Origin: Candidatus Limnocylindrales bacterium
Lineage (GTDB): Bacteria; Chloroflexota; Limnocylindria; Limnocylindrales; CSP1-4
Reading direction: 5' to 3'
Length of the DNA: 64,000 nucleotides
NCBI GenBank assembly: GCA_035692005.1
Contig: DASSII010000136.1
Span: 3,318 to 67,317 of the forward strand
Below are positions 1 through 64,000 of this stretch, one piece after another; positions within the stretch are counted from its first letter, which is position 1; every line of letters starts with the position of its first letter. The notes beneath the pieces were generated by a model, which worked only from the letters and a program-made list of their open reading frames with translations, did no database searches and was not told where the DNA came from. A program made the position numbers and the translations under genes.

Positions 1-1
1 C

Positions 2-769
2 GAGAGAGTTCACGTGCTGCGCGTCGTCCGCGACGTCACCGACCTGCCGATCGTGGCCGGGCTGGCCGGACCGTCGACCGAGGCGGCCGTCCGCCAGGCG
101 AACGACTTCCGGGCGGCCGGCGCCGATGCCCTGCTCGTGTTCCCCATCCCGGCCTATCTGAGCCAGCCGCTCGATCCCCGGGTGCCGGTCGCCTACCACG
201 AAGCGATCGCGGATGCGGGCCTGCCACTCATCCTGTTCCAGCTGCAGCCGGCGTTGGCCGGGGTGAACTACGAGCGCGAAACGCTCGAGGCCATGGCGTC
301 GGTCGATGGCGTGGTCGCCATCAAGGAGGCCTCGTTCGACGCCCGACGGTTCGTCGACACGGCGCGTCTGATCGAGCAGCTGCCGCGACCGATCACCCTG
401 CTGACGGGCAACGACAACTTCATCCTGGAGTCGTTCCTGCTCGGGGCGACCGGCGCGCTCATCGGCTTCGGCGCGGTGATGACCCGAGAGCAGGTCGACA
501 TGATCGCCGCCTGGCAGTCCGGCGACACCGCCACGGCCATGGCGCTCGGCCGACGGGTCCAGCGACTTGCGGATGTCGTGTTCGCGGCGCCGGTGGGTGA
601 TTACCGGGTGCGGCTCAAGGAGTGCCTGCGGATCCTCGGCGTGCTGCCGTCAGCCCACGTGCGACGGCCCCTGCTGGGGCTCGACGACGCGGAGCGCTCC
701 CACCTGGCGGATGTCCTCCGGGAGGTCGGCCTGCTCGAGGACGCGCGGGCCGCCGCGGCTGCGCGATGA
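2..769 (+). CDS. DapA (dihydrodipicolinate synthase / N-acetylneuraminate lyase) family aldolase or dehydratase, 5' end outside window
   Basis: The frame of ORF 14..769 stays open back to base 2. The sequence begins in the central part of the family (PIVAGLAG...GADALLVFP) and has the Schiff-base lysine context VVAIKEAS. TGA 767-769 overlaps the next ATG. Confidence 0.8.
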   Translation, partial: ERVHVLRVVRDVTDLPIVAGLAGPSTEAAVRQANDFRAAGADALLVFPIPAYLSQPLDPRVPVAYHEAIADAGLPLILFQLQPALAGVNYERETLEAMASVDGVVAIKEASFDARRFVDTARLIEQLPRPITLLTGNDNFILESFLLGATGALIGFGAVMTREQVDMIAAWQSGDTATAMALGRRVQRLADVVFAAPVGDYRVRLKECLRILGVLPSAHVRRPLLGLDDAERSHLADVLREVGLLEDARAAAAAR

Positions 770-2379
770 GCGCCGAACCGGCCGACGTCCTGGTCATCGG
801 CGCGGGCCCATCCGGTGGCGTGGTCGCGCTTCGATTGGCCCAGGCCGGCTTCTCGGTCGTGTGCCTCGAGCAGGGCGACTGGGTCGACCGCGCCGACTAC
901 CCGGGCAACAAGCCGGACTGGGAGCTCCAGGCGCGCAAATCGTGGGCCACCAGCCCGAACATCCGTGGTCTCGCCCAGGACTACCCGATCGTCGAGGACG
1001 AGACGCCGGTCTCGCCGCTCATGTACAGCGCCGTCGGCGGGTCGACGATCCTGTACGCCGGCGCCTGGCCGCGGGCCCTGCCGTCGGACTTCCGGGTCCG
1101 CTCGCTCGATGGCATCGCCGACGACTGGCCGATCGACTACGCCGAGCTGCTGCCGTATTACTACCGAACGGATCGCCAGTTCGGTATCTCCGCGCTGCCC
1201 GGTAACCCGGCCTATCCGCCCGACACCGAAGACGCCCCGATGCCGCCGCTGCCGATCGGGGCCGCCGGGCTCAAGGTCGCCCGCGGGATGACCAAGCTCG
1301 GCTGGCACTGGTGGCCGGAGTTCAACGCGATCAACTCCGTCCCGTACGACGGACGGCGGCCGTGCGTCCAGCGCAGCACCTGCCAGTCGGGCTGCAACGA
1401 GGGAGCCAAGGCGTCCGCCGACCTGACCCACTGGCCCAAGGCCATCGCCCTTGGCGCAACGCTCGTCACCGGGGCCCGCGTGCGCCGCGTCGAGACCGAC
1501 GCGACGGGACGGGCCACCGGCGCGACGTGGATCGACCGCGAGGGTGTCGAGCATTTCCAGGCGGCACGGGTCGTCGTGATGGCCGCCAACGCGATCGGGA
1601 CCGCGCGGTTGCTGCTGCTGTCGAGCAGCCCGCAGCACCGTGACGGCCTGGCGAACTCGTCAGGTCTCGTCGGCAAGCGCCTGATGATGCACCCGTTCGC
1701 CAACGTCGCCGGGCTGTTCGAGGATCCGCTGAACAGCTGGGCCGGTCAGTTCGGCGACCTCATCGAGTCGCTCGAGTTCTACGAGACCGACGAGCGGCGC
1801 GGCTTCGTCCGCGGCGCTCGTTGGGGGCTGGCGCCGACGGGTGGACCGATCAACACGGCACTTCCGAGCCGGGCCGGCGAGCAGGTCTGGGGCCCCGACC
1901 ACCACGCCCACGTCCGGTCGCACCTGGGCCACGGTGCGAACTGGGGCCTGTTCGCCGAGGACCTGCCCGACGAGACCAACCACATCACCCTGTCAACCAC
2001 GGTGACCGACACGTCCGGCATCCCCGCGCCGGAGGTCCACTACAGGATGGCCGACAACGCGCGGCGGATGCTCGATTTCCACATCGAGCGGGCGAAGGAA
2101 TCGCTCGACGCGGCGGGCGCCTACAAGATCGAGGTCGATCGGCTGATGCGTTACTCCGGCTGGCACCTGCTCGGCACGGCGCGGATGGGCGACGATCCGG
2201 CGACCTCCGTCGTCGACCGCTGGAACCGCAGCCATGACGTCCCGAACCTGTACGTCGTCGACGGCTCGTGCTTCGTCACGTCATCCGGCGTCAATCCGAC
2301 CTCGACGATCGTGGCCATCGCCCTGCGCGCCGCGGACCACATGATCGAGACCCGCTTCGAGCAGCAGGTGCCGGCATGA
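766..2379 (+). CDS. GMC-family FAD-dependent oxidoreductase
   Basis: N-terminal dinucleotide fold VLVIGAGPSGGVVALRLAQAG. C-terminal GMC-type region HLLGTARMG...NLYVVDGSCFVTSSGVNPTSTI. ATG 766 chosen because of the ATGA overlap with the upstream stop; the 622-765 part of the ORF is Arg/Pro-rich read-through. Confidence 0.85.
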   Translation: MSAEPADVLVIGAGPSGGVVALRLAQAGFSVVCLEQGDWVDRADYPGNKPDWELQARKSWATSPNIRGLAQDYPIVEDETPVSPLMYSAVGGSTILYAGAWPRALPSDFRVRSLDGIADDWPIDYAELLPYYYRTDRQFGISALPGNPAYPPDTEDAPMPPLPIGAAGLKVARGMTKLGWHWWPEFNAINSVPYDGRRPCVQRSTCQSGCNEGAKASADLTHWPKAIALGATLVTGARVRRVETDATGRATGATWIDREGVEHFQAARVVVMAANAIGTARLLLLSSSPQHRDGLANSSGLVGKRLMMHPFANVAGLFEDPLNSWAGQFGDLIESLEFYETDERRGFVRGARWGLAPTGGPINTALPSRAGEQVWGPDHHAHVRSHLGHGANWGLFAEDLPDETNHITLSTTVTDTSGIPAPEVHYRMADNARRMLDFHIERAKESLDAAGAYKIEVDRLMRYSGWHLLGTARMGDDPATSVVDRWNRSHDVPNLYVVDGSCFVTSSGVNPTSTIVAIALRAADHMIETRFEQQVPA

Positions 2380-2951
2380 CCGACTCGACTGAGACCGGCG
2401 CCCCGACCGATCTCGTCGGCGGGATGCCGGCGACCGACGGTGACCTCGGCGATCCGACCCTGAGCCCCGCCGAGCGGGCGACCTTGGCGGCCATCGCCGA
2501 CCACCTCATCCCGGCCGCCCACGGCATGCCCTCCGCGGGCGAGGTCGTGACCGGCGGCCGGGTCTCGTTCGTGCTGCGCAGCCGGCCGGACCTGGCCGAG
2601 CCATTGCACGCCGCGCTGCGCGCGGACCTCGGCGATGACGTCCCGTCGCGGCTGGCGGCCCTCGCCGACGAGCCGACGATCCTGTCGGCGCTGCAGCTCG
2701 TGATCGTCGGGGGCTACTACACCGACACGGACGTCCGGGAGCGCATCGGCTACCCCGGTCAGATCGCGCTGGAGCTTCGCTCGTGGGAGGTCCCGGCCTA
2801 TCTCGACGAGGGCCTGGTCGACGCGGTCGTGGCCCGTGGACCAGTCTGGCGCGATCCGTCGACCGGGCAGCGCGTCGCCGCCGGCGAGGCCCCCCAGACG
2901 TACGCGGAACGCTGGTCGGCCGAGCCCGGCGCGACCGAAGGAGGCACCTGA
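2376..2951 (+). CDS. Gluconate 2-dehydrogenase subunit 3-like small subunit (no obvious Tat signal)
   Basis: ATG 2376 overlaps the GMC stop (ATGA). The motif LSPAERATLAAIADHLIPAAHGMPSAGEV is typical of this family, which pairs with GMC dehydrogenases. Family assignment is from memory of the motif. Confidence 0.6.
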   Translation: MTDSTETGAPTDLVGGMPATDGDLGDPTLSPAERATLAAIADHLIPAAHGMPSAGEVVTGGRVSFVLRSRPDLAEPLHAALRADLGDDVPSRLAALADEPTILSALQLVIVGGYYTDTDVRERIGYPGQIALELRSWEVPAYLDEGLVDAVVARGPVWRDPSTGQRVAAGEAPQTYAERWSAEPGATEGGT

Positions 2952-4423
2952 TGGCGACGACCCTGGACCCGACCGAATCGCTGACCGGCTGGCTCGGCGC
3001 GTTCGTCGCCGGCTGGCGACCGGGCAGCGGTGCCCCGATCGAGGATCGCGAGCCGGCCACCAACCGACTCATCACGACGGTTCCTGGCTCGACCCCGGAC
3101 GATGTCGCGGCGGCCGCCGCGCGGGCCAGGGCGGCCCAGCCGGCGTGGGCGGCGATGAACTACCAGGATCGCGCCCGGGTGTTGCGGCGCGCGGCCGAGG
3201 TCTACGAGACCAACCGCGACGAGTTCGGCATCTGGACCCAGCGCGAGACCGGTGCCTCGCGCAGCAAGATGTTCCACGAGTCCAACTTCGCCTACCACGA
3301 GATCCTCACCGCGGCGGGCTTGCCCGGGCAGGCCTATGGCTCGCTCGTGCCGTCGGCCGCCAAGGGTCGCCTGTCGATGGTCCGGCGCGTCCCGGCCGGG
3401 GTCATCGGCGCGATCACCCCGTGGAACTCGCCAAGCGTGCTGGGCATGCGCGTCGTCGCGCCGGCCCTCGCCCTGGGCAACGCGGTCGTGCTCAAGCCCG
3501 ATCCGCAGACACCGGTCGTGGGCGGGGCCATGTTCGAGGCGGTCTTCCGCGAGGCTGGCCTGCCTGACGGCCTCCTGCAGGTCGTCGTCGGCGGCGCGGA
3601 TGTCGGCGAGGCGCTCGTCACCGACCCGAACATCGATGTCGTGTCGTTCACCGGCTCGACCGCGGTCGGTCGACGGGTCGGCGAGCTCGGGGGCCGGCTG
3701 CTCAAGAAGGTCTCGTTGGAGCTCGGGGGCAACAACGCGTTCATCGTCCTCGACGACGCCGACCTGGATGCGGCGGCTGCCGCCGGCGCGTTCTCGTCGT
3801 TCCAGTTCCAGGGCCAGGTCTGCTTCGCGGCCGGCCGCCACCTTGTCGCCAGCGAGCTGGTTGATGCGTACACCGAGGCGCTGACCGAGAAGGCCCGCAA
3901 GCTCAAGCTCGGCGACCCGTACCGCGAGGATGTCCAGCTCGGGCCGATCGTCAACGACAAGCAGCTCGCGCGGGTGGCCGGCATCGTCGAGCGCTCGATC
4001 GAGGGCGGGGCGAAGGCGACCGTCGGGGCCAGCCACGAGGGCCTGTTCTACCGGCCGACGGTGCTCACCGGGGTCACCACCGACCTGCCGGCCTGGACCG
4101 ACGAGATCTTCGGCCCGGTCGCGCCGATCGTCAGCTTCGACAGCGACGAGGAGGCGATCGCCCTCGCCAACCAGAGCAACTACGGCCTCGTCGCCTCGAT
4201 CTACACCCGCTCGCTCGGGCGCGGCCTGGCGATGGCCGACCGGATGAAGACCGGCATGGTCCACATCAACGACGGGACGCAGAACGACGAGGCGAACATC
4301 CCGTTCGGCGGGATGGGCGAATCCGGCAACGGCGGCCGCTACGGCGGCGAGGCCAGCCTGGATACGTTCACCGAGTGGCAGTGGGTGACCATCCGCGACG
4401 AGCCGCCGAACTTCCCGTTCTGA
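2951..4423 (+). CDS. NAD(P)-dependent aldehyde dehydrogenase
   Basis: 490 aa with ALDH hallmarks (ITPWNSP, FTGSTAVGRRV, ELGGNNAFIVLDDADLD, catalytic Cys context QGQVCFAAGR). ATG 2951 shares a base with the upstream TGA. Confidence 0.9.
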   Translation: MATTLDPTESLTGWLGAFVAGWRPGSGAPIEDREPATNRLITTVPGSTPDDVAAAAARARAAQPAWAAMNYQDRARVLRRAAEVYETNRDEFGIWTQRETGASRSKMFHESNFAYHEILTAAGLPGQAYGSLVPSAAKGRLSMVRRVPAGVIGAITPWNSPSVLGMRVVAPALALGNAVVLKPDPQTPVVGGAMFEAVFREAGLPDGLLQVVVGGADVGEALVTDPNIDVVSFTGSTAVGRRVGELGGRLLKKVSLELGGNNAFIVLDDADLDAAAAAGAFSSFQFQGQVCFAAGRHLVASELVDAYTEALTEKARKLKLGDPYREDVQLGPIVNDKQLARVAGIVERSIEGGAKATVGASHEGLFYRPTVLTGVTTDLPAWTDEIFGPVAPIVSFDSDEEAIALANQSNYGLVASIYTRSLGRGLAMADRMKTGMVHINDGTQNDEANIPFGGMGESGNGGRYGGEASLDTFTEWQWVTIRDEPPNFPF

Positions 4424-5454
4424 TGGCCTCCATCTCGGACGTGGCCAAGCTCGCCGGGGTGTCCACGGCGACCGTGTCGCGGGTCGTGTCGGCGGCTCCG
4501 TACGCGGTCAGCCCGGCCACCCGGGAGCGGGTCCTCGATGCGGCGCGCACGCTCGACTACGTGCCCAACGCGCTGGCGCGCGGCCTGCACAAGAGCCACA
4601 TCCCGGTCGTCGGGGTGATCGTCCATGACATCACCGACCCGTACTTCTCGGAGCTCGTGCGCGGGGTGGAGGACGCCGCGACGCCGGCCGGGTCGCTGGT
4701 CATCACGTGCAGCTCCGACCGGGTCGCCGAACGCGAGGAGTCGTACGTCCGGCTGCTTCGCTCGATGCGAGCCTCGACCCTCATCTTCGCCAGCAGCGGT
4801 CTCGACGAGCCGATCGTGAACGCGGCGATCCGGCGCCACGTCACGGCCATGCGCGAGTACGGTGCCGCAGTCGTCCACCTGTCGCCGCATGCCGACGGCC
4901 ATGCCGATGTCGGGGTCGACAACGAGGCCGGCGTCGCCTCGATGGTCGTGGCGCTGGCGGAGCTCGGCCATCGGCACATCGCGTTCCTGGCCGGGCCGAC
5001 GTCGTTGTTCGTGGCCCGGCAGCGGTTGGCCGGCTACCGACGCGGCCTGGTCGAGGCCGGCCTCGCCTACGACGACCGGCTGGTCGTGAGCACCCCCTTC
5101 GACCAGGAGGGCGGGGCGCTCGCCATCGACACGCTGCTCGGTGGGGCGGCGCCGTTCACGGCGGTCGGAGCGGCCAACGACCTGCTCGCGCTCGGGGCAC
5201 TGGAGCGGCTGGCCATCCGGGGGCGGCGCGTGCCGGACGACGTGTCGGTCGCGGGCTTCGACGACATCCAGACCGCCCGGATGGCCACGCCCCCGTTGTC
5301 GACCGTGCGTCTGCCGCTCTACGACATCGGGCGCCGTGCGTTCGCCGCGGCCGAGCGCCAGCGCAGCGGCGAGACGCTGGAGCCGGAGGTCCTGCCGACC
5401 GCGGTCGTCCTGCGCGCCTCGACGGCTCCGCCCGCGGACGGCCTGGCCGGATGA
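4423..5454 (+). CDS. LacI-family transcriptional regulator
   Basis: N-terminal HTH MASISDVAKLAGVSTATVSRVV followed by a periplasmic-binding-protein-like sugar-binding fold. ATG 4423 overlaps the ALDH stop. Confidence 0.9.
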   Translation: MASISDVAKLAGVSTATVSRVVSAAPYAVSPATRERVLDAARTLDYVPNALARGLHKSHIPVVGVIVHDITDPYFSELVRGVEDAATPAGSLVITCSSDRVAEREESYVRLLRSMRASTLIFASSGLDEPIVNAAIRRHVTAMREYGAAVVHLSPHADGHADVGVDNEAGVASMVVALAELGHRHIAFLAGPTSLFVARQRLAGYRRGLVEAGLAYDDRLVVSTPFDQEGGALAIDTLLGGAAPFTAVGAANDLLALGALERLAIRGRRVPDDVSVAGFDDIQTARMATPPLSTVRLPLYDIGRRAFAAAERQRSGETLEPEVLPTAVVLRASTAPPADGLAG

Positions 5455-6287
5455 CCGACGGCGCCCTCGTCGACCCGGCGACCGGAGCTTCCGGCCCGGT
5501 GCTGCCCTCGCCCGGCCCGAGCCAGATCGTCCTGCGCGGCGTGACCAAGCGCTACCGCACGAGCGGTGGCTCGCAGGAGGCGCTCGCGCCGGTCGACCTC
5601 GAGATCCCGCGCGGGCAGTTCATCTCGCTGCTCGGCCCGTCCGGGTGCGGCAAGACCACACTGCTCAAGATGGTCGGCGGGCTCATCGAGACGTCGTCGG
5701 GTGAGCTGCGCATCGATGGCGGATCGGTCACCGACGCGCTGCGTCGACGGGCCTTCGGATTCGTCTTCCAGGACGCCACCCTGCTGCCCTGGAAGAACGT
5801 CATCGACAACGCCAGCCTGCTGACCGACGTCGCCAGGGTGCCCGGCGCGCGCGAGCGAATCCCCGGGTTGTTGCGGATGGTCGGCCTGGAGGGGTTCGCC
5901 GACTTCTATCCGTGGCAGCTATCGGGCGGCATGCGCCAACGCGTGTCGCTGGCCCGGGCGCTCGCCCTGGAGCCGGCGATCCTGCTCATGGACGAGCCGT
6001 TCGCGGCGCTCGACGCCCTCACCCGCGACCGGATGGGTGAGGAGCTGCTGAAGATCCTCGACGGCACGCGGACCGTCGTGTTCGTCACCCACTCCGTGCC
6101 GGAAGCCGTCCTGCTGTCCGACCGGGTGGTCGTCATGTCCCCCGGCCCGGGGCGCGTCGTCGCCGATGTCCGCATCGATCTGCCCCGGCCCCGCCGGGAG
6201 GACGTCCGGCGCACCCCCGCGTTCAGCGAGTACGAGTACCAGCTCCGCAGCCTCATCCAGGCTCCGCCGGGGGTCGGCGATGGCTGA
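5451..6287 (+). CDS. ABC transporter ATP-binding protein (NitT/TauT type)
   Basis: Walker A GPSGCGKTT, ABC signature LSGGMRQR, Walker B ILLMDEPF. ATG 5451 forms an ATGA overlap with the LacI stop. Confidence 0.9.
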   Translation: MTDGALVDPATGASGPVLPSPGPSQIVLRGVTKRYRTSGGSQEALAPVDLEIPRGQFISLLGPSGCGKTTLLKMVGGLIETSSGELRIDGGSVTDALRRRAFGFVFQDATLLPWKNVIDNASLLTDVARVPGARERIPGLLRMVGLEGFADFYPWQLSGGMRQRVSLARALALEPAILLMDEPFAALDALTRDRMGEELLKILDGTRTVVFVTHSVPEAVLLSDRVVVMSPGPGRVVADVRIDLPRPRREDVRRTPAFSEYEYQLRSLIQAPPGVGDG

Positions 6288-7125
6288 GCGTCGGGCCTCG
6301 GTCGCCCGGCGCCCGACCGCCGATGCGGTCGGTGGCATCGTCGTGCCCAGGAGTCGGGCCGCTCCCAAGCGCGCGGCCCAGCGCCTGCTGCCGCTGGCGT
6401 TCATCGCCGTGCTGCTCGTCATCTGGGAGCTCGTCGCGCGCTTCGGTGACGTCCCCCAATACATCCTGCCCGCGCCGTCGGCCATCGCGGGCCGGCTCGT
6501 CAGCTCGTGGGAGATCCTGTGGGACGCCCTCCTGGTCACGACCAGCGAGGTGCTCATCGGCTTCGTGATCGGCGTCGTGCTGGGCATCGGCCTGGCCATC
6601 CCGATCGCCTACTCGGCGACCGTCCGCAACACCCTGTACCCGATCATCGTCGCGTCGCAGGCGGTCCCCAAGATCGCCATCGCGCCGCTCCTCGTGCTGT
6701 GGCTCGGCTTCGACATCTGGCCGAAGATCGCGGTCACCGCGCTGATGGTGTTCTTCCCGGTGACGGTGACCGCCGCCGAGGGCTTCACATCGGTCGACCG
6801 GAACCTCATCGACCTGCTGCGCTCGGTGCACGCGTCCCAGCGCGAGATCTTCTTCCGCGTTCGCTTCCCGCACGCCCTGCCGCAGATCTTCAGCGGTCTC
6901 AAGGTGGGCATCACCCTGGCTGTCGTCGGCGCTGTCGTCGGCGAGTGGGTCGGCGCGGATAGCGGGCTCGGCTACCTGCTCGTCTACGCCAATACCCTGC
7001 TCGATTCCACGCTGCTGTTCGCGGCGCTGTTCCTGTTGATCGTCCTTGGTGTCGTGCTGTTCATCCTCGTCGGGGTGGCCGAACGGCTGCTCCTGCCGTG
7101 GAACCGCGAGGCCGAGGACGGTTGA
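6280..7125 (+). CDS. ABC transporter permease (NitT/TauT type)
   Basis: Multi-TM protein with a binding-protein-dependent transport signature region. ATG 6280 overlaps the ATPase stop by 8 nt. Confidence 0.85.
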   Translation: MAERRASVARRPTADAVGGIVVPRSRAAPKRAAQRLLPLAFIAVLLVIWELVARFGDVPQYILPAPSAIAGRLVSSWEILWDALLVTTSEVLIGFVIGVVLGIGLAIPIAYSATVRNTLYPIIVASQAVPKIAIAPLLVLWLGFDIWPKIAVTALMVFFPVTVTAAEGFTSVDRNLIDLLRSVHASQREIFFRVRFPHALPQIFSGLKVGITLAVVGAVVGEWVGADSGLGYLLVYANTLLDSTLLFAALFLLIVLGVVLFILVGVAERLLLPWNREAEDG

Positions 7126-7182
7126 TGGGATCGCACCGCCCCCAGCGGCGAGATCACCCACGTGGCTACAGGAGGTCCTGAC

Positions 7183-8238
7183 ATGATCGAGTCTCGGAGA
7201 CTACGGCTGACCCTCGCTCTGGCGGCGGGTCTGGCCGTGGCAGCCTGTAGCAGCGGGACCGGCGGCACGCCGAGCGCTGCTCCGTCCGAAGCCCCGACCA
7301 CGAGCGCCGAGGCGAGCACACCGGCGGAAGCCTCGCCGTCCGCGCCCGTCGAGGTCGTCAAGGTCGACTTCCGGCTCAACTGGGTCATCGCCGGCAACCA
7401 CGCCCCGTTCTACCTGGCCCAGCAGAAGGGCTTCTGGACCGAGTGCGGCCTGGACGTCTCGATGGCCGCCGGGAAGGGCTCGGGCGACACCGCCCAGCTC
7501 GTCGCCAATGGCTCCCAGCCGTTCGGCCTGACCGATGCGGTCTCGATCGCGGCCGGCCGTGGCAAGGGCCTCCCGGTCAAGTCGCTGGGTGTCCTGTACC
7601 AGACCAATCCCGCCTCGATCGTGTCGTACAAGGCGACCGGCATCACCACCCTCGACGACGTCAAGGGCAAGACCTGGGGTGCCGTCCCCGGCGGCTCGCC
7701 ATTCCTGCTGCTCAAGGGCCTGTTCAAGGCGCAGGGCATCGGCGACGACGACTACCGCGAGGTGAGCGTCCCCGCCCCGGGCATCGCCCAGCTCAAGGCG
7801 AAGCAGGTCGACTTCATCACGTTCTTCGGCAACGAGGCCGCCAACATCGACCCGGATCCGGCGGCCAACCTCAACGTGCTCCCGTTCAAGGACTTCGGTC
7901 AGGACATCTACGGCCTGGCCATCGCGTCCTCGGACGACTACATCGCCGCGCATCCCGATCAGGCCGCCTGCTTCGTCGATGGCGTGCGCAAGGGATTGGA
8001 AGCGGCCAAGGCCGACCCCGATGCGGCCCTCGCGGCGCTGTACGCGGCGGCACCCGAGACCAAGGACCGACCGGACGTCATGCGCACGCTGCTCGATGGC
8101 GTGTACGAGTACGCCGGGGCCACCTACCTCGAGCAGACCGCGGAGAAGTGGGACGCGACCCAGACGGTCCTCGTCGACTCCGGGATCATCGACGCGGCGG
8201 TGCCGACCGCCGACCTGTTCACCAACGACTACCAGTGA
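7183..8238 (+). CDS. ABC substrate-binding lipoprotein, NMT1/THI5-like (NitT/TauT family)
   Basis: GGAGG at 7171-7175 lies 7 nt before ATG 7183. Lipobox LAVAACSSG. NMT1-like core (VDFRLNWVIAGNHAPFYLAQQKGFW). Confidence 0.8.
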   Translation: MIESRRLRLTLALAAGLAVAACSSGTGGTPSAAPSEAPTTSAEASTPAEASPSAPVEVVKVDFRLNWVIAGNHAPFYLAQQKGFWTECGLDVSMAAGKGSGDTAQLVANGSQPFGLTDAVSIAAGRGKGLPVKSLGVLYQTNPASIVSYKATGITTLDDVKGKTWGAVPGGSPFLLLKGLFKAQGIGDDDYREVSVPAPGIAQLKAKQVDFITFFGNEAANIDPDPAANLNVLPFKDFGQDIYGLAIASSDDYIAAHPDQAACFVDGVRKGLEAAKADPDAALAALYAAAPETKDRPDVMRTLLDGVYEYAGATYLEQTAEKWDATQTVLVDSGIIDAAVPTADLFTNDYQ

Positions 8239-8296
8239 CCGCCCACCCGTAGCGAGGGACCCACAGTCCATGGAGATCGATCCCGAGTGGATCGAC

Positions 8297-8321
8297 GGCG
8301 GCCGCCCACCGGGCGGCCGCC
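8297..8321. terminator. Perfect 10-bp GC stem (GGCGGCCGCC, loop caccg, GGCGGCCGCC) after the transporter genes
   Basis: Read directly in the 117-nt gap between the SBP stop and the SDR start. No U-tract follows, so the function (terminator or processing/stability element) is uncertain. Confidence 0.35.
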
Positions 8322-8355
8322 GTCCGACACCGACACCGATGCGGGGGACCGCCTG

Positions 8356-9111
8356 ATGGCCGACGTGCTGGCCGGGCGGGTCGTCCTCGTCACCGGCAGC
8401 AGCCGGGGCATCGGCGCCGAGATCGCGGTCAAGGCCGCGGCCGAGGGCGCGCTGGTCGCCGTCCACTTCCACACCTCGGCGGACGGCGCGGCGCGGACCG
8501 TCGAGCGTGCCCGGGAGCATGGGGCGGAGGCCCGCGCGTTCCAGGCCGACGTCGGCGACGGTGCCCAGGCCGAGCGGCTCGTGGCCGAGGTCACCGACGC
8601 ATTCGGACGGGTCGATGCGCTCGTCAACAACGCCGGCCGGACCCAGGTCGGGCCATTCCTCGAGATCAGCCCGGAGATCTGGGACGCGATCCTGCGCACC
8701 GACTTGACCGCGTCGTTCCATACCTGCCGGGCCGTCCTGCCCGGGATGGTCCAGCGCGGCAGCGGGGCGATCGTCAACATCGCCTCCCGGCTCGGCCAGA
8801 TGGGCGTGACCCAGACCGCCGCCTACAGCGCGGCCAAGGCTGGGCTCATCGGGCTCACGCGCTCACTGGCCCGCGAGTTCGGCGGGAGTGGCGTCCGGAT
8901 CAACGCCGTCGCGCCGGGCGTGACCATCACCGAGATGACGACCGACCTCGTCGACTCGGAGGCCGGCAAGGCCCGCCTGCGCGATCACGCGCTGGGCCGC
9001 TTCGGTGCGGCCGACGAGGTCGCCGACGCGGTCATCTTCCTGCTGTCCGATGCGGCCGGGCTGTTCACCGGCCAGACCCTCAATCCGAATGCCGGGAGCT
9101 ATATGCCGTGA
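8356..9111 (+). CDS. SDR-family oxidoreductase (FabG-like)
   Basis: VLVTGSSRGIGAEIA cofactor motif, NNAG, and YSAAK catalytic motif. ATG 8356 chosen over the longer ORF 8287. Confidence 0.9.
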   Translation: MADVLAGRVVLVTGSSRGIGAEIAVKAAAEGALVAVHFHTSADGAARTVERAREHGAEARAFQADVGDGAQAERLVAEVTDAFGRVDALVNNAGRTQVGPFLEISPEIWDAILRTDLTASFHTCRAVLPGMVQRGSGAIVNIASRLGQMGVTQTAAYSAAKAGLIGLTRSLAREFGGSGVRINAVAPGVTITEMTTDLVDSEAGKARLRDHALGRFGAADEVADAVIFLLSDAAGLFTGQTLNPNAGSYMP

Positions 9112-10679
9112 CGACCATCATCGACGTCCGCGAGGCCGTCGGCCTCGTCCGTGACGGGAGCACCGTGGTCATCGGCGGCTCCGGCGCGGGGCACGCCCTG
9201 CCCCAGCGCTTCATCGACGAGCTGGCGAGCGTGTTCGAGGAGACCGGCCACCCGCGCGACCTGACGACCGTGCGGGTCGTCGGCATCGGCGATTTCGCCG
9301 ATCGTGGCTTCAGCCAACTCGGGCTGCCCGGCCTGCAGCGCCGGACGATCGGCAGCAACATCGGCAACGAGCCGCGCCTCGGGGCGCTCGTCCAGAGCGG
9401 CGAGGTCGAGTCGTACTCGTTCCCACAGGGCGTCCTGTCGCAGCTCATGCGCGAGATCGCCGCGGGTCGTCCGGGGCTGCTCACCCAGGTCGGGCTGGGC
9501 ACGTACGTCGACCCACGCCAGACCGGGGGCAAGCAGAACGAGCGCACGACCGACGACCTCGTCGAGGTGCTGACCGTGCGCGGCCGGGAGTGGCTGCTGT
9601 TCCACGCCTTCCCGATCGATGTCGCGCTGATCCGGGGCACGACCGCCGACGAGGACGGCAACCTGTCGATGGAGGGCGAGGCCGTCCAGGGCGAGATGCT
9701 GGCGATGGCCATGGCTGCCCGCAACAGCGGCGGCATCGTCATCGCCCAGGTCAAGCGGCTGGCCACGCGCGGCAGCCTGCCGATGCGCGACATCAAGGTG
9801 CCGGGCGCGCTGATCGATCACGTGTACGTCGATCCGGACCAGTGGCAGACGTACATCACCGAGGATTCGCCGTACTACGCCGGGGCGCTCCGGCGCCCGG
9901 TCCGGCCGGAGCCGCCGCTACCGCTCGACGTGCGCAAGATCGTCGCCCGGCGCTCGCTCCTGGAGTTCCCGCCCGGAGCCATCTGCAACCTGGGCTTCGG
10001 CATCAGCCAGCTCATCGGGCGGGTGGCCTGGGAGGAGGGCGTCACCGACGAGCTGACGCTGACCGTCGAGCAGGGGATCTTCGGCGGGGTGCCGGTCGCC
10101 GGCAACGAGGGCGGAGCCGGGTTCAACTACCAGGCCATGATCGACCAGCCCTACATGTTCGACTTCTACGACGGTGGCGGGCTCGATATCGCCAGCCTGT
10201 CGTTCGCCGAGGTCGACGCCGAGGGCAACGTCAACGTCCACGCCTTCGAGGGACGCGTCCGCGGTCCGGGTGGCTTCCCCAACATCTCCGCGAAGACCGG
10301 CCGCATCAACTTCGTCGGCACGCTCACGGCCAAGGGCCTCGAGCTCGACATCGACGACGGGGTGCGCATCGTGCACGAGGGCTCGCTGCAGAAGTTCGTG
10401 CCGGCGGTCAGGGAGATCTCGTTCAACGGCCGACTCGCACGCGAGCGCGGGCAGCAGGTCCGCTACGTGACCGAGCGGGCGGTGTTCGCGCTGGAGGCCG
10501 ATGGCCTGGTGGTCATCGAGATCGCCCCGGGCATCGACCTCGAGCGCGACGTCCTCGGCCAGATGGGCTTCCGACCGCGTGTCGCCGACGATCTGCGCGA
10601 GATGGACCGGCGCCTGTACGCGATCGGGCCGATGGGCTTGGCCGCCGAGTTCGCGGCCCGCCGGGCGGGCTCGGCGTGA
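9108..10679 (+). CDS. Acyl-CoA:acetate / 3-ketoacid CoA-transferase (fused alpha/beta type)
   Basis: 523 aa with family I CoA-transferase architecture (N-terminal [13 protein letters not shown]). GTG 9108 overlaps the SDR stop (GTGA). Confidence 0.85.
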
Positions 10680-11455
10680 GCGGCGAGATCCAGCTGGAGC
10701 TCGGGACGGTGGCCCGGCTGACCATCTCGAACCCGCCGCTCAACCTCGTCACGTGGGAGCTACTCGCCTCGTTCCAGGATGCGCTCACCACCCTGGAGGA
10801 GGCCGCACCTGGCGACGTCCGGGCGGTCGTAGTGACCGGCGAGGGCGAGCGCTCCTTCTCGGCCGGGTCGCACGTCGGGGAGTTCGAGGAGCAGCGCGGG
10901 GAGCGCGGCCGGGAGCGCCACGCCCTGGAGTCCGGCGTCGCCCGGCGCCTGGCCGAGCTGCCGATGCCGACGATCGCCGCCATCGAGGGGAACGCCTTGG
11001 GCGGCGGGCTGGAGCTGGCCCTCTGTTGCGACCTGCGGGTGGCATCGGAGCGCGCGAAGCTGGGGCTGCCGGAGGTGCGCCTGGCGGTGACGCCCGGGGC
11101 CGGCGGGACGCAGCGATTGCCACGGGTCGTCGGCGTCGCGCGGGCCAAGGCGCTCATCCTGACCGGCGCCGTGCTGAGCGCGGACGAGGCGCTGGCGATC
11201 GGCCTCGTCAGCGAGGTCGTGCCGGCCGGCGAAGCCGTCGCCCGGGCCACCGCCATCGGCGAGGAGATCGCCCAACGCGGTCCGCTGGCCGTGCGCGAGG
11301 CCAAGCGCCTCATCGACCTGGCGGTCGACACCGACATCGAGACCGGGCTGACAGCCGAGATGGCCGCATCTGCCCGGGTGTTCGAGAGCGAGGACATGCT
11401 CGAAGGGGCGAGGTCCTTCTTCGAAAAGCGTGAACCGGGATATCGCGGCCGCTAG
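10676..11455 (+). CDS. Enoyl-CoA hydratase/isomerase (crotonase) family
   Basis: Crotonase core ([43 protein letters not shown]). GTG 10676 overlaps the CoA-transferase stop. The long upstream part of ORF 9590.. is read-through. Confidence 0.9.
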
Positions 11456-11477
11456 GTCGCAGCACAGGAGGTCGTAC

Positions 11478-12545
11478 ATGGCTGAGGTCGGACGGTTCGG
11501 GGTCTTCCTGCCGTCGTATATCTGGGAGGGCGACGGTCCGGAGCGGGCGCGTGGCATCAAGGACTTCGCGCGCACGGTGGAGGAGCTCGGGTTCGACTCG
11601 CTGTTCATCACCGATCACCTGCTCGTCGGCAAGCGCTTCTACTCGGTCAACTGGCTGGAGCCGCTGATGACCCTCGCGGTGGCGGCCGGTGCGACCGAGC
11701 GGGTCCGGCTTGGGACGTCGATCCTGGTCATGCCCCTGCGCAACCCGGTCATCCTGGCCAAGGAACTGGCGACGCTCCAGTTCCTGAGCGACAACCGGGT
11801 CATCCTGGGTGCCGGCGTCGGCTGGAACGACATCGAGTACGCGGCCGTCGGGGTCAGGAAGTCGGAGCGCGGCAAGCGGACCGACGAGATGCTCGACATC
11901 ATGCTGCCGCTGCTGGAGGGCGAGACGGTCACCTATCACGGCGAGTTCTACTCGGTCGACGACGTGTTCATCGAGCCGCGCGCATCGCAGCGGCCGCTGC
12001 TGTGGATCGGCGGCGGATCGCAGCTGGCCTCGCCCAAGTCGCCCGACGTGCCCAAGTTCGTCGAGTCGGTCAAGCGCCGGACGGTCCGCTCCGACGGCTG
12101 GATCCCGCGGCCGACATCGCCGCCCCAGGACATCGCCCGCGACTGGGCGGAGCTCCAGGAGGCGATGCGGGCGGCCGGCAAGGACCCGTCGGACACGCTC
12201 GTCGCGCACGAGAACTTCCTGCACCTGGTGATGACCGACGATCCGGCCGAGGCACGCCGCCAGCAGCACGAGGCGTTCCTCAAGGTCATGTCCCCGGAGC
12301 GCGGGCCGGAGTACCTCGAGTCGGTCTACCTGTTCGGTACGCCCGACGAGATCGTGGCTTCGCTCCAGGCCCGGGTCGACGCCGGGGTCGAATACTTCTT
12401 CCTGCACACGATGACGCCGGATCCGGCCCAGCTGCGGTTGTGGGTCGACCACATCATCCCGAACGTGCAGTTCCCGGCCAGCGCCGGTCCGGTCCGTCGA
12501 CCGCCGACGCCGTGGCAGCGCAGCGCGCCGGTGGCCGCTCGCTGA
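11478..12545 (+). CDS. Luciferase-like (LLM class) flavin/F420-dependent oxidoreductase
   Basis: AGGAGG at 11466-11471 precedes ATG 11478. LLM-type TIM-barrel sequence (FDSLFITDHL..., LGTSILVMPLRNPV). Confidence 0.8.
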   Translation: MAEVGRFGVFLPSYIWEGDGPERARGIKDFARTVEELGFDSLFITDHLLVGKRFYSVNWLEPLMTLAVAAGATERVRLGTSILVMPLRNPVILAKELATLQFLSDNRVILGAGVGWNDIEYAAVGVRKSERGKRTDEMLDIMLPLLEGETVTYHGEFYSVDDVFIEPRASQRPLLWIGGGSQLASPKSPDVPKFVESVKRRTVRSDGWIPRPTSPPQDIARDWAELQEAMRAAGKDPSDTLVAHENFLHLVMTDDPAEARRQQHEAFLKVMSPERGPEYLESVYLFGTPDEIVASLQARVDAGVEYFFLHTMTPDPAQLRLWVDHIIPNVQFPASAGPVRRPPTPWQRSAPVAAR

Positions 12546-13405
12546 TGGCCCGTCGGGTCGCGCTCCTGGGCAAGCCGCTCAAACGGCGGCACTCGCAGGT
12601 CATGCACGACGCGGCGTTCGCTGCCGCCGGGATCGATGCCCGCTACGTGCTGATGGAGCTCGAGCCCGAGCAGGTGGGCCCGACGGTCGACGCAGCTCGG
12701 ACCAGCGATGAGTGGCTGGGGCTGGGCGTGACCGCGCCGTACAAGCGGGTCGTGGCCGACCTGGTCGACGAGGTCGAGCCCGACGCGGCGACGATCGGGG
12801 CGGTCAACAACGTCGTCCGCACGAGCGACGGCCGGCTGATCGGGTTCAACACCGATGCGCCGGGGTTCCGGGCCGGCGTCGAGCTGGCCATGGGCCGATC
12901 ACTGGACGGCGTCGACGTCGTCGTCGTCGGCGCCGGTGGAGCGGCCCACGCGGTGGTGTTCGCGTGCCTCGACGCCGGCGCTCGATCGGTGCGCATCGCC
13001 AACCGCACGGCTGATGCAGCGATCGCGTTGGCGGCGCGCTTCGCCGATGTGGGCAGCGGGACCGTGTCGGCGGTGGACATCGCCGCGCCCGAGTTCGTGG
13101 CCGCCTTGGCGACCGCCGGGCTGGCCGTCAACGCGACGACGGTCGGCATGCTCGACGCGGGCATGACCATCCCGCTCGAGGCCCTGCCGCCCACGGCGAC
13201 CGTGTTCGATCTCGTCTACGTGCCCGCCGAGACGCCGCTGCTGCGCGCCGCCCGGGCGCGCGGTCTGCGGGCGGCCAACGGCTCGGAGATGCTCATCGCC
13301 CAAGCCGCCGCGGCATTCGAGCGGTGGACCGGCGTGGGCGGCATGGCCGACGTCATGCGCAGCGCCGTGGCCCCGCTGCTGGCCGACCCGACGGTCCAGG
13401 CCTGA
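12545..13405 (+). CDS. aroE: Shikimate (or quinate/shikimate) dehydrogenase
   Basis: LLGKPLKRRHSQVMHDAAFAAAGID N-terminus, GVTAPYK, NTD and VVGAGGAAHAV motifs. ATG 12545 shares a base with the upstream TGA. It sits in a catabolic cluster, so it may be a paralogue rather than the biosynthetic aroE. Confidence 0.75.
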   Translation: MARRVALLGKPLKRRHSQVMHDAAFAAAGIDARYVLMELEPEQVGPTVDAARTSDEWLGLGVTAPYKRVVADLVDEVEPDAATIGAVNNVVRTSDGRLIGFNTDAPGFRAGVELAMGRSLDGVDVVVVGAGGAAHAVVFACLDAGARSVRIANRTADAAIALAARFADVGSGTVSAVDIAAPEFVAALATAGLAVNATTVGMLDAGMTIPLEALPPTATVFDLVYVPAETPLLRAARARGLRAANGSEMLIAQAAAAFERWTGVGGMADVMRSAVAPLLADPTVQA

Positions 13406-13409
13406 ACCG

Positions 13410-14255
13410 ATGCGCCTCGCGACGATCGCGCTCGACGGGCGCCTCCGGCCGGCGGTCGTGCGCGACGACGACATGGTCGTGCCGATCGACACCCGGGCGA
13501 CCGGCCTGGCCGGCATCCGGGCCATCGCCGCCGGTGGCCCGCTCGCACTCGACCGGCTGGCGGTCTGGCTGGACGCCCAACCCGCCGACGCCGCGACGCC
13601 GCTGTCGTCGGTGACCCTCGGTCCGGCGGTGCCCGATCCGGGGGCGATCTACACGGTCGGGCTCAACTACGACGGTCCGGCCGCCGCGCCGCGCCCCGAC
13701 CGACCGCTCATCTACGGCAAGGCCGCGCGCGCGGTGGCCGGCCATGGTGCGACCCTGGCCTGGGACCGTGCCGTGACCGATGACGTCGACGCCGAGGTCG
13801 AGCTGGCAGTCGTCATCGGCGCCCCCGCCTTCGGGGTCGCGCCCGAGAACGCGCTCGGGCATGTCTTCGGCTACACCATCATCGATGACGTGTCGGCCCG
13901 TGACGAGCACCTCGACGGCGATCAGTGGCTGCTCGGCAAGTCGATGCCGGGGTTCTGCCCGGCCGGTCCGTGGATCGTCACCGCCGACGCGTTCGATCCG
14001 TCCGACGTCGCCCTCGGGTGCCGCATCGACGGCGAGCCCATCCAGGAGGACCGCACGTCGCGCATGCGCTTCCCGATCGCCGAGGTCGTGTCCTACCTCA
14101 GCCGCCATCTCGAGCTGCGGCCCGGCGACCTCATCGCCACCGGCACCCCGGTCCGCCTCGGGTCGCCGCCGGGACCCGGTCGTCGGCTGCGGGCCGGCGA
14201 TCGCGTGACCGCCTGGATCGAGGGTATCGGCGAGCTCACCACCACCATCGCCTGA
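13410..14255 (+). CDS. Fumarylacetoacetate hydrolase (FAH) family protein
   Basis: FAH-fold C-terminal domain (DAEVELAVVIG..., DVSARD, GTPVRLG). Confidence 0.85.
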   Translation: MRLATIALDGRLRPAVVRDDDMVVPIDTRATGLAGIRAIAAGGPLALDRLAVWLDAQPADAATPLSSVTLGPAVPDPGAIYTVGLNYDGPAAAPRPDRPLIYGKAARAVAGHGATLAWDRAVTDDVDAEVELAVVIGAPAFGVAPENALGHVFGYTIIDDVSARDEHLDGDQWLLGKSMPGFCPAGPWIVTADAFDPSDVALGCRIDGEPIQEDRTSRMRFPIAEVVSYLSRHLELRPGDLIATGTPVRLGSPPGPGRRLRAGDRVTAWIEGIGELTTTIA

Positions 14256-14278
14256 GCCAGCCAAGGAGGCCACCCAGC

Positions 14279-15067
14279 ATGACTGCGTCGACCGTGTTCC
14301 TCGGCGAGATGACCAATCCGCAGGTCGAGGCCTTCCTGCGCGAGCACCAGACGGTGATCGTGCCGACCGGCTCGACCGAGCAGCATGGGCCCCACGGGCC
14401 ACTGCTGACCGATGTGCTCGTCCCCCAGGAGGTGGCCCGGCGCATCGCAGCGCGGGTCGGGGCGCTCGTCGCGCCGCCGATCAACTACGCCCTGTCGTAC
14501 CCGCACGTCGGGTTCACCGGGGTGGTCCACATCCGCATCCCGACGTTCATGGCGCTGGTGGAGGACCTGTGCGCCTCGCTGGCGGCGGTCGGGTTCACCC
14601 GGATCGTGTTCCTCAACGGCCATTACGACAACACCTATGCCATCGCCTACGCCTGCGCCAACGCCGCCGAGCGGATGCCGTCCGGCGTGCGCGCGTTCCC
14701 GATCAACTACTGGGATGGCATGACCGCCGACGAGGCGGGCGAGTTCTTCGGACCGACGACCGGCCTCCACGCCAACCGGGGCGAGACCTCGGCGGTGATG
14801 GCCATCGATCCGGCGCTGGTCGACCTCGAGCATGCCAACGCCGAGCTGCCACCGTTCCCCGAGGTCGCCAATGCGGCACCGGTCCACACGGCGTTCTTCT
14901 TCTCGGCCCCGGGTTCCGTCCACCGGGCATCGCAGTCGGGCACGTGGGGCGACGCGCGCGAGGCGACGGTCGAGTTCGGGCAGCGCTACCTCGACGTCGT
15001 CAGCGAGGCCACCGTCCGGGTCCTCGACGACATCGAGCGGACGTTCGCGGCGATGCCGCCGCGCTGA
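14279..15067 (+). CDS. Creatininase (creatinine amidohydrolase) family protein
   Basis: AAGGAGG precedes ATG 14279. Family motifs VIVPTGSTEQHGPHGPLLTD, LNGHYDN, HANRGETS. Confidence 0.85.
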   Translation: MTASTVFLGEMTNPQVEAFLREHQTVIVPTGSTEQHGPHGPLLTDVLVPQEVARRIAARVGALVAPPINYALSYPHVGFTGVVHIRIPTFMALVEDLCASLAAVGFTRIVFLNGHYDNTYAIAYACANAAERMPSGVRAFPINYWDGMTADEAGEFFGPTTGLHANRGETSAVMAIDPALVDLEHANAELPPFPEVANAAPVHTAFFFSAPGSVHRASQSGTWGDAREATVEFGQRYLDVVSEATVRVLDDIERTFAAMPPR

Positions 15068-15088
15068 GGTCCGTCCCCGCGCTGACGT

Positions 15089-15130
15089 CCGGGCGCCTGG
15101 CCGGGACGCCCGGCCGGCGGCGTGCCGGCC
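15089..15130. terminator. Two adjacent GC hairpins between convergent operons
   Basis: CCGGGCG...CGCCCGG (15089-15113) and GGCCGGC ggcgt GCCGGCC (15112-15130) lie in the 67-nt gap between the creatininase-family stop and the nagA stop. Confidence 0.4.
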
Positions 15131-15134
15131 TCCG

Positions 15135-16232
15135 TCAGGGGGCGTCGGCCTCGAACCAAATCCCCGCGCGCATGACCCGCCGGACCCGCAGGTCGCGATC
15201 GAGCTCGACCAGGTCGGCCCGCTGTCCGACCGCGATGTGGCCGCGGTCGCCGATCCCAAGCAGCGCCAGCGGGTTGGCGCTCGCCGCGGCGACGGCCGCC
15301 GGCAGGGGCACGCCCGATGCCGCCAGGTTGCGGACCGCCGTATCGAGCGCGATGACCGACCCGGCCAGCGTCGTCGTGCCCGCCAGCGTGACGCGCTCGC
15401 CGACGACCTCGACCGCGAGGCCGCCGATCTGCCCGCGCCCGTCGCCCGTCCCGGCCAGGGCGACGGCGTCGCTGACGAGCAGCACCCGGCTCGCCGGTTT
15501 GAGCCGGCTGATGAGCGGCCACAGGGCCCGCTCGACGTGGATGCCGTCCGCGATGAGCTCGACGAACACGGCATCGTCGAGCAGGGCGGCCAGCGCGACG
15601 CCGGGCGCGCGATGGTCGATCCCGGTCATCGCGTTGAACAGGTGTGTCGTCGACGTCGCCCCCGCCGCGTAGCCGGCTCGCGCCTGGTCGCTCGTCGCGG
15701 CCGAATGCCCGAGCGAGGTCACGACGTCGCGGCCGCGCAGCCAGCCGATCAGGTCCGTCGCGCCGTCGAGCTCCGGGGCGACGGTCACGACCCGCAGGCC
15801 GTCGAGCAGCGGCTCGAGCGCGGCGCGGTCGACTTCGGCCGGGGTGCGCAGGTGCGCCGGGTCGTGGGCCCCATGACGAGACGGTGCCAGGAACGGTCCT
15901 TCCAGGTTGAACCCGAGCGGCTCGGCGCCATCGACCGGGGCGACGGGACGCCACCCGCGGACCCCCGCCGCGAAGGCCGTCAGGCGGTCGAGCGGGGCGG
16001 TCACGGCGGTCGGCAGGAAGGCGGTCACCCCGCGCCGCAGCAAGCGGCGGGCCATCCCGTCGAGCGCCGCCGCATCGCCCATCGCGTCGTGGCCGCCCCA
16101 GCCATGGACGTGGATGTCGACGAAGCCGGGCGCCACGAATGGCGCGTCCCCGGCGGGGTCGACGGCGTCCATGTCGTCGTCGAGGTCGATCGCGCCGATC
16201 CGTCCATCCTCGATCGAGAGCCGGCCGGCCAC
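15135..16232 (-). CDS. nagA: N-acetylglucosamine-6-phosphate deacetylase
   Basis: Amidohydrolase motifs (PGFVDIHVHGWGGHD, HLFNAM, ...GSVIALD). The start is uncertain. GTG 16232 is the first canonical start codon downstream of the GntR stop; the conserved N-terminal strand (LVLDDRIVAGRLSIEDGRI) begins a little upstream of it. Confidence 0.8.
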   Translation of the reverse strand: MAGRLSIEDGRIGAIDLDDDMDAVDPAGDAPFVAPGFVDIHVHGWGGHDAMGDAAALDGMARRLLRRGVTAFLPTAVTAPLDRLTAFAAGVRGWRPVAPVDGAEPLGFNLEGPFLAPSRHGAHDPAHLRTPAEVDRAALEPLLDGLRVVTVAPELDGATDLIGWLRGRDVVTSLGHSAATSDQARAGYAAGATSTTHLFNAMTGIDHRAPGVALAALLDDAVFVELIADGIHVERALWPLISRLKPASRVLLVSDAVALAGTGDGRGQIGGLAVEVVGERVTLAGTTTLAGSVIALDTAVRNLAASGVPLPAAVAAASANPLALLGIGDRGHIAVGQRADLVELDRDLRVRRVMRAGIWFEADAP

Positions 16233-16288
16233 GATCCGGTCATCGAGGACCAGTCGGCCGTGAACCGAGCGGGTCGTGCTGCGGTCGA

Positions 16289-17032
16289 TCAGTCGGTCCC
16301 CACGCCGGGATCGGGCGTCTCGACGTCGAAGTGGACGACCAGACCGTAGCGGTCGGCCGGGTAGCGCGATTCGGTCGCCTCGATCCGCCGACCATGGCGA
16401 TCGACGATGACCCGCCGCTCGACGAGGAGCGCGTCGCCCGGGTGCATGGCCAGCAGGTCGGCGTCCTCGGCCGTGGCAGCCGCGGCCGAGATCGTGCCGG
16501 TCCCGCGGCGCAGGACGATCCCGGCTCGAGCGAGCGCTTCGTGCAGGGAGCCACGCGCGAGGTCGGCCGCGAGGACGGTTTCCGCGCACGACCCGATGAG
16601 GACCGCCGATTCGAGCGCGATCGGCTCGCCGTCGGCCTGGCGCAGCCGGCGCAGGTGGACGACCGGCTGGCGCGCCGGGACGCCGAGGGCCGCGGCCTCG
16701 GTCGGCAACGCCGGGCGCACGACCCGGGTCAGGACCCGCGAGCTCGGGATCCGGCCGGCGCGGCGCATCTCCTGGCTGAACGTCATCAGCCGGTTGGTCC
16801 GCCGATGCGCCGTCGGCTTCGCGACGAAGCTGCCACGACCCGGTTCGCGCCGGATCAGGCCGTCGGCGGCGAGCTGCTCCATCGCGTTGCGAGCGGTCAT
16901 CCGGCTCACGCCGAACTCGGCGCACAGGTCCGCGTCGGACGGCAGCCGCTCGCCCGGACGCAGGGTCGCGATGCGCTCGCGCAGGGCCTGCTCGATCTGA
17001 CGATAGTGGGGCTGGTAGCCCGTGTCGGTCAT
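16289..17032 (-). CDS. GntR-family (HutC/NagR/DasR-type) transcriptional regulator with UTRA domain
   Basis: wHTH LPSDADLCAEFGVSRMTARNAMEQLAADGLIRREPGRGSFV followed by a UTRA-like C-terminal domain. ATG 17032 overlaps the ROK stop (ATGA). Confidence 0.85.
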   Translation of the reverse strand: MTDTGYQPHYRQIEQALRERIATLRPGERLPSDADLCAEFGVSRMTARNAMEQLAADGLIRREPGRGSFVAKPTAHRRTNRLMTFSQEMRRAGRIPSSRVLTRVVRPALPTEAAALGVPARQPVVHLRRLRQADGEPIALESAVLIGSCAETVLAADLARGSLHEALARAGIVLRRGTGTISAAAATAEDADLLAMHPGDALLVERRVIVDRHGRRIEATESRYPADRYGLVVHFDVETPDPGVGTD

Positions 17033-17964
17033 GCCGCCGCCGCGCGCTCGGCGCCATGGACCGCCGCACCGATGGCGCCGGCCCACGTCCCCAGCTCGGC
17101 CGTGACGATGTCGACGTCGTCGAGCGACGTCGTCCGCACCCGTCGCCGCAGCTCCTCCCGGATCGGCCCGAGCAGGACGTCGGCGGCCGCCGCCACACCG
17201 CCACCGAGGACGACCTTGTCGGGGGTGATGACCGAGATCATGTTGGCGATGCCGATGCCGAGGTGACGTCCGACCTCCGCAAGCCCGTCGCGCGCCCGGG
17301 CGTCGCCCGCCTCCGCGCGTCGGACGGCTTCCTCCACGGTCGCCGTCCCGCACGCTGCGGCGATCCGATCGGCCCGGGCGAACGCCTCGAGGCAGCCGCG
17401 GTTGCCACAGCCGCACGGTGGGCCGTCAGGCTCGATGGTCTGGTGGCCGATCTCGCCGGCCGTGCCGTCGTGGCCCTGATGGACGCGGCCGTCGATGGCG
17501 ATCACCCCGCCGACGCCGGTGCCGAGGGTCAGCCCGATCATCGAGGCCGCCCCGCGGCCCGCCCCGAGGCGGAGCTCGGCGAGGCCGAACGCGCGCGCGT
17601 CGTTGATGAGGCAGGCTGGCAGGCCGAGCGCCATGCCGATCGGGCCCGCGACCGGCCGCCCGGCCCACTCCCCCGGGACATTGACCAGAAAGCGGGTCGT
17701 GCCGCTCGCCGGGTCGTACAGGCCGGGGACACCGATGCCGACCGAGACGACCCCGGGCGCCCGTTCGATGGCCTCCGCCCCGACCGCGGCCAGGCAGGCG
17801 ACGACCGCGTCGGGGCCGTCGGCACTCGGGGTTGGCACGTGGTCGCGGTCGACGGTCGACCACGTCGCGCCGTCGGTGTCGAGCACGACCCACTTGATGT
17901 TCGTCCCTCCGAGGTCGAGGCCCAGGTGGCGCGTCGTCCGAGGGGGTGGGTCGGGCGCGTCCAT
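17029..17964 (-). CDS. ROK-family sugar kinase
   Basis: LGLDLGGTNIKW ATP motif and the ROK zinc motif GHQTIEPDGPPCGCGNRGCLEAF. ATG 17964 shares one base with the upstream TGA. Confidence 0.85.
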   Translation of the reverse strand: MDAPDPPPRTTRHLGLDLGGTNIKWVVLDTDGATWSTVDRDHVPTPSADGPDAVVACLAAVGAEAIERAPGVVSVGIGVPGLYDPASGTTRFLVNVPGEWAGRPVAGPIGMALGLPACLINDARAFGLAELRLGAGRGAASMIGLTLGTGVGGVIAIDGRVHQGHDGTAGEIGHQTIEPDGPPCGCGNRGCLEAFARADRIAAACGTATVEEAVRRAEAGDARARDGLAEVGRHLGIGIANMISVITPDKVVLGGGVAAAADVLLGPIREELRRRVRTTSLDDVDIVTAELGTWAGAIGAAVHGAERAAAA

Positions 17965-18962
17965 CACGTCTCGCTGGTCACCCGGGTATAGGCGGCCGCG
18001 ACGACGACGATGATCGACCCGAACAGGATCTGGCGGACCGCCTCCGGGTAGCCGAGCGAGGACAACAGGGAGCTGACGACGGTCAGGATCAGGGCGCCGA
18101 CGATCGCCCCACCGAAGCCGCCGCGCCCGCCCATGATCGACGTGCCGCCGATGACGGCCGCAGCGACCGATGGCAGCACATACGAATCGGCCAGCGACAC
18201 GCTGGCGACGTTGGTCAGGCCCGAGATGAGGAAGCCGGCGACGGCCGCCATCAGGGCGGAGATCACGTACAGGACGATCAGCACCTGCCAGGCGCGCGCC
18301 CCGGACAGCCGTGAGGCGATCGGGTTGTCGCCGATGGCGTATAGCAACCGGCCGTAGCCGCTCCGTCGCAGGCCGAGCAGGATCAGCGCGGTGAGCGGCA
18401 CGAACACGAGCAGGCTGTAGGGCACGACATCCCACAACAGCCCGGTCCCGATCCAGCGGATCGCGGCCGGCGTGCCCGTCCCCGTCTGGACCATGATCAG
18501 CTGCCAGACATTGGCCAGGCCCAGCACGACCAGGCTCATCCCGAGGGTGATGATCAACGGGTGGACACGGAACACGCCGACCCCGATGCCGGTCAGCAGC
18601 CCGGCCAGGGCGGCGACGAGCAGGGCGACGAGGATGCCGACGACCAGCCCCTGCCCGCCGACCAGCGTGGCGAGCACGAACCCGGACATCGAGGCGACGG
18701 CGCCGACGGACAGGTCGATGCCGCCGGTCAGCATCGTCAGCACCTGGCAGCCGGCCAGGATGGCCAGCGGGACCGACGCGCGCAGGATGAAGCCGGCCCA
18801 GTTGGCATTGACGATGCCCGGCCGGACCAGTTCGCTCAGGATCACCAGGATGGCCAGCAGGCCGAGCAGCGGCACGATCGGGCGTTCGCGGAACAGCCGG
18901 CGCCAGGTCGCCAGGGACAGCCACGTCGGTCGGCTGACGACGGCGTCGGTCACGGCACTCAC
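17964..18962 (-). CDS. Sugar ABC transporter permease (CUT2, RbsC-like)
   Basis: Multi-TM RbsC/XylH-like sequence. GTG 18962 overlaps the stop of the preceding permease (GTGA). Confidence 0.85.
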   Translation of the reverse strand: MSAVTDAVVSRPTWLSLATWRRLFRERPIVPLLGLLAILVILSELVRPGIVNANWAGFILRASVPLAILAGCQVLTMLTGGIDLSVGAVASMSGFVLATLVGGQGLVVGILVALLVAALAGLLTGIGVGVFRVHPLIITLGMSLVVLGLANVWQLIMVQTGTGTPAAIRWIGTGLLWDVVPYSLLVFVPLTALILLGLRRSGYGRLLYAIGDNPIASRLSGARAWQVLIVLYVISALMAAVAGFLISGLTNVASVSLADSYVLPSVAAAVIGGTSIMGGRGGFGGAIVGALILTVVSSLLSSLGYPEAVRQILFGSIIVVVAAAYTRVTSET

Positions 18963-19960
18963 GCCCGTGCCCGCCGGATCTGGACCAGCGTGCCGATCAT
19001 CACGACGCCGATGAGGATGAGTCCGTTGGCGACGGTGGCGTAGCTCGGGTTGAGATTGAGGAACGTGAGGTCGGTGCGCAGGAGCTGCAGGATCATCACC
19101 CCGACGATCGGACCGAACACCCCACCCCGCCCGCCAGCGAGGCTGACCCCGCCGAGGACGACCGCGGCCACGCTCATCAGGGTGTAGCTGCTGGCCAGCG
19201 GCGACCCGATGCCGGTGCTCGCGGTCAGCGACAGGCCGCCGAACGCCGAGAACAGGCCGGCGAAGGCATACGCCGCGACCTTGGTTCGTCCGACCGACAC
19301 GCCGCTCCGGAACGCGGCGAGCTGGTTGCTGCCGATGGCGTAGATCGACAGCCCGAGGCGCGACCGCCGGAGGGGCAGCCAGATCAGCGCGACGACGACG
19401 ATCAGCACGACGGCCGCCTTGGGGATCCACTCGCTGACCATCGAACCCGTGATGAGGCTCTTCAGCCACGCGGCCGATCCGCCGCCGGGCGTCTTGAGCA
19501 CGAGCAGGGCGCAGCCGGCCCACACGAACGACATCGCCAGGGTCACCACGATGTCGGGCACCCGGGTGATGACGACGAGCGCACCGTTGACGACGCCGAG
19601 CACGAGGCCGAGCAGCAGCACCCCGATGACGACGGCGACGGCGAATTCTTCGGACTGGCCCTTCATCAGGCTGGCCGACACGACGCTGGTGAGGGCCATC
19701 ATCGGCCCGACCGACAGGTCGATCCCGCCGGCGATCACGACGATCGCCTGGGCGACCGCCGCCAGGGCGAGCGGCAGGACCGAGATGGCCAGGCCCTGGA
19801 CCCCGGGCACGCCGTAGCTCGGCTGGATGAGCTTGGTGAACACGAGCAGCAGCGCGAGAAACCCGAGCAGGCCGACCGTCCAGCCGTTGCGCTGGAGGCC
19901 GGCCACGAGCGCGTCGGTCCGGCGCGGGGTGCTGGCTGCCGTGGCGGTCGCGGCGCTCAT
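18959..19960 (-). CDS. Sugar ABC transporter permease (CUT2, RbsC-like)
   Basis: Multi-TM RbsC-like sequence. ATG 19960 overlaps the ATPase stop (ATGA). Confidence 0.85.
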   Translation of the reverse strand: MSAATATAASTPRRTDALVAGLQRNGWTVGLLGFLALLLVFTKLIQPSYGVPGVQGLAISVLPLALAAVAQAIVVIAGGIDLSVGPMMALTSVVSASLMKGQSEEFAVAVVIGVLLLGLVLGVVNGALVVITRVPDIVVTLAMSFVWAGCALLVLKTPGGGSAAWLKSLITGSMVSEWIPKAAVVLIVVVALIWLPLRRSRLGLSIYAIGSNQLAAFRSGVSVGRTKVAAYAFAGLFSAFGGLSLTASTGIGSPLASSYTLMSVAAVVLGGVSLAGGRGGVFGPIVGVMILQLLRTDLTFLNLNPSYATVANGLILIGVVMIGTLVQIRRARA

Positions 19961-21561
19961 GGTTCGCGCGGCGCGCTGACCGACCCGCTCGCCGCGGGGC
20001 TCGTGGCGTCGGGCGGGGTCGGTGTCGGCGGTTCGTCGGTCAGGGCCTCGGCCGCCGCGGCCTCGGGCAGGACGGCATCGGAGCGGAGGTTGTACGCCGC
20101 GCGCAGGAGGGCCGGCTCGTCGGCGTCGGCGACATCGATCTCGGCGACGATCCGGCCGCCGAACATGACGATCGCCCGGTCGCAGGCCAGCTGGACCTCC
20201 TTGAGCTCCGAGGTGTACAGGAGGACCGCCGCGCCGGCCGCCGCGAGCTCGCGCAACAGGACGTAGATCTGGTGCTTCGTCCGGATGTCGATGCCGCGCG
20301 TCGGGTCGAAGCAGAGCATCGTCCTGACGCCGCCGGCGACCCAGCGTGCGATGGTCACCTTCTGCTGGTTGCCGCCGGACAGTCTGCGCACCTCGCCCTT
20401 GGCGCGCGTGTCGATCTGCAGGGTCTCGATGGCCTGGTCCACTCGCCTGCGCTCGGTCGACAGGTCGATGACCCCCCAATCCCGCAGCCGCGAGGTGAAC
20501 GGCAGGGCGATGTTCTCGCGGACGGAGCGCTGCATGAGCAGGGCCTCGGCGCGGTCGGCCGGGACGTACACCAGCCCGGCCCGGATGGCATCCGCGGGAT
20601 GGCGGAAGGCCGTCGGAACGCCATCGACGTGGAGCTCGCCGGCCTTGGGACGGACGGATCCGCACAGGATCGAGAACAGCTCGTCCTGGCCCTGGTCCTC
20701 GAGCGCGACCAGTCCGAGCACCTCGCCCGGATGGAGCTCGAACGACGCGTCCTGCAGCCGGCCGCCGTCGCCCAGGCCGCGCGCGTCGATGCGCGGGACC
20801 GCACCCGCCGCCCGGGCGCGGGTCGACCGTTCGGCGGCGTCGGACATGTCGTCGACGATCTGGCCGAGCATCAGCTCGACGATCCGCTCCTCGGCGCCGG
20901 CCGTCACGTCGACCACGCCGACGGTCTCGCCTTCGCGCAGCACGGTCGCGCGGTCGCACACGGCGGCGATCTCGATCATGCGGTGCGAGATGAAGATCAC
21001 CGAGCGCTCACCGCCGCGCTGGCGGCCGATGACGTCGAGCACCCGCTCGGTGAGGTTGGCCGGGAGCGCGGCGGTCATCTCGTCGAGCATGAGCACGTCG
21101 GGCTCGATCGCCATGGCGCGCGCGAGGTCGATGATCCGCAGCGAGGCCAGCGGTACCTGGCGCGCCATCCGCGACAGGTCGAGGCGCTCGAGCCCGAGCT
21201 GGGCAAGCCAGTGGCGGAACGGCTCGATCGGCGTCTCGGTCAGGCGCAGGTTCGAGCGGATATCGAGGTCGGGGATGAGGGCCGGTTCCTGGTAGACGGA
21301 CACGACACCGCCGCGGCGAGCCTCGGCGGGGGAGTGGGCGGTCCGCTCGCGACCGCGCACGGTGATGCGGCCGCCGTCGGGGCGGACGGCACCGGTCAGG
21401 ATCTTGACCAGCGTGCTCTTGCCGGCGCCGTTGGCGCCCATCAGTGCGTGGACCTCGCCGGGTCGGACCGCGAGCGAGGCGGACTTGAGGGCCACGACCG
21501 CGCCGTACGTCTTCGAGACGCCCGTGGCTTCGAGGAGCAGGGGGGCGGTGGTGACGGTCAT
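19957..21561 (-). CDS. Sugar ABC transporter ATP-binding protein with duplicated nucleotide-binding domains (CUT2)
   Basis: First Walker A is GANGAGKST. A second nucleotide-binding domain carries the LSGGNQQKV signature. 534 aa from ATG 21561. Confidence 0.9.
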   Translation of the reverse strand: MTVTTAPLLLEATGVSKTYGAVVALKSASLAVRPGEVHALMGANGAGKSTLVKILTGAVRPDGGRITVRGRERTAHSPAEARRGGVVSVYQEPALIPDLDIRSNLRLTETPIEPFRHWLAQLGLERLDLSRMARQVPLASLRIIDLARAMAIEPDVLMLDEMTAALPANLTERVLDVIGRQRGGERSVIFISHRMIEIAAVCDRATVLREGETVGVVDVTAGAEERIVELMLGQIVDDMSDAAERSTRARAAGAVPRIDARGLGDGGRLQDASFELHPGEVLGLVALEDQGQDELFSILCGSVRPKAGELHVDGVPTAFRHPADAIRAGLVYVPADRAEALLMQRSVRENIALPFTSRLRDWGVIDLSTERRRVDQAIETLQIDTRAKGEVRRLSGGNQQKVTIARWVAGGVRTMLCFDPTRGIDIRTKHQIYVLLRELAAAGAAVLLYTSELKEVQLACDRAIVMFGGRIVAEIDVADADEPALLRAAYNLRSDAVLPEAAAAEALTDEPPTPTPPDATSPAASGSVSAPREP

Positions 21562-21577
21562 GGCCCTCGGTGAGGCC

Positions 21578-21607
21578 GGGAGGTGCCGGCCGAAGCCGGC
21601 ACCTCCC
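21578..21607 (-). promoter_or_regulatory. Perfect 13-bp stem / 4-nt loop intercistronic hairpin after the SBP gene
   Basis: GGGAGGTGCCGGC cgaa GCCGGCACCTCCC read directly, lying between the SBP stop (21635) and the ATPase start (21561). Confidence 0.5.
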
Positions 21608-21634
21608 GTCGTGGTTCCGATGGACTCGTGCGGT

Positions 21635-22816
21635 CTACGACCCGCCCGGTCCCTTGCAGGCAACGGCCTGCTCAGGGGTGTACGAGGTCCAGCCGTCGAT
21701 CTTGAGGCCGAGTGGCCACAGCGGATCGAGGCCGTCGACCTGCCAGGACTGGAGCATCGTCTTGCCGGTGTCGGTCGTGTTGTCGGCAACGACCGGCTTG
21801 AGCAGGACGGTGTTCGGCTGGCTGGCAGACGGATCCGTCTGGACCTGCTCGCCGTTGAGGAGCTTGAGGGCCAGGTTGACGCCCGCGCCGCCGACGGCGG
21901 CGGTGTTGGTCACGGCCGCGCCCTCGAGGCCCGGATAGTCCGTCGGGTTCAGCAGCTGACCGACGAATGCCCCGAGGTCCGCGCCGACGATCGGCACGTA
22001 CTTCTTGTTGGCGGACTTGATGGCGTCAACGACCTGCGAATCCATGCCCGACGTCCAGATGCCCTGGATGGTGTCGTACTGGCCGCTGGCGATGAACTCG
22101 TTGATGAGCGTGGTCGTGGTGGCCGGATCCCATCCGGTGGCCACGCCGTCGACGCTCGGGACGACCTTGATGTCCGGGTAATCCTTGAGGACTTCCTTGA
22201 ACCCGATGTCGCGGTCGGAATCGGCCGGATGGCCGGCCAGGCCACGCATGTAGTACACGGTGCCCTTGCCGCCGAGCTTGTCGAACAGCCACTTGGCGCC
22301 GAGCTTCGCGTACTCGATCTGGTTGTTGTACAGGTTGTAGGTGTCGGGGTTGGTGACGTAGGCATCGACGGAGACCGTCACGATGCCGGCCGTCTTGGCC
22401 TCCTCGAGCGCCGGGTTGAGCGCCGCGGGATCGTTCGGGTTGAAGACGATCGCGTTGACGCCCTTCGCGATCAGGTCGCGCAGGTCCTGGAGCTGCTCGG
22501 CAGCCGTGCGGTTCTGGTGGATGACGGTCAGCTCGGACACCGCGCCCGAGGCGAGCGCCTCGGCCTTGGCGGTGCAGACCTGCTCCTCGCGGAAGCCGTT
22601 GCCGACGCCGCCGCCATTCGAATAGCCGATCTTCCACGACGCGGCCGACGGCGATGCCGCCGGCTCGGACGCGGCCGGCTCGGACGCGGCCGGCTGGGAC
22701 GCCGCCGCGCTCGGTGCGGTGGTCGCCCCGCCGCCGCTGGTGCACGCCGCGGCGAACACCGCGATGAGCGCCAGGATGACGAGCCAGAGCGGCCCGGTCG
22801 ATCTACGTTCGATCAT
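21635..22816 (-). CDS. Sugar ABC substrate-binding lipoprotein (periplasmic binding protein type 1)
   Basis: GAGGAGGAG lies upstream of ATG 22816. Signal/lipobox LIAVFAAACTSGG, then an Ala/Ser/Glu/Pro linker, then an RbsB-like fold. Confidence 0.85.
   Translation of the reverse strand: MIERRSTGPLWLVILALIAVFAAACTSGGGATTAPSAAASQPAASEPAASEPAASPSAASWKIGYSNGGGVGNGFREEQVCTAKAEALASGAVSELTVIHQNRTAAEQLQDLRDLIAKGVNAIVFNPNDPAALNPALEEAKTAGIVTVSVDAYVTNPDTYNLYNNQIEYAKLGAKWLFDKLGGKGTVYYMRGLAGHPADSDRDIGFKEVLKDYPDIKVVPSVDGVATGWDPATTTTLINEFIASGQYDTIQGIWTSGMDSQVVDAIKSANKKYVPIVGADLGAFVGQLLNPTDYPGLEGAAVTNTAAVGGAGVNLALKLLNGEQVQTDPSASQPNTVLLKPVVADNTTDTGKTMLQSWQVDGLDPLWPLGLKIDGWTSYTPEQAVACKGPGGS
22659..22703 (-). 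repeat. 15-bp tandem repeat x3 inside the SBP linker
   Basis: GCCGGCTCGGACGCG occurs twice exactly and a third time with mismatches. It encodes the (AASEP)n-like linker after the lipobox. Confidence 0.6.
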
Positions 22817-22898
22817 GCGTTCTCCTCCTCGATGACGGCGCACCATGTGGCTGCGCCGGTGGACGTTTGCCCCCGATCCCGGGGGTCCAGGCACCGCA

Positions 22899-23738
22899 TC
22901 AGGTCGGCTTCACCTCCTGGCGCGGCGTCGTCTCACCACCATCCGACGCGTGGATGATGGCACGACCGATCCGTCGCGCGTGCTCCTGATAGGCATCGTC
23001 GAACAGCGCCCGCGAGCGATCGGCGCCTACGACCGATGCCCGGGTGATGACCGGCGGCAAGGCCCGACGCTCGAGCAGCAACTGGGCCGTGCGCACCTTG
23101 ATCGAATTCACGACCGCGACGGCGGCCATCGTGGAGCCCGGTCCGACCGGGGTGTCCGAGCCGTCGAGCGCGACCAGGGCATCGGCGTGAGGCGTTCCCA
23201 GGTCGATGACGAGGTCTGCCTCGTCGAGCAGGCGCGTCCCGACCGCCGGGTCGGGCTGGCTCGCGTGCGACTGCTCGACCGACGTCACCGCGATCACCCG
23301 AACGCCGCGAGCCCGCGCTCCGCGGGCCATCTCGACCGGCACCGCCGACGTGCCCCCGGCGGAGAAGACCATCAACACGTCGCGCGGCCCGAACCCGAAG
23401 TTCGACAGGATGACCTCGGCCAGACCGGGGACTCGCTCGATGAACATCGCCTGCCGCTGGCCGTTGGCACCGACGACCTGGGTGTGAAAGGTCATCGACA
23501 GCTCGACCATCGGGTTGAATCCCGGGTACGAGCCGTAGCGCGGGAACATCTCCTCGACCGGGATGCGCGAGTGGCCCGTCCCGAACAGGTGGACCAGGCC
23601 GTCGCTCGCGATCGCCTCGGCGGACCACTGGCTGGCGGTCTCGAGCGCGTCGGCCTGCGTCTCCGCAAGCCGGTCGAGCAGCGACCGGGCGGCCGTCATC
23701 CAGGCGAGGACCGGGGGAGCCGACGACGCTGTGGTCAT
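22899..23738 (-). CDS. SIS (sugar isomerase) domain protein, UPF0309-like
   Basis: 279 aa from ATG 23738 with SIS-type phosphosugar-binding motifs (LFGTGHS, VFSAGGTS). Confidence 0.7.
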   Translation of the reverse strand: MTTASSAPPVLAWMTAARSLLDRLAETQADALETASQWSAEAIASDGLVHLFGTGHSRIPVEEMFPRYGSYPGFNPMVELSMTFHTQVVGANGQRQAMFIERVPGLAEVILSNFGFGPRDVLMVFSAGGTSAVPVEMARGARARGVRVIAVTSVEQSHASQPDPAVGTRLLDEADLVIDLGTPHADALVALDGSDTPVGPGSTMAAVAVVNSIKVRTAQLLLERRALPPVITRASVVGADRSRALFDDAYQEHARRIGRAIIHASDGGETTPRQEVKPT

Positions 23739-23757
23739 GCCGCTCGACGCCGCACGG

Positions 23758-24513
23758 TCAGTACCCACCCTCGCCCGCCGCGCCGACGCGGGCTTCGGTC
23801 GCCGGCCGACCGGCCTTGCGCGCCCGGAACTCATCGATGATGGCCTTCGTCGCGGTCGCTCCGATCCGGGTCGTGCCGAGCGCCATCACCTCGAGCAGCG
23901 CGTCGAGCGTGCGCACGCCGCCGGCTGCCTTGACCCCGATGCGGGGCGAAGTGTTGGCGCGCATCAGCCGCAGGTCGTCATGGGTGGCACCGCTCGGGGC
24001 GAACCCGGTCGACGTCTTGACGAAGTCGGCCCCGGCGGCCTCCGACAGGCGACAGGCGCGGATCTTCTCGTCGTCGGTCAGGTAGGCGTTCTCGAAGATG
24101 ACCTTGACGATGGCGCCGGCCGCGTGGGCCACCTCGACGACGGCCGCGATGTCGGCCTGCACGTCTGCGTCACGGCCCGACTTGAGGGCGCCGATCTGGA
24201 TGACCATGTCCAACTCGGTCGCGCCATCGGCCAGGGCCCGACGCGCCTCCGCGAGCTTGGTGTCCGTCGCGTGGTTGCCGTGCGGGAAGCCGATCGTGGT
24301 GCCGACCGCGACATCGGTGCCGTCGAGGATCCGCCGGGCGCGGCCGATGTCGACCGGCCGCACGCAGACCGACGCGACGTCGTACTCGGCTGCGAGCCGG
24401 CAACCGTCCTCGACGAAGGCGTCGTCGAGCTCGGGGCGGAGCAGCGAGTGGTCGATCGCCTTGGCGATGTCGCGCTCCGTGAGGGTGTCGATGGTCAGGG
24501 GCATGGCACTCAC
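23758..24513 (-). CDS. deoC: Deoxyribose-phosphate aldolase family
   Basis: DeoC class I aldolase motifs (SVCV, LDMVI, catalytic FVKTSTGF). GTG 24513 overlaps the upstream stop; ATG 24504 is an alternative start. Confidence 0.85.
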   Translation of the reverse strand: MSAMPLTIDTLTERDIAKAIDHSLLRPELDDAFVEDGCRLAAEYDVASVCVRPVDIGRARRILDGTDVAVGTTIGFPHGNHATDTKLAEARRALADGATELDMVIQIGALKSGRDADVQADIAAVVEVAHAAGAIVKVIFENAYLTDDEKIRACRLSEAAGADFVKTSTGFAPSGATHDDLRLMRANTSPRIGVKAAGGVRTLDALLEVMALGTTRIGATATKAIIDEFRARKAGRPATEARVGAAGEGGY

Positions 24514-25424
24514 TTGATGTACGGCCGGAGCACGTCGCGGGCGAGCAGGAAGCCGCGCTTGATGAGCTCGTCGGTCTGCTCGAAGCCGCGGTCCTCGTGC
24601 TCGATGATGATGTCGCCGTCGTAGCCGGCGCGGTAGAGATCGGCGTGGAACCGGGCCCAGTCGACGTCGCCCAGACCGGGCAGCCGCGGGACCTGCCAGC
24701 CGATGCCGGCGGACAGCGTGCCGCGCTCATATAAGCCGTCCCGGTCGATGGTCAGGTCCTTCGCCTGGACGTGCAGGATGTGCGGGCCGAATTCCTTGAT
24801 GAAGCGCGACTGGTCGATCATCAGCCAGACGAGGTGGGATGGGTCGTAGTTGAGGCCGATCGTGCCGCCCCACTGCTCGAGGATGCGGCGCCACATGTAG
24901 GGCGACCACGCGATGTTGTGGCCCGCCGGCCATTCGTCGCGACTGAAGATCATCGGGCAGTTCTCGATGGTGATCCGCCGCCCGTGATCGTCGGCGAAGG
25001 CAACGATGTCCGGCCACACCTCGAGCGCCCGCGCCCAGTTCTCGTCCTGCGACAGCGCCGCGTCACCACCCATGAACGTGTTGACGAACGGGACGTCCAT
25101 CGCCTCGGCCGCCGTGATGACGTGGCGCAGGTGCCCGATGACCGTGTCGCGGTGGGCCGGGTCGGGGTGCAGCGGGTTCGGGTAGAACCCCAGCCCCGAG
25201 ATGTGCAGTCCCGCCCCGCGGATCTCCGCGGCCAGGTCGCGGCCGGCGTCGGCCGACAGGTTCGCGACGTCGATGTGCGATGTGCCGGCATAGCGGCGCG
25301 TCGGCCCGGTGGACCGCGGCCAGCAGGCGATCTCGATGCTCTCGAAGCCGTTCGCGGCGGTCCACGCCACGACCTCGTCGAGCGGCGTTTCGGGGAACGG
25401 GGCGGTCAGCAGGCCGAGTCTCAT
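24510..25424 (-). CDS. Sugar phosphate isomerase/epimerase (xylose isomerase-like TIM barrel)
   Basis: AP-endonuclease-2 / xylose-isomerase-like TIM-barrel sequence (ITIENCP..., DIIIEHED). Confidence 0.85.
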   Translation of the reverse strand: MRLGLLTAPFPETPLDEVVAWTAANGFESIEIACWPRSTGPTRRYAGTSHIDVANLSADAGRDLAAEIRGAGLHISGLGFYPNPLHPDPAHRDTVIGHLRHVITAAEAMDVPFVNTFMGGDAALSQDENWARALEVWPDIVAFADDHGRRITIENCPMIFSRDEWPAGHNIAWSPYMWRRILEQWGGTIGLNYDPSHLVWLMIDQSRFIKEFGPHILHVQAKDLTIDRDGLYERGTLSAGIGWQVPRLPGLGDVDWARFHADLYRAGYDGDIIIEHEDRGFEQTDELIKRGFLLARDVLRPYIK

Positions 25425-26611
25425 GGATGCGTCTCCGGTTCGAGCGCGTTCGCTGGCGATCGCTTGACGTCCACCCAGCGGCCCTCGCGCGCGCTCCGCG
25501 CGATGGCCTCGCCGACGAGCATCTCATCGTGGCCGTCGGCGAACGTGGGGTAACCGGGCGTGGAGGAGGCACGCCCGGCAGCCACGTCCGCGTAGACGGC
25601 CCGGAAATGCGCACAGAAGGTGTCGAAGAAGCCCTCGACGTGGCCGCCGGGCAGCGCCGCGGCCGCCTGGCCGGCCGGTCCCATCAGGGCGGGGTTGCGG
25701 ATGAGGATCTCGTTGGGGCGGTCGCGATGACCGATCCACGCCTGGTCGGGCTGCTCGCTGTCCCAGCTCCAGGCCGCGGCCGAGCCGTCGATCTCGTAGA
25801 CGAGCGAGTTCTTCCGGCCGGGGCTGATCTGCGAGATGCTCAGCGCCCCTCGGGCGCCGCCGTCGAAGCGGAGCAGGATGGTGGCCGCATCCTCGGTCTC
25901 GATGGCGCGCTCGACGGCGTCCGCGGAGCGCTCCGTCGAGAACGTCTCGACCGGGCCGGTCGGCTCGCGACGCGCCTCGATGAACGTCGTCAGGTCGGCC
26001 ATCACCGAGGCGACGTGCTGGCCCGTCACGTAGGTCATCAGGTCGAGCCAGTGAGAGCCGATGTCGCCGACCGCACGCAGCGATCCGCCACGGTCGGGCT
26101 GGAGACGCCAGTTCCAGTCGCTGTCGAGCAGCAGCCAGTCCTGGAAGTAGCGACCGGTCACCAGTCGCACCTGGCCGAGCGCGCCGTCGGCGATCGACTC
26201 CCGGGCGTGCTGGTTGAGTGGGTAGTAGCGGATGTTGAAGTTCGTCGCGTTGATCAGGCCGGAGCGGGCAGCCAGCTCGACCAGTTCAGCCGATCCGACG
26301 GCGCTCATGGCCAGTGGCTTTTCGCAGATCACGTGCTTGCCCGCCTCGAGCGCGGCCCGTGCCTGGGCGACGTGGAGGTCGTTGGGGGAGGTGACGTGGA
26401 CCACCTCGACCTCGGGATCGGCGAGCAGCTCGTCCAGGCTGCCGTACGCCCGCTCGACGCCCAGCGCCTCGGCACGGGCCTGGCCACGCTCCGGGGAACT
26501 GCCCAGGACGCCGGTCACCCGGACCCCGATGCGGCGGAGGGCCTCGACATGGACGGTCCCGATGAACCCCGTGCCGATGACCGCGGCGCCGACGTCGGCG
26601 ATCCTCTTCAT
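25421..26611 (-). CDS. Gfo/Idh/MocA-family NAD(P)-dependent oxidoreductase
   Basis: N-terminal Rossmann fold AAVIGTGFIGTVH, EKPLA motif, and a C-terminal alpha/beta domain. Confidence 0.9.
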   Translation of the reverse strand: MKRIADVGAAVIGTGFIGTVHVEALRRIGVRVTGVLGSSPERGQARAEALGVERAYGSLDELLADPEVEVVHVTSPNDLHVAQARAALEAGKHVICEKPLAMSAVGSAELVELAARSGLINATNFNIRYYPLNQHARESIADGALGQVRLVTGRYFQDWLLLDSDWNWRLQPDRGGSLRAVGDIGSHWLDLMTYVTGQHVASVMADLTTFIEARREPTGPVETFSTERSADAVERAIETEDAATILLRFDGGARGALSISQISPGRKNSLVYEIDGSAAAWSWDSEQPDQAWIGHRDRPNEILIRNPALMGPAGQAAAALPGGHVEGFFDTFCAHFRAVYADVAAGRASSTPGYPTFADGHDEMLVGEAIARSAREGRWVDVKRSPANALEPETHP

Positions 26612-26668
26612 GCCCAGGCCGACTCCTTGCTGTCCGAGCTGCGGGACGATCCGCGCTACGGACGAGGT

Positions 26669-26686
26669 TGTCTAGACAGTCTAGAT
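26669..26686. promoter_or_regulatory. Candidate GntR/HutC operator: palindrome TGTCTAGACA followed by GTCTAGAT
   Basis: Perfect 10-bp palindrome read directly, 58-75 nt upstream of the first gene of the operon that encodes the GntR/HutC regulator. The core GTCTAGAC matches the DasR/NagR dre core. Confidence 0.5.
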
Positions 26687-26772
26687 GGGATGCTACGACC
26701 CGCCCGTGCGGAGGTCAAGGGCCCGACCACCCGCGTCGTGGTCACGAGCCGGCACCGGCCCGGAGGACTGGA

Positions 26773-27807
26773 TCAGTCCGTGCGCGGCGGCGACGTGCTC
26801 TCGCGGACGACGAGCTCGGTCGCCAGTTCGACCCGCATCTGGGGTGGTTCCTCGCCACGCGCCAGGTTCAGCACGAGTTCCGCCGCCGCCTCGGCCATCT
26901 CGATCAGCGGCTGGCGAACGGTCGTCAGCGGCGGGCTGACCCAGCGGGCGATCGGCAGATCGTCGAACCCGACCACGCTGAGATCCTCCGGGATGTGAAG
27001 CCGTGCTTCGCGCGCCGCCTGATAGACCCCCAGGGCCTGGAGGTCGTTGCCGGTGATGATGGCCGTCGGACGGTCCCGGCGGGCCAGGAGGCGGCGCCCC
27101 GTCGCGATGCCTTCATCGACCTGGAAGGCGCCGTGGCTGACCAGGCTCGGATCGACCGGCACACCGGCCTCGTCCATGGCTGCCCGGAACCCGTCCACCC
27201 GGGCACGACTGCACAGGACGCCGGCGGGCCCGCCGATGACCCCGATCCGGTGGTGGCCCAGGCCGAGCAGGTGGCGCGTCGCCGTCAGGCCGCCATTCCA
27301 GTTCGTCGCCCCGATGGATGGCGTGCCGTGGAGTGGTTCTCCGGCCGGGTCGACGACCACGAACGGGATGCCCCGTCCCCGCAGCTGATCCCGCATCGTC
27401 TCGCTCAGATCAGAGAAGACGGCGATCACGCCCGTCGGTCGCCGGGCGATGGCGCCCTCGATCCAGCCGCGGCCCGGCGTCCGTCGGCCCTGCATCTCGG
27501 TGAGCACGACGGCCAGCTGGTGCCGGCCCGCCACGCGCTCGACACCGCGCACGATCTCGAGCGCCCACTCGCTCTCGAGCTCGTGGAAGATCAGCTCCAA
27601 CAGCGGCGCCCGACGCTTCGGCCCGACCGGCTTGGCGTAGCCGTACTTGCGGATGACCGCCTCGACGCGCCGCCTAGTCGCCGGCGCTACGTCAGCCCGG
27701 CCGTTGATCACCTTCGAGACGGTCGGCGCGGACACGCCCGCCTCCCCGGCGATGACGGCGATGGTCGTCCCGCCGCGCCCGTTGCGCCGACCCGACGTGG
27801 TAGCCAT
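26773..27807 (-). CDS. LacI-family transcriptional regulator
   Basis: HTH IAVIAGEAGVSAPTVSKVINGR plus a sugar-binding domain. ATG 27807 chosen; the upstream part of the 555-aa ORF is junk. Confidence 0.9.
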   Translation of the reverse strand: MATTSGRRNGRGGTTIAVIAGEAGVSAPTVSKVINGRADVAPATRRRVEAVIRKYGYAKPVGPKRRAPLLELIFHELESEWALEIVRGVERVAGRHQLAVVLTEMQGRRTPGRGWIEGAIARRPTGVIAVFSDLSETMRDQLRGRGIPFVVVDPAGEPLHGTPSIGATNWNGGLTATRHLLGLGHHRIGVIGGPAGVLCSRARVDGFRAAMDEAGVPVDPSLVSHGAFQVDEGIATGRRLLARRDRPTAIITGNDLQALGVYQAAREARLHIPEDLSVVGFDDLPIARWVSPPLTTVRQPLIEMAEAAAELVLNLARGEEPPQMRVELATELVVRESTSPPRTD

Positions 27808-27832
27808 GGCGGCATTGTAGCGCCCCGCGCAT

Positions 27833-27955
27833 CGAAAGTTTCGGTCTTCGCAACGGTGGCCTCCAGCGTTCGTGCCGATGGCCCTTGACGTTCGCGGAAT
27901 GCCGGACGTAGAGTCGGCACGACCGAAACAAGCGGTCGGGTATTCGCAACTTTCG
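27833..27955. promoter_or_regulatory. Divergent control region: two copies of CGAAAGTT(T/G)CG plus a TTGACG-N18-TAGAGT promoter-like element
   Basis: CGAAAGTTTCG at 27833-27843, and its near copy in inverse orientation (CGCAACTTTCG) at 27945-27955. TTGACG at 27885-27890 and TAGAGT at 27909-27914 face the SBP gene. Confidence 0.35.
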
Positions 27956-27979
27956 GAGACGGCTGGAGGAGCGACCCTG

Positions 27980-29308
27980 ATGACGATGTCTCGACGGCGG
28001 ATCGTCGCCTTGGCGGCGAGCGCCATCCTCGTATTCGGAGCATGTACCGGGACTGGCGCGTCGACCGCGCCGTCGACGGCACCCACCACCGCTGCCAGTG
28101 CGGAGCCATCGAAGGCGGCCGAGCCGGTCACCATCACCTGGTACCACATCCAGAACAACGACCCGGGCCTCAGCCTGTGGAAGACCCTGGCCGACGAGTA
28201 CACGGCGGCGCACCCCAACGTCACCATCGATATCCAGGTCAACGAGAACGAGGCGTTCAAGACCAAGCTGACGACCCTGCTCCAGCAGGGCGACATCCCC
28301 GACCTGTTCCAGACATGGGGCGGTGGCGGCCTCCGACAACAGGTCGAGGCCGGCCTGGTCAAGGACATCAGCGCCGATATCGCGCCCTGGAAGGGCGACA
28401 TCAACGCCGGCGCCCTCGGCATGTACGAGGTCGATGGCAAGAATTACGGCGTCCCGTTCGACCTCGGGCTGGTCGGGTTCTGGTACAACACGAAGACCTT
28501 CACGGATGCCGGCATCACCGCCGCGCCCGCGACCTGGGATGAGTTCCTCACGACGGTCAAGACCTTGAAGGACAAGGGGGTCACCCCGATCGCCCTGGCC
28601 GGCAAGGACACCTGGACCGGTGCCTTCTACTGGGCCTACCTCGCGGTGCGGAACTGCGGCCAGGCCGGCATGGACAAGGCCGTCGTCAGCGGCGACTGGT
28701 CCGATCCCTGCTTCGTCAAGGCCGGCAAGGACTTCAAGCAGCTCATCGACATGGAGCCATTCCAGAAGGGCTTCCTCGCCGCTCCGTGGGACGGCGCCGG
28801 CAGTGGCGCGGCAGCCATGGCGACCTACAACGGCGCCATCCAGCTGATGGGCCAATGGCTTCCCGGCACCGTCAACGCGAACTCGGGTGGCAATCGCGCC
28901 ATCGGCGAGGGCCTCGGCTGGTTCCCATTCCCGAGCGTGGCCGGCAGCCCCGGCGATCCGTTCGACGGGCTCGGCGGCGGCAACGGCTTCGCCGTCGGCA
29001 AGGATGCCCCGCCGGAGACGGTCGACTTCCTCCACTACCTCGTCAGCCTCGACGCCGCGAATCGATGGGGAGCGCTCAACTCGGGCATCCTGCCGACCAC
29101 CAACGGCTCCGAGCCATCGACCACCGACCCGATGCTGACCCTGGTGCTGGAGGGCCGGGCGAAGGCCAAGTTCGTCCAGCTCTACCTCGATCAGGCGACG
29201 ACGCCGGAACTCGGCGGCGCCATCAACGAAGCCGTCGCGACCCTGTACGCTGGGACCGGCACGCCGGAGTCGGTGGTCCAGGCCATCAGCGCCGCCGCCG
29301 CCCAGTAG
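27980..29308 (+). CDS. Carbohydrate ABC substrate-binding lipoprotein (CUT1, family 1 SBP)
   Basis: GGAGGA precedes ATG 27980. Lipobox ILVFGACTG. Extracellular solute-binding family 1 sequence. Confidence 0.9.
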   Translation: MTMSRRRIVALAASAILVFGACTGTGASTAPSTAPTTAASAEPSKAAEPVTITWYHIQNNDPGLSLWKTLADEYTAAHPNVTIDIQVNENEAFKTKLTTLLQQGDIPDLFQTWGGGGLRQQVEAGLVKDISADIAPWKGDINAGALGMYEVDGKNYGVPFDLGLVGFWYNTKTFTDAGITAAPATWDEFLTTVKTLKDKGVTPIALAGKDTWTGAFYWAYLAVRNCGQAGMDKAVVSGDWSDPCFVKAGKDFKQLIDMEPFQKGFLAAPWDGAGSGAAAMATYNGAIQLMGQWLPGTVNANSGGNRAIGEGLGWFPFPSVAGSPGDPFDGLGGGNGFAVGKDAPPETVDFLHYLVSLDAANRWGALNSGILPTTNGSEPSTTDPMLTLVLEGRAKAKFVQLYLDQATTPELGGAINEAVATLYAGTGTPESVVQAISAAAAQ

Positions 29309-29367
29309 CCAACCCCTGACCAAGCCGTGGATGGGCCGGCCCGACGCCGGCCCATCCGCATGACCGA

Positions 29368-30303
29368 GTGATCGACGTGGCGACTGCCGTTGGCTCCCGC
29401 TCCCGCACCGGTCGGAACCTGCGCGCCCTGGGTGTGCCGGCGCTGTTCATGCTCCCGGCGCTGGCGTTGTATGCCCTGTTCGTCCTGTTTCCGATCGTCC
29501 AGGCGGCGCGCTTCAGCCTGTTCGACTGGAACGGACTCGAGGCACTCGATCAGTTCGTGGGCCTGGCCAACTTCGAGCGGGCGTTGGCAGATCCGGTCTT
29601 CCTCGGCGCGGTCAGCCACAACGCCTTCATCGTCATCCTGTCGCTGCTCGTCCAGATCCCGTTCGCCCTCGGGCTGGCGCTCATGCTCAATCGCCAGTTT
29701 CGGGGGCGCGCCATCCTGCGACTGATCTTCTTCGCCCCGTATGTCATCGCCGAGGTCATCACCGCGATCGTCTGGAGCCTCCTCCTCCAGCCCAATGGCC
29801 TTGCGGAGCACCTGCTCAGCGCGATCGGGCTCGGGGAGGCCTACCAGCCGTGGCTGGCCGGCACGGACACCGTCCTCGTCGCCCTGTTCTTCATCATCAC
29901 CTGGAAGTACTTCGGCTTCCACATGATCCTGTTGCTCGCCGGCCTGCAGGGGATCCCGCGCGAGATCGAGGAAGCGGCCGCCATCGACGGCGCGTCGCGC
30001 TGGCAGGGGATCCGCTACGTCACCTTGCCCCTGCTCGGCCCGACCCTCCGGGTATCGGTCTTCCTGTCGATCATCGGCTCCCTCCAGCTGTTCGATCTGG
30101 TCTGGGTGACGACACGCGGCGGGCCGGTGAACGCCTCGAACACGATGGCGGTCTACATGTTCGACCGGGGCTTCGTGCGCTTCCAGTTCGGCTACGGGAG
30201 CGCCGTCGCGGTGATCCTGTTCCTCCTCTGCTTCGTGCTCGCCCTCGCCTATCAACGGTGGGTCCTGCGCCGCGACACGGAAGGAGCCACGACCTATGGC
30301 TGA
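29368..30303 (+). CDS. Carbohydrate ABC permease (MalF/UgpA-like)
   Basis: Six-TM CUT1 permease with the EAA-loop region (EIEEAAAIDGASRWQGIRYVTLPLL). Start is GTG 29368 or 29377. Confidence 0.85.
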   Translation: MIDVATAVGSRSRTGRNLRALGVPALFMLPALALYALFVLFPIVQAARFSLFDWNGLEALDQFVGLANFERALADPVFLGAVSHNAFIVILSLLVQIPFALGLALMLNRQFRGRAILRLIFFAPYVIAEVITAIVWSLLLQPNGLAEHLLSAIGLGEAYQPWLAGTDTVLVALFFIITWKYFGFHMILLLAGLQGIPREIEEAAAIDGASRWQGIRYVTLPLLGPTLRVSVFLSIIGSLQLFDLVWVTTRGGPVNASNTMAVYMFDRGFVRFQFGYGSAVAVILFLLCFVLALAYQRWVLRRDTEGATTYG

Positions 30304-31192
30304 GCCGACGACGCGGCGGGCGAGCGCGGTGGTGGCCCGTCGAACGGGTCCGGGCGCGAGCGTCCGCGCCCGGCGCCTGGCCACCACCGTCCTGCGCTCC
30401 GTCGTGTTGCTGGTCGTGAGCGCCGTGATCGTCGTCCCCGTCGTGTATGCCGCGCTCGGCGGCTTCCGGGACGCGCCGCAGCTCGCCGCGAATCCGGTCG
30501 GTCTCCCGGATCCCTGGGTCTGGACCAACTACACCGACTCGCTCATGTCGACGAGCTTCTGGTTGCAGCTCCGCAACAGCGCCGTGGTCGCCGGGATCAC
30601 CACGGTCGTCGTCGTCCTGTTCGCGGCGCTCGCAGCGTTCGTCATCGCCCGACGGGAGTTCCCGGGTCGCGAGTTCGCGTACACCGCATTCACCCTCGGC
30701 CTGCTCTTCCCGGCGACCGTCGCGATCCTGCCGCTGCTGATCCTCGTGCGGGACCTGGGGCTGCTCGACAACCCGCTCGGACTGGCGCTGCCCGAGGCGG
30801 CGTTCGGGTTGCCGCTGACGATCATCATCCTCCGGCCGTTCTTCCGGAGCATCCCGATGGAACTCGAGGACGCCGCCGCGATCGATGGCTGCGGGCCGCT
30901 CGGGTTCTTCTTCCGGATCCTGCTGCCGCTGTCGCGACCGGCCCTGGTCACGGTCGCCGTGCTCGCCATCGTGTCGAGCTGGAATCAGTTCCTCCTGCCG
31001 CTGGTGATGCTGTCGGATGCAGACACCTGGACGCTGCCGTTGGGCCTCACCAATTTCAGCACCCAGTACACGACCGACACCGCCCGCATCCTCGCCTACA
31101 CGACGCTGGCCCTCGTGCCGGCACTCGCCTTCTACGTCGTGGCTGAGCGCCAGCTGGTCGGCGGCCTGACGGCCGGGTCGGTCAAGGGATGA
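30296..31192 (+). CDS. Carbohydrate ABC permease (MalG/UgpE-like)
   Basis: EAA loop ELEDAAAIDGCGPLGFFFRILLPL. 8-nt overlap with the preceding permease. Confidence 0.85.
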   Translation: MAEPTTRRASAVVARRTGPGASVRARRLATTVLRSVVLLVVSAVIVVPVVYAALGGFRDAPQLAANPVGLPDPWVWTNYTDSLMSTSFWLQLRNSAVVAGITTVVVVLFAALAAFVIARREFPGREFAYTAFTLGLLFPATVAILPLLILVRDLGLLDNPLGLALPEAAFGLPLTIIILRPFFRSIPMELEDAAAIDGCGPLGFFFRILLPLSRPALVTVAVLAIVSSWNQFLLPLVMLSDADTWTLPLGLTNFSTQYTTDTARILAYTTLALVPALAFYVVAERQLVGGLTAGSVKG

Positions 31193-33552
31193 CCACGGAC
31201 CTCGCCATGTATCGCGATCCGGCCGCGCCGATCGATGCCCGGGTCGCCGACCTGCTCGGGCGGATGACCCGGACGGAGAAGGTCGCCCAGCTCGGGTCGT
31301 TCTGGGCGTTCGAGGTGGTCGGGGAGGACGGCCTCGACGAGGATCGCCTGGCGTCGCTGGCCGGCCACGGGATCGGGCACATCACCCGCCTCGCCGGCTC
31401 CACCAACCTGCGCCCGGTCGAGGTGGCCGAGACCGCCAACGCGATCCAACGCCAGCTCGTCGAGCGGACCCGGCTGGGCATCCCGGTCATCATCCACGAG
31501 GAGTGCCTGCACGGCCTCCTGGCCTGGGCAGCTCCCTGCTTCCAGCAGTCGATCGGCGCGGCCGCCACATTCGACCCCGAGGTCGTGACGGCGATGGCGG
31601 CGACGATCCGCCAGCGGATGCTCCTGACCGGAGCCCGGCACGCGCTGGCGCCGGTCCTCGACATCGCGCGCGACCCGCGCTGGGGGCGGATCGAAGAGAC
31701 CTACGGCGAGGATCCGTATCTTGCGACCGAGCTTGGCTGCGCCTACACCCGGGCCCTCCAGGGCGCGGACCTCGCGAACGGCGTCCTGGCCACGGCCAAG
31801 CACATCGTCGGCCACGGCCTGGCCGAGGGTGGACGCAACCAGGCCCCGGCACACATCGGCCCCCGCGAGCTCCGCGACGAGCAGCTCTTCCCGTTCGAGG
31901 CCGCGGTCCGCGACGCGGGGATCGCCAGCGTCATGCCCGCCTACTGCGAGGTCGATGGTCTGCCCTGCCACGCCTCTGCGGAGCTCCTGACCGGCATCCT
32001 CCGCGAGGAGTGGGGCTTCGACGGGATCGTCGCGTCGGATTACATGGGCGTGGAGATGCTCGCCACCGCCCACCACCTGACCCCCGATCTTGGCGAGGCC
32101 GCCCGGCTGGCCCTGCGCGCCGGCGTCGACGCCGAGCTGCCGCGGACCGTGGCGTTCGGGTCTCCGCTGGCGAACGGCCTGGACGTCGGCAGCGTCGACG
32201 AGAGCCTGCTCGACGCGGCCGTCGCCCGAGTGCTGCGCATGAAGTTCCGACTCGGCCTCTTCGAGCGGCCGTACGTCGAGGTCCCGACCGGGGCGCTGCT
32301 CGGGCAGCTCGCCGCGGCCGAGTCGGCGGCGGCCCGGACGCTGGCCGAGCGCTCCCTGGTCCTGCTCGAGAACGACGGGGTGCTGCCGCTCGGGGCCGAT
32401 CACCGCCGCATCGCGATCGTCGGACCCATCGCCGACAGCGCGCGGGATCTGCTGGGTGACTACAGCCACCTTGTCCATATGGAGACCCTCCAGGAGATGC
32501 GCACCGGCGTCGATGCACTCGGCGTCATCGGCGACGGACCGATCGTCGCCCCGGGCGACGAGCTGTCCGGGCGACGCACGATCCTCGACGCCGTTCGCGC
32601 GGCACTGACCGGAGCCGAGGTCGTCCACGCCCCGGGTACCGGCCTGACCTCGGGCACCGATGAGGAACTCGCGCGGGCGGTGGCCGTGGCCAGCGAGGCT
32701 GACGTCGCCATCGTCGTCCTCGGCGAGCGCTCGGGCCTGACCGACGACTCGACCACCGGCGAGTTCCGCGATCGGGTGGGCCTGGGGTTCCTGGGCCGGC
32801 AGCAGGAGTTGCTCGAGGCGGTCGTCGCGACCGGGACCCCGGTCGTGCTCGTCGTCGTCAGCGGTCGGCCGCTCGCCCTTCCCTGGGCCGCCGAGCACTG
32901 CGCTGCCGTGCTGCTTGCGTGGGTGCCCGGCGATGCGGGCCCGGACGCGATCGCGGACGTGCTGAGCGGGGCGGTCAACCCCGGTGGCAAGCTGCCCGTG
33001 GCCATGCCGCGCGACGTCGGCCAGATCCCACTGACGTACCGCCACCATCCCACCGGCGGCCGTTCGCACCCCAAGGGCGACTATGTCGACGCGCCGGTCA
33101 CGCCGCTCTGGCCGTTCGGCTTCGGTCGCTCGTACACGAGCTTCAGGCTCGACGCGCTGAGCGTCGATCGGACCGAGCTGGACACGACCGGGGACACGGT
33201 GACCATCCGGGTCGACGTCACCAACACCGGCATGGTCCCGGGCGACGAGGTCGTCCAGCTCTACATCCGCGATGAGGAGGCCAGCGTGGCCCGCCCGGTG
33301 CGCGAGCTGCGCGGCTTCCGGCGGGTGCAGCTCGAGCCCGGCCGATGCCGGACGGTCGCCTTCGTCCTCTCGACCGAGCAGTTCTCCTACGTCGGCGCGG
33401 ATCATCGCCGCGTCGTCGAGCCCGGGCGTGTCAGCGTGCAGGTCGGCTCCTCCTCCGTCGACCTGCCGCTGACCGCCGAGCTGCTGCTGCGGGGCCCGGT
33501 CGTCGAGCTCGCGGAGCGGCGGCACTACCTGACGCCCTCCACGATCGAGTGA
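31189..33552 (+). CDS. Glycoside hydrolase family 3 (beta-glucosidase-like) with C-terminal fibronectin-III-like domain
   Basis: GH3 N- and C-terminal domains (GFDGIVASDY catalytic Asp region, KHIVGHG). 787 aa. ATG 31189 overlaps the permease stop (ATGA). Confidence 0.9.
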   Translation: MTTDLAMYRDPAAPIDARVADLLGRMTRTEKVAQLGSFWAFEVVGEDGLDEDRLASLAGHGIGHITRLAGSTNLRPVEVAETANAIQRQLVERTRLGIPVIIHEECLHGLLAWAAPCFQQSIGAAATFDPEVVTAMAATIRQRMLLTGARHALAPVLDIARDPRWGRIEETYGEDPYLATELGCAYTRALQGADLANGVLATAKHIVGHGLAEGGRNQAPAHIGPRELRDEQLFPFEAAVRDAGIASVMPAYCEVDGLPCHASAELLTGILREEWGFDGIVASDYMGVEMLATAHHLTPDLGEAARLALRAGVDAELPRTVAFGSPLANGLDVGSVDESLLDAAVARVLRMKFRLGLFERPYVEVPTGALLGQLAAAESAAARTLAERSLVLLENDGVLPLGADHRRIAIVGPIADSARDLLGDYSHLVHMETLQEMRTGVDALGVIGDGPIVAPGDELSGRRTILDAVRAALTGAEVVHAPGTGLTSGTDEELARAVAVASEADVAIVVLGERSGLTDDSTTGEFRDRVGLGFLGRQQELLEAVVATGTPVVLVVVSGRPLALPWAAEHCAAVLLAWVPGDAGPDAIADVLSGAVNPGGKLPVAMPRDVGQIPLTYRHHPTGGRSHPKGDYVDAPVTPLWPFGFGRSYTSFRLDALSVDRTELDTTGDTVTIRVDVTNTGMVPGDEVVQLYIRDEEASVARPVRELRGFRRVQLEPGRCRTVAFVLSTEQFSYVGADHRRVVEPGRVSVQVGSSSVDLPLTAELLLRGPVVELAERRHYLTPSTIE

Positions 33553-33567
33553 CGCCCCGGCGGACGA

Positions 33568-33583
33568 ACCAGGGACGCCTGGT
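33568..33583. terminator. Short hairpin ACCAGG gacg CCTGGT between convergent genes
   Basis: Read directly in the 45-nt gap between the GH3 stop and the stop of the Gfo/Idh/MocA gene. Confidence 0.3.
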
Positions 33584-33597
33584 CCCGGGGACCCAGG

Positions 33598-34797
33598 TCA
33601 GGCCTGCGTCACCACGCGGTCGCTGAAGTCGCCGGAGACCTCATCCTTGAGGATCAGCTTCTGGCGCCCGTCCGGCAGGAGCTCGCGCTTGATGACCACC
33701 TGCCCCTCGTACCGTTCCGGCTCGGACGTGATCCTGGCGGTCTCGCCGCCACGCCAATCGAGCACGACCGGCTCCCAGCTGCGCGAGCTCGCTGATCGAT
33801 AGCACGCGTCCATGACCGCATTCACGACGTAGCCGTCGTAGAGCGTCTCCTGCGGCGTCCCCCCGCCGTCGAGCGCACGGAACATGTCACTGAACATGTC
33901 GACGTAGCCGAGTTCGGCCACCTCGTCGCCGACCGGGAACAGCCAGCCGGCGGCCGTTTCGGCCTTCTCCGCGACGTAGCCGCCACCCCCGCCGGCGGTG
34001 AACATCTCGAACCCGGTCCGCAGGAAGTGGTTCAGCCAGATGGTGCCGTGGGTGCCGGCCACCTCGTCGCGCAGGTCCATCCCGCCGCGGAACGTCCAGC
34101 TGACCTCGAACTGGCCGATCGCGCCCGACTCGAAGCGGATGAGCGCGATCGCGTTGTCCTCATCGGCGATGGGGTGGACCAGCGTGTCCGTATGGCACAT
34201 CACCTCGACCGGCCGATTGCCCTTGCCCACGAAGTTGCGGATGATCTCGATGCAGTGGCAGCCGAGATCGACGATGGCGCCACCGCCGGTCAGTCGGCCG
34301 TCCCAGAACCAGGCCGAGTGCGGCCCGGGGTGGGTCTCACGGGAGCGGACCCAGGTCACGTCGCCGATCGCTCCGGCCTGGACCGAGGCGACGGCCTTGA
34401 GCGTCTTGGGCGTGTAGCACAGGTCCTCGAGGTAGCCGCCGAACACGCCGGCCGCCTCGACCACGTCGAGCATCCGCTTGGCCTCTTCGGCTGTCCGCCC
34501 CAGCGGCTTGGTGCACAGGACGGCCTTGCCCGCGCGGGCGGCCAGGCCGACGGCCTCCTCGTGGAGGAAGTTGGGCAGGCCCACGACCACGACGTCGGTA
34601 TCGGGGTGCTCGACCGCGGCGGCCAGATCGGTCGTCGACTGCCCGATTCCCCACCGTTCCCGGAACGCGTTCCCGCGCTCGGCACTGCGCGAGTACACCA
34701 CCTTGACGGCGTCGCGGCTGCGCTGGCCGTGCAGGGTCATCGTGTAGAAGTCGGCGATGAGCCCGGTGCCGAGCATCGAGATCCGGTGGCCTTCCAT
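33598..34797 (-). CDS. Gfo/Idh/MocA-family oxidoreductase
   Basis: [18 protein letters not shown] Rossmann N-terminus and TKPLG motif. ATG 34797 chosen; the upstream 83 codons are Pro/Arg-rich read-through. Confidence 0.85.
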
Positions 34798-34846
34798 GTC
34801 GTCCTCCTGCGCTGTGATGGTCCGGGATGGCGGGTCGTGGCGGGGA

Positions 34847-35917
34847 TCAGCCGCCGCCGGCGGTCGAGGCGGGCATGCCGGCGGCGGCCCGGCCACGGAC
34901 GAGGTCGCGACCGGCGACGAGCGCGCGCAGCTTGGCGGTGGTCGCCCATCGCGCGGTCTGGCTGAAGCCGCAGTCGGGCACCAGCCCCAAGCGGGCCGTC
35001 GGGACACCGGCGGCCAGCACCGCGTCGATCCGGTCGGCCACCTCATCGGGGCTTTCGAGGTGGTAGTTCTTCACGTCGACCACGCCGACCGCGACGTCCC
35101 GGCCGGCCGCGGCGATGTCGCCGAGCAGCTCGACCTCGGCCATCTCGCGGTTGGCGTATTCGAGCACGAGCTCGTCGACCCGGAAGCGGAGGACGGCGTC
35201 GAGCACCGGGCGGTAGGTCCGCCGGGCCAACGGCCGGCCGAGGTAGTTCCCGAAGCACAGGTGCACCCCGAGCCGGACCCGTCCGACGATCGGTTCGACC
35301 GCGGCGTTGAACAGGGCCGCGAAGTCGCTCGGCGCGTCGGGGTGGATGGCCGGCGACGGGTCGTCGATCTGGATCCACGTCGCGCCGGCGGCGACCAGCC
35401 CTTCGAGCTCGGCACGCAGGATCGGGACGAAGGCCTCGGCGGCCCCATCGCGTTCCCGATAGACCTCGCCGGGTCCCGTGCGCAGGCGCCCGGACAGGGT
35501 GTACGGGCCCGGCAGGGTCACCTTCAACGGCCGTCGCGTCCGGGTCACGGCGTAGCGGAACTCCTCGACGACGCCGAGCCCGTCCGGTGCGGCGATCGGC
35601 TCGGTCACCTCGAACCGATGCTGCTGATCGTGCCCCCCGGCGCCGAGCCGGCGGTCGGACGGCAGTGGGCGGACGCCGCTGAGGTGGCGGTAGAACTCGG
35701 CCGTGAAGAAGCCGGCCCGGCGCATCTCGCCGTCGCTGACAACGTCGATGCCGGCGTCCTCCTGGTCACGCAGCGCCATGTCGACCGCATCGTCGAGCAT
35801 CTCCGCCAGATCGACCGGACCGAACTCGCCGCGTTCCGCTGCCGCGATCCCCGCCACGAACCACGACGGGCGCGCGTGCGACCCCACGACGCTGGTGCGC
35901 AGGCCGTCCGTTGTCAT
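34847..35917 (-). CDS. Cobalamin-independent methionine synthase (MetE C-terminal domain)-like protein
   Basis: 356 aa. N-terminal [11 protein letters not shown] and overall Meth_synt_2-like sequence ([10 protein letters not shown]..., VHLCFGNY). Its actual activity in this context is unknown. Confidence 0.75.
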
Positions 35918-35921
35918 GCGC

Positions 35922-36890
35922 TTACTCCTCCTTCGAGCCGAACGTCAACCACCGACCGGGGTTAGCGATGAACAGCCGACGGCGGATGCCGGCATCCAGC
36001 CCACGCGCCTCCATCAGGCGAGCGAAGCCATCGAGCAACCAGGTCAGGCCGGGACGACCGCCGTAGACCGCGTAGTAGCCGCGCCGCGCGGCGTCCATGC
36101 CGAGCACGATCCGATCGAGCATCCCATCGGCGGCGGCCCACTCGAGGATCTGGAGCGTGCCGTTCGGCCGGTCTCCCCAGCGGAATGAGCCGTCCAGTTC
36201 GGCCGTCGCTCCGGTCGCCCAGATCGCCCGCTGGTAGCCGCGGTCGACGATCTTGTCGACGTGCGAGACGGCGACGTGGGCCAGGTCGACGCCCCGGTCG
36301 GCCAGGAGCGCCAGCTGCTCGAGCGCCCCGCTGCCGGCTTCGCAGTGGGTCAGGATCGGCGACCCGGTCCGCCGGTGGGCGATGGCGGCCGCTTCGAATA
36401 CCCGTGCGTCGCGCGGCGATGGCCCACCCTCCGAACCGGCGACCTTGATGACGCCCGCCCGGACCGACGTCCGACGGACCAGCGGGCCGGAGTAGTCGTT
36501 GGCGTCGATGCCGAGGTCGATGTCGGCGATGAACAGCTCGGCCAGCTCGTCGATCGACACTCGGTGCGACCAGTGGGCAGGCCCGTAGTAGCGGTCGTGA
36601 TGGAGGCCGGTCGGGGCGACCACGCGGACCCCGCTGCGGCTCGACAGCTCGGCCAGCTTGTCGGCGTTCCGGCCCGCGTCGCACGGCATCGCGTCGACCA
36701 GCGCGCCGAGGCCGAGCGCGGACGCCGCGCTCACCTCCTCGACCGCCGCGTCGACATCGGACAGGTCGAAGGTCGGGTCCATCGCGACCGGTCGGCCGCC
36801 GTCGATGATGAGGTGCTCGTGGGCATAGGTGACGCCGAGGGCCGCCGGGTCGATGTCGCCGAGGACCGTGCGGACGAAGGGGTCGGTCAC
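35922..36890 (-). CDS. Phosphotriesterase-homology (PTE/PHP) amidohydrolase, probable lactonase
   Basis: GVTYAHEHLIID metal-binding motif at the N-terminus and a 322-aa TIM-barrel amidohydrolase. ATG 36890 overlaps the upstream stop. Confidence 0.85.
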   Translation of the reverse strand: MTDPFVRTVLGDIDPAALGVTYAHEHLIIDGGRPVAMDPTFDLSDVDAAVEEVSAASALGLGALVDAMPCDAGRNADKLAELSSRSGVRVVAPTGLHHDRYYGPAHWSHRVSIDELAELFIADIDLGIDANDYSGPLVRRTSVRAGVIKVAGSEGGPSPRDARVFEAAAIAHRRTGSPILTHCEAGSGALEQLALLADRGVDLAHVAVSHVDKIVDRGYQRAIWATGATAELDGSFRWGDRPNGTLQILEWAAADGMLDRIVLGMDAARRGYYAVYGGRPGLTWLLDGFARLMEARGLDAGIRRRLFIANPGRWLTFGSKEE

Positions 36891-38233
36891 GAGGCCATCG
36901 CCCGGTCCGTGTCAGGGTGGTCGACGATGGCCCCGGCCGCACGCAACCTCCGACGGAGGTCGGCCACGTCGATGTCGCGTGGGTCGCGCCGGGTGGCCAC
37001 CGCCATCGCCGCCGCGCTGCCGGCAGCCTCGCCCATCGCCATGCACTGGGCCATGCTCCGGACGGAGGCGTGCGCCTCGTGGGTGGCGCTGAAGCAGCGG
37101 CCGGCCACCAGGACGTTGCGCGCATCGCGCACGACCAGGCTGCGATAGGGGATGCCGACCGCCGAACCGGCCGGCAGGTAGCGCCACACGGTGTCGGGGC
37201 CAGTGCCGTGGTCCTCGATCGGCGCCCCGCACAGCCCGATCACGTCGTCGAACCCGCGGGCGGCCAGCACGTCGTCGCCCGTCAGCCGGTACTCCCCGTA
37301 CACCCGACGGGTCTCGCGTACGCCGATCTGGGTCGCCAGGCCGACGAGCGACGCGTGCTCGTAGCCCGGCACCCGATCGCGCAGGAAGCGCACGTACTCG
37401 AGCGCCTGGCGCCGGCCCGCCATCTCGGACTCGGTCAGGTACCACGGGTCGGTGGTGTCGACGACGCGGCCGTCGGGCGCGCGCCGGACTGCGTCCAGGC
37501 GGGTCATGACCGTGGCCGTCACGCCGTCGATGGGGGTGGCGTGATCGCTGCCCTCCCGGCGGGGGAGGTCGTACGACCCCGAGGCGGCGGCCTCGGCCAT
37601 GCGCTCGTGGAGGTCCGCCCGTGTCACCGCTGCGCGCCGGGCGGCGTCGACCCCGGCGACCCGGAAGGTCGTGGTCAGGCTCTGGGCCGGGCCGAGCTCG
37701 CCGGCCGTCTCGTACCCGAAGCCGGCGAAATGACACAGGTCCGCGTCGCCGGATGCATCGATGAACGTCGTCGCGCGCACGCGCGCGAGACCGGCCCGGG
37801 TGGCGACCACGATCGATCGGACCCGGCCGTCCTCCACGTCGACAGCCTGGACCATCGCGTGCAGCAGGACCCGTGCTCCGGCACCGACGACGAGGTCCTC
37901 CCAGACGACCTTGAGGTGGTCCGCCAGGTAGGTCACCCCGGTGCCGGCTCCGTACGTGTTGGGTCGCTCGAGCACCCGGCCGATGCGGCGCAACCCGGCG
38001 ACGACCGCATCGCCGATGCCGCCCACGACCTTGACCGGTCGCTCGCCGGGGGTCCAGAAGCCATAGAACGTGTCGAGCACGGCCGTGCTCGTGCCGCCGA
38101 GGAACGGCAGTCGGTCGACGAGCAGCACGCGCGCACCGGCCCGAGCCGCCGCGATCGCCGCCGTCGACCCGGCCGAGCCCGCCCCGACGACGCACACGTC
38201 GACCTCGGCCAGCAGCGGGGCGTCGATGGTCAT
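36887..38233 (-). CDS. FAD-dependent oxidoreductase (GG-containing FAD_oxidored type)
   Basis: VCVVGAGSAGSTAAIAAARAGARVLLVDRLPFLGGT. ATG 38233 overlaps the SDR stop (ATGA). Confidence 0.8.
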   Translation of the reverse strand: MTIDAPLLAEVDVCVVGAGSAGSTAAIAAARAGARVLLVDRLPFLGGTSTAVLDTFYGFWTPGERPVKVVGGIGDAVVAGLRRIGRVLERPNTYGAGTGVTYLADHLKVVWEDLVVGAGARVLLHAMVQAVDVEDGRVRSIVVATRAGLARVRATTFIDASGDADLCHFAGFGYETAGELGPAQSLTTTFRVAGVDAARRAAVTRADLHERMAEAAASGSYDLPRREGSDHATPIDGVTATVMTRLDAVRRAPDGRVVDTTDPWYLTESEMAGRRQALEYVRFLRDRVPGYEHASLVGLATQIGVRETRRVYGEYRLTGDDVLAARGFDDVIGLCGAPIEDHGTGPDTVWRYLPAGSAVGIPYRSLVVRDARNVLVAGRCFSATHEAHASVRSMAQCMAMGEAAGSAAAMAVATRRDPRDIDVADLRRRLRAAGAIVDHPDTDRAMAS

Positions 38234-39069
38234 CGGTCCGCCTCGGGAGCTGGGCCTTCGATGCGGCCGGCGTCCGCCGGCCCGACCGACGTCACCGACC
38301 AGCCCCCGTCGACCTTGAGCAGCTGACCGGTCACCGCTCGTGACTCGTCGGACAGGAAGAACAGCGCCGCCCGGGCGACCTCGTCGGGGTCGAGCAACGG
38401 GCCGGCGAGCGGTTGCTTGCGACCGGCGAAGGCCAGGATCGACGCGTCGCCGGCGGCGCGAGCGGCCATCGGGGTGGCGGTCAGTGACGGGGCCACGAGG
38501 TTGACCCGGATCCCGTCGCGCGCGTACGTCGAGGCCATCGAGGTCATGAGCGCGGTCAGGGCCCCCTTCGCCGCGGCGTAGGCGTGCGTGCCGAACACGT
38601 CCGGGACCGGATCGGACGCGGTCACGCTGCCGATCAGCAGGATCGACCCACGCGTGCCGGCGTCGGTTCGCGTCTGCTCCAGCATCTGCCGCACCACGGC
38701 GGCACAGACGAGCACCTGCGTGCGCAGGTTGAGCGCGGCCGTGGCCTCCCACGCCGGTCCGGTCAGCGTGTGGACCGGCCCGTCACCGAAGCGGCGGCCG
38801 CTGCCGCCCGCGACCGACACGAGACCGTCGATCCGGCCGAACCGCTGGCGCGCCTCGTGGATCACCCGCTCCACGGCCGATTCGTCGGTCAGGTCCGCCG
38901 CTGCCCAGCCGGCGTCGGGCAGCCGCTCGGCGAGGTCGCGGGCGTGCTCGGCCGTGCGCGACACCACGAACACCGCCGCCCCCTCGTCCGCCGCGCGCCG
39001 GGCGGTGGCCGCGCCGATCCCGGTCGAGCCCGTCACGAGGATGACCCGCTCGGCGAGCCGCCCGGTCAC
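38230..39069 (-). CDS. SDR-family oxidoreductase
   Basis: ILVTGSTGIGAATA cofactor motif and YAAAK catalytic motif. Confidence 0.9.
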   Translation of the reverse strand: MTGRLAERVILVTGSTGIGAATARRAADEGAAVFVVSRTAEHARDLAERLPDAGWAAADLTDESAVERVIHEARQRFGRIDGLVSVAGGSGRRFGDGPVHTLTGPAWEATAALNLRTQVLVCAAVVRQMLEQTRTDAGTRGSILLIGSVTASDPVPDVFGTHAYAAAKGALTALMTSMASTYARDGIRVNLVAPSLTATPMAARAAGDASILAFAGRKQPLAGPLLDPDEVARAALFFLSDESRAVTGQLLKVDGGWSVTSVGPADAGRIEGPAPEADR

Positions 39070-40022
39070 GTCGGATCCGCCGGAGCGATCGCGCGGGCTG
39101 CGGCGGCATCGGTCACCAGGATCCGCACCAGGCCGCTGCGCAGCGCGCCCCGGATCGCATCCGCCTTGGCGGCGCCGGCCGCGACGGCCACGACGCGGGG
39201 GACGGCGCGCAGGCCGTCCACCGAGATCCCGACTGCGCGCGCCGCCAACCCCGTGGCCGGGAACCGGCCGTCGGCGGTGACCGGGTGGAGCAGGACGTCG
39301 CCGACGATGCCGCCTCCGACGAGCTCGTCGACGACGTCGGCCGGCAGTGCGCCGGTCCGGACCAGCGACGACCCGTCAGCCAGGCCCGCTCCCGCGCGGA
39401 ACGCGCCGATCCCGACCAGGGCCAGGGTCAGCCGCCCGAACATCGCCACCGTCGGCGCCACGTCGGGCTGGCGCAGCAGCGCATCGCGCACGTCCGCTCG
39501 ATCGACGAACGCCGGCGCGAACAACGGATGATGGATCGCCCCCCAGCGTTCGGCCAGCAGCCGGGCGAGCTCGGCCGGATCGTGGGCGCGGTCGAACCCC
39601 ACCGCGTTGCCGGCCAGCTGGACGATCGCCAGCGACGGTTCGCGGCGCGCCGGCATCGCGGCGACGACCTCGCCGAGCGTGGTGCCCCAGGCGATACCGA
39701 CCACGTCGTCGGGCGCGATCAGGCCGTCGACGATCGAGGCGGCCGCGCGCGCGACGTCGGTCATCGACGACCCGCCGGCGACGACGCACAGGTCGAGCCC
39801 GTAGTGGGTCTCGATCGCCGCTGCGAGTGAGCGGTCGGCCGGGGCCGCGTCGCGATACTCGATCCGCACCAGGCCGTCGTCGATCGCCTGGCTGATCAGC
39901 CGCGCGACCCGGAAGCGCGAGATGCCCAGCGCCGCGGCGATGTCGACCTTGCTCTGCTGGCGGTCGAAATAGAGCCGCGCAGCCTGGGTCATCAGGGTGC
40001 TGACCGGCGGCGGGTCGGTCAT
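39066..40022 (-). CDS. SorC/DeoR-type sugar-binding transcriptional regulator
   Basis: N-terminal HTH (AARLYFDRQQSKVDIAAALGISRFRVARLI) plus a SorC-type sugar-phosphate-binding domain. Confidence 0.85.
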   Translation of the reverse strand: MTDPPPVSTLMTQAARLYFDRQQSKVDIAAALGISRFRVARLISQAIDDGLVRIEYRDAAPADRSLAAAIETHYGLDLCVVAGGSSMTDVARAAASIVDGLIAPDDVVGIAWGTTLGEVVAAMPARREPSLAIVQLAGNAVGFDRAHDPAELARLLAERWGAIHHPLFAPAFVDRADVRDALLRQPDVAPTVAMFGRLTLALVGIGAFRAGAGLADGSSLVRTGALPADVVDELVGGGIVGDVLLHPVTADGRFPATGLAARAVGISVDGLRAVPRVVAVAAGAAKADAIRGALRSGLVRILVTDAAAARAIAPADPT

Positions 40023-40672
40023 CGCTCGGCACGCACGCTGGCGATCAGTGCCCGGCGTTCGTCGACCGAGGCACGCGTCAGCGAACTCCCGATGCCCACC
40101 GCCACGCAGCCCGCGTCGAGGAACGCCCGCGCGTTGCCCGCGTCGATGCCGCCGGTCGCGACGGTCTCGATGGCCGGGAACGGGCCGCGCAGTTCACGGA
40201 CGTGGCTCGGTCCCAGACTCGACGCGGGAAACAGCTTGACGAAGGTCGCGCCCGCTGCCCACGCGCCGGCGATCTCGGTCGGGCTGTACGCACCGGGGAT
40301 GAACGGCGTCCCGGCGCGGATGGATCGCTCGAGCAGGTCGTGGTCGAGCAGCGGGCTGACCGCGAAGGCCGCACCCGCGTCGATGGCAGCATCGAGCGCC
40401 ACCGAGGACAGCACCGTACCGGCCCCGATGGCGACGTCGCCGTGGCCGGTCGCGTCGAGCCGGCGACGGACTGCGCGCAGGTCGTCGGCGGCGGTCGGCG
40501 CATCGAAGGTGATCTCCAGGAGGCCGACCCCGGCGCCGACGAGACCATCGACCAGGTCGAGCAGCTGGCTCCTCGGGCTGACGCGGCGCAGGACCGCGAT
40601 CAGGCGCTGGCCACGGACCCGATCGGCGAACGCCGAACGTCGAAGGGGGTCGCCGGACACGGACTGGCGCAT
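40019..40672 (-). CDS. eda: 2-dehydro-3-deoxy-phosphogluconate / 4-hydroxy-2-oxoglutarate aldolase family
   Basis: 217 aa from ATG 40672 with a KDPG-aldolase-like sequence (LIAVLR, LEITFD, catalytic-Lys context FVKLFPA). Confidence 0.85.
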   Translation of the reverse strand: MRQSVSGDPLRRSAFADRVRGQRLIAVLRRVSPRSQLLDLVDGLVGAGVGLLEITFDAPTAADDLRAVRRRLDATGHGDVAIGAGTVLSSVALDAAIDAGAAFAVSPLLDHDLLERSIRAGTPFIPGAYSPTEIAGAWAAGATFVKLFPASSLGPSHVRELRGPFPAIETVATGGIDAGNARAFLDAGCVAVGIGSSLTRASVDERRALIASVRAER

Positions 40673-40763
40673 GGTCCGATGGTAGCCGCTGCCCATCTGA
40701 GCGGCAACTGCTCGAATGAGCGAGGGACGACGGGCGTCGGCCTGCGCTAGCATCTCTGGCCTC

Positions 40764-42230
40764 ATGGAAGCTCTGCCTGTCCCCGTCCTCGATGTGGCCA
40801 GTTCGGGCCGCGACCTGTTACTCGAGATGGAGCTGCGTCGCGGTTTCATGCGACGCGATCTGCGCTGTGCGCTGCGCGAGGCGATCCAGGAGGGTCGGCT
40901 CGAAGCCGGGACACGGTTGCCCTCATCGCGCCGGCTGGCGAGCGACCTGGAGGTGTCGCGCGGGGTCGTCGCCGACACGTACGACCAGCTCGCCGCCGAG
41001 GGATATCTTCGCGTCGAGCCCCGCCGCGCGCCGGTCGTCATCGACGTGGCCGAGGCGCTCCGGCCGGACGACGCTGACGACGCGCTGCCGCCGTCACGTG
41101 CTCCCGGGGACGTCGGCCACCAGGCGCTGCCGATCGATTTCACGGCCACGGCGCCGGACCTGGAACTCTTCCCGCGGCGGGCCTGGCTGCGCGCGATGGA
41201 GCGCGCCATCCGTGACACGCCCAACGAGGTGCTCGACTACGGCGACCACCGTGGCCGCCCGGAGCTGCGCGAGGCGCTCCGCGAGTACCTGTCGCGAGTG
41301 CGTGGCGTGCGCACGAGCGCCCAGCGCATCGTGATCACCGGCGGGTTCACCCAGGCGCTCGACCTGCTGGTGGCGGTGCTGCGCGAGCGCGGTGCCCGCT
41401 CGATCGGCTTCGAGACACCATCGAACATCAACGCGTGGGCCACCGTTCAGGCGGCCGGGCTCGACATGGTCGCGCTGCCGGTCGACGCGGACGGCCTGCG
41501 AACCGCGGACCTCGAGTCGGTCGACGTCGCAGCGATCGTCGTCACGCCGGCCCATCAGTTCCCGACCGGTGCCGTGCTCACGCCGGCTCGTCGCGCCGAG
41601 CTCGTGGCCTGGGCGGCGGCCCGCCCCGGTCGGCTCATCATCGAGGACGACTACGACGCCGAGTTCCGCTATGACCGCCTCGGTGTCGGGGCGGTCCAGG
41701 GCCTCGATCCTGCCCGCGTCGTCCACGTCGGCACGGCTTCCAAGACGTTCGCGCCGGGCATCCGCCTGGGCTGGATGAGCGTCCCGACGGATCTGCTGGA
41801 CGCTGTGACGGCGGCCAAGGCCATCGCCGACTCCGGCTCGCCGGCGCTCGAACAGCTGGCCCTCGCCGATCTGCTCGCCAGTGGCGAGTACGACCGACAC
41901 ATCGCTCGTGCTCGACAGGTCTACCGGCACCGGCGCGACGCCCTGGTGGCGGCGCTCGGTCGGTGGCTTCCGGCGCTGCCGGTCGAGGGCATCGCCGCCG
42001 GCCTGCACGTGCTCGTGCGGCTGCCCGCCGGTAGCGACGACGTGGCCATCGCGGCAGCCGCGGCCGAGCACGGGATCGGCGTGAAGCCGCTGTCGCCGAT
42101 GGCGCTCGACGGCGATCGCCGCGCCCGCGGCCTCGTGCTCGGCTATGGACGACTCAGCCCCGACGGGATCGAGGCGTCGGTTCGGGCCCTGGCCGCGACG
42201 ATGCCGATCGCTCAGGCCTCGTCCTCGTAG
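40764..42230 (+). CDS. MocR-type regulator (GntR wHTH fused to a fold-type I aminotransferase-like domain)
   Basis: wHTH LPSSRRLASDLEVSRGVVADTYDQLAAEGYL followed by an aminotransferase class I/II-like domain (ASKTFAPGIRLGW). The start could be 40716, 40764 or a later ATG. Confidence 0.85.
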   Translation: MEALPVPVLDVASSGRDLLLEMELRRGFMRRDLRCALREAIQEGRLEAGTRLPSSRRLASDLEVSRGVVADTYDQLAAEGYLRVEPRRAPVVIDVAEALRPDDADDALPPSRAPGDVGHQALPIDFTATAPDLELFPRRAWLRAMERAIRDTPNEVLDYGDHRGRPELREALREYLSRVRGVRTSAQRIVITGGFTQALDLLVAVLRERGARSIGFETPSNINAWATVQAAGLDMVALPVDADGLRTADLESVDVAAIVVTPAHQFPTGAVLTPARRAELVAWAAARPGRLIIEDDYDAEFRYDRLGVGAVQGLDPARVVHVGTASKTFAPGIRLGWMSVPTDLLDAVTAAKAIADSGSPALEQLALADLLASGEYDRHIARARQVYRHRRDALVAALGRWLPALPVEGIAAGLHVLVRLPAGSDDVAIAAAAAEHGIGVKPLSPMALDGDRRARGLVLGYGRLSPDGIEASVRALAATMPIAQASSS

Positions 42231-42631
42231 TCCCACGCCCGGACGATGCCAGGCTCGATCCGGATGACGGCGCCGCGCGCATACGAGGCGACCATCCGCT
42301 CAGCGGCCTCCGGGCCGTCGTAGCGCAGCGCCGTCCGGCGCAGCACCTCGTAGAAGTCGTCCCGGGTCACGGTCGCCTCGCCGCGCAGCTCGAGGCCCTT
42401 GTACGGCCAGACCGAATTGGCCACGACGACCGTCACCCGCGGGTCGCGCCGGACATGGGCGACCTTGCCGCCCTCCGCGTCCGGGACCCAGATGTCGATG
42501 CCGCCCTCGTGCCATTCGAACCACACTGGCGAGAGCATGATCGAGTCGTCGCGCCGGCGGGTCGCCAGCACCGCGATGAGCGGTTGTTCGAGCAGGTCGC
42601 CCAGGTCCTCGGGCCGCAGGTTCGTTCGCAT
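42212..42631 (-). CDS. Pyridoxamine 5'-phosphate oxidase-like (PPOX-class, possibly F420-dependent) protein
   Basis: 139 aa from ATG 42631 (GGAGG upstream). Split-barrel FMN/F420-binding-like sequence (IAVLATRRRDDSIMLSPVWF...). Its 3' end overlaps the MocR 3' end by 19 nt. Confidence 0.75.
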   Translation of the reverse strand: MRTNLRPEDLGDLLEQPLIAVLATRRRDDSIMLSPVWFEWHEGGIDIWVPDAEGGKVAHVRRDPRVTVVVANSVWPYKGLELRGEATVTRDDFYEVLRRTALRYDGPEAAERMVASYARGAVIRIEPGIVRAWDYEDEA

Positions 42632-42862
42632 CCGCTGGTACCTCCGGGCTCGTGAGCGCGCTGGCATCGGCCGACGGACCGGTGCGGTCCGGCCCGTTGA
42701 CGCCGTCGCGTCGCGCAGTCTATGCTCCGCGTACCCCGACCGGTCCCGCGCAGCGGCAGCGATTCCGCGCGCGTACCCGCTCGGCCCCATGCGACCCGGA
42801 CCCCGGCCATCGGCCGACATGTCCGTTCCGCCCCTCCCTCACCCGCAGGTGACCCCGACCAG

Positions 42863-44257
42863 ATGCCCGGACCCGGCCCCGACCAGCGCGATCAGCGCTC
42901 CCGCAATCGTCGACCTCGACGTCGTACCCAGTCGACCTATCGCGCCCCCGTCAGCGAGTACGAGGAGCAGCAGGAGATCGAGGCCGCCCGCGAACGGAAC
43001 GACCTTGAGATCGGCGACCTGCGCGAGATGAGCGTCACGGAACTGCGCCGTGTCGGTCGTGACCTGGAGCTCGACACCGCCACCGGCGATCGCAAGGACG
43101 AACTCGTCGAGAGCATCCTGCAGCGCCAGACCGAGCGGGCCGGGCATGCCTACGCGAGCGGCATCCTCGACATCGTCGATGAGGGCTTCGGGTTCATGCG
43201 CCGCCACGGCCTGCTGCCCAGCCCGGAGGATGTCTACGTCAGTTCGAGTCAGGTCCGCCGTTTCGGGCTGCGCATCGGCGACCGCATCTCCGGCGCGGTG
43301 CGCGCCCCGCGTGAGGCCGAGAAGTACTGGGGCATGCTCCGGGTCGACAGCGTCAACGGGGTCGACACCGACACCGCCCGTCGGCGGCCGGTCTTCGCCG
43401 ACCTGACGCCCGTCCATCCCGACGAGCTCATCAACCTCGAGACCGACCCGAAGAACCTCAGCCAGCGGCTGATCAATCTCGTCAACCCGCTGGGCAAGGG
43501 CCAGCGTGCCCTCATCGTCAGCCCGCCCAAGGCCGGCAAGACGATGCTGCTCAAGCAGATCGCCAACGGCGTCAGCGCCAACTACCCCGAGATCCTCCTG
43601 ATGGTCGCGCTCATCGGCGAGCGGCCCGAGGAAGTCACGGACATGCGCCGCAGCGTCAAGGGCGAGGTCATCAGCTCGACCTTCGACGAGCCGACCGAGA
43701 ACCACACCCACGTCGCCGAGATGGCGCTCGAGATCGCCAAGCGCCAGGTCGAGACCGGCCGCGACGTCGTCATCCTGCTCGACTCCATCACCCGCCTCGC
43801 GCGCGCCTACAACCTGGCGCTGCCGCCGAGCGGTCGGACGCTGTCGGGCGGCCTCGATCCGATCGCCCTCTATCCACCCAAACGCTTCTTCGGTGCCGCG
43901 CGCAACATCGAGGAGGGCGGTTCGCTGACGATCATCGGCACCTGCCTCGTCGACACCGGCTCGCGCATGGACGACGTCATCTACGAGGAGTTCAAGGGCA
44001 CCGGCAACTCGGAGCTCATCCTCGATCGCAAGCTGGCCGAGAAGCGCATCTTCCCGTCGATCGACGTCCAGCGCTCGGGCACCCGACGCGAGGAACTGCT
44101 CCTCGAGGAGGGCACCCTCAAGATGGTCTGGACGATGCGCCGGATGCTGTCGGCGGTCGGTGCCAACGAGGGCATCGAGGTGCTCCTCAACCGCCTGTCC
44201 AAGACCCAGTCGAACGCGGAGTTCCTGGCCTCACTGACCAAGAACCTCGAGGCCTGA
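42863..44257 (+). CDS. rho: Transcription termination factor Rho
   Basis: Rho_N ([19 protein letters not shown]), cold-shock-like RNA-binding domain ([14 protein letters not shown]), and Walker [11 protein letters not shown]. The start is uncertain; ATG 42863 gives an Arg/Gln-rich N-terminal tail. Confidence 0.9.
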
Positions 44258-44484
44258 CGCCCGCGTATCGCGTGCGGTCCGGGCCCGGTGTCAGGCGGCA
44301 CCGTTTGCGCCATTCGTGATGCGCATGGTAGGTTTCCTGACGATGTCGTAAGTCCGAACGTTACTGTCGGACGCGGCCGCGAAGAGAGACCCCCAGCTCG
44401 ATACCGCGACCCCGGACGGGCCAACCCCCCATCCCAGCGCTCTTTGCAACGCGCCCGGGCTCGTCCTCACGCCAGGAGAACCTA

Positions 44485-45966
44485 TTGCTCAATGCGTCGG
44501 TCGGCGTCCAGCGCGTCATGGGACGGCTGCGTCGATCCTCGAACCACGAAACGTCCCCGATGACCGCCCCGACCGGGTCGCGGTCCGCGCGGCGGCCGTC
44601 AGGTGGGACCCTCCCCACTCGTGTCCAGTCGAGTCACATCTACCCCGCACCGCACGCGCGTCGACGACGCCGCCCGCTGGGGCCGTCCCTCGCCGCGCTG
44701 CGCGCGTTCATCGACCGGCCATGGTCCGCGCGCCTCGTCGTCGACGGGCTCGGTCATGAGCGCCTCGTCGCGGTCGCGGCGGCCGGGATCCTGCTTGGCG
44801 CGTCCGTCCTGAGCGTCACCCCATCGGGTCCCTCGGGCGACACCGGCGGGCCGACGGGTGATGGACCGACGCCACGGCTCGCCATCGCGGGCTCCGGTGA
44901 TGGCCAGGATGTCGGGTCGGTCGAAGACGCCTACGTCCAGCCGACCGACCGCACGACCGATCCCGGCTACGACAGCCTCGGCGCTTCGAACGTGGCCCGC
45001 CAGAGCGATCTCCTGGCGCGCAGCCCGGACGGGCGCGTCTATGCGCAGGCCGGCGCCATCGCGGCGGCGCAACCGACCGACACCCAGGTCGAGGGGCCGT
45101 TCCTCGCGGATGGCACCCTCCTCAAGCCCGTCGCGGTCAATACCTCCGTACCCGACGGCAGCGCCCTGATCCGGACCTACAAGGTGAAGGCCGGCGACAC
45201 GCTGTCGACCATCGCGGACCGCTTCAATGTCTCGACGATGACCCTGTGGTGGGCCAATGACCTGCGGGCGAAGGATCGCCTCGTGCAGGGCCAGGTCCTC
45301 AACGTCCCGCCGGTCAGCGGCCTGGTCGTCGAGGTCGAGGCGACCGACACGCTCGCCAGCCTGGCCAAGGGCTACAAGATCTCCGAGGACGAGATCGTGA
45401 CCACGAACCACCTGCAGGATCGCAACCTCGTCGTCGGCCAGGTCCTCGTCCTGCCCGGTGCCAAGGGGGCGCAGATCCTCACCCCGAAGCCCAAGCCGTC
45501 GACGACGACCCGAACGACGACGCGGCCGCGCCCGTCCACCGGCAGCTCCTCCAACCGTGGCACGACGCCGCGGCCGCCCAAGAGCTACTCGGGTGGCAAC
45601 TTCCGCTGGCCGACCTCCAGCCACCACATCAGCCAGTACTACCACTACGGTCATTACGGTCTCGACATCGACGGGTCGACCGGCGATCCGATCTATGCCG
45701 CGGCCGGTGGCACGGTGACCTTCGCCGGCTGGAAGAACAACGGCGGTGGGTACCAGGTGTGGATCGCTCACGGGTCCGGGCTGTACACGACCTACAACCA
45801 CATGTCGAGCGTGTCGGTCGGCCGTGGACAATCGGTCGGCAAAGGCCAGCGCGTCGGGCGCATGGGCGCGACCGGCTTCGCGACCGGCTCACACCTGCAC
45901 TTCGAGGTCTGGAAGGGCCCGATCTGGGACGGTGGCCGTCGGGTCAACCCGCTGGCCTACCTCTAG
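44485..45966 (+). CDS. Membrane-anchored LysM-LysM-M23 peptidoglycan endopeptidase
   Basis: One TM helix, two LysM repeats (YKVKAGDTLSTIADRF..., VEATDTLASLAKGY...), and an M23 motif (HYGLDIDG...GSHLHFEV). TTG 44485 follows AGGAGA; ATG 44518 and 44560 are alternatives. Confidence 0.85.
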   Translation: MLNASVGVQRVMGRLRRSSNHETSPMTAPTGSRSARRPSGGTLPTRVQSSHIYPAPHARRRRRPLGPSLAALRAFIDRPWSARLVVDGLGHERLVAVAAAGILLGASVLSVTPSGPSGDTGGPTGDGPTPRLAIAGSGDGQDVGSVEDAYVQPTDRTTDPGYDSLGASNVARQSDLLARSPDGRVYAQAGAIAAAQPTDTQVEGPFLADGTLLKPVAVNTSVPDGSALIRTYKVKAGDTLSTIADRFNVSTMTLWWANDLRAKDRLVQGQVLNVPPVSGLVVEVEATDTLASLAKGYKISEDEIVTTNHLQDRNLVVGQVLVLPGAKGAQILTPKPKPSTTTRTTTRPRPSTGSSSNRGTTPRPPKSYSGGNFRWPTSSHHISQYYHYGHYGLDIDGSTGDPIYAAAGGTVTFAGWKNNGGGYQVWIAHGSGLYTTYNHMSSVSVGRGQSVGKGQRVGRMGATGFATGSHLHFEVWKGPIWDGGRRVNPLAYL

Positions 45967-46005
45967 ACCCGAGCCCCGCCGGGCCGGCCGTGGGCCCGTG
46001 CGAGA

Positions 46006-47310
46006 ATGACCCCGATGTTCCTCGACCGCGTGAAGATCTGGGTCCATGCCGGCGACGGCGGTGACGGCGCCGCGACGTTCCGCAAGGAGGCCCACGTCCC
46101 GCGCGGCGGCCCCGATGGTGGGGACGGTGGGCGCGGCGGGTCCGTCCGCATCCGCGTCGATCCCGGACAGACGACGCTGCGGGACTTCCGCTACCGCCAT
46201 CATTTCAAGGCGACACCAGGGGGGCGTGGCACCCGAGCCCGACGCCATGGCAAGGCCGGCGACGACCTCGTCATCGACGTCCCGCCCGGAACGGCCATCC
46301 ACGACGACGGATCCGGGGCGTTGCTCGCCGACCTCGTCGCGACCGGCCAGGAGACGACGGTCGCACGCGGGGGTCGCGGGGGCCTCGGCAACACCCATTT
46401 CAAGTCGGCCACCCACCAGGCCCCGCGCCACGCGCAGAACGGCGAACCGGGCGAGGAGCGCTGGCTGCGGCTCGAACTCCGACTCATCGCCGATATCGGC
46501 CTGGTCGGCCTGCCCAATGCCGGCAAGTCGACGTTGCTGGCGGCGGTGACATCGGCCCGCCCCAAGATCGCCGACTACCCGTTCACCACCCTCGAACCGA
46601 ATCTTGGGGTGATGGACCTGGGCGACGAGGATGAGCGGCGGCCGACCATCGCCGATGTCCCCGGCCTGATCGAGGGCGCATCCAGCGGCGCGGGTCTGGG
46701 CCACGCCTTCCTCCGCCACGTCGAGCGGACCCGCGTCCTGGTCCATGTCGTCGACGGCGCCTCGCGCGATCCGGGCTGGGACTTCGAGGTGATCCGTGAG
46801 GAGCTGCGCGCCCACGACCCGGACCTGCTGGCCAAGCCGACACTCGTCGCGTTCAACAAGATGGACCTCGATGCTGCCCGCGCGGCGTGGCCGGCGTTCG
46901 CGCAGGCACGCGAGGCGGAAGGCCTCCCCGTGGTCGCCGTCGCGGCAACGACCGGTGACGGCCTCGACACCTTCCGCGCGCGGCTGGCCGACCTGCTGCC
47001 GTCCGCCGAGGCCCTGTCCGCGGCGCCCGAACCAGCCGGCGTGGTCGTCCATCGGATCGACGCGATGGGCGACGGCTTCCGGATCGAGCGCGACGCCGAC
47101 GACGCCTTTCGCGTCCTCGGCAAGCGCATCGAACGCGTCGCCGCGCAGACCAACTTCGATGTCGAGGAATCGGCCGAACGCTTCCAGCGCGAACTCAAGC
47201 GGCTTGGCATCGACGCCGAGCTCCGCCGGGCCGGCGTGGCCGCCGGCGACCTCGTCAGGATCGGCGGCACCGAACTCGAGTGGGAGTCGCAGCCCTGGGA
47301 GGACGCGTGA
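46006..47310 (+). CDS. obg: GTPase Obg/CgtA
   Basis: Glycine-rich Obg fold (GGDGGDGGRGGSV), G1 motif GLPNAGKST, and a C-terminal OCT-like domain. ATG 46015 (MFLDRV...) is an alternative start. Confidence 0.9.
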   Translation: MTPMFLDRVKIWVHAGDGGDGAATFRKEAHVPRGGPDGGDGGRGGSVRIRVDPGQTTLRDFRYRHHFKATPGGRGTRARRHGKAGDDLVIDVPPGTAIHDDGSGALLADLVATGQETTVARGGRGGLGNTHFKSATHQAPRHAQNGEPGEERWLRLELRLIADIGLVGLPNAGKSTLLAAVTSARPKIADYPFTTLEPNLGVMDLGDEDERRPTIADVPGLIEGASSGAGLGHAFLRHVERTRVLVHVVDGASRDPGWDFEVIREELRAHDPDLLAKPTLVAFNKMDLDAARAAWPAFAQAREAEGLPVVAVAATTGDGLDTFRARLADLLPSAEALSAAPEPAGVVVHRIDAMGDGFRIERDADDAFRVLGKRIERVAAQTNFDVEESAERFQRELKRLGIDAELRRAGVAAGDLVRIGGTELEWESQPWEDA

Positions 47311-47939
47311 CCCGGTCCGCCACGATCGGGATCTTCGGCGGTACCTTCGACCCGATCCATCAGGCGCACCTGGCGGTCGCCGAGTCGGCGCGCGACGCCT
47401 TCGACCTCCCGCGAGTGCTGTTCATCCCCGCCGCCCAGCCGCCGCACAAGCCGGACCGCCGCGTCACCGCCGCCGGCCATCGTCTGGCGATGGTCCAGGC
47501 CGCGATCGCCGACAATCCGGCCTTCGAGGCGAGTCCGATGGAGATCGAGCGGGGTGGGATGTCCTATACGGTCGACACCCTGGAGGCGCTGCGCGCGACG
47601 CTGGACGGCCAGCGCCTGGCGCTGATCCTGTCGGCCGAGTCGTTCGCCGGCCTGGCAACCTGGCGCGAGCCCGAGCGGGTCCTGGCCCTGGCCGACCTCA
47701 TCATCGCGCCGCGCGACGGGTATCCCGAGGCCGACACGGATCTCGTCGAGCGTTCGTTCCCAGGGGTGGACGCCCGCGTCAGCTATCTCGATGGGCCGCG
47801 GATGCGCCTGTCCGCCTCGGACATCCGCGCCCGCGCCGCAGCCGGCCGATCGGTGCGCTATCTGGTCCCGGATGCGGTCGCGGCGTATATCGGCGACCAT
47901 GCCCTCTACCAGACGGACCGGAGGACCCAACGATCGTGA
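47307..47939 (+). CDS. nadD: Nicotinate-nucleotide adenylyltransferase
   Basis: GIFGGTFDPIHQAH motif. GTG 47307 overlaps the obg stop (GTGA). Confidence 0.9.
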   Translation: MTRSATIGIFGGTFDPIHQAHLAVAESARDAFDLPRVLFIPAAQPPHKPDRRVTAAGHRLAMVQAAIADNPAFEASPMEIERGGMSYTVDTLEALRATLDGQRLALILSAESFAGLATWREPERVLALADLIIAPRDGYPEADTDLVERSFPGVDARVSYLDGPRMRLSASDIRARAAAGRSVRYLVPDAVAAYIGDHALYQTDRRTQRS

Positions 47940-48370
47940 CCGAACGCGCGCTCCCGAGCCATGCGCTGCCCAGCGCCGACGGCCTGCCGCAGCGCGACAC
48001 GCCGGCCACGGTGGTCGCCGGCGATCGGGCCGCCCTCGAGCTGGCTCGACGGATCGTCGAGGTGGCCGAGGACAAGAAGGCGGCCGACATCGTGCTGCTC
48101 GAGCTCGCCCCGCTGACGACGCTGGCCGACTACTTCGTGATCTGTTCGGGCGGCTCGGAGCGCCAACTCGACGCGATCGCCGACGGGATCATCTCGACGC
48201 TGCGCGACGAGAAGCTGCGGCCGATCGGCCGCGAGGGCACGCCGGCATCGCACTGGGTGCTCATCGACTACGGCTCGGTGATCGTCCACATCTTCACCCC
48301 GCCCGAGCGCGAGTACTACGGCCTGGAGAAGCACTGGTCGGAGGCGCGCACGATCCTGCGGGTCCAGTAG
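47936..48370 (+). CDS. rsfS: Ribosome silencing factor
   Basis: RsfS/Iojap core (DYFVICSGGSERQLDAIAD..., WVLIDYGSVIVHIF). GTG 47936 overlaps the nadD stop. Confidence 0.9.
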   Translation: MTERALPSHALPSADGLPQRDTPATVVAGDRAALELARRIVEVAEDKKAADIVLLELAPLTTLADYFVICSGGSERQLDAIADGIISTLRDEKLRPIGREGTPASHWVLIDYGSVIVHIFTPPEREYYGLEKHWSEARTILRVQ

Positions 48371-48468
48371 CCGCGGCGGACACGCCGCCCCGACCGCGGC
48401 AGCCGTACTGGGGTATGGGGTACCGACGGGTCATGATTGGGTCGAGCGGCCCATGCCAGCATCGGCGC

Positions 48469-48723
48469 ATGTCCGCTACCCGCGATCGATGCCCCGCTTG
48501 TGGTCACCGGCTCATCACGACCCGGTTCGACACCACGTTCCGCTTGCCGGACCGCAGCGAGCGACTGTGCTTCGGGATCCCGGGCGGGCTGTGCGAGGAC
48601 TGCTCGCAGCTGTACATCGATCCCGATCTCATCGAGCTGCTCGACCTCGGCGAGGGACGCTGCGTCTTCGCCATCGAGAGCGACCTCGTCGTGCAGGAGC
48701 AGGCCTGGTCGTCGGCCGAGTGA
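48469..48723 (+). CDS. Small zinc-ribbon protein (YgiT/MqsA-N-terminal-like CxxC...CxxC), function unknown
   Basis: 84 aa with CPACGH...LCEDCSQLY spacing, like YgiT-type zinc fingers. No HTH domain. ATG 48433 is an alternative start. Confidence 0.45.
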   Translation: MSATRDRCPACGHRLITTRFDTTFRLPDRSERLCFGIPGGLCEDCSQLYIDPDLIELLDLGEGRCVFAIESDLVVQEQAWSSAE

Positions 48724-48751
48724 TCGCCTGACGGACGGCGCGGTCCCGGGG

Positions 48752-49816
48752 TCAGCCGGGGCCGACCGACCGGGCCGGGCGCGTCGCGTGATCGCGAACC
48801 CACAGCGTGAAGGCCAGGCGTCGCTGCGCGAGGCCCGCCTCCGAGCCCGGCGCACCCTTGACCATCGCGTCGAGCTCGACGAGGCCCTCGAGCGCGGCCC
48901 GCAACTCCGCCAGGCTCCACAGTCGACCCTGCGTCTGCATCTTCTCGGCGACGTACGGGTGCAGGCCGGTGGCCGCCACGACGTCAGCTGGCTGCTGGCC
49001 GGCGGCGAACCGGTCGCTGACCTCGATGAGGTCGCGGACCCGCCGGTGGAGCGCCGCCAGGATGACCGGCTCGGGCGTGGTGACGAGCAGCCGCTCGAGG
49101 GCGTCGGTCGCAGCGTCGGCTCGTCGCAGCCCGACGGCGTCGGTCAGCGCCCAGACGGACGACGGCGTCGTCTCGGCCACGAGATCGCGAACATCCTCGG
49201 TGGTGATCGGCCCGCCATCGAGGGCGTGCCGCAGGGCGAGCTTGTCGAGCTCGGTCGAGGCGATCCGGCTGAGTGAGCGCCGGTCGACGTCGCCCTCGGT
49301 GATGCGGCTGCCGAGCCGCTCCGCGAGGTCTCGTGCCGCCCCGCTCGCGAGGGCGATGCCGCGCTCGCGGGCTTCGGCCTCGATCCACGTCCCGAGCGAC
49401 GCCGGTTGCGGGGCCCTGGCCCCGACGATCCGTCCGCCCGCTGCGCCGACGGCGTCTGACAACCGCTTCGAGCCAGGGCCCTTGGCACTGGATCGCGACG
49501 CCTCGACGAACACGACCGCATTGCCCGCCGCCAGGCTGGCCAACGTCGCGACCGTCCGATCGCGCAGGTCGTTGCGCCGGGTCAGCGGACCGGGATTGGC
49601 CACCACCGCCAGCGTCCCGCCGCCGAACATGGTCGCCGTGGCCAGGCGCTCGTGAAGCCGGGCGGCGTCCGCCGCGGCCGTCATCACGGTCACGGGCAGG
49701 TCCCACCGCTCGAGCGGTGCGCCGAGGTCTGCCACGAGGGCCGTGGCGAACCGGGCGACGAGCCGCTCCGCGACCAGCTCATCGTCACCCCAGATGTACA
49801 GGACGGGCGCGACCAT
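48752..49816 (-). CDS. holA: DNA polymerase III delta subunit
   Basis: 354 aa from ATG 49816 with a HolA-like sequence (VLYIWGDDELV..., C-terminal helical domain). The start shares one base with the HD gene stop. Confidence 0.8.
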   Translation of the reverse strand: MVAPVLYIWGDDELVAERLVARFATALVADLGAPLERWDLPVTVMTAAADAARLHERLATATMFGGGTLAVVANPGPLTRRNDLRDRTVATLASLAAGNAVVFVEASRSSAKGPGSKRLSDAVGAAGGRIVGARAPQPASLGTWIEAEARERGIALASGAARDLAERLGSRITEGDVDRRSLSRIASTELDKLALRHALDGGPITTEDVRDLVAETTPSSVWALTDAVGLRRADAATDALERLLVTTPEPVILAALHRRVRDLIEVSDRFAAGQQPADVVAATGLHPYVAEKMQTQGRLWSLAELRAALEGLVELDAMVKGAPGSEAGLAQRRLAFTLWVRDHATRPARSVGPG

Positions 49817-50418
49817 CAGGCCCCGGCGGCTGCGGCCCGCAGGGCGGCGCCGGTCCACGCCAGGCGGACGACGTCGACCGGCTCGATGCCGGCCGCCCGG
49901 CACACCTCCGTCTCGAGCTGCGCTGCCCGGCTGCGGACCGCTCGCCAGGTCACGTCGTCCCAGCCGCCCGGGTAGCGGCGCCGCCACGAGGCGAACCGCG
50001 CATCCATCGACTCGAGGCGTTGACCTGCCCGCTTGTCGGCGTACGCGATGACGCGTTCCTCGCGGCTGGCGAACGCCGCCCAGCGTCGATAGGCATCGCC
50101 GTCGGCAAGGCGGGTCACGGGATGGCCGGCGACCGGGCGGGCCAGTTCCGGATGGCCCCGCTCGGTCAGCCAGGCGGCCGAACCGTAGCCGTGGGGGAGG
50201 GTCCGGGCCGGATCGTCCGAGGGCAGGATCTTGTCGACGTCGTGCAGCAGACCGGCCGCCTCGACCGCGGCACGGTCCACGGCGATGCCCCTCGCGGCGA
50301 TCCGCTGGGCGAGGAAGGCTGCCACCTCGGCGACCGCTCGCGCGTGCGCGACGAACCACGTCGGCGGATCCAGGGACGAGAGCAGGGCAGCCGCGGCGAT
50401 CCGGCCGGGAACGGTCAT
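49816..50418 (-). CDS. HD-domain phosphohydrolase
   Basis: HD motif GLLHDVDK plus downstream His residues. 200 aa from ATG 50418 (ATG 50502 also possible). It lies in a different frame from the 1422-codon ORF that covers it. Confidence 0.75.
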   Translation of the reverse strand: MTVPGRIAAAALLSSLDPPTWFVAHARAVAEVAAFLAQRIAARGIAVDRAAVEAAGLLHDVDKILPSDDPARTLPHGYGSAAWLTERGHPELARPVAGHPVTRLADGDAYRRWAAFASREERVIAYADKRAGQRLESMDARFASWRRRYPGGWDDVTWRAVRSRAAQLETEVCRAAGIEPVDVVRLAWTGAALRAAAAGA

Positions 50419-50632
50419 CGTCTCGATGGTACCCGAGTGGACGGGCCTGCCTGGCCGCGGCGGCCTCGCTCGGGCGGGGTGGCACCCTCCCGGTCGAGGC
50501 ACGCGCCTGGGCGGCCGTCAACGGGATGCCACACAGGAACGGTCGCGGACCGTTGAGGCCCCGGCCGTCGACGGACGCGATCGCCGGCGCGGCCGATGAC
50601 CCCGGTCGAGCCGCAGCGGCCTCATCGCGTGG

Positions 50633-53020
50633 CTGCACGCGCACGGTCAGGCCGCGGGCCGCGAAGGTCACCGTCACCGTGCCGTCGCGATCTGTGCGGT
50701 AGACCCTGGCCCCGGCGGCGGTGAGGCGGTCCATCGTCGTCCTGGCCGGATGGCCGTACGGGTTGCCGACCCCGGCCGAGGCCACCGCGATCACCGGCCG
50801 GACGGTGTCGACGAACGGCTGCGTGGTCGCCGTTCGGCTGCCGTGGTGGGCGACCTTGAGCAGATCGAGCCGGGGCAGTCCGTCCGCCAGCAGACGCGGA
50901 TCGATGTCCTGCTCCACGTCCCCCGCGAGCAGGAACCGACGATCGCCGATGGTTCCAAGCAGGACGACGGACACGTTGTTGATACCGGTGCCCGTGTCGG
51001 TCGGCTCGCTCGGGACACGGCCGCGGATGGGCCACAGGGCGATCATCGAGATGTCGTCCACGGTGAGCCGATCGCCGGCGGCGATGCCGGCTCGCTGCGG
51101 GGCGCTCTCGCCGACCAGGCGCGCCGACCACGCCGCGTAGCCCGGTCCTGGTCCCCGCATCCCGGGCTCCAGCACGCGACCGACCCGGTAGCGCGCCAGG
51201 AGCAGTGCCAGCCCAGCGACGTGGTCTTCGTGCGGATGGGACAGGATGACGACATCGATCCGCCGATCCCATGGCGGCAGGCGTCGATCGAGCTCCACGA
51301 GCAACCGATCGGGGTCGGGTCCACCGTCGACCAGCAGTCGCCCGCCGCGGGACCCTTCGACCAGGATCGCGTCGCCCTGCCCGACGTCGAGGATGCTGAT
51401 CCGCGCGACACCGACCGGACGACTCACGACGACCCCGCCCGAGACGACGACCGCGGCGGCCAGGGCGAGGGCCAGCGACCGGCTCCGTCCGGAGATGCCG
51501 GTCGAGGTCGCGCCATGCCCCGCTCCGAGGGTCGCTGTCCCACTCGTCGTCGAGTTCGAGGCCCGCGCACCGCCGCGAGCCTCGGCCCGTCCACGCCGAC
51601 GCTGCCGCCAGGCGAGGACCAACCCGACGACGACCGCACTGCCGACCCCCACGCCGGCACCGACCGCTGGCTCGAACGCGACGCTCGCCATCGGCAACCC
51701 GGCCGCGGCACGAACGAGCCCGATCATCAGGCGGAGGGCCACCCAACCGGGTACCGCCAGCAGCGCCCCGAGTGCCGGTGGCGCACCCAACCCCACCGCC
51801 AGGCCACCGACCAGCGCGACGAGACCGGCGGCCATCGCCGGAGCGACGAGCGGCACGACCAGCAGGTTGATCGCCGGCGCGATGAGCGCGAGGCGCCCGA
51901 ATGCAGCGAGCACGACGGGCAACGTCGCAGCCTGCGCAGCCAGCGACACGCCCATGGTCTCGACCAGCCAGCGCGGCAGCCGCCCCGCGGTCCAGGTGTC
52001 GAGCCGAGCCGTCAACGGCGTCGCCCACGCGATGAGTCCCGCGGTCGCCAGGCTCGACAGCTGGAACCCGGCATCGCCGACGAGGGCGGGGTCGACCGCG
52101 AGGAGCACGACGATCGCCCATCCGAGCGCCGCCGCCGCTCGGCCGCTGCGGCCCGATTCACGAGCGACCAGGACGACGCCCGCCATCGCCCCGGCGCGAA
52201 GGACCGATGGCGACGCCCCGGCGAAGGCGATGTAGGCCGCGATCGCGACCGCCGTGACGATGGCCCTTCGCCGACGGCCGATCCCGCCGGCGATGGCTGC
52301 GATCGCCGCGGCGACGATGGCGATGTTCCACCCGGAGATGGCGACGACATGACTGACGCCGGCGGTGGTGAAGGCGGCCGCCACGTCTCGATCGACCCGA
52401 TCCCGCAGGCCGATGAGGATGCCGGCGGCAAGGCCGGCCTCCGGCTCGGGCAGGCCGATCGTCAACAGGTCACCCGCCCGCCGCCGCCAACCCTCGAGGA
52501 TGGTGCCGGGGTCGGTCGGGCGCTCGACGAGCGCGAGCGACCGTGCGTCCAACGTGCCCCACGCCCCGAGACGTTCGAGATAGCGCCCGTACGGGCTGTC
52601 GGGTCGTGGCCGCACCCGACCGGATACCTCGACCCGATCGCCGGGTTCGACCGTGGGGTAGCGAGGCAGGTTGGCAGCGAGACGGAAGCCCGATCCGTCC
52701 GTGGCGATCGTGCGGAGGGTGGCGACCTGGTCGCCGTCACGTGGCGACCCGACCGACTCCACGGCCATCCGCCACGGGCCGGACCCCTCAGGTATCCCGA
52801 CCAGCGGGGCGGCGGCGGGTGCCAGCAGTGACCGGATGACGATCGCCACCACGCCGACGGCCAAGGCCAGGACGGGACGGTGACGATCCGGGCTGATCCA
52901 TGCCGCCGCGGTCGCGGATGCGATCGCGAGCAGGAGCAGTCCGAGGACACGACGGTCGTCCTGGGCGACGCTCAGGGCCCCCAGACACGCACCGACCGCC
53001 AGCCATCCACTGCGCGGCAT
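50633..53020 (-). CDS. comEC: DNA internalisation competence protein ComEC/Rec2 (3' end undefined: no in-frame stop before 48752)
   Basis: Competence membrane domain (GVSHVVAISGWNIAIV), then a metallo-beta-lactamase domain (ILDVGQGDAILVEG, ILSHPHEDHVAGL, KVAHHGS). ComEC-like sequence ends near TVTFAARGLTVRVQ at about 50633. After that the frame continues as Arg/Pro-rich sequence. Confidence 0.8.
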
Positions 53021-53847
53021 CAGCGCACCGTGAGCAGGTCTCGCAGCTTGTCGAACGTCTTCTCGCCGAGCACGCCGCGTGTTCGAAGCTCATCGACCGT
53101 CGCGAACGGTGCCTCCTCGCGCGCCGTGATGATCTTCTGGGCGGTGGCCGGCCCGACGCCTGGCAGCTCCTCGAGTTCCGCCTGGCTGGCGACGTTCACG
53201 TCGAGCGGTCCCGATCCGGCCGGCGCGCCTGCCCCCGAGCCGCCGGATCCCGTCGACGCGCCGACGTCCGGATCATCGCGTGACGGCACCCGGACCTGGT
53301 CGCCGTCGTGCAGCGGGGCCGCGAGATTGAGGGTGGAGCTGGTCCGGAGCGTGTCGACCCGTGCCCCGTACCCGCCGGCGGCGCTGACCAGATCGGCGAC
53401 CCGGGACCCGGCAGGCAGGCGGTAGACACCGGGCTTCCCGACGGCCCCGACGATCTCGGCGACGAGCTCGCCCGTGGCGCCGTCGCGACCGAGGGTGGCA
53501 GCGTCAGGCGCGCCGGCGGCACCATCCACGCTCGATAGCGGCGAGGCGCCGTCCACGACGATCGCGGGATCCGTACCGCCGAGCATGATGACCGCAGCGA
53601 AGCCGCTCGCCGCGATGGCAGCCAGGGCCAGTCCAGCCAGCCCGATCCGCGTCGCATCGAGCCGGGTCGGCTTCGGGCCCAGCGTGCCCGAGGCAGCGTC
53701 CTGGGCGGGAGTCACGGCGCCTGCGGCGGTCGTCCCGCTCGGGGGCGCATCGATCACCCGCCACGGCGGCGTCGAGGTCGGTGCCATGTGGTCGCTCCAC
53801 GGCGGGCTTGGCGTGACCGGCCGCGGTCGAGCCGACGTCCCAGCCAC
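53020..53847 (-). CDS. comEA: Competence protein ComEA (TM anchor, SLBB-like region, tandem helix-hairpin-helix)
   Basis: C-terminal HhH region LDVNVASQAELEELPGVGPATAQKII...GEKTFDKL and one TM helix. Start is GTG 53847 or ATG 53787 (the latter has GGAG upstream). Confidence 0.8.
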   Translation of the reverse strand: MAGTSARPRPVTPSPPWSDHMAPTSTPPWRVIDAPPSGTTAAGAVTPAQDAASGTLGPKPTRLDATRIGLAGLALAAIAASGFAAVIMLGGTDPAIVVDGASPLSSVDGAAGAPDAATLGRDGATGELVAEIVGAVGKPGVYRLPAGSRVADLVSAAGGYGARVDTLRTSSTLNLAAPLHDGDQVRVPSRDDPDVGASTGSGGSGAGAPAGSGPLDVNVASQAELEELPGVGPATAQKIITAREEAPFATVDELRTRGVLGEKTFDKLRDLLTVR

Positions 53848-54027
53848 GTAGGGGGCACTTCCGACGCGGCGGGGACGTCTGCCCGGACTGTAGTGACGGG
53901 CGCTTATCTGCGGCTTATCTGGTCAGACCAGCCCAACGGGTCAGTCGGGTCGAACCAAGGAACCACCGACGACGGGCACTGCCCCCCGTAGGATCGAGCG
54001 ATCGACCTGCAGCGAGGGGAACGCCCA

Positions 54028-54186
54028 GTGACGCCGTCCGCCATCGCACTCAAGGTCCCAGTGGCCGTCAGCCTCGTCGTCCTGGTGGTTGTCGGACTGC
54101 TGCTCGTATTCGGGCCGCCGTTGAAGGTAGACAAGACCTCGTCGCCCTTCGCCATACCGCCCCGCACGCCTGCGACTTCGACGTGA
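54028..54186 (+). CDS. Hypothetical 52-aa single-TM protein (too short to appear in the ORF track)
   Basis: GAGGGGA lies 7 nt before GTG 54028. My own translation is VTPSAIALKVPVAVSLVVLVVVGLLLVFGPPLKVDKTSSPFAIPPRTPATST. Third codon positions are mostly G/C. Its TGA overlaps the next GTG (GTGA). Confidence 0.35.
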   Translation: MTPSAIALKVPVAVSLVVLVVVGLLLVFGPPLKVDKTSSPFAIPPRTPATST

Positions 54187-54410
54187 ACGGCCTCCGCGTC
54201 GTGGCGACCGTGGCTGGTTTCGCGCTGGGAGCGCTGCTCGCCGTCGCCATCTTCCACACCGAGGGCGGGTTGTTGCCATCGGTCGGTGACTGGCGGGTGC
54301 CTGTCACGCTCCCGGCGGCTGAATGGCAGGTGATCCTGTCCGGTGCCGTCGGAGCCGTTATCGCCTGGGCGGCGGTTCGCTGGTGGAGCCGACGCGCGCG
54401 AAGCAGTTGA
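54183..54410 (+). CDS. Hypothetical 75-aa two-TM protein
   Basis: ORF-track entry with two hydrophobic helices (VVATVAGFALGALLAVAIF, VILSGAVGAVIAWAAV). Translationally coupled to the preceding small ORF. Confidence 0.4.
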   Translation: MNGLRVVATVAGFALGALLAVAIFHTEGGLLPSVGDWRVPVTLPAAEWQVILSGAVGAVIAWAAVRWWSRRARSS

Positions 54411-54462
54411 CCGACCTGCGCGCCCCGCTCGCCATGAGCGACGTCGACCGTCCGATCCTCGG

Positions 54463-54876
54463 TCAGGTCCGCTCCCAGTCGACCCAGCGCGTCCCGTTCC
54501 ACCAGCGGTGCCAGATCCCGCCGTCGCGACCCGGCGCGAAGACATCGATCCGGTCCGCGCCCCACGACGATGCGGCGGGCGTGCCGGTCAGCTCGCCGCC
54601 GAGCGACTCCCACGGGTGCCACGCCGCTCCGTCCCAGTAGCGGTTCCACAGCGCGCCGTCGTCGAAGATGGCGAAGACCTGCAGCTCGTCGATCCCCCAC
54701 GCGGTCGCCGCCGGCGGGGAGGCGAGGCGGCCCCCGAGCGACTCGGGCGCCGACCACGAGCCGGACAAGAAGACACGGTGGACGAGGCCTGCGTCCTCAT
54801 CCACCGTGAACAGATCGATGCGGTCCGGACCCCACGACACGGCGGCGGTGGCGGGGGGCGTGGCATGCTCGGGCAT
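54463..54876 (-). CDS. Three-blade beta-propeller repeat protein (DUF346 / Photorhabdus PLL-lectin-like blades)
   Basis: Three repeats of about 45 aa with the pattern SWG.DRID.F....D..L/W.(H/N)R.W.G..W..WESLGG.L...P. No signal peptide. The family call rests on my recollection of the repeat consensus. Confidence 0.6.
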   Translation of the reverse strand: MPEHATPPATAAVSWGPDRIDLFTVDEDAGLVHRVFLSGSWSAPESLGGRLASPPAATAWGIDELQVFAIFDDGALWNRYWDGAAWHPWESLGGELTGTPAASSWGADRIDVFAPGRDGGIWHRWWNGTRWVDWERT

Positions 54877-54885
54877 GCCGGCAGA

Positions 54886-55122
54886 TTACTTCCCGGCTGT
54901 CAGGGCGCGACCGAGGTCGTCGGCGACGCGCGTGTCGAGTCGGCGGGTGGCCGAGGCACTTGCCCGGCTGAGACCCGCGAGGGTGTGGGCAAGGCCGCGC
55001 CGCACGGCCGAGGGACGGCGTGTATGGCCGGCTCGGGCGAGCATGACGAGTTGCTCGTCGCGCGCCGCGGAGGCTCGCTCGGCCGCGAGGTCGAGGGCGA
55101 GGAAGCTGTAGAGGAAATGCAT
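54886..55122 (-). CDS. Hypothetical 78-aa protein
   Basis: GGAAGGA RBS upstream of ATG 55122. G/C-rich third codon positions. Its stop is 9 nt before the lectin-like gene start. Confidence 0.5.
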   Translation of the reverse strand: MHFLYSFLALDLAAERASAARDEQLVMLARAGHTRRPSAVRRGLAHTLAGLSRASASATRRLDTRVADDLGRALTAGK

Positions 55123-55147
55123 GGGATTCCTTCCGGGAGATACCGGT

Positions 55148-55264
55148 CTAGCGTGCGTGCGTGTCAGGGAGGCGGTCTCGGGAGTCGGCGCCCAGCCGGA
55201 TCGAGCTGGTACCCAATGCGATCAGGCCGACGACCACCACGAGGAGGATGACGATGGCTTCCAT
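55148..55264 (-). CDS. Hypothetical 38-aa single-TM peptide (too short to appear in the ORF track)
   Basis: GGAAGGA RBS upstream of ATG 55264. My own translation is MEAIVILLVVVVGLIALGTSSIRLGADSRDRLPDTHAR. Its TAG stop is 25 nt before the next ATG. Confidence 0.4.
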   Translation of the reverse strand: MEAIVILLVVVVGLIALGTSSIRLGADSRDRLPDTHAR

Positions 55265-55385
55265 GTGGCCGATCCTTCCGTTCGACTGCTGCGGGCCGTA
55301 ACCCGTCTTCGATGGCTAATCAGTTACTACTGAGAATCTACAGGCTTGCGCGTAACCTGTCAACTGGACTAAAGTGGTTATTGCG

Positions 55386-56051
55386 ATGACAACAGCAGCT
55401 GCACACCAGGGAAACGGCGGGCACGCCCACGACGTGAGCCTCGACGACACGTTCGCCTTCCTCAACACTGACGATCTCGACAACGGCGAGCGGTTCGAGC
55501 GCTTGCCCACGCTCGATGACGCCCTGGCCTGGTTCGTGGATCGGGGCGTCATCCACGCCGAAGGCTCCGATCGGGTCCACGCCCAAGCGGACGCCCAGCC
55601 GAGCTTGGCGGTACGTGACCTCGCCCGTGTGCATGCCGTGCGTGCCGCGCTCCGCGAGGTGGCCGATTCGGTCGCCGAGCAGCGAGCGCCGCGCATCGGC
55701 GCACTCGACACCGTCAATCGCGCGTTGCACGCGCGCCAGGTCATCGAGCTGCTGCCCGCGCCCGACGGCGTCGCGGTCGACCACCGCCACGTCGGCGATC
55801 CGATCGACGACGCCCTGGCGCGACTGGCCGACCCGCTCGTCGTCGAGTTGACGGCCGGCCACCCCGAGCGCATCCGGATCTGCGACAACGATCGCTGTCG
55901 CTGGGTCTTCTACGACACCTCACGGACGGGTCGCCGTCGCTGGTGCGACATGACCACCTGCGGCAACCGAGCCAAGGCGGCTCGCCATCGCGCCCGGGCG
56001 AAGGTCGGCGCCGACGGCGACGCCGCCTTCGAGGCAGCACCGCCGATCTGA
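55386..56051 (+). CDS. CGNR zinc-finger (ABATE-domain) putative regulator
   Basis: C-terminal RICDNDRCRWVFYDTSRTGRRRWCDMTTCGNRAKA is the zf-CGNR signature. GTG 55374 is an alternative start. Confidence 0.85.
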   Translation: MTTAAAHQGNGGHAHDVSLDDTFAFLNTDDLDNGERFERLPTLDDALAWFVDRGVIHAEGSDRVHAQADAQPSLAVRDLARVHAVRAALREVADSVAEQRAPRIGALDTVNRALHARQVIELLPAPDGVAVDHRHVGDPIDDALARLADPLVVELTAGHPERIRICDNDRCRWVFYDTSRTGRRRWCDMTTCGNRAKAARHRARAKVGADGDAAFEAAPPI

Positions 56052-56062
56052 GCGTCCTTTCG

Positions 56063-56083
56063 GCGCGGAGTGCTTATCCGCGC
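56063..56083. terminator. Bidirectional hairpin GCGCGGA gtgctta TCCGCGC between convergent genes
   Basis: Read directly. It overlaps the TAA stop of the LLM gene and lies 12 nt after the CGNR stop. Confidence 0.45.
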
Positions 56084-57012
56084 TCGAGCAGCGGGCGCAC
56101 TTCGGTCGCGAAGCGGGTCATCGATTCCTCGTCGTACGGCGCCGGGAAGCCGGCGATGAGATGGCGATACCCGATGTCGAGGAACGGGGCGAGTTTCTCG
56201 GCAACATCCTCAGGTGTGCCGATCGGCTGATCGCGCCACACCGGGGCGTCGCCGTTCGTGGCCGCGACCTGGCGTTGGATGCGCTCGGCCTCCGCACGGG
56301 AGTCGCGGATGATGACCGTGCCGAGGCCGGTCGTCCGTTCGATCTCCGCCGGATCGCGCCCGACGCTCTCGCAATGCTGGACGAGGATCGCATCCTTGCT
56401 GCGGACGTTGTCGATGCCGTCGCCGATGTTGCAGGCATCGCCGTAGCGGGCCACGAGCTTGAGCGTGACCTTCTCGCCGTCGCCACCGATCAGCAGCGGC
56501 AGGTGTGCCTGGATGGGTGGCGGATCGTTGCGCACGGCGCGCACGGCGTAGCGCGGGCCGGTGGCCGTCGGCCGTTCACCGTGGAGCATCCCGCGCATGA
56601 TCGGCAACGCCTCGCCGAGCCAGCGCAGGCGCTCCGGGAAGCCGTCCCCGAAGGCCAAACCGTACGCCTCGTGCTCGGTCTCGAACCAGGCCGCGCCGAT
56701 GCCGAGGATCGCCCGCCCGTTCGAGATGTGGTCGAGCGTGGTGGCCATCTTCGCGGTCAGCGCCGGCTCCCGAAACGTGTTCGCACCGACCATCAGCCCG
56801 ATCCGGATCCGCTCCGTCGCCTGCGCCCAGGCAGCCAGGGTCAGCCACCCCTCGAAGATCGGCCCCTCGTGGCTGCCGACGATCGGGTACAGGTGGTCCC
56901 ACGTCCAGAGACTTGTGTATCCAAGCTCGTCGGCTCGGATCCCGGCCTGGAGGAGCGACGGCCAGTCGGTGTACTGGTTCCAGCACAGAGCACCGATCTT
57001 GATCTCAGTCAC
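56074..57012 (-). CDS. LLM-class (luciferase-like) F420/flavin-dependent oxidoreductase, intact copy
   Basis: 312 aa with an LLM TIM-barrel sequence (LWTWDH, RIGLMVGANTFREPAL, LGIGAAWFETEH). GTG 57012 lies 6 nt after the SMI1 stop. Confidence 0.85.
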   Translation of the reverse strand: MTEIKIGALCWNQYTDWPSLLQAGIRADELGYTSLWTWDHLYPIVGSHEGPIFEGWLTLAAWAQATERIRIGLMVGANTFREPALTAKMATTLDHISNGRAILGIGAAWFETEHEAYGLAFGDGFPERLRWLGEALPIMRGMLHGERPTATGPRYAVRAVRNDPPPIQAHLPLLIGGDGEKVTLKLVARYGDACNIGDGIDNVRSKDAILVQHCESVGRDPAEIERTTGLGTVIIRDSRAEAERIQRQVAATNGDAPVWRDQPIGTPEDVAEKLAPFLDIGYRHLIAGFPAPYDEESMTRFATEVRPLLERG

Positions 57013-57018
57013 GTGGTC

Positions 57019-57390
57019 CTACTTCCATCGAACTTGCACTGGGGTCAACTCACCCGTTTCGTGGTCCCAGAAGCGCACCACATCATCGGCCGGCGAGAGG
57101 ACGAGGTAGTCGCCGCCGCCATTGTCGGCGATGGCGACCCAGCGCTCGGGCAATGCGTCCGGCCAGTCCCGCCGAAACGCCTCGTTCTCGCGGAGGATGT
57201 GATTGGCGGTCCGACCCATCGTCTTCCAGTTGGTTGAATCCCATACCGGGAAGAGCGTCCAGGTGTCGCGCATCGCGCGGATCTCGCCACCATTCTCGCG
57301 GATGAGCCGGGTCCGTTGCGCCTCGGGGAGCGTGCGACCAAGGACTGCCTCGGCAGCGGCAACCAGTTCCTCACTTCCTGCAAAGGCCAT
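57019..57390 (-). CDS. SMI1/KNR4 (SUKH-1) family protein, immunity-protein-like
   Basis: 123 aa. LPEAQRTRLIRENGG ... VAIADNGGGDYLVL ... VRFWDHETGEL matches the SUKH-1 pattern. GGTGGAGG RBS precedes ATG 57390. Confidence 0.8.
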   Translation of the reverse strand: MAFAGSEELVAAAEAVLGRTLPEAQRTRLIRENGGEIRAMRDTWTLFPVWDSTNWKTMGRTANHILRENEAFRRDWPDALPERWVAIADNGGGDYLVLSPADDVVRFWDHETGELTPVQVRWK

Positions 57391-57421
57391 CGGGCCGACC
57401 TCCACCACGCGTCGGGGCTGC

Positions 57422-57541
57422 GTGGTCCCAGGTCCAAAGGCTCGAGGAACCCAACTCGTCAGCCCGGATCCCGGCTTGGAGCAGGCTGGGCCAGCCCGTG
57501 TACTGGTTCCAGCAGAGCGCACCGATCCGCACGTCAGTCAT
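57422..57541 (-). pseudogene. Fragment: first 40 codons of an LLM oxidoreductase gene (second copy)
   Basis: MTDVRIGALCWNQYTGWPSLLQAGIRADELGSSSLWTWDH compared with the intact MTEIKIGALCWNQYTDWPSLLQAGIRADELGYTSLWTWDH. By hand alignment, 34/40 aa and 92/120 nt are identical. Similarity stops after WDH. Confidence 0.65.
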
Positions 57542-57640
57542 GCGAGCAAATGTATGGCCGTCGCTGACCAGGCGGGTCGCCCGCAAACGCCTACGCTGTG
57601 CCGGCAGAGAGTCGGGGATACAGGACGGAGTGGTCGTTTC

Positions 57641-58258
57641 ATGAGCGCCGAACCGATCGTCTTCTGGGGGCCGGGTTCAGAGTGGTTCTGGACCATGCTC
57701 CAGTTCGTCGTGGTGGCAGTGACTCTGGTCGGGATCTCCTACCAGTTCCGCCTGCAGCGCGCCGCCAATGCCTTTGAGCATCTCAACCGGATGGGCGAGC
57801 AGTTGGATTCCGAGCAGATGCTCCGAGCGAGGCTGGAGGTGGCTCGTGCGCTCGTGGCCGGCGCGGAGACTCCCCAGGGCGCATTGTTCCTGATCGGCAA
57901 CTACTGGGACAGCATCGGAAGCCTTGTTCGCGAACGGCACGTCGATGAGCGCCTGGTGTCAGAGACGCTTGGTGGGGCGGTCACCATTTGGTGGATTGCC
58001 CTCTCAGAGGCGACGGGCCGAATTCGCAAGGAGCGGATGGATCCGACGGTCCTCGCCAATTTCGAGTGGCTGGCGAAGCGGGTCAGCGGCGATGACGCGA
58101 AGTCAGGTGCCGCGCCCGTGTACGACAAGACGGCCGCGCTACGCATCTTCGAAGCTGGGATCCCAAGCCTGGTCGACCGGATCCGGATGGCGGAGGAATC
58201 ACGCATGGTGCCCGAGCGCCGGGCGCCTCGATCTCGCCGAGCTGCCTCCGTCGAGTAG
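57641..58258 (+). CDS. Hypothetical membrane-anchored protein (N-terminal TM helix plus helical domain; family not recognised)
   Basis: GGAG-type RBS precedes ATG 57641. TM helix WFWTMLQFVVVAVTLVGISY. The region is visibly less GC-rich than its surroundings. The N-terminal 146 codons of ORF 57203.. are antisense to SMI1 and were discarded. Confidence 0.55.
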   Translation: MSAEPIVFWGPGSEWFWTMLQFVVVAVTLVGISYQFRLQRAANAFEHLNRMGEQLDSEQMLRARLEVARALVAGAETPQGALFLIGNYWDSIGSLVRERHVDERLVSETLGGAVTIWWIALSEATGRIRKERMDPTVLANFEWLAKRVSGDDAKSGAAPVYDKTAALRIFEAGIPSLVDRIRMAEESRMVPERRAPRSRRAASVE

Positions 58259-58353
58259 GTATTCGATCCGGCCGAAGCGCTCGCGCCATCGCTCGGTGTT
58301 CGCGGCCTCACGCATCGCGAGTCGGCCTTCGCACTCGCTCTCACGAACGAGCG

Positions 58354-58413
58354 GAGCGCGGGCCAGTCCGTGTCCTGGTTCCAGCAGAGCGCACCGATCT
58401 TGACCTCGGCCAT
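58354..58413 (-). pseudogene. Fragment: first 20 codons of an LLM oxidoreductase gene (third copy)
   Basis: MAEVKIGALCWNQDTDWPAL, with 49/60 nt identical to the intact gene by hand alignment. It keeps a GGAGAAG RBS and an ATG. The downstream frame is junk antisense to the 57641..58258 gene. Confidence 0.55.
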
Positions 58414-58429
58414 GACTTCTCCGGGCGGT

Positions 58430-58840
58430 TCAGGGACAGGGGCTGGTCGCTGGTCCCAGCGCGGGGAGCACTGCCGGGTCGAATGGTCCCACCGACATCA
58501 CCACCCGCCCGCACGCCAGGTCCTGCCATTCGGCCATCGGCATCGAGCCATCGATCGCTGCATCGAACATCGAGCGGGTACCGATCAGGCCGACCAGGGC
58601 AGCGCCGTTGGCTGACCGGGCCTGGATGGAGGTGGTCAGGTCGTCGAGCGCGAACGGCAGTGCGGCCGTGGTGTGCGGCGCCACGGTGCCGATCCACGTC
58701 CCGTTCACGTCGAGGGCCAAGGGCACGTCCGTGCCGTTCTGCAGCGTGACCAGCGTCGTCGCTCCGAGCATGCCGCACCCGCTGAGGGTGACGGCGAGCG
58801 CGGCAGCGAGCAGCGCAGTCGGGATGGCCCGTCGCCTCAC
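58430..58840 (-). CDS. Hypothetical lipoprotein
   Basis: GTG 58840 overlaps the leuS stop (GTGA). Lipobox AVTLSGCG. 136 aa. Confidence 0.6.
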   Translation of the reverse strand: MRRRAIPTALLAAALAVTLSGCGMLGATTLVTLQNGTDVPLALDVNGTWIGTVAPHTTAALPFALDDLTTSIQARSANGAALVGLIGTRSMFDAAIDGSMPMAEWQDLACGRVVMSVGPFDPAVLPALGPATSPCP

Positions 58841-61392
58841 CCGTCGCGCAGGACGATGTTGATGAGCTTGCCGCCGCCGGCCGCGATGATCCGGTCGGGG
58901 GTCCGGCCGGCCAGCAGGGTCGCGATCTTGGGACTGGACAGGACCTCGGCCTCGATCTGGGACGGGGTCGCGTCGGCTGCCACGATGACCTTGTCGCGCA
59001 GCTTGCCGTTGACCTGGACCGGGACCTCGCGGACGGACACCGCGGTCGCCGCCTCGTCCACGACCGGCCAGGCCTCCAGATGGATCGAGGTCCACGGCCG
59101 CCCCGCCGCCTCGGCCCGACGCGCCCAGATCTCCTCGGTGAGGTGCGGGGCAGCGGGCGCCAGCATCAGCATCAGCAAGCGGACCGCCTCGTCCCAGGCC
59201 GCGTCGCCGGCCAGCGTGGTGCCGCGGTAGCGGAACAGCGTGTTGGACAGCTCCATCAGCTTGGCGACCATCGTGTTGAAGCGGAACGCCTCGTAGTCCG
59301 CGGTGACGTCGCGCAGCGTCCGGTGCGCTGCGCCCCGGATGGCGATCGTCGCATCGGCCTCGGTCTCGCCTGACGGCAGGCGACCGGCATCCGGGTCACC
59401 GTGCTCGCGCCCGTGCGGATCCGTGGCGATCGTCCACACCCGGTTCAGGAATCGATGGACCCCGCCGATGCCCGTGGCGCTCCATGGGCCGCCCTGATCC
59501 CAGGGGCCCATGAACATCAGGAACAGCCGCACGGCGTCGGCGCCGTAGCGCCGGACCAGCTCGTCGGGATCCTGCACGTTGCCCCGCGACTTCGACATCC
59601 GCTCGCCGTCGGCGCCGAGGATCTGACCCTGATTGAACAGGCGCCGGAACGGCTCGTCGTCAGCGACCAGGCCGCAATCGCGCATCGCCTTGGTGAAGAA
59701 ACGGCTGTAGAGCAGGTGCATCACGGCGTGCTCGGCGCCCCCGGTGTACTGATCGACCGGTGTCCAGCGCTCGGCCGTGGCGGGATCCACCGGGCGCTCG
59801 TCATCGTGCGGCGACAGGTAGCGGAACCAGTACCACGATGAGTCGACGAAGGTGTCCATCGTGTCGGTCTCGCGTCGGGCAGGGCCACCGCAGCGTGGGC
59901 AGTCGACGCGCAGGAAGGCCTCGTCGTGATCGAGCGGGTTCGAGCCGCTGCCCTTGTAGTCGACCGTCTCTGGCAACCGGACCGGCAGGTCGCTGTCGGG
60001 CACGGGCACGATCCCGTCGCGCTCGCAGTAGATGACCGGGATCGGCGTGCCCCAGTAGCGCTGGCGGCTGATCAGCCAGTCGCGCAGCCGGTAGGTCACC
60101 TTCGGTTCGGCACTCCCGGCTGCCGCGAGGCGGGCAACGATGGCAGCGCCCCCCGCGTCGGCCGGCATCCCGTCGAACTCGCCACTGTTGACCAGGCGCT
60201 CGTCGGCCGCATGGGCGACGTAGGCGTCGTCCATCGGTGCATCGGCCTCGGTCCCCGGCGCGGCGACGACCCGGCGGATGGGCAGCCCGAACTGGCGAGC
60301 GAACGCGAAGTCGCGTTCGTCGTGGGCGGGCACCGCCATGATCGCGCCGGTGCCGTAGCCCGACAGGACGTAGTCGGCGATGAAGATCGGGATCCGCTCG
60401 CCGTTGATCGGGTTGATCGCCTCGGACCCGAGCGCGACGCCGGTCTTCTCCCGATCGGTGGACAGTCGGTCGATGTCGGTCTTGCGACGGGCCTGGTCGA
60501 TGTATGCCGTCACGTCGAGCGCACGGTCCGGCGCCGTCAGCTCGCCGACCAACGGGTGCTCGGGCGCGAGCACCATGAACGTCGCCCCGAACAGGGTGTC
60601 CGGCCGGGTGGTGAACACGCGCAGGGTGGCGCCGCCCGGGTGATGGTCCGCCGCTGCCGTCGCGAAGTCGATCTCGGCGCCCTCCGATCGACCGATCCAG
60701 TTGGTCTGCTGGATGCGGATCGGCTCGGGCCAGTCGATGCCCTCGAACGACAGCAGCTCATCGGCGTAGGCGGTCGTTCGCAGGTACCACTGTTCCAGGT
60801 CGCGTTTCTCGACGAGTGCGCCGCACCGCCAGCAGTGGCGATCGGCGCCCTCGACCTGCTCTCGCGCGAGGGTCCCGTCGTTCGGGCACCAGTCGACCGG
60901 CGACTTCTGGCGATAGGCCAGGCCGCGTTCCAGGAACTGCAGGAACAGCCACTGGTTCCAGCGGTAGTACTCCGGGTCCGCGGTGACGACCTCGTGCTTC
61001 CACGAGAAGGTGGCGCCCATCGTCCGGAACTGGCGGCGCATGTTGTCGATGTTCGACATCGTCCAGGTGAACGGGTGGATCCCGTTCCGGATGGCCGCGT
61101 TCTCGGCCGGCAGCCCGAACGCGTCGAAGCCGATCGGGAAGAATACGTTCAGACCGTGCATCCGCCGGAATCGGGCGATGGCGTCGGTCGGCGTCACGAT
61201 GTACCAGTGGCCGATGTGCAGGTCGCCCGACGGATACGGGTACATCGTCAGCAGGTAATGGCGCGGCTTCGTGTCGTCCGCCAGATCCGTCTCGTACAGG
61301 CCGAGCTCGGCCCAACGCGCCTGCCAGCGCGGCTCGACCACGGTGGGGTCGTAGCGCTCGACGACGGTGCGGCTGTCGGCGGTCTCGGTCAC
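58837..61392 (-). CDS. leuS: Leucine--tRNA ligase
   Basis: HIGH motif (YPSGDLHIGHWY), KMSKS motif (RMSKSRGN), and a CP1 editing domain. Start is GTG 61392 or GTG 61437. Confidence 0.9.
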   Translation of the reverse strand: MTETADSRTVVERYDPTVVEPRWQARWAELGLYETDLADDTKPRHYLLTMYPYPSGDLHIGHWYIVTPTDAIARFRRMHGLNVFFPIGFDAFGLPAENAAIRNGIHPFTWTMSNIDNMRRQFRTMGATFSWKHEVVTADPEYYRWNQWLFLQFLERGLAYRQKSPVDWCPNDGTLAREQVEGADRHCWRCGALVEKRDLEQWYLRTTAYADELLSFEGIDWPEPIRIQQTNWIGRSEGAEIDFATAAADHHPGGATLRVFTTRPDTLFGATFMVLAPEHPLVGELTAPDRALDVTAYIDQARRKTDIDRLSTDREKTGVALGSEAINPINGERIPIFIADYVLSGYGTGAIMAVPAHDERDFAFARQFGLPIRRVVAAPGTEADAPMDDAYVAHAADERLVNSGEFDGMPADAGGAAIVARLAAAGSAEPKVTYRLRDWLISRQRYWGTPIPVIYCERDGIVPVPDSDLPVRLPETVDYKGSGSNPLDHDEAFLRVDCPRCGGPARRETDTMDTFVDSSWYWFRYLSPHDDERPVDPATAERWTPVDQYTGGAEHAVMHLLYSRFFTKAMRDCGLVADDEPFRRLFNQGQILGADGERMSKSRGNVQDPDELVRRYGADAVRLFLMFMGPWDQGGPWSATGIGGVHRFLNRVWTIATDPHGREHGDPDAGRLPSGETEADATIAIRGAAHRTLRDVTADYEAFRFNTMVAKLMELSNTLFRYRGTTLAGDAAWDEAVRLLMLMLAPAAPHLTEEIWARRAEAAGRPWTSIHLEAWPVVDEAATAVSVREVPVQVNGKLRDKVIVAADATPSQIEAEVLSSPKIATLLAGRTPDRIIAAGGGKLINIVLRDG

Positions 61393-61483
61393 GGGTCCTC
61401 TCGTCGGTCGGTGCGTCGGTCGCCGGAGACGGTTCACCCCCCGCCGTCGGCGAGGGGTGATGGTCGGCGGTGCGGCACGTATC

Positions 61484-61559
61484 TGGTGGAGCTACGGGGA
61501 CTCGAACCCCGGACCCCCTGCATGCCATGCAGGTGCTCTTCCAGCTGAGCTATAGCCCC
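61484..61559 (-). tRNA. tRNA-Ala (anticodon GGC), CCA encoded
   Basis: Folded by hand. Acceptor GGGGCUA/UAGCUCC with G3:U70, D arm GCUC/GAGC, anticodon stem CCUGC/GCAGG with loop AUGGCAU, T arm CGGGG-UUCGAGU-CCCCG, and a 3' ACCA. 76 nt. Confidence 0.9.
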
Positions 61560-61644
61560 ACGGAGCCGGGATTGTAGCAGAGGGTCCGGGTCGGGCAGGG
61601 CCACGCGCCAGGAGCAGCGCGGTCGCTCGATCGGCCAGTCACTG

Positions 61645-63300
61645 ATGCAGGGGTGTCATCATCTCGCGGTGACCGAGTTCGACCTGCTCCTGCTCGGAGG
61701 CACCGTCATCGACGGCAGCGGGGCGCCGCCGCGGCGCGCCGACGTCGGCGTGCTGGGTGACCGCGTACTGGCGATCGGCGACCTCGGATCGGTCCCGGCC
61801 CACGACGTCGCGGAGCTGGTCGACGTCAGCGACCAAGTGGTCGCGCCAGGCTTCATCGACCCACATGGGCACTCCGATGGTTCGCTGTTCCTCGATGGCG
61901 CGCTGATCAGTCACCTGCGACAAGGGTTCACCACGCAGCTGTCGGGGAACTGCGGTGAGTCGCTCGCTCCGATCACCGATGTCGGACGCGAGGTCGTCGA
62001 GCTCGCGCTGCGGCCGAACGAGCTGGTCGCCCGCTGGCGGACGTTCGGCGAGTACCTCGACGCGGCGGACGCGGAGCCGCTCGGGCTGAACGTCGCGTTC
62101 CTCGTCGGTCACGGGACGGTCCGCGGCTCCGTCCTCGGGTCGGAGGCCCGGCCGGCCACCGACCTCGAGCGCCAGTCGATGAACCGCTCGGTCGAGGCAG
62201 CCATGGACGCCGGCGCCTTCGGCTTGTCGACCGGTCTGATCTACGCCCCCGGGATCCACGCGGCAGCAGATGAGGTCGCCGCGCTCGTCACGGTCGCCGC
62301 CCGGCGCGGGGGCCTGTATGCGACCCACCTGCGCAATGAAGCCGCTGGATCGTTCGAGGCGCTGGACGAGGCGATCGCGGCCATCCGTGCGGCGGCCGAC
62401 GCCGGCGTCGAGGCGCCACGTCTGCAGGTGTCGCACCTCAAGTGCGGTGCGCGTTCGGTGTGGGGTCGCGCGGCGGAGGCGGTCGCGGTGCTGGAACGGG
62501 CTCGCGCGGACGGTCTCGATGTCGCCGCGGACCAGTATCCGTATACCGCCGCGGCGACGACGCTGGCGACCGTCCTGCCGCCCGAGCTGCTGGGGCTCGG
62601 CGTCGAGGATTGTGTCGCGGCGCTGGCCGACCACGAGGTTCGCTCGCTCGTCCGGGCCGAGATGGAGCGTGGCATCTCGGGCTGGGAGAACGTCGCGCGG
62701 GATCCCGGCTGGCAAGGGATCCGGATCGCCCACGCCGCGAGCCACCCCGACTGGGCAGGCCGCTCGCTGGCGGACATCGGGTCGGACCTCGGAGCCGACC
62801 CGGCGGAGGTCGCCTTCGACGCCCTGGTCGACGACCGACTCGACGTATCGGTGGTGATCGACTGCATGGCCGATGCCGATGTCGAGACGATCATGCGCGT
62901 TCCCTGGATCGCGGTCTGCACCGATGCCCAGGGTCGGCGGCCGGGACACCCGATCCTCGACGCCGGACGTCCGCATCCACGGACCTACGGCAGCACCGCC
63001 CGGATCCTCGGCACGTACGTGCGCGAGCGGGGCGTCCTCCCGCTTGAGGTCGCGGTCGCCAAGCTCACCGGCGTGCCGGCCGGCCGTCTCGGCCTGCGCG
63101 ATCGTGGGGTGCTGCGCGAGGGTTCGTTCGCCGACATCGTGGTGTTCGACCCGACGACGGTCGCGGACGTGGCCACATACGACCAGCCGGCTCACCATCC
63201 GACCGGCATCGAGCAGGTGGTCGTCAACGGCCAGCTGGTGGTGCGCGACGGGACGGAGACCGGCCAGCGCCCGGGTCGCGTGTTGCGGCGGGGCGGATGA
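61645..63300 (+). CDS. N-acyl-D-amino-acid deacylase (D-aminoacylase) family amidohydrolase
   Basis: PGFIDPHGHSD metal motif and overall Amidohydro_3 / D-aminoacylase-like sequence. GTG 61669 is an alternative start. Confidence 0.85.
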   Translation: MQGCHHLAVTEFDLLLLGGTVIDGSGAPPRRADVGVLGDRVLAIGDLGSVPAHDVAELVDVSDQVVAPGFIDPHGHSDGSLFLDGALISHLRQGFTTQLSGNCGESLAPITDVGREVVELALRPNELVARWRTFGEYLDAADAEPLGLNVAFLVGHGTVRGSVLGSEARPATDLERQSMNRSVEAAMDAGAFGLSTGLIYAPGIHAAADEVAALVTVAARRGGLYATHLRNEAAGSFEALDEAIAAIRAAADAGVEAPRLQVSHLKCGARSVWGRAAEAVAVLERARADGLDVAADQYPYTAAATTLATVLPPELLGLGVEDCVAALADHEVRSLVRAEMERGISGWENVARDPGWQGIRIAHAASHPDWAGRSLADIGSDLGADPAEVAFDALVDDRLDVSVVIDCMADADVETIMRVPWIAVCTDAQGRRPGHPILDAGRPHPRTYGSTARILGTYVRERGVLPLEVAVAKLTGVPAGRLGLRDRGVLREGSFADIVVFDPTTVADVATYDQPAHHPTGIEQVVVNGQLVVRDGTETGQRPGRVLRRGG

Positions 63301-64000
63301 GCGGACGGCGGAGCATCCGGCGAGCGGCGGGTGTCGCGATGGAGGCCCCCGCGATCGCACCGCTGGCTGGCGGGCCCCTGCCGTACACGCTCCGCCATTC
63401 CCCGCGGGCACGCGGGCTGCGGGTCGTCATCCACCCCGAGCGGGGCCTCGTCGTGACCGTCCCCGCGACGCGCGACGGACGTCGGGACGGCGAGCGCCGG
63501 GCGGTCGACTTCCTCGGGCAACGCGAGGCCTGGGTCCGGCGCCACCTGGCTCGCCAGGCCGACCTCGCCGCGGTCCTTGCCGCCCGCGGCGGCGCCAGGG
63601 ATGGCGGCTGCTTGCCGTACCTCGGACGCCTGCGACGCGTCCGTGTGGTGCCCGCGGTGTCCGGCGCTCGTCGGTCGGACGTGATCGCCTTCGACGACGA
63701 GCTCGTCATCCACCGCCGTCCGCTCGAGCGCCGGACCGACGCGGCGATCCTCGAAGCCTGGCTGCGCCGGGAGGCACGCGTCGCGATCGACGCGCAGCTG
63801 GCCGCCCATGTCGACGCGCTCGGCGTCCAGCCGAGCGCAGTCACCCTGCGCGACCCGCGAAGTCGCTGGGGCAGCGCGTCGCGCGCGCGTCGGCTGTCGT
63901 TCTCCTGGCGCCTCATCCTCGCGCCGCCGGAGGCGCTCGACACGGTCGTCATCCACGAGCTCGCGCACCTGCGAGTGTTCGGCCACGGTGCCGCCTTCTG
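63297..64000 (+). CDS. YgjP/DUF45-type M48-like zinc metallopeptidase, 3' end outside window
   Basis: Absent from the ORF track because no stop falls within the window. My own translation from ATG 63297 (ATGA overlap) gives ...RWGSASRARRLSFSWRLILAPPEALDTVVIHELAHLRVFGH, which is the DUF45 HExxH signature. Confidence 0.8.
   Translation, partial: MSGRRSIRRAAGVAMEAPAIAPLAGGPLPYTLRHSPRARGLRVVIHPERGLVVTVPATRDGRRDGERRAVDFLGQREAWVRRHLARQADLAAVLAARGGARDGGCLPYLGRLRRVRVVPAVSGARRSDVIAFDDELVIHRRPLERRTDAAILEAWLRREARVAIDAQLAAHVDALGVQPSAVTLRDPRSRWGSASRARRLSFSWRLILAPPEALDTVVIHELAHLRVFGHGAAF

Follow-up and report, generated by a model that had tools for sequence, protein, structure and literature searches.

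Sugars are degraded by pathways of the oxidize-eliminate-reduce type in the case of levoglucosan (LgdA/B/C) and of 3-keto-glycosides and C-glycosides (DgpA/B/C). These pathways combine a Gfo/Idh/MocA dehydrogenase, a TIM barrel that removes a group, and a reductase, as the locus described here would. However, their barrel is xylose-isomerase-like, whereas the barrel paired with Gfo in our locus is of the MetE type with a zinc/thiolate site, and no equivalog cut-off of these pathways is reached. The Entner-Doudoroff module (6-phosphogluconolactonase, Edd, Eda) resembles the locus in that a lactonase-type hydrolase, an Eda-type aldolase and a phosphosugar-type regulator are encoded in one operon; by contrast, no Edd/IlvD dehydratase is present here and the lactonase superfamily is a different one. 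For the barrel, the core (folate-independent) methionine synthases MesA-MesD provide the closest comparison as they, too, consist of a single MetE C-terminal barrel devoid of the folate domain (PMC7857596). Zinc is liganded in E. coli MetE by His641, Cys643, Glu665 and Cys726, and homocysteine is bound by Ser433, Glu484 and Asp599, which correspond to Ser22, Glu73 and Asp188 in structure 3RPD (PMC7857596). Finally, NagS (SCO4393) is a beta-eliminating GlcNAc-6-phosphate dehydratase, related to the etherase MurQ, that binds 6-phosphogluconate tightly; its orthologues within Streptomycetaceae share at least 58.7% identity, and homologues outside this group (about 26-36% identity) have no or negligible activity on GlcNAc-6P (PMC12680351).

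The window, a stretch of 64,000 nucleotides from a Candidatus Limnocylindrales bacterium, contains seven co-directional genes on the minus strand at positions 33598-40672 (Table 1). Both the coordinates and the families assigned to them in an earlier, sequence-only reading were confirmed, with all seven Pfam scores lying above the gathering cut-off. That reading described four ATGA junctions. All four are indeed 4-nt overlaps of start and stop codons, yet only those of Eda/SorC (40019-40022) and SDR/FAD (38230-38233) read ATGA on the coding strand; the SorC/SDR (39066-39069) and FAD/PTE (36887-36890) junctions read GTGA. The PTE and MetE-like genes are separated by 4 nt, with a ribosome-binding site (GGAGGAG) still within the 3' end of the PTE gene, and the 46-nt gap between the MetE-like gene and Gfo contains AGGAGGA. 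A consensus scan detected neither a sigma-70-like promoter nor a convincing internal terminator; a 6-bp hairpin is located in the 45-nt spacer between the operon and the convergent GH3 gene. Judged by these junctions, all seven genes belong to a single translationally coupled operon, in line with the unit proposed before. Neither a kinase nor a dehydratase is encoded among the seven genes; on grounds of synteny only, the neighbouring operon is taken as their putative source.

Table 1. Predicted genes of the seven-gene operon, the linked operon, the module between them and the divergent neighbour with its paired gene
Feature	Position	Strand	Length	Remarks
NagA	15135-16292	-		NCBIfam nagA above cut-off
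GntR/HutC	16289-17032	-		
ROK kinase	about 17029-17967	-		
CUT2 ABC importer	about 17964-22894	-		
NagS/MurQ-type SIS protein	about 22899-23762	-		PRK02947, 251.7 bits (cut-off 135)
DeoC	23758-24513	-		NCBIfam deoC above cut-off
Xylose-isomerase-like TIM barrel	24510-25424	-		PF01261; adjoins Gfo2
Gfo2	25421-26611	-		NCBIfam levoglucosan dehydrogenase, 4.8e-53
LacI	about 26779-27870	-		Pfam; 74% identical to L011 LacI
CUT1 binding protein	27872-29308			Pfam
Two permeases	29368-31192			Pfam
GH3 beta-xylosidase-like enzyme	31189-33552			Convergent with seven-gene operon; 7zb3 beta-xylosidase, 4e-222
Gfo/Idh/MocA NAD(P)-dependent dehydrogenase (Gfo)	33598-34800	-	400 aa	Last gene of operon
Single-barrel MetE-like zinc protein	34847-35917	-	356 aa	Anchor of conserved set
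PTE-family (COG1735) binuclear-metal hydrolase	35922-36890	-	322 aa	Core member
PF12831 FAD-dependent oxidoreductase	36887-38233	-	448 aa	Frequent accessory
SDR (short-chain dehydrogenase/reductase)	38230-39069	-	279 aa	Core member
SorC/DeoR-type regulator, sugar(-phosphate)-binding domain	39066-40022	-	318 aa	Accessory
Eda-type aldolase (KDPG/KHG, class I)	40019-40672	-	217 aa	First gene of operon; accessory
PdxR-type MocR regulator	40716-42230	+		NF052282 PdxR equivalog, 396.6 bits (cut-off 320)
PNPOx-fold gene	42212-42820			Paired with PdxR-type MocR gene

The gene set is not confined to this genome. Conservation extends to 80 genome loci (71-90% identity) and, among soil Chloroflexota, both to Ca. 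Limnocylindria and to members outside it. A chance juxtaposition can be rejected for the predicted gene arrangement, since 51 related loci show these genes again in the neighbourhood of the MetE-like gene. Partners in these 51 well-flanked loci are Gfo (42 loci), the PTE hydrolase (41), SDR (40), the xylose-isomerase-like barrel (34), Gfo2 (33), the SIS protein (25), DeoC (21), the FAD enzyme (18), Eda (15, a further departure from the Entner-Doudoroff module) and SorC (11). Among eight distant Chloroflexota loci whose MetE-like proteins are 42-67% identical, Gfo is present in all, the genes for SIS (8/8) and ROK kinase (7/8) adjoin the MetE-like gene, and SDR as well as a PTE or MBL-fold hydrolase occur in five each. 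Metagenome loci have kept the set in shuffled order, that is, Gfo-ROK-FAD-SIS-MBL-MetE-like-SDR in L114 and L118, Gfo-SIS-SDR-MetE-like-PTE-Eda in L115 and Eda-FAD-MetE-like-PTE in L163. Co-occurrence of the MetE-like and FAD proteins with PTE-like hydrolases, which the sequence-only reading had suggested as a check, is thus confirmed and extends to diverged and rearranged loci, where the copies of the FAD enzyme are 52-57% identical. The tightest partner of the MetE-like protein is Gfo, copies of which with 59-68% identity are found next to MetE-like proteins of only 42-57% identity. The Gfo-linked MetE-like sequences form one superclade, and other MetE-like clades occur without these partners (0-1 of 10).

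Taken over all loci, the constant core comprises the MetE-like protein, Gfo, SDR, PTE (MBL elsewhere), the NagS/MurQ-type SIS protein and the ROK kinase, accompanied by the CUT2 ABC importer. Accessory status applies to the FAD enzyme, SorC and Eda; conservation is lowest for Eda, SorC and NagA, and minimal sets (ROK-Gfo-SIS-SDR-MetE-like) do without any aldolase. This distribution shifts the emphasis of the sequence-only reading, which had placed a lactone-forming Gfo and Eda at the backbone of the route and had seen no obvious place for the MetE-like protein: Eda and SorC are present in less than one third of the loci, whereas the MetE-like protein is the most constant member. Searches of curated models yielded no equivalog cut-off reached by any of the seven proteins and no pathway model to which this conserved sugar-breakdown gene set could be matched.

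The unit of seven genes proposed previously is incomplete. In relatives such as L002, L006 and others, the genes found here at 15135-26611 directly follow the MetE-like gene and Gfo on the same strand, which places the second half of a predicted larger functional unit in this linked operon. Its CUT2 importer includes a binding protein similar to those for furanose and ribose. The SIS protein, encoded together with NagA and the ROK kinase, belongs to the same NCBIfam subfamily (PRK02947) as NagS, and SCO4393 is its best solved match (5e-28, 101.7 bits). However, it is only a distant homologue of NagS and MurQ, and since distant NagS homologues are inactive or nearly so on GlcNAc-6P (PMC12680351), its substrate is probably a different one.

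The MetE-like protein is the only PF01717 match (1.8e-25) in this genome and has MesD as its best PDB match (3rpd; 6.5e-29, 104 bits). In a comparison of 101 homologues with 40-100% identity, for which residue roles were taken from PMC7857596, the zinc ligands H219, C221, E253 and C316 were invariant, and of the homocysteine binders E64 and D185 were kept in all sequences and S13 in 100. These zinc- and homocysteine-binding residues are identical to those of the core methionine synthases, in particular of MesD/MesX, and like the MetE-like gene, MesD has tightly linked redox-type partner genes. Membership in the MesD group is, however, defined by a threshold of 390 bits to ACIAD3523 (PMC7857596), compared with the 104 bits of our protein to 3rpd. 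The MesX gene is absent from every locus examined; its family PF08908 (DUF1852) had no match in the genome, but none in any control genome either. A further difference to MesD/MesX is that the MetE-like partners are sugar enzymes in catabolic operons of patchy distribution. Full-length MetE was rejected as a candidate (TIGR01371 41 bits, cut-off 930) for this single barrel. The genome has no separate gene for the folate-binding domain Meth_synt_1, and a folate-domain partner was not found. As the homocysteine-binding residues are conserved across all MetE-like clades examined, they do not by themselves tie homocysteine to the sugar pathway. Some Chloroflexota carry at least five MetE-like paralogues, a multiplicity that would fit substrate-specific alkyl donors.

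Gfo matches PF01408, PF22725 and PF02894. Its best NCBIfam models, IolG (1.5e-32; 112.8, cut-off 355) and levoglucosan dehydrogenase (1e-31; 110, cut-off 650), remain below their cut-offs, and so does xylose 1-dehydrogenase Gfo6 (67, cut-off 350). PDB matches include 6nor, 6a3f, 6jw6 and 2glx. Among solved and curated proteins, its closest relatives are dehydrogenases of inositol and of sugar C3, not of C1, and the lactone-forming role originally suggested finds no support in this. SDR (PF13561 and PF00106) agrees with no equivalog model. The FAD enzyme matches PF12831 over its full length (2.7e-109); its AlphaFold model, built with 27 sequences, has a pLDDT of 83.9 and retrieved only generic two-domain flavoproteins with Foldseek (TM 0.4-0.47), the best VIA Z being 21 to FixC/EtfX-type and geranylgeranyl reductases.

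By contrast, the proposal that the PTE-like enzyme (PF02126, 5.2e-44) is a lactonase candidate has gained support. It is closest to two characterized phospho-sugar lactonases, MS53_0025 (3msr/3ovg; 8e-40 to 3msr) and Lmo2620 (3pnz; 1e-33), with which it has in common the PTE fold, the HxH, Lys, His, His and Asp ligands and an aligned DxxRxxYY...G..PGL stretch. All 63 homologues compared share the binuclear-metal ligands H24, H26, H182 and D266, and 62 of them also have K149 and H210. The best NCBIfam model, phospho-furanose lactonase NF045706, scored 156.8 bits and thus below its cut-off of 630. Probably, we are dealing with a (phospho)sugar lactonase. Its gene context differs from that of Lmo2620 and MS53_0025 in that PTS and pentose-phosphate genes are absent and MetE-like, Gfo and FAD genes are found instead. 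In other lineages PTE is replaced or joined by the MBL-fold hydrolase, which weakly resembles the L-ascorbate-6-phosphate lactonase UlaG. Eda matches PF01081 (1.2e-35; 123 bits, cut-off 27.8) and KDPG aldolases in the PDB (~1e-31), with a TIGR01182 eda score (150.9 bits) marginally under the cut-off of 156.05. SorC carries PF04198 at residues 65-312 (1.9e-50) and an N-terminal DNA-binding region; among NCBIfam models, Bacillus DeoR (1.2e-41) and LsrR (1.6e-17) rank highest, both under their cut-offs. SorC and Eda would fit phosphorylated intermediates.

The constant presence in a sugar operon of a zinc enzyme with the build of a minimal methionine synthase suggests homocysteine-assisted removal of a group from an unusual sugar. 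We tentatively propose that the system may serve the catabolism of a substituted sugar via phosphorylated, oxidized intermediates, in which the MetE-like protein would pass a substituent, probably a methyl group, on to homocysteine. The sugar would be imported and then phosphorylated, and Gfo would oxidize a ring hydroxyl. This oxidation would activate the substituent for transfer by the MetE-like protein to a zinc-bound homocysteine thiolate; most simply, the substituent would be a methyl group and the product methionine. SDR and the FAD enzyme would adjust the redox state, and the PTE hydrolase would open an oxidized, phosphorylated lactone or ester intermediate. SIS-type beta-elimination followed by cleavage by Eda (or DeoC) would then yield pyruvate or acetaldehyde plus triose phosphate, with SorC sensing a phosphorylated intermediate. 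Against this proposal, stoichiometric use of homocysteine would be costly in carbon catabolism, and an O-methyl group can be lost as methanol via oxidation and beta-elimination in the absence of a MetE-like enzyme.

A rather unlikely alternative is that the route of the sequence-only reading is completed from non-orthologous parts to an Entner-Doudoroff-like oxidative pathway. Gfo would oxidize C1 of a sugar 6-phosphate or an N-acetyl-amino-sugar 6-phosphate, an activity at odds with its kinship to C3 and inositol dehydrogenases, and PTE or MBL, whose resemblance to phospho-sugar lactonases and UlaG fits well, would open the phospho-lactone. The NagS-type SIS protein, assisted by NagA for the acetamido form, would dehydrate or deaminate the phospho-aldonate to a 2-keto-3-deoxy-6-phospho acid, the substrate of Eda. 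Such a step is supported by the tight binding of 6-phosphogluconate to NagS and by the formation of an enamine/imine by NagS plus NagA, which would hydrolyse to a 2-keto-3-deoxy product (PMC12680351). GlcNAc, or oxidized GlcNAc from oxidatively cleaved chitin, could be the starting compound, and Eda and SorC in the operon as well as NagA and the ROK kinase in the linked operon are in keeping with this scheme. However, Eda, SorC and NagA are its least conserved elements and the minimal sets have no aldolase at all, while MetE-like, SDR and FAD proteins would be relegated to a side branch, which leaves the most constant protein without a role.

It appears improbable that the MetE-like protein acts as a cleaving enzyme on a homocysteine-thioether sugar, for example an S-ribosylhomocysteine-like compound. 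Gfo would then produce a keto-sugar and the zinc site stabilize the leaving homocysteine thiolate, such that both proteins together would be an NAD-dependent functional analogue of LuxS which salvages homocysteine and sugar carbon. The intact homocysteine/zinc site, the tight pairing of the two genes and the furanose/ribose-like CUT2 binding protein are compatible with this model; LuxS was not found in the genome, and the LsrR-similar SorC and the DeoC-family aldolase recall AI-2 processing. On the other hand, the genome encodes S-adenosylhomocysteine hydrolase, which implies that S-ribosylhomocysteine should not be self-made, we know of no environmental pool of thioether sugars, and the SIS protein, NagA and the lactonase would be left unexplained.

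More improbable still is that the MetE-like protein is simply the ordinary cobalamin-independent methionine synthase of this organism with no mechanistic link to the sugar operon: it is the sole PF01717 protein, has kept all methionine-synthase residues, and a Met_synt_B12 domain was not found in the genome, yet the linkage to Gfo, SDR, SIS and hydrolase genes survives shuffling of gene order and divergence to 42-57% identity, the sample searched has 23 further genomes from the same family but a match with E <= 1e-20 in no more than 6 of these, an accessory rather than a housekeeping distribution, and two genes with a homocysteine S-methyltransferase domain plus genes with B12-binding domains could supply methionine.

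In this window the two halves of the proposed substituted-sugar system are split by the LacI/ABC/beta-xylosidase genes at 26779-33552. Only 12 of the 51 loci have such a block; its position varies, and in some cases a GH51 enzyme accompanies it. We regard it as a separate, self-regulated xylo-oligosaccharide module outside the pathway proper. Likewise, the divergent PdxR-type MocR gene, paired with the PNPOx-fold gene, is a neighbour outside the system.

The operon at 33598-40672 belongs to a genuine catabolic system, conserved and so far uncharacterised, which is a variant of a sugar-phosphate pathway and has a methionine-synthase-like (MetE-like) enzyme as its distinctive feature. All seven family names proposed in the sequence-only reading were upheld by Pfam. 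Because none of the seven proteins reached a curated NCBIfam equivalog cut-off, the cluster fits no curated pathway model. The four junctions originally described as ATGA are all 4-nt start/stop overlaps, reading ATGA in two cases and GTGA in the other two; gaps of 4 nt (PTE to MetE-like) and 46 nt (MetE-like to Gfo) are each accompanied by a strong ribosome-binding site. A consensus scan of the operon returned neither a promoter nor a meaningful terminator, and the GTCTAGAC operator found upstream of the neighbouring operon has no copy upstream of this one. The window has a G+C content of 70-75%. The 43 nt between the aldolase start and the divergent PdxR start (40673-40715) lack a sigma-70-like promoter and carry a possible operator, the inverted repeat GCCGCT-N9-AGCGGC. 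Near-identical DNA occurs in soil metagenomes from at least three studies, none of the public runs being recorded as RNA.

MetE-like proteins sharing 71-90% identity were found at 80 genome loci, almost all of them in Candidatus Limnocylindria/Chloroflexota MAGs. Contexts were built by ORF calling and tblastn, and neighbours were counted at the 51 loci where the MetE-like gene has 5 kb or more of flanking sequence on each side. The gene set recurs among these loci, so the result that the sequence-only reading would have taken as a refutation, a set confined to this genome, was not obtained; the genes on which that reading built its pathway, however, are not the conserved part.

Genes of the operon, of the linked operon and of the block between them, with their occurrence at 51 related loci
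Feature	Position	Strand	Assignment	Related loci
KDPG/KHG aldolase (Eda)	within 33598-40672	-	Pfam	15/51
SorC-type Sugar-bind regulator	within 33598-40672	-	Pfam	11/51
SDR	within 33598-40672	-	Pfam	40/51
PF12831 FAD oxidoreductase	within 33598-40672	-	Pfam, full length, 2.7e-109	18/51
Phosphotriesterase family (PTE)	within 33598-40672	-	Pfam	41/51
Meth_synt_2 (MetE-like)	within 33598-40672	-	Pfam	
Gfo/Idh/MocA (Gfo)	within 33598-40672	-	Pfam	42/51
Second Gfo (Gfo2)	within 15135-26611			33/51
Xylose-isomerase-like barrel	within 15135-26611			34/51
DeoC	within 15135-26611			21/51
SIS	within 15135-26611			25/51
LacI, CUT1 ABC importer and GH3 (block between the two halves)	26779-33552			12/51 (GH3)

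At one related locus (L035:7725-9932) the FAD oxidoreductase and PTE form a single open frame of 736 codons, an apparent fusion, and at another (L058) the FAD frame ends after 54 codons; since both lie on MAG contigs, fusion and decay are no likelier than assembly indels.

The functional unit exceeds the seven genes and takes in the neighbouring operon 15135-26611. At several related loci, L002 and L006 among them, the strand that carries Gfo continues with Gfo2, a xylose-isomerase-like barrel, DeoC, SIS and a CUT2 ABC importer, which is the content of that operon in the window. Gfo2 resembles levoglucosan dehydrogenase (4.8e-53), DeoC and NagA both exceed their equivalog cut-offs, the SIS protein exceeds that of PRK02947, and a ROK kinase and a GntR/HutC regulator are also encoded. 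We read the block separating the two halves as an independent, self-contained xylo-oligosaccharide module. Its LacI is 74% identical to that of the related locus L011, its GH3 enzyme matches a solved beta-xylosidase at 4e-222, and blocks of this type vary in position within the island of related loci, where they also occur with a GH51 arabinofuranosidase. A role as feeder of the pathway was set aside because the block brings a LacI regulator of its own and occurs at only 12 of the 51 loci. The divergent MocR-type neighbour is likewise unrelated to the sugar system; it reaches the PdxR equivalog, and its reading as a rhizopine-type regulator was rejected for that reason. A NagC/Mlc-like ROK regulator is encoded between the system's two halves at 30 of 53 related loci, among them L008 and L013 (L013:6332-7627). 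The window has no such gene, SorC and GntR/HutC being the only regulators of the two halves.

Beyond close relatives, 401 Chloroflexota genomes were sampled, this being the one phylum covered at genome level; the tallies include three unpublished genomes (G227, G038, G628), on which no specific claim rests, and the labels Verrucomicrobiales and Rokubacteria are depositor names only. The MetE-like orthologue is patchy in this sample, with a match at E <= 1e-20 in 6 of 23 other genomes of the same family. Twenty regions were taken, nine of which belong to the MetE-like clade of the window (clade A; 42-67% identity to the window's protein), and eight of the nine were flanked sufficiently to be counted. 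Gfo was present in all eight, with identities of up to 68%, and its conservation exceeds that of the MetE-like gene; the PRK02947 SIS protein was also present in 8/8, the ROK kinase in 7/8, and SDR and either PTE or an MBL-fold hydrolase in 5/8 each. Metagenome contigs carry the same gene set in shuffled order, including Eda and the FAD enzyme at 52-57% identity. Beside MetE-like proteins of other clades these partners occur at 0-1 of the 10 loci examined, and in a maximum-likelihood tree the Gfo-linked sequences form a single superclade. Co-occurrence, the check suggested in the sequence-only reading, is thus positive for the MetE-like and FAD proteins alike, and the retention of partners despite shuffling and divergence is the main evidence of a functional link.

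The best solved relative of the MetE-like protein is 3rpd (6.5e-29), the folate-independent core methionine synthase MesD, crystallized with zinc and selenomethionine (Price et al., PMC7857596). That paper gives the zinc ligands and the three residues (Ser, Glu and Asp) that grip the amino-acid end of homocysteine (PMC7857596); their counterparts here are S13, E64, D185, H219, C221, E253 and C316. Among 101 homologues (40-100% identity), 100 have S13 and all have the other six. We infer an enzyme that has retained binding of zinc and homocysteine (or methionine) and carries out thiolate alkyl transfer with an intermediate of the pathway. It consists of a single barrel and is the sole PF01717 member in the 87%-complete genome, which contains no Meth_synt_1 partner. 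The same genome has two homocysteine S-methyltransferase-domain genes and genes with B12-binding domains. The former (L101, G000:C70:17038-17916; L102, G000:C123:1-834) comprise one apparently solitary gene and one truncated by a contig end; no Met_synt_B12 domain was found in the genome, B12-binding_2 domains lie on other contigs, and these genes may together represent a split cobalamin-dependent methionine synthase.

All six metal ligands of PTE are conserved, and its nearest solved proteins are two phospho-sugar lactonases. The MBL hydrolase that replaces or joins it elsewhere is weakly similar to UlaG, the L-ascorbate-6-phosphate lactonase, and this displacement between families supports lactone or ester hydrolysis on a phosphorylated compound. 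Gfo has its nearest relatives among inositol and sugar C3 dehydrogenases, so that lactone formation by it, as originally proposed, is not established. The SIS protein is a NagS-family member. NagS itself, which is related to MurQ, removes the 3-hydroxyl of GlcNAc-6-phosphate by beta-elimination and is subject to inhibition by 6-phosphogluconate; its distant homologues had no or negligible activity on GlcNAc-6P (PMC12680351). Family membership makes the SIS protein a candidate for the missing elimination/dehydration step. A full-text literature search for UPF0309 or PRK02947 by name returned nothing, nor did it yield a paper linking MetE-like, PTE and Gfo genes. The FAD protein was modelled with a pLDDT of 83.9 from an alignment (AlphaFold) and 38 from the single sequence; Foldseek and VIA matched the model only to generic two-domain flavoprotein folds, without a functional lead, and two ESM Atlas look-ups restated family assignments.

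Of the models considered, the one with most support has a substituted sugar undergoing redox-assisted processing, and we infer each of its steps from gene content, linkage and residue conservation. The sugar would be imported by the CUT2 system, phosphorylated by the ROK kinase and oxidised by Gfo, whereupon the MetE-like enzyme would take off the substituent with homocysteine, in the simplest case by methyl transfer yielding methionine. SDR and FAD enzymes would adjust redox, PTE would hydrolyse the oxidised phospho-lactone or ester, and SIS-type elimination would precede aldol cleavage by Eda or DeoC, with SorC in control. One rival is an Entner-Doudoroff-like route that leaves the MetE-like enzyme on the periphery. 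LuxS-like cleavage of a homocysteine thioether sugar is another. S-adenosylhomocysteine hydrolase is present, and a search of the 87%-complete genome found no LuxS. A third rival is a methionine synthase merely hitch-hiking in the operon; the homocysteine S-methyltransferase- and B12-binding-domain genes and the accessory distribution of the MetE-like gene argue against a plain housekeeping role. Pinitol demethylation, a lead from the literature, had no matching genes.

A more novel and rather improbable reading makes MetE-like and Gfo a fifth type of methionine synthase system independent of folate and cobalamin. By oxidation with NAD, Gfo would turn an imported sugar (or cyclitol or amino sugar) that bears a methyl group into a methyl donor, the methyl group would pass directly to zinc-bound homocysteine, and the demethylated skeleton would be burnt via lactonase, SIS and aldolase. 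Core methionine synthases are still an open problem, the methyl donor of MesD being not yet known and many orphan homologues existing in marine and soil bacteria (PMC7857596, PMC12478193). In this locus, which is clearly bounded, widely conserved and found in abundant soil Chloroflexota, a MetE-like barrel putatively competent for homocysteine is tied to a dehydrogenase and to sugar-phosphate enzymes. About six proteins, together with the binding protein of the CUT2 system (about 21635-22894), form a concrete set, and the outcome would be either a new way to remove sugar substituents or a new methyl source for methionine. Natural substrates might also be found here for orphan groups, namely distant NagS-like SIS proteins, PF12831 flavoproteins and non-Mycoplasma COG1735 hydrolases.

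Single-barrel MetE-like proteins of another clade share 41-44% identity with that of the window and retain the same zinc and homocysteine residues; their genes (loci L087, L089, L094, L095 and L096, at about 5000-15500) adjoin those for citrate synthase, PrpF, a fused aconitase and a class-III aminotransferase. Some Chloroflexota genomes (G347, G104, G095, G013, G203, G395) encode four to five or more MetE-like paralogues, which hints at a possible family of substrate-specific homocysteine alkyltransferases.

Follow-up and report, generated by a model that had tools for sequence, protein, structure and literature searches.

The islands and prophages found at dusA insert at a fixed site in the 5' end of a conserved TIM-barrel flavoenzyme gene; they replace this 5' end including the first beta strand, and the target gene probably stays functional (PMC4482086). 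These elements are many kb long with highly variable cargo, and a tyrosine integrase is the one universal feature (PMC4482086). The SXT/R391 integrative conjugative elements insert in the 5' end of prfC (PMC2791158; Hochhut and Waldor 1999, cited there). Accretion is known from ICESt1/3 at fda and from the ssrA islands of Dehalococcoides, which is also a member of the Chloroflexota; here arrays are separated by direct repeats of the target-gene end, with more than a dozen tandem ssrA repeats in Dehalococcoides, and CIMEs without an integrase keep attL and attR and are mobilisable by a related element (PMC5704250, PMC3146451). The 5'-end-replacing islands at dusA and prfC together with CIME accretion are the closest known relatives of the array described here, which is built on an LLM oxidoreductase gene.

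We analysed a 64,000-nt stretch of Limnocylindria DNA, referred to as the window. The first-pass annotation had reported that the 5' end of the LLM gene occurs three times on the minus strand and that each interval between the copies holds exactly one unrelated gene. All three 5' ends were confirmed (A from 57012, B at 57541-57422 and C at 58413-58354), as was one gene per interval, SMI1/KNR4 between A and B and DUF4760 between B and C. The order in the window is C - DUF4760 - B - SMI1 - A and the features of the region are as follows.

55374..56051, plus strand: ABATE/zf-CGNR regulator gene, conserved convergent right flank (PF11706 E=1.4e-20; PF07336 E=1.1e-12)
56074..57012, minus strand: LLM oxidoreductase gene, F420-type luciferase-like, 312 aa, intact, the chimeric target (PF00296 E=1e-42)
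56900..56907, minus strand: inferred crossover core TGGACGTG, right junction (attR), codons 36-38, W-T-W
56900..57012, minus strand: copy A, probable surrogate 5' end from the start codon to the TGGACGTG core (nt 1-113), from the SMI1 cassette (identities, max-chi2)
57019..57390, minus strand: SMI1/KNR4 (SUKH-1), 123 aa, cargo of what is probably the newest cassette (PF09346 E=1e-13)
57422..57541, minus strand: copy B, probably a displaced earlier 5' end, codons 1-40 (nhmmer E=1.7e-26)
57436-57429, minus strand: core of copy B, TGGACCTG, putative attL of the SMI1 cassette
57641..58258, plus strand: DUF4760 protein, membrane-anchored, 205 aa, opposite-strand cargo of what is probably an older insertion (PF15956 E=6e-12)
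58354..58413, minus strand: copy C, probably the oldest, resident 5' end, cut off at codon 20 (nhmmer E=9.7e-12)
58430..58840, minus strand: lipoprotein gene, 136 aa, lipobox LSGC, between leuS and copy C (sequence reading)
58837..61437, minus strand: leuS, conserved left flank of the variable region (tblastn matches)

The similarity between the copies was evaluated by several approaches. A repeat search returned the pair 56893-57011 and 57422-57540 (119 nt, 78% identity) and the triplet 56952-57011, 57481-57540 and 58353-58412 (60 nt, 77% and 85%), and a 23-mer from the repeated segment had three matches in the window as compared to none in 100 shuffles. Hand counts of 92/120 and 49/60 identical nucleotides had been given against the intact gene; the counts shifted slightly on the alignment, to 93/120 (A vs B) and 50/60 (A vs C). 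A formal nhmmer search using a profile built from 81 orthologous LLM 5' ends placed both fragments far above background (E=1.7e-26 for B and E=9.7e-12 for C). As claimed, the similarity begins at the start codon in all three copies and ends abruptly, in copy B stopping sharply after ...TGGACCTGGGACCAC (nt 120) and in copy C at nt 60. The reported excess of differences at third codon positions was also reproduced (A vs B 6/4/17 by codon position, p=0.004), and pooling seven further pairs of fragment and intact gene gave 66/44/108 (p=5e-7). The array is not an assembly artefact, as it is present at 99.6-99.8% identity in three independent assemblies from other sequencing runs (L098-L100).

The LLM protein scored 226 bits against TIGR03560, slightly below the cutoff of 231, and an exact-sequence look-up of the protein returned no record. 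Synteny of leuS, LLM and CGNR was found around the orthologues in most of 80 Limnocylindria genomes. The leuS identity by tblastn was 68-86% in most genome loci having upstream sequence, and the distance from leuS to LLM ranged across loci from -7 nt to 6.8 kb. Homologues of the lipoprotein occupy the same position in 8 other loci, and the lipoprotein gene of the window is a flank of the array and not a cassette. Scanning 56800-58900 for promoters and terminators found nothing, and Rfam returned a tRNA alone, outside the array.

For comparison we used about 100 related loci from Limnocylindria (Chloroflexota), consisting of genomes and metagenome contigs; members of this class are abundant in soil and groundwater and are uncultured. 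An upstream LLM 5' fragment with the same end point (codons 36-38, TGGACSTG) and different cargo was found in at least 17 loci besides the window. These include eight genome loci (L006, L007, L018, L044, L048, L050, L052 and L066, the match in L048 being weak at E=5e-4), seven metagenome contigs (L081-L083, L087/L088, L090 and L091) and loci carrying SMI1 (L092, L096 and L093-L095). An eighth metagenome contig, L086, gave a weak profile match (E=6e-4) with a junction that has 1 mismatch in 26 nt against L081 and L091. The profile match ended at position 113-125 in the 15 loci from genomes and metagenomes; for the loci with SMI1 the end was at 120-122. Almost every fragment reads TGGACSTG, after which the sequence is unrelated. 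In all loci cassette-specific sequence stops just before the 8-mer core and host-specific sequence starts at or just after it. The cargo types included cupin, a 60-aa membrane protein, SMI1, WapI, a restriction-modification system and a lipoprotein, and cassettes were mostly ~0.46-0.93 kb with a single gene. Comparing this region across relatives, as had been proposed, revealed other cassettes at the same site and one occupied/empty pair (L050/L078).

The same comparison bears on the possibility that three tandem LLM paralogues once lay here, the fragments being what deletion left of them, and that no mobile cassettes exist, which the first-pass annotation had named as an alternative to its own reading. 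A second LLM gene does lie nearby in L009 and L013 (downstream, 48-50% identity) and in L028 (upstream, 34%), but three intact tandem paralogues, or any intact tandem orthologue, were found upstream of the gene in no relative. In addition, every fragment ends at one and the same codon, the intervals are occupied by unrelated genes, and copies B and C are nearest to the orthologous 5' ends of related species rather than to paralogues. The probability of this explanation is practically nil.

In cassette-bearing loci the intact LLM gene is chimeric and its first ~110 nt belong to a common "mobile allele". These genes are full length with the reading frame kept behind the mobile-allele 5' end. The 5' part of copy A was 85-91% identical to L050, L066 and L044 while the remainder of the gene was nearest to L001, L002 and L003. 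The best matches of copy B were the intact 5' ends of L015 (87-89%) and L001 (85-86%), and copy C was 90.6% identical to L001 when 10 nt upstream of the start codon were counted; B and C resemble the 5' ends of the closest relatives (L001, L015) and A resembles other cassette-bearing loci. The mobile allele, recognised by "ELGYTS", was present in 6/9 fragment-bearing loci vs 4/72 others (Fisher p=5e-5). When metagenomes were searched with a 20-mer of the mobile allele, 11 contigs were recovered and a fragment was found in 8 of the 10 having more than 200 nt upstream, counting the weak match in L086. The max-chi2 breakpoint of the window fell at nt 105-120 (p=0.002) and 105-117 using two triplets. 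Elsewhere it fell at nt 117-123 (L052), 99-101 (L006) and 102-123 (L066), giving an overall range of nt 99-123 in five hosts with permutation p<=0.004 throughout.

Sharp edges were seen in the cupin cassette shared by L081, L086 and L091, which was 96-97% identical from the TGGACGTG/AGGTCGCGG boundary to CAAGTCTCTGGACNTG. Its flanks were far more diverged, with 63-77% identity for the left fragments and 78% for the gene body. Because these edges are sharp and the flanks diverged, the crossover is confined to 11 nt or less, which is too short for RecA-mediated recombination. Homologous exchange leaves its own trace in L092, where the intact 5' end is a mosaic, cassette-like for ~60 nt and then resident-like, and this shows that exchange of this kind also acts within the 117-nt segment. 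This mosaic, together with a 40-nt stretch common to B and C at 95% identity, would fit an explanation without any site-specific enzyme, in which the structure arose once by accident and was spread by homologous recombination (a double crossover with the fragment and the gene body as arms, or Campbell-type integration of a circle via the 117-nt homology). Such spread cannot place many unrelated cargos at one junction, and it predicts crossovers scattered over the fragment and the gene body, whereas in five hosts the fragments stayed resident-type, and the intact copies mobile-type, all the way to the core. With so many different cargos at a single junction this explanation is largely refuted, and we consider it very improbable.

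The fixed position of the junction also raises the possibility that a sequence-specific nuclease cuts the LLM core and that repair uses a cassette-bearing allele as template, in the manner of intron and intein homing. The insertion point falls within the strongly conserved motif LWTWDH, and homing elements typically choose such motifs; the junction overlaps a short GGWCC-like dyad. However, the cassettes carry no nuclease except for one restriction-modification unit, the flanks of the cupin cassette are without co-conversion tracts, and homing leaves the assembly of the surrogate 5' end and the arrival of new cargos unexplained. Homing is extremely improbable as the source of the array.

The junction and the chimeric gene can be compared directly with the dusA-type and prfC-type elements. 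As in those systems, insertion is at one fixed position in the 5' coding region and the element supplies new 5' coding sequence with the frame intact. Unlike in those systems, a weak scan found no element-encoded integrase adjoining the att site in the LLM cassettes. The units also differ from dusA islands in that they are mostly ~0.5-0.9 kb with one gene, in a Chloroflexota host and in a target that is an F420-type LLM gene. The SXT/R391 elements are ~100 kb, self-transmissible and encode Int and Xis, whereas the LLM cassettes are without integration or transfer genes. Tandem arrays of two elements are documented at the SXT/R391 prfC site.

Tandem accretion, in which each incoming unit displaces the previous 5' end, had been suggested from the window alone and was supported in every testable part: a recurrent end point with varied cargo, a foreign ~110 nt in the intact gene, the order in L093-L095 and the L050/L078 pair. 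L093-L095 read SMI1 - fragment - WapI - LLM, with SMI1 and its 5' end displaced upstream by the newer WapI unit. The L050 fragment and the sequence upstream of it correspond to the intact 5' end of L078, the gene bodies being 92.6% identical, and in L018 and L050 a TM-cassette end lies upstream of the fragment. The units are thus in tandem with a common att site and the newest adjoins the target gene, as in CIME accretion. Within the window the DUF4760 step was less clean than the SMI1 step, because copy C breaks off at nt 60 and lacks the canonical junction; the DUF4760 step may have involved deletion or another process. A decayed continuation of copy C to the canonical junction was considered and rejected, as its alignment was no better than shuffles; the 70 nt following copy C scored 20 against LLM nt 58-135 (shuffle mean 21) with no significant similarity. 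The 12-mer CGTGAGGCCGCG resembles the left arm of the cupin cassette, a resemblance that alone is not significant. The stop codon of SMI1 and the start of LLM are only 6 nt apart, and GGACCAC ahead of the start of copy A was rejected as an att scar, being conserved in this 6-nt spacer region of the SMI1 cassette in L093 and L096.

The loci have a common junction, a chimeric gene, sharp edges and an accretion order with no recognisable recombinase nearby, and the array is probably explained by site-specific insertion of small recombinase-less cassettes, each made of cargo and a surrogate LLM 5' end, at the leuS-LLM site. A cassette would consist of cargo, then a ribosome-binding site, then surrogate LLM codons 1-~37, and would recombine site-specifically within an 8-11 nt core, (CTC)TGGACSTG, at LLM codons 36-38. 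The LLM gene would take its new 5' end from the incoming copy, the enzyme would stay intact and the former 5' end would be left upstream as a fragment. Repeated insertion would then build a tandem array with the newest cassette adjoining the gene body. For the window this would mean that C was resident, that a DUF4760 unit brought B and that an SMI1 unit later brought A. The recombinase would presumably act in trans, from the chromosome or a helper element, via a circular intermediate, and same-strand cargo would be transcribed from the resident LLM promoter.

Most cassettes are too small to encode a recombinase. None was found in any cassette or within 10 kb, by a weak check based on regular expressions and on Pfam for a protein subset. 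Pfam on seven large cargo proteins from four of the large gaps (L019, L023, L048 and L076) returned GNAT, M48, NHL, cupin and DUF1801 and no recombinase, and three more cargo proteins were judged by eye to be P-type-ATPase-like, ABC-ATPase-like and a large repeat protein. Regular expression scans for tyrosine and serine recombinases in the window and in the loci through L097 gave only CGNR proteins and spurious frames. The absence of an integrase or transposase from the window, as originally stated, is in line with these motif scans, a weak test with only part of the ~55 genes of the window Pfam-scanned for recombinases. Integrase-bearing parent elements could exist unseen because MAG assemblies often break at large mobile elements.

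This last point favours a different origin, in which the cassettes are decayed remnants (CIMEs) of full-size integrase-bearing islands or prophages at the LLM 5' end and the small units never moved. Integration, decay and a next integration are documented for arrays at fda, tRNA and ssrA (PMC5704250, PMC3146451). The LLM units resemble CIMEs in being flanked by attL/attR repeats of the target end and in lacking genes for integration or transfer, several contigs break off immediately upstream of LLM, and one larger unit is known, the 3.3-kb unit of L087, which carries a restriction-modification system. Several observations argue against decay. An integrase-bearing parental element was found at the site in 0 of about 100 sampled loci, although large elements are under-represented in MAGs. 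The 0.8-kb cupin unit has both edges identical and is 96-97% identical in three hosts, which under decay requires either the same deletion three times over or mobility of the small unit. Finally, 12 of the ~16 measured units cluster at ~0.46-0.58 kb with exactly one gene. The described arrays also differ in kind: their repeats are 3' ends, such as 20 bp of ssrA, and many of their units keep a serine-recombinase integration module, whereas the LLM repeat is ~110-120 nt of 5' coding sequence and no LLM unit carries a recombinase. Origin by decay is unlikely.

Insertion of small cassettes by a recombinase acting in trans invites comparison to integrons. Like integron cassettes, the LLM units are small, mostly one gene, recombinase-less and inserted serially at a fixed site, in a position to be driven by a resident promoter. 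No attC-like site was detected, as the sole segment common to different cassettes, the LLM 5' end, folds as ssDNA no better than shuffles (z = -0.67 to +0.47). No intI was found either, the flanks being leuS, lipoprotein and CGNR genes with no tyrosine-recombinase motif within 10 kb by a weak test. Unlike in integrons, cargo at the LLM site can lie on the opposite strand (DUF4760). A more far-reaching proposal, which we hold to be conceivable but doubtful, is that Limnocylindria maintain a dedicated integron-like gene-capture platform in which a trans recombinase inserts and excises promoterless, usually one-gene cassettes at codons 36-38 of LLM, a gene both conserved and expressed. Under this proposal the surrogate 5' end would serve in place of attC, and the resident promoter and start codon on the displaced fragment would drive the cargo, the fragment often ending in a stop codon exactly at the junction. 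New cassettes would arise via RGWCC-like secondary sites upstream of genes adjoining LLM.

A likeness to the orphan-module arrays of polymorphic toxin loci had also been suggested. This held as an analogy of architecture: as in Rhs/CDI arrays, a displaced module keeps a fragment of the main gene and some cargo is in immunity families (SUKH/SMI1, WapI). It did not hold for mechanism, which is nearer to the 5'-replacing islands at dusA and prfC. Unlike Rhs/CDI, the LLM array is a mirror image (5' not 3'), its junction is a short fixed core rather than a long tract of homology, the main gene codes for a metabolic enzyme, the LLM oxidoreductase, with no toxin gene, and cargo also includes cupin, restriction-modification, membrane peptide and lipoprotein genes. 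PADLOC on SMI1, DUF4760 and the lipoprotein returned no match. In L092 and L096, too, the SMI1 cassette has an LLM fragment on one side and the LLM gene on the other. SMI1 cassettes of different hosts were 78-82% identical, about the divergence of the host gene, and the spread of the cassette could be old or partly vertical. For DUF4760, contig P0085 carries an 80%-identical homologue directly upstream of LLM, divergent and without SMI1 between, and the homologues in L101 and L103 were in unrelated contexts.

If cassette insertion at the LLM gene is correct it would represent a third design for stacking small genes at one chromosomal address, beside integrons (attC) and CIME/island accretion (3'-end repeats), with the recombination site hidden inside a surrogate 5' end and the target enzyme kept intact. 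The cassettes also show that immunity-like, defence and small envelope genes pass horizontally from one Limnocylindria species to another. A literature search for mobile elements of Limnocylindria found nothing. The definition of the 8-11 nt core and of the ~110-nt arm is precise enough for junction PCR design and for a search for co-occurring recombinases.

Viral contigs were searched with an exact 20-mer and a 26-mer of the mobile allele and with an exact 20-mer of the cupin left arm; these sequences were absent, circular junctions being outside the reach of this search. A scan with a conserved LLM 26-mer returned a single viral contig, L104, which encodes a large serine recombinase. This enzyme was rejected as the integrase for the site because the prophage-like DNA of L104 stops before the LLM promoter region, on its upstream side, and because none of the L104 proteins occur in any other locus. 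The L104 recombinase has the R-x-S-T-x-x-Q motif that was targeted by the looser regular expression scan.

The 5' end of the gene for an F420-type LLM oxidoreductase (near TIGR03560) occurs three times in the window, and each interval between copies holds a single unrelated gene, as follows.

56074-57012, minus strand: copy A, the intact LLM oxidoreductase gene
57019-57390, minus strand: SMI1/KNR4 (SUKH-1) gene, between A and B
57541-57422, minus strand: copy B, an LLM 5' fragment
57641-58258, plus strand: DUF4760 gene, between B and C
58413-58354, minus strand: copy C, an LLM 5' fragment

A repeat search recovered a 119-nt pair (78% identity) and a 60-nt triple (77% and 85%), and counted on the alignment copy A shares 93/120 identical nt with B and 50/60 with C. 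A profile of 81 orthologous 5' ends matched B at E=1.7e-26 and C at E=9.7e-12, and a 23-mer of the segment occurred 3 times in the window versus 0 in 100 shuffles. Similarity starts at the start codon and halts after TGGACCTGGGACCAC in copy B and at nt 60 in copy C, beyond which C has no recognisable LLM continuation. Differences between A and B fell 6/4/17 by codon position and those of seven other fragment/intact pairs, pooled, fell 66/44/108 (p=5e-7); this third-position enrichment indicates copies that diverged under coding selection and not a decaying local duplication. The whole array was recovered at 99.6-99.8% identity in three independent assemblies from other sequencing runs and is therefore not an assembly artefact. 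The first-pass annotation had claimed from the sequence three 5' ends with similarity above background, onset at the start codon, an abrupt end, third-position differences, one unrelated gene per interval and an origin other than misassembly, and all of this held. One matching contig, L098 (Logan DRR673950), was 99.6% identical to window 55891-58893 with one 1-nt indel; the SMI1 call was only 84 aa there and in one JGI contig, and part of the population may carry a frameshift in this cargo. A tRNA-Ala(GGC) gene (61484-61559, minus strand) lies immediately upstream of leuS, and the array region showed no repeat of this gene's 3' end.

Scanning one genome per species yielded 80 loci, almost all of them in MAGs of Limnocylindria or other Chloroflexota. 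Gene order was conserved (leuS, gap, LLM, convergent ABATE/zf-CGNR gene), and the gap ranged from a 7-nt overlap to 6.8 kb with changing small genes (GNAT, DUF1801, cupin, M48 peptidase, lipoproteins, NHL-repeat proteins, a P-type-ATPase-like protein); two core genes thus enclose a hypervariable interval. At L009:10972-11895, L013:10981-11904 and L028:8553-9338 the target gene has another LLM paralogue beside it (34-50% identity). The closely related genomes L050 and L078 carry a 216-nt gap segment on opposite strands (L050:8486-8701, L078:8150-8365; 89.8% identity).

An upstream LLM 5' fragment was found in eight other genome loci (L006, L007, L018, L044, L048, L050, L052 and L066), the L048 match being weak (E=5e-4). 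A search of metagenomes with a 20-mer specific to the 5' ends of genes that bear cassettes gave 11 contigs; 10 had more than 200 nt upstream and seven of these showed a clear fragment. An eighth, L086, gave a weak profile match and a junction nearly identical to those of contigs L081 and L091. SMI1 homologue look-ups added L092, L096 and L093-L095. In nearly all loci the fragment ends at the core TGGACSTG (codons 36-38, W-T-W) and locus-specific sequence follows, with these cargos.

114-aa cupin
60-aa membrane protein
SMI1
WapI
methyltransferase/endonuclease pair plus third gene, a 3.3-kb unit
lipoprotein
several proteins of unknown function

Past the core, several cassettes have RGWCC in their left arm, and arm and core form an apparent short dyad, such as TGGAC-CTGA-GTCCA in L082. 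Two metagenomic fragments are very divergent, L086 (reverse-complemented, 134-259; VGALIWPQGGSWEQ...) and L090 (reverse-complemented, 685-812; LGMIAWPQYATWEQ...), the latter preceded by a gene that by eye is PPOX-like. Their source may be another LLM paralogue, which suggests that the conserved LWTWD motif opens other LLM genes to the cassettes as well. In L089 (reverse-complemented) a 359-aa DDE transposase gene (1104-2183, rve-type by eye) lies directly upstream of an LLM gene bearing the mobile 5' allele, and no fragment was visible in the 2.3 kb of sequence present.

This mobile allele spans the ~110 nt that open the intact gene, where cassette-bearing loci resemble each other. Copy A matches L050 there at 91% identity, L066 at 89% and L044 at 87%, and the rest of the window gene, unlike its 5' end, groups with L001, L002 and L003. 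Breakpoints placed by maximum chi-square test (all permutation p<=0.004) were as follows.

Window, two triplets: nt 105-120 and 105-117
L052: nt 117-123
L006: nt 99-101
L066: nt 102-123

The amino-acid signature of the allele, ELGYTSLWTWDH, was present in 6/9 fragment-bearing loci versus 4/72 others (Fisher p=5e-5). The displaced copies look resident-type by sequence affinity: C, taken with 10 nt upstream, matches the closest relative, L001, at 90.6% identity, and B is nearest L015 and L001. That the fragments are remnants of tandem intact LLM paralogues, the case named beforehand as fatal to accretion, is excluded by the relatives' loci, these affinities and the junctions.

Three comparisons show that the unit consists of cargo and the 5' end downstream of it. 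The order SMI1, fragment, WapI, LLM in L093-L095 indicates that a WapI unit displaced an SMI1 unit upstream. What precedes the fragment in L018 and L050 is the same sequence that precedes the intact gene in L044 and L078, and is the end of the membrane-protein cassette. L050 and L078 share 92.6% identity in the gene body, and the intact 5' end of L078 aligns with the L050 fragment plus the sequence preceding it; L050 has an extra ~0.8-kb unit before the gene body, giving an occupied/empty pair. In the window, a DUF4760 unit bringing B would have entered at resident C, followed by an SMI1 unit bringing A. In another contig, from the same sample as one window-like contig, LLM is directly preceded by a DUF4760 homologue (80% identity) and SMI1 is absent, which fits the intermediate state. 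The DUF4760 step is less certain than the SMI1 step because the C/DUF4760 junction is non-canonical. The proposal of repeated insertion displacing earlier 5' ends is thus supported, and extended, by the shared junction with different cargo, the chimerism and the accretion order, and the comparison of relatives that it called for produced both other cassettes and the L050/L078 pair.

The cupin cassette is 96-97% identical over ~700 nt in three hosts (L081, L086, L091), with fragments to its left 63-77% identical and the gene body to its right 78% identical in the one measurable pair (L081/L086). Identity starts at TGGACGTG|AGGTCGCGG and ends at CAAGTCTCTGGACNTG|GGACCAC, confining exchange to 8-11 nt. 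Such a length is insufficient for RecA-dependent recombination, which would scatter crossovers along the 117-nt homology. The sharp edges point to a site-specific crossover. The membrane-protein cassette had a similar pattern at lower identity (80-86% inside versus 66-76% outside). Homologous exchange inside the segment does occur (L092 has a mosaic 5' end), but spread by homologous recombination alone cannot account for unrelated cargos that share a junction. A site-specific nuclease acting by homing is highly improbable, with no evidence in its favour. The GGACCAC/GGACCGC before the surrogate start codon (window 57013-57018, L093, L096) looks like what follows the core. It belongs to the SMI1 cassette, where it is conserved, and is not a junction scar.

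No cassette codes for a recombinase, and all units except the 3.3-kb one are too small for it. No recombinase emerged when seven large cargo proteins, taken from four of the large gaps, were run against Pfam, nor when the window and every locus, including flanks of up to 10 kb, were scanned for motifs. The viral contig L104 (IMG/VR UViG_3300009646_000250) has prophage-like DNA (226-9782) directly upstream of an LLM orthologue, encoding a primase-polymerase, a ParB-methyltransferase, two small-terminase genes and a 498-aa large serine recombinase (3589-5085). This enzyme was rejected as the inserting one: the foreign DNA ends before the LLM promoter region, its proteins are in no other locus, and related genomes become homologous again 40-66 nt ahead of the start codon, which places the insertion elsewhere than at codons 36-38. 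We therefore infer an inserting enzyme that acts in trans. Integron cassettes, Xer-dependent elements and CIMEs (integrase-less island members keeping attL and attR) are moved by enzymes in trans. Single-stranded folding of the shared segment was no better than that of shuffled sequences and the SMI1 stop lies 6 nt from the LLM start, arguing against an attC-like site.

Islands at dusA insert in the 5' end and substitute their own sequence, including the first TIM barrel beta strand, with the integrase as their only universal feature (PMC4482086); SXT/R391 elements act likewise at prfC (PMC2791158). Tandem arrays split by target-end repeats, integrase-less members included, occur in streptococci and in Dehalococcoides ssrA islands (PMC3146451, PMC5704250). 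Like these elements, the LLM cassettes occupy a fixed site, restore the gene they enter and accrete; they differ in a unit, usually of one gene, without recombinase, in a repeat that is a ~110-nt 5' coding segment and in their host, an uncultured class of the phylum that includes Dehalococcoides. A single literature search turned up no mention of such elements for this class. The main alternative, decay of full-size integrase-bearing islands by the CIME route (PMC5704250), gains from the under-sampling of large elements in MAGs, but would need an identical deletion three times for the cupin unit.

In several left junctions a stop codon lies at the core or within three codons (e.g. TGG ACG TGA), so translation from the resident start would finish just before the cargo. 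This layout is compatible with the LLM promoter driving same-strand cargo; scans for consensus promoters and terminators found nothing. At another gene, the contig L097:1-5843 (ENA ERZ25039476 contig_15264) has a 116-nt direct repeat (2-117 and 5697-5812, 97% identity), a duplicated 3' end of a molybdopterin-oxidoreductase gene. No recombinase was among its gene calls, and the repeat flanks a 5.7-kb stretch filled with small genes (DUF416, DUF4262 and an SMI1 homologue 74% identical to that of the window) that looks like an analogous integrase-less island, but at a gene's 3' end.
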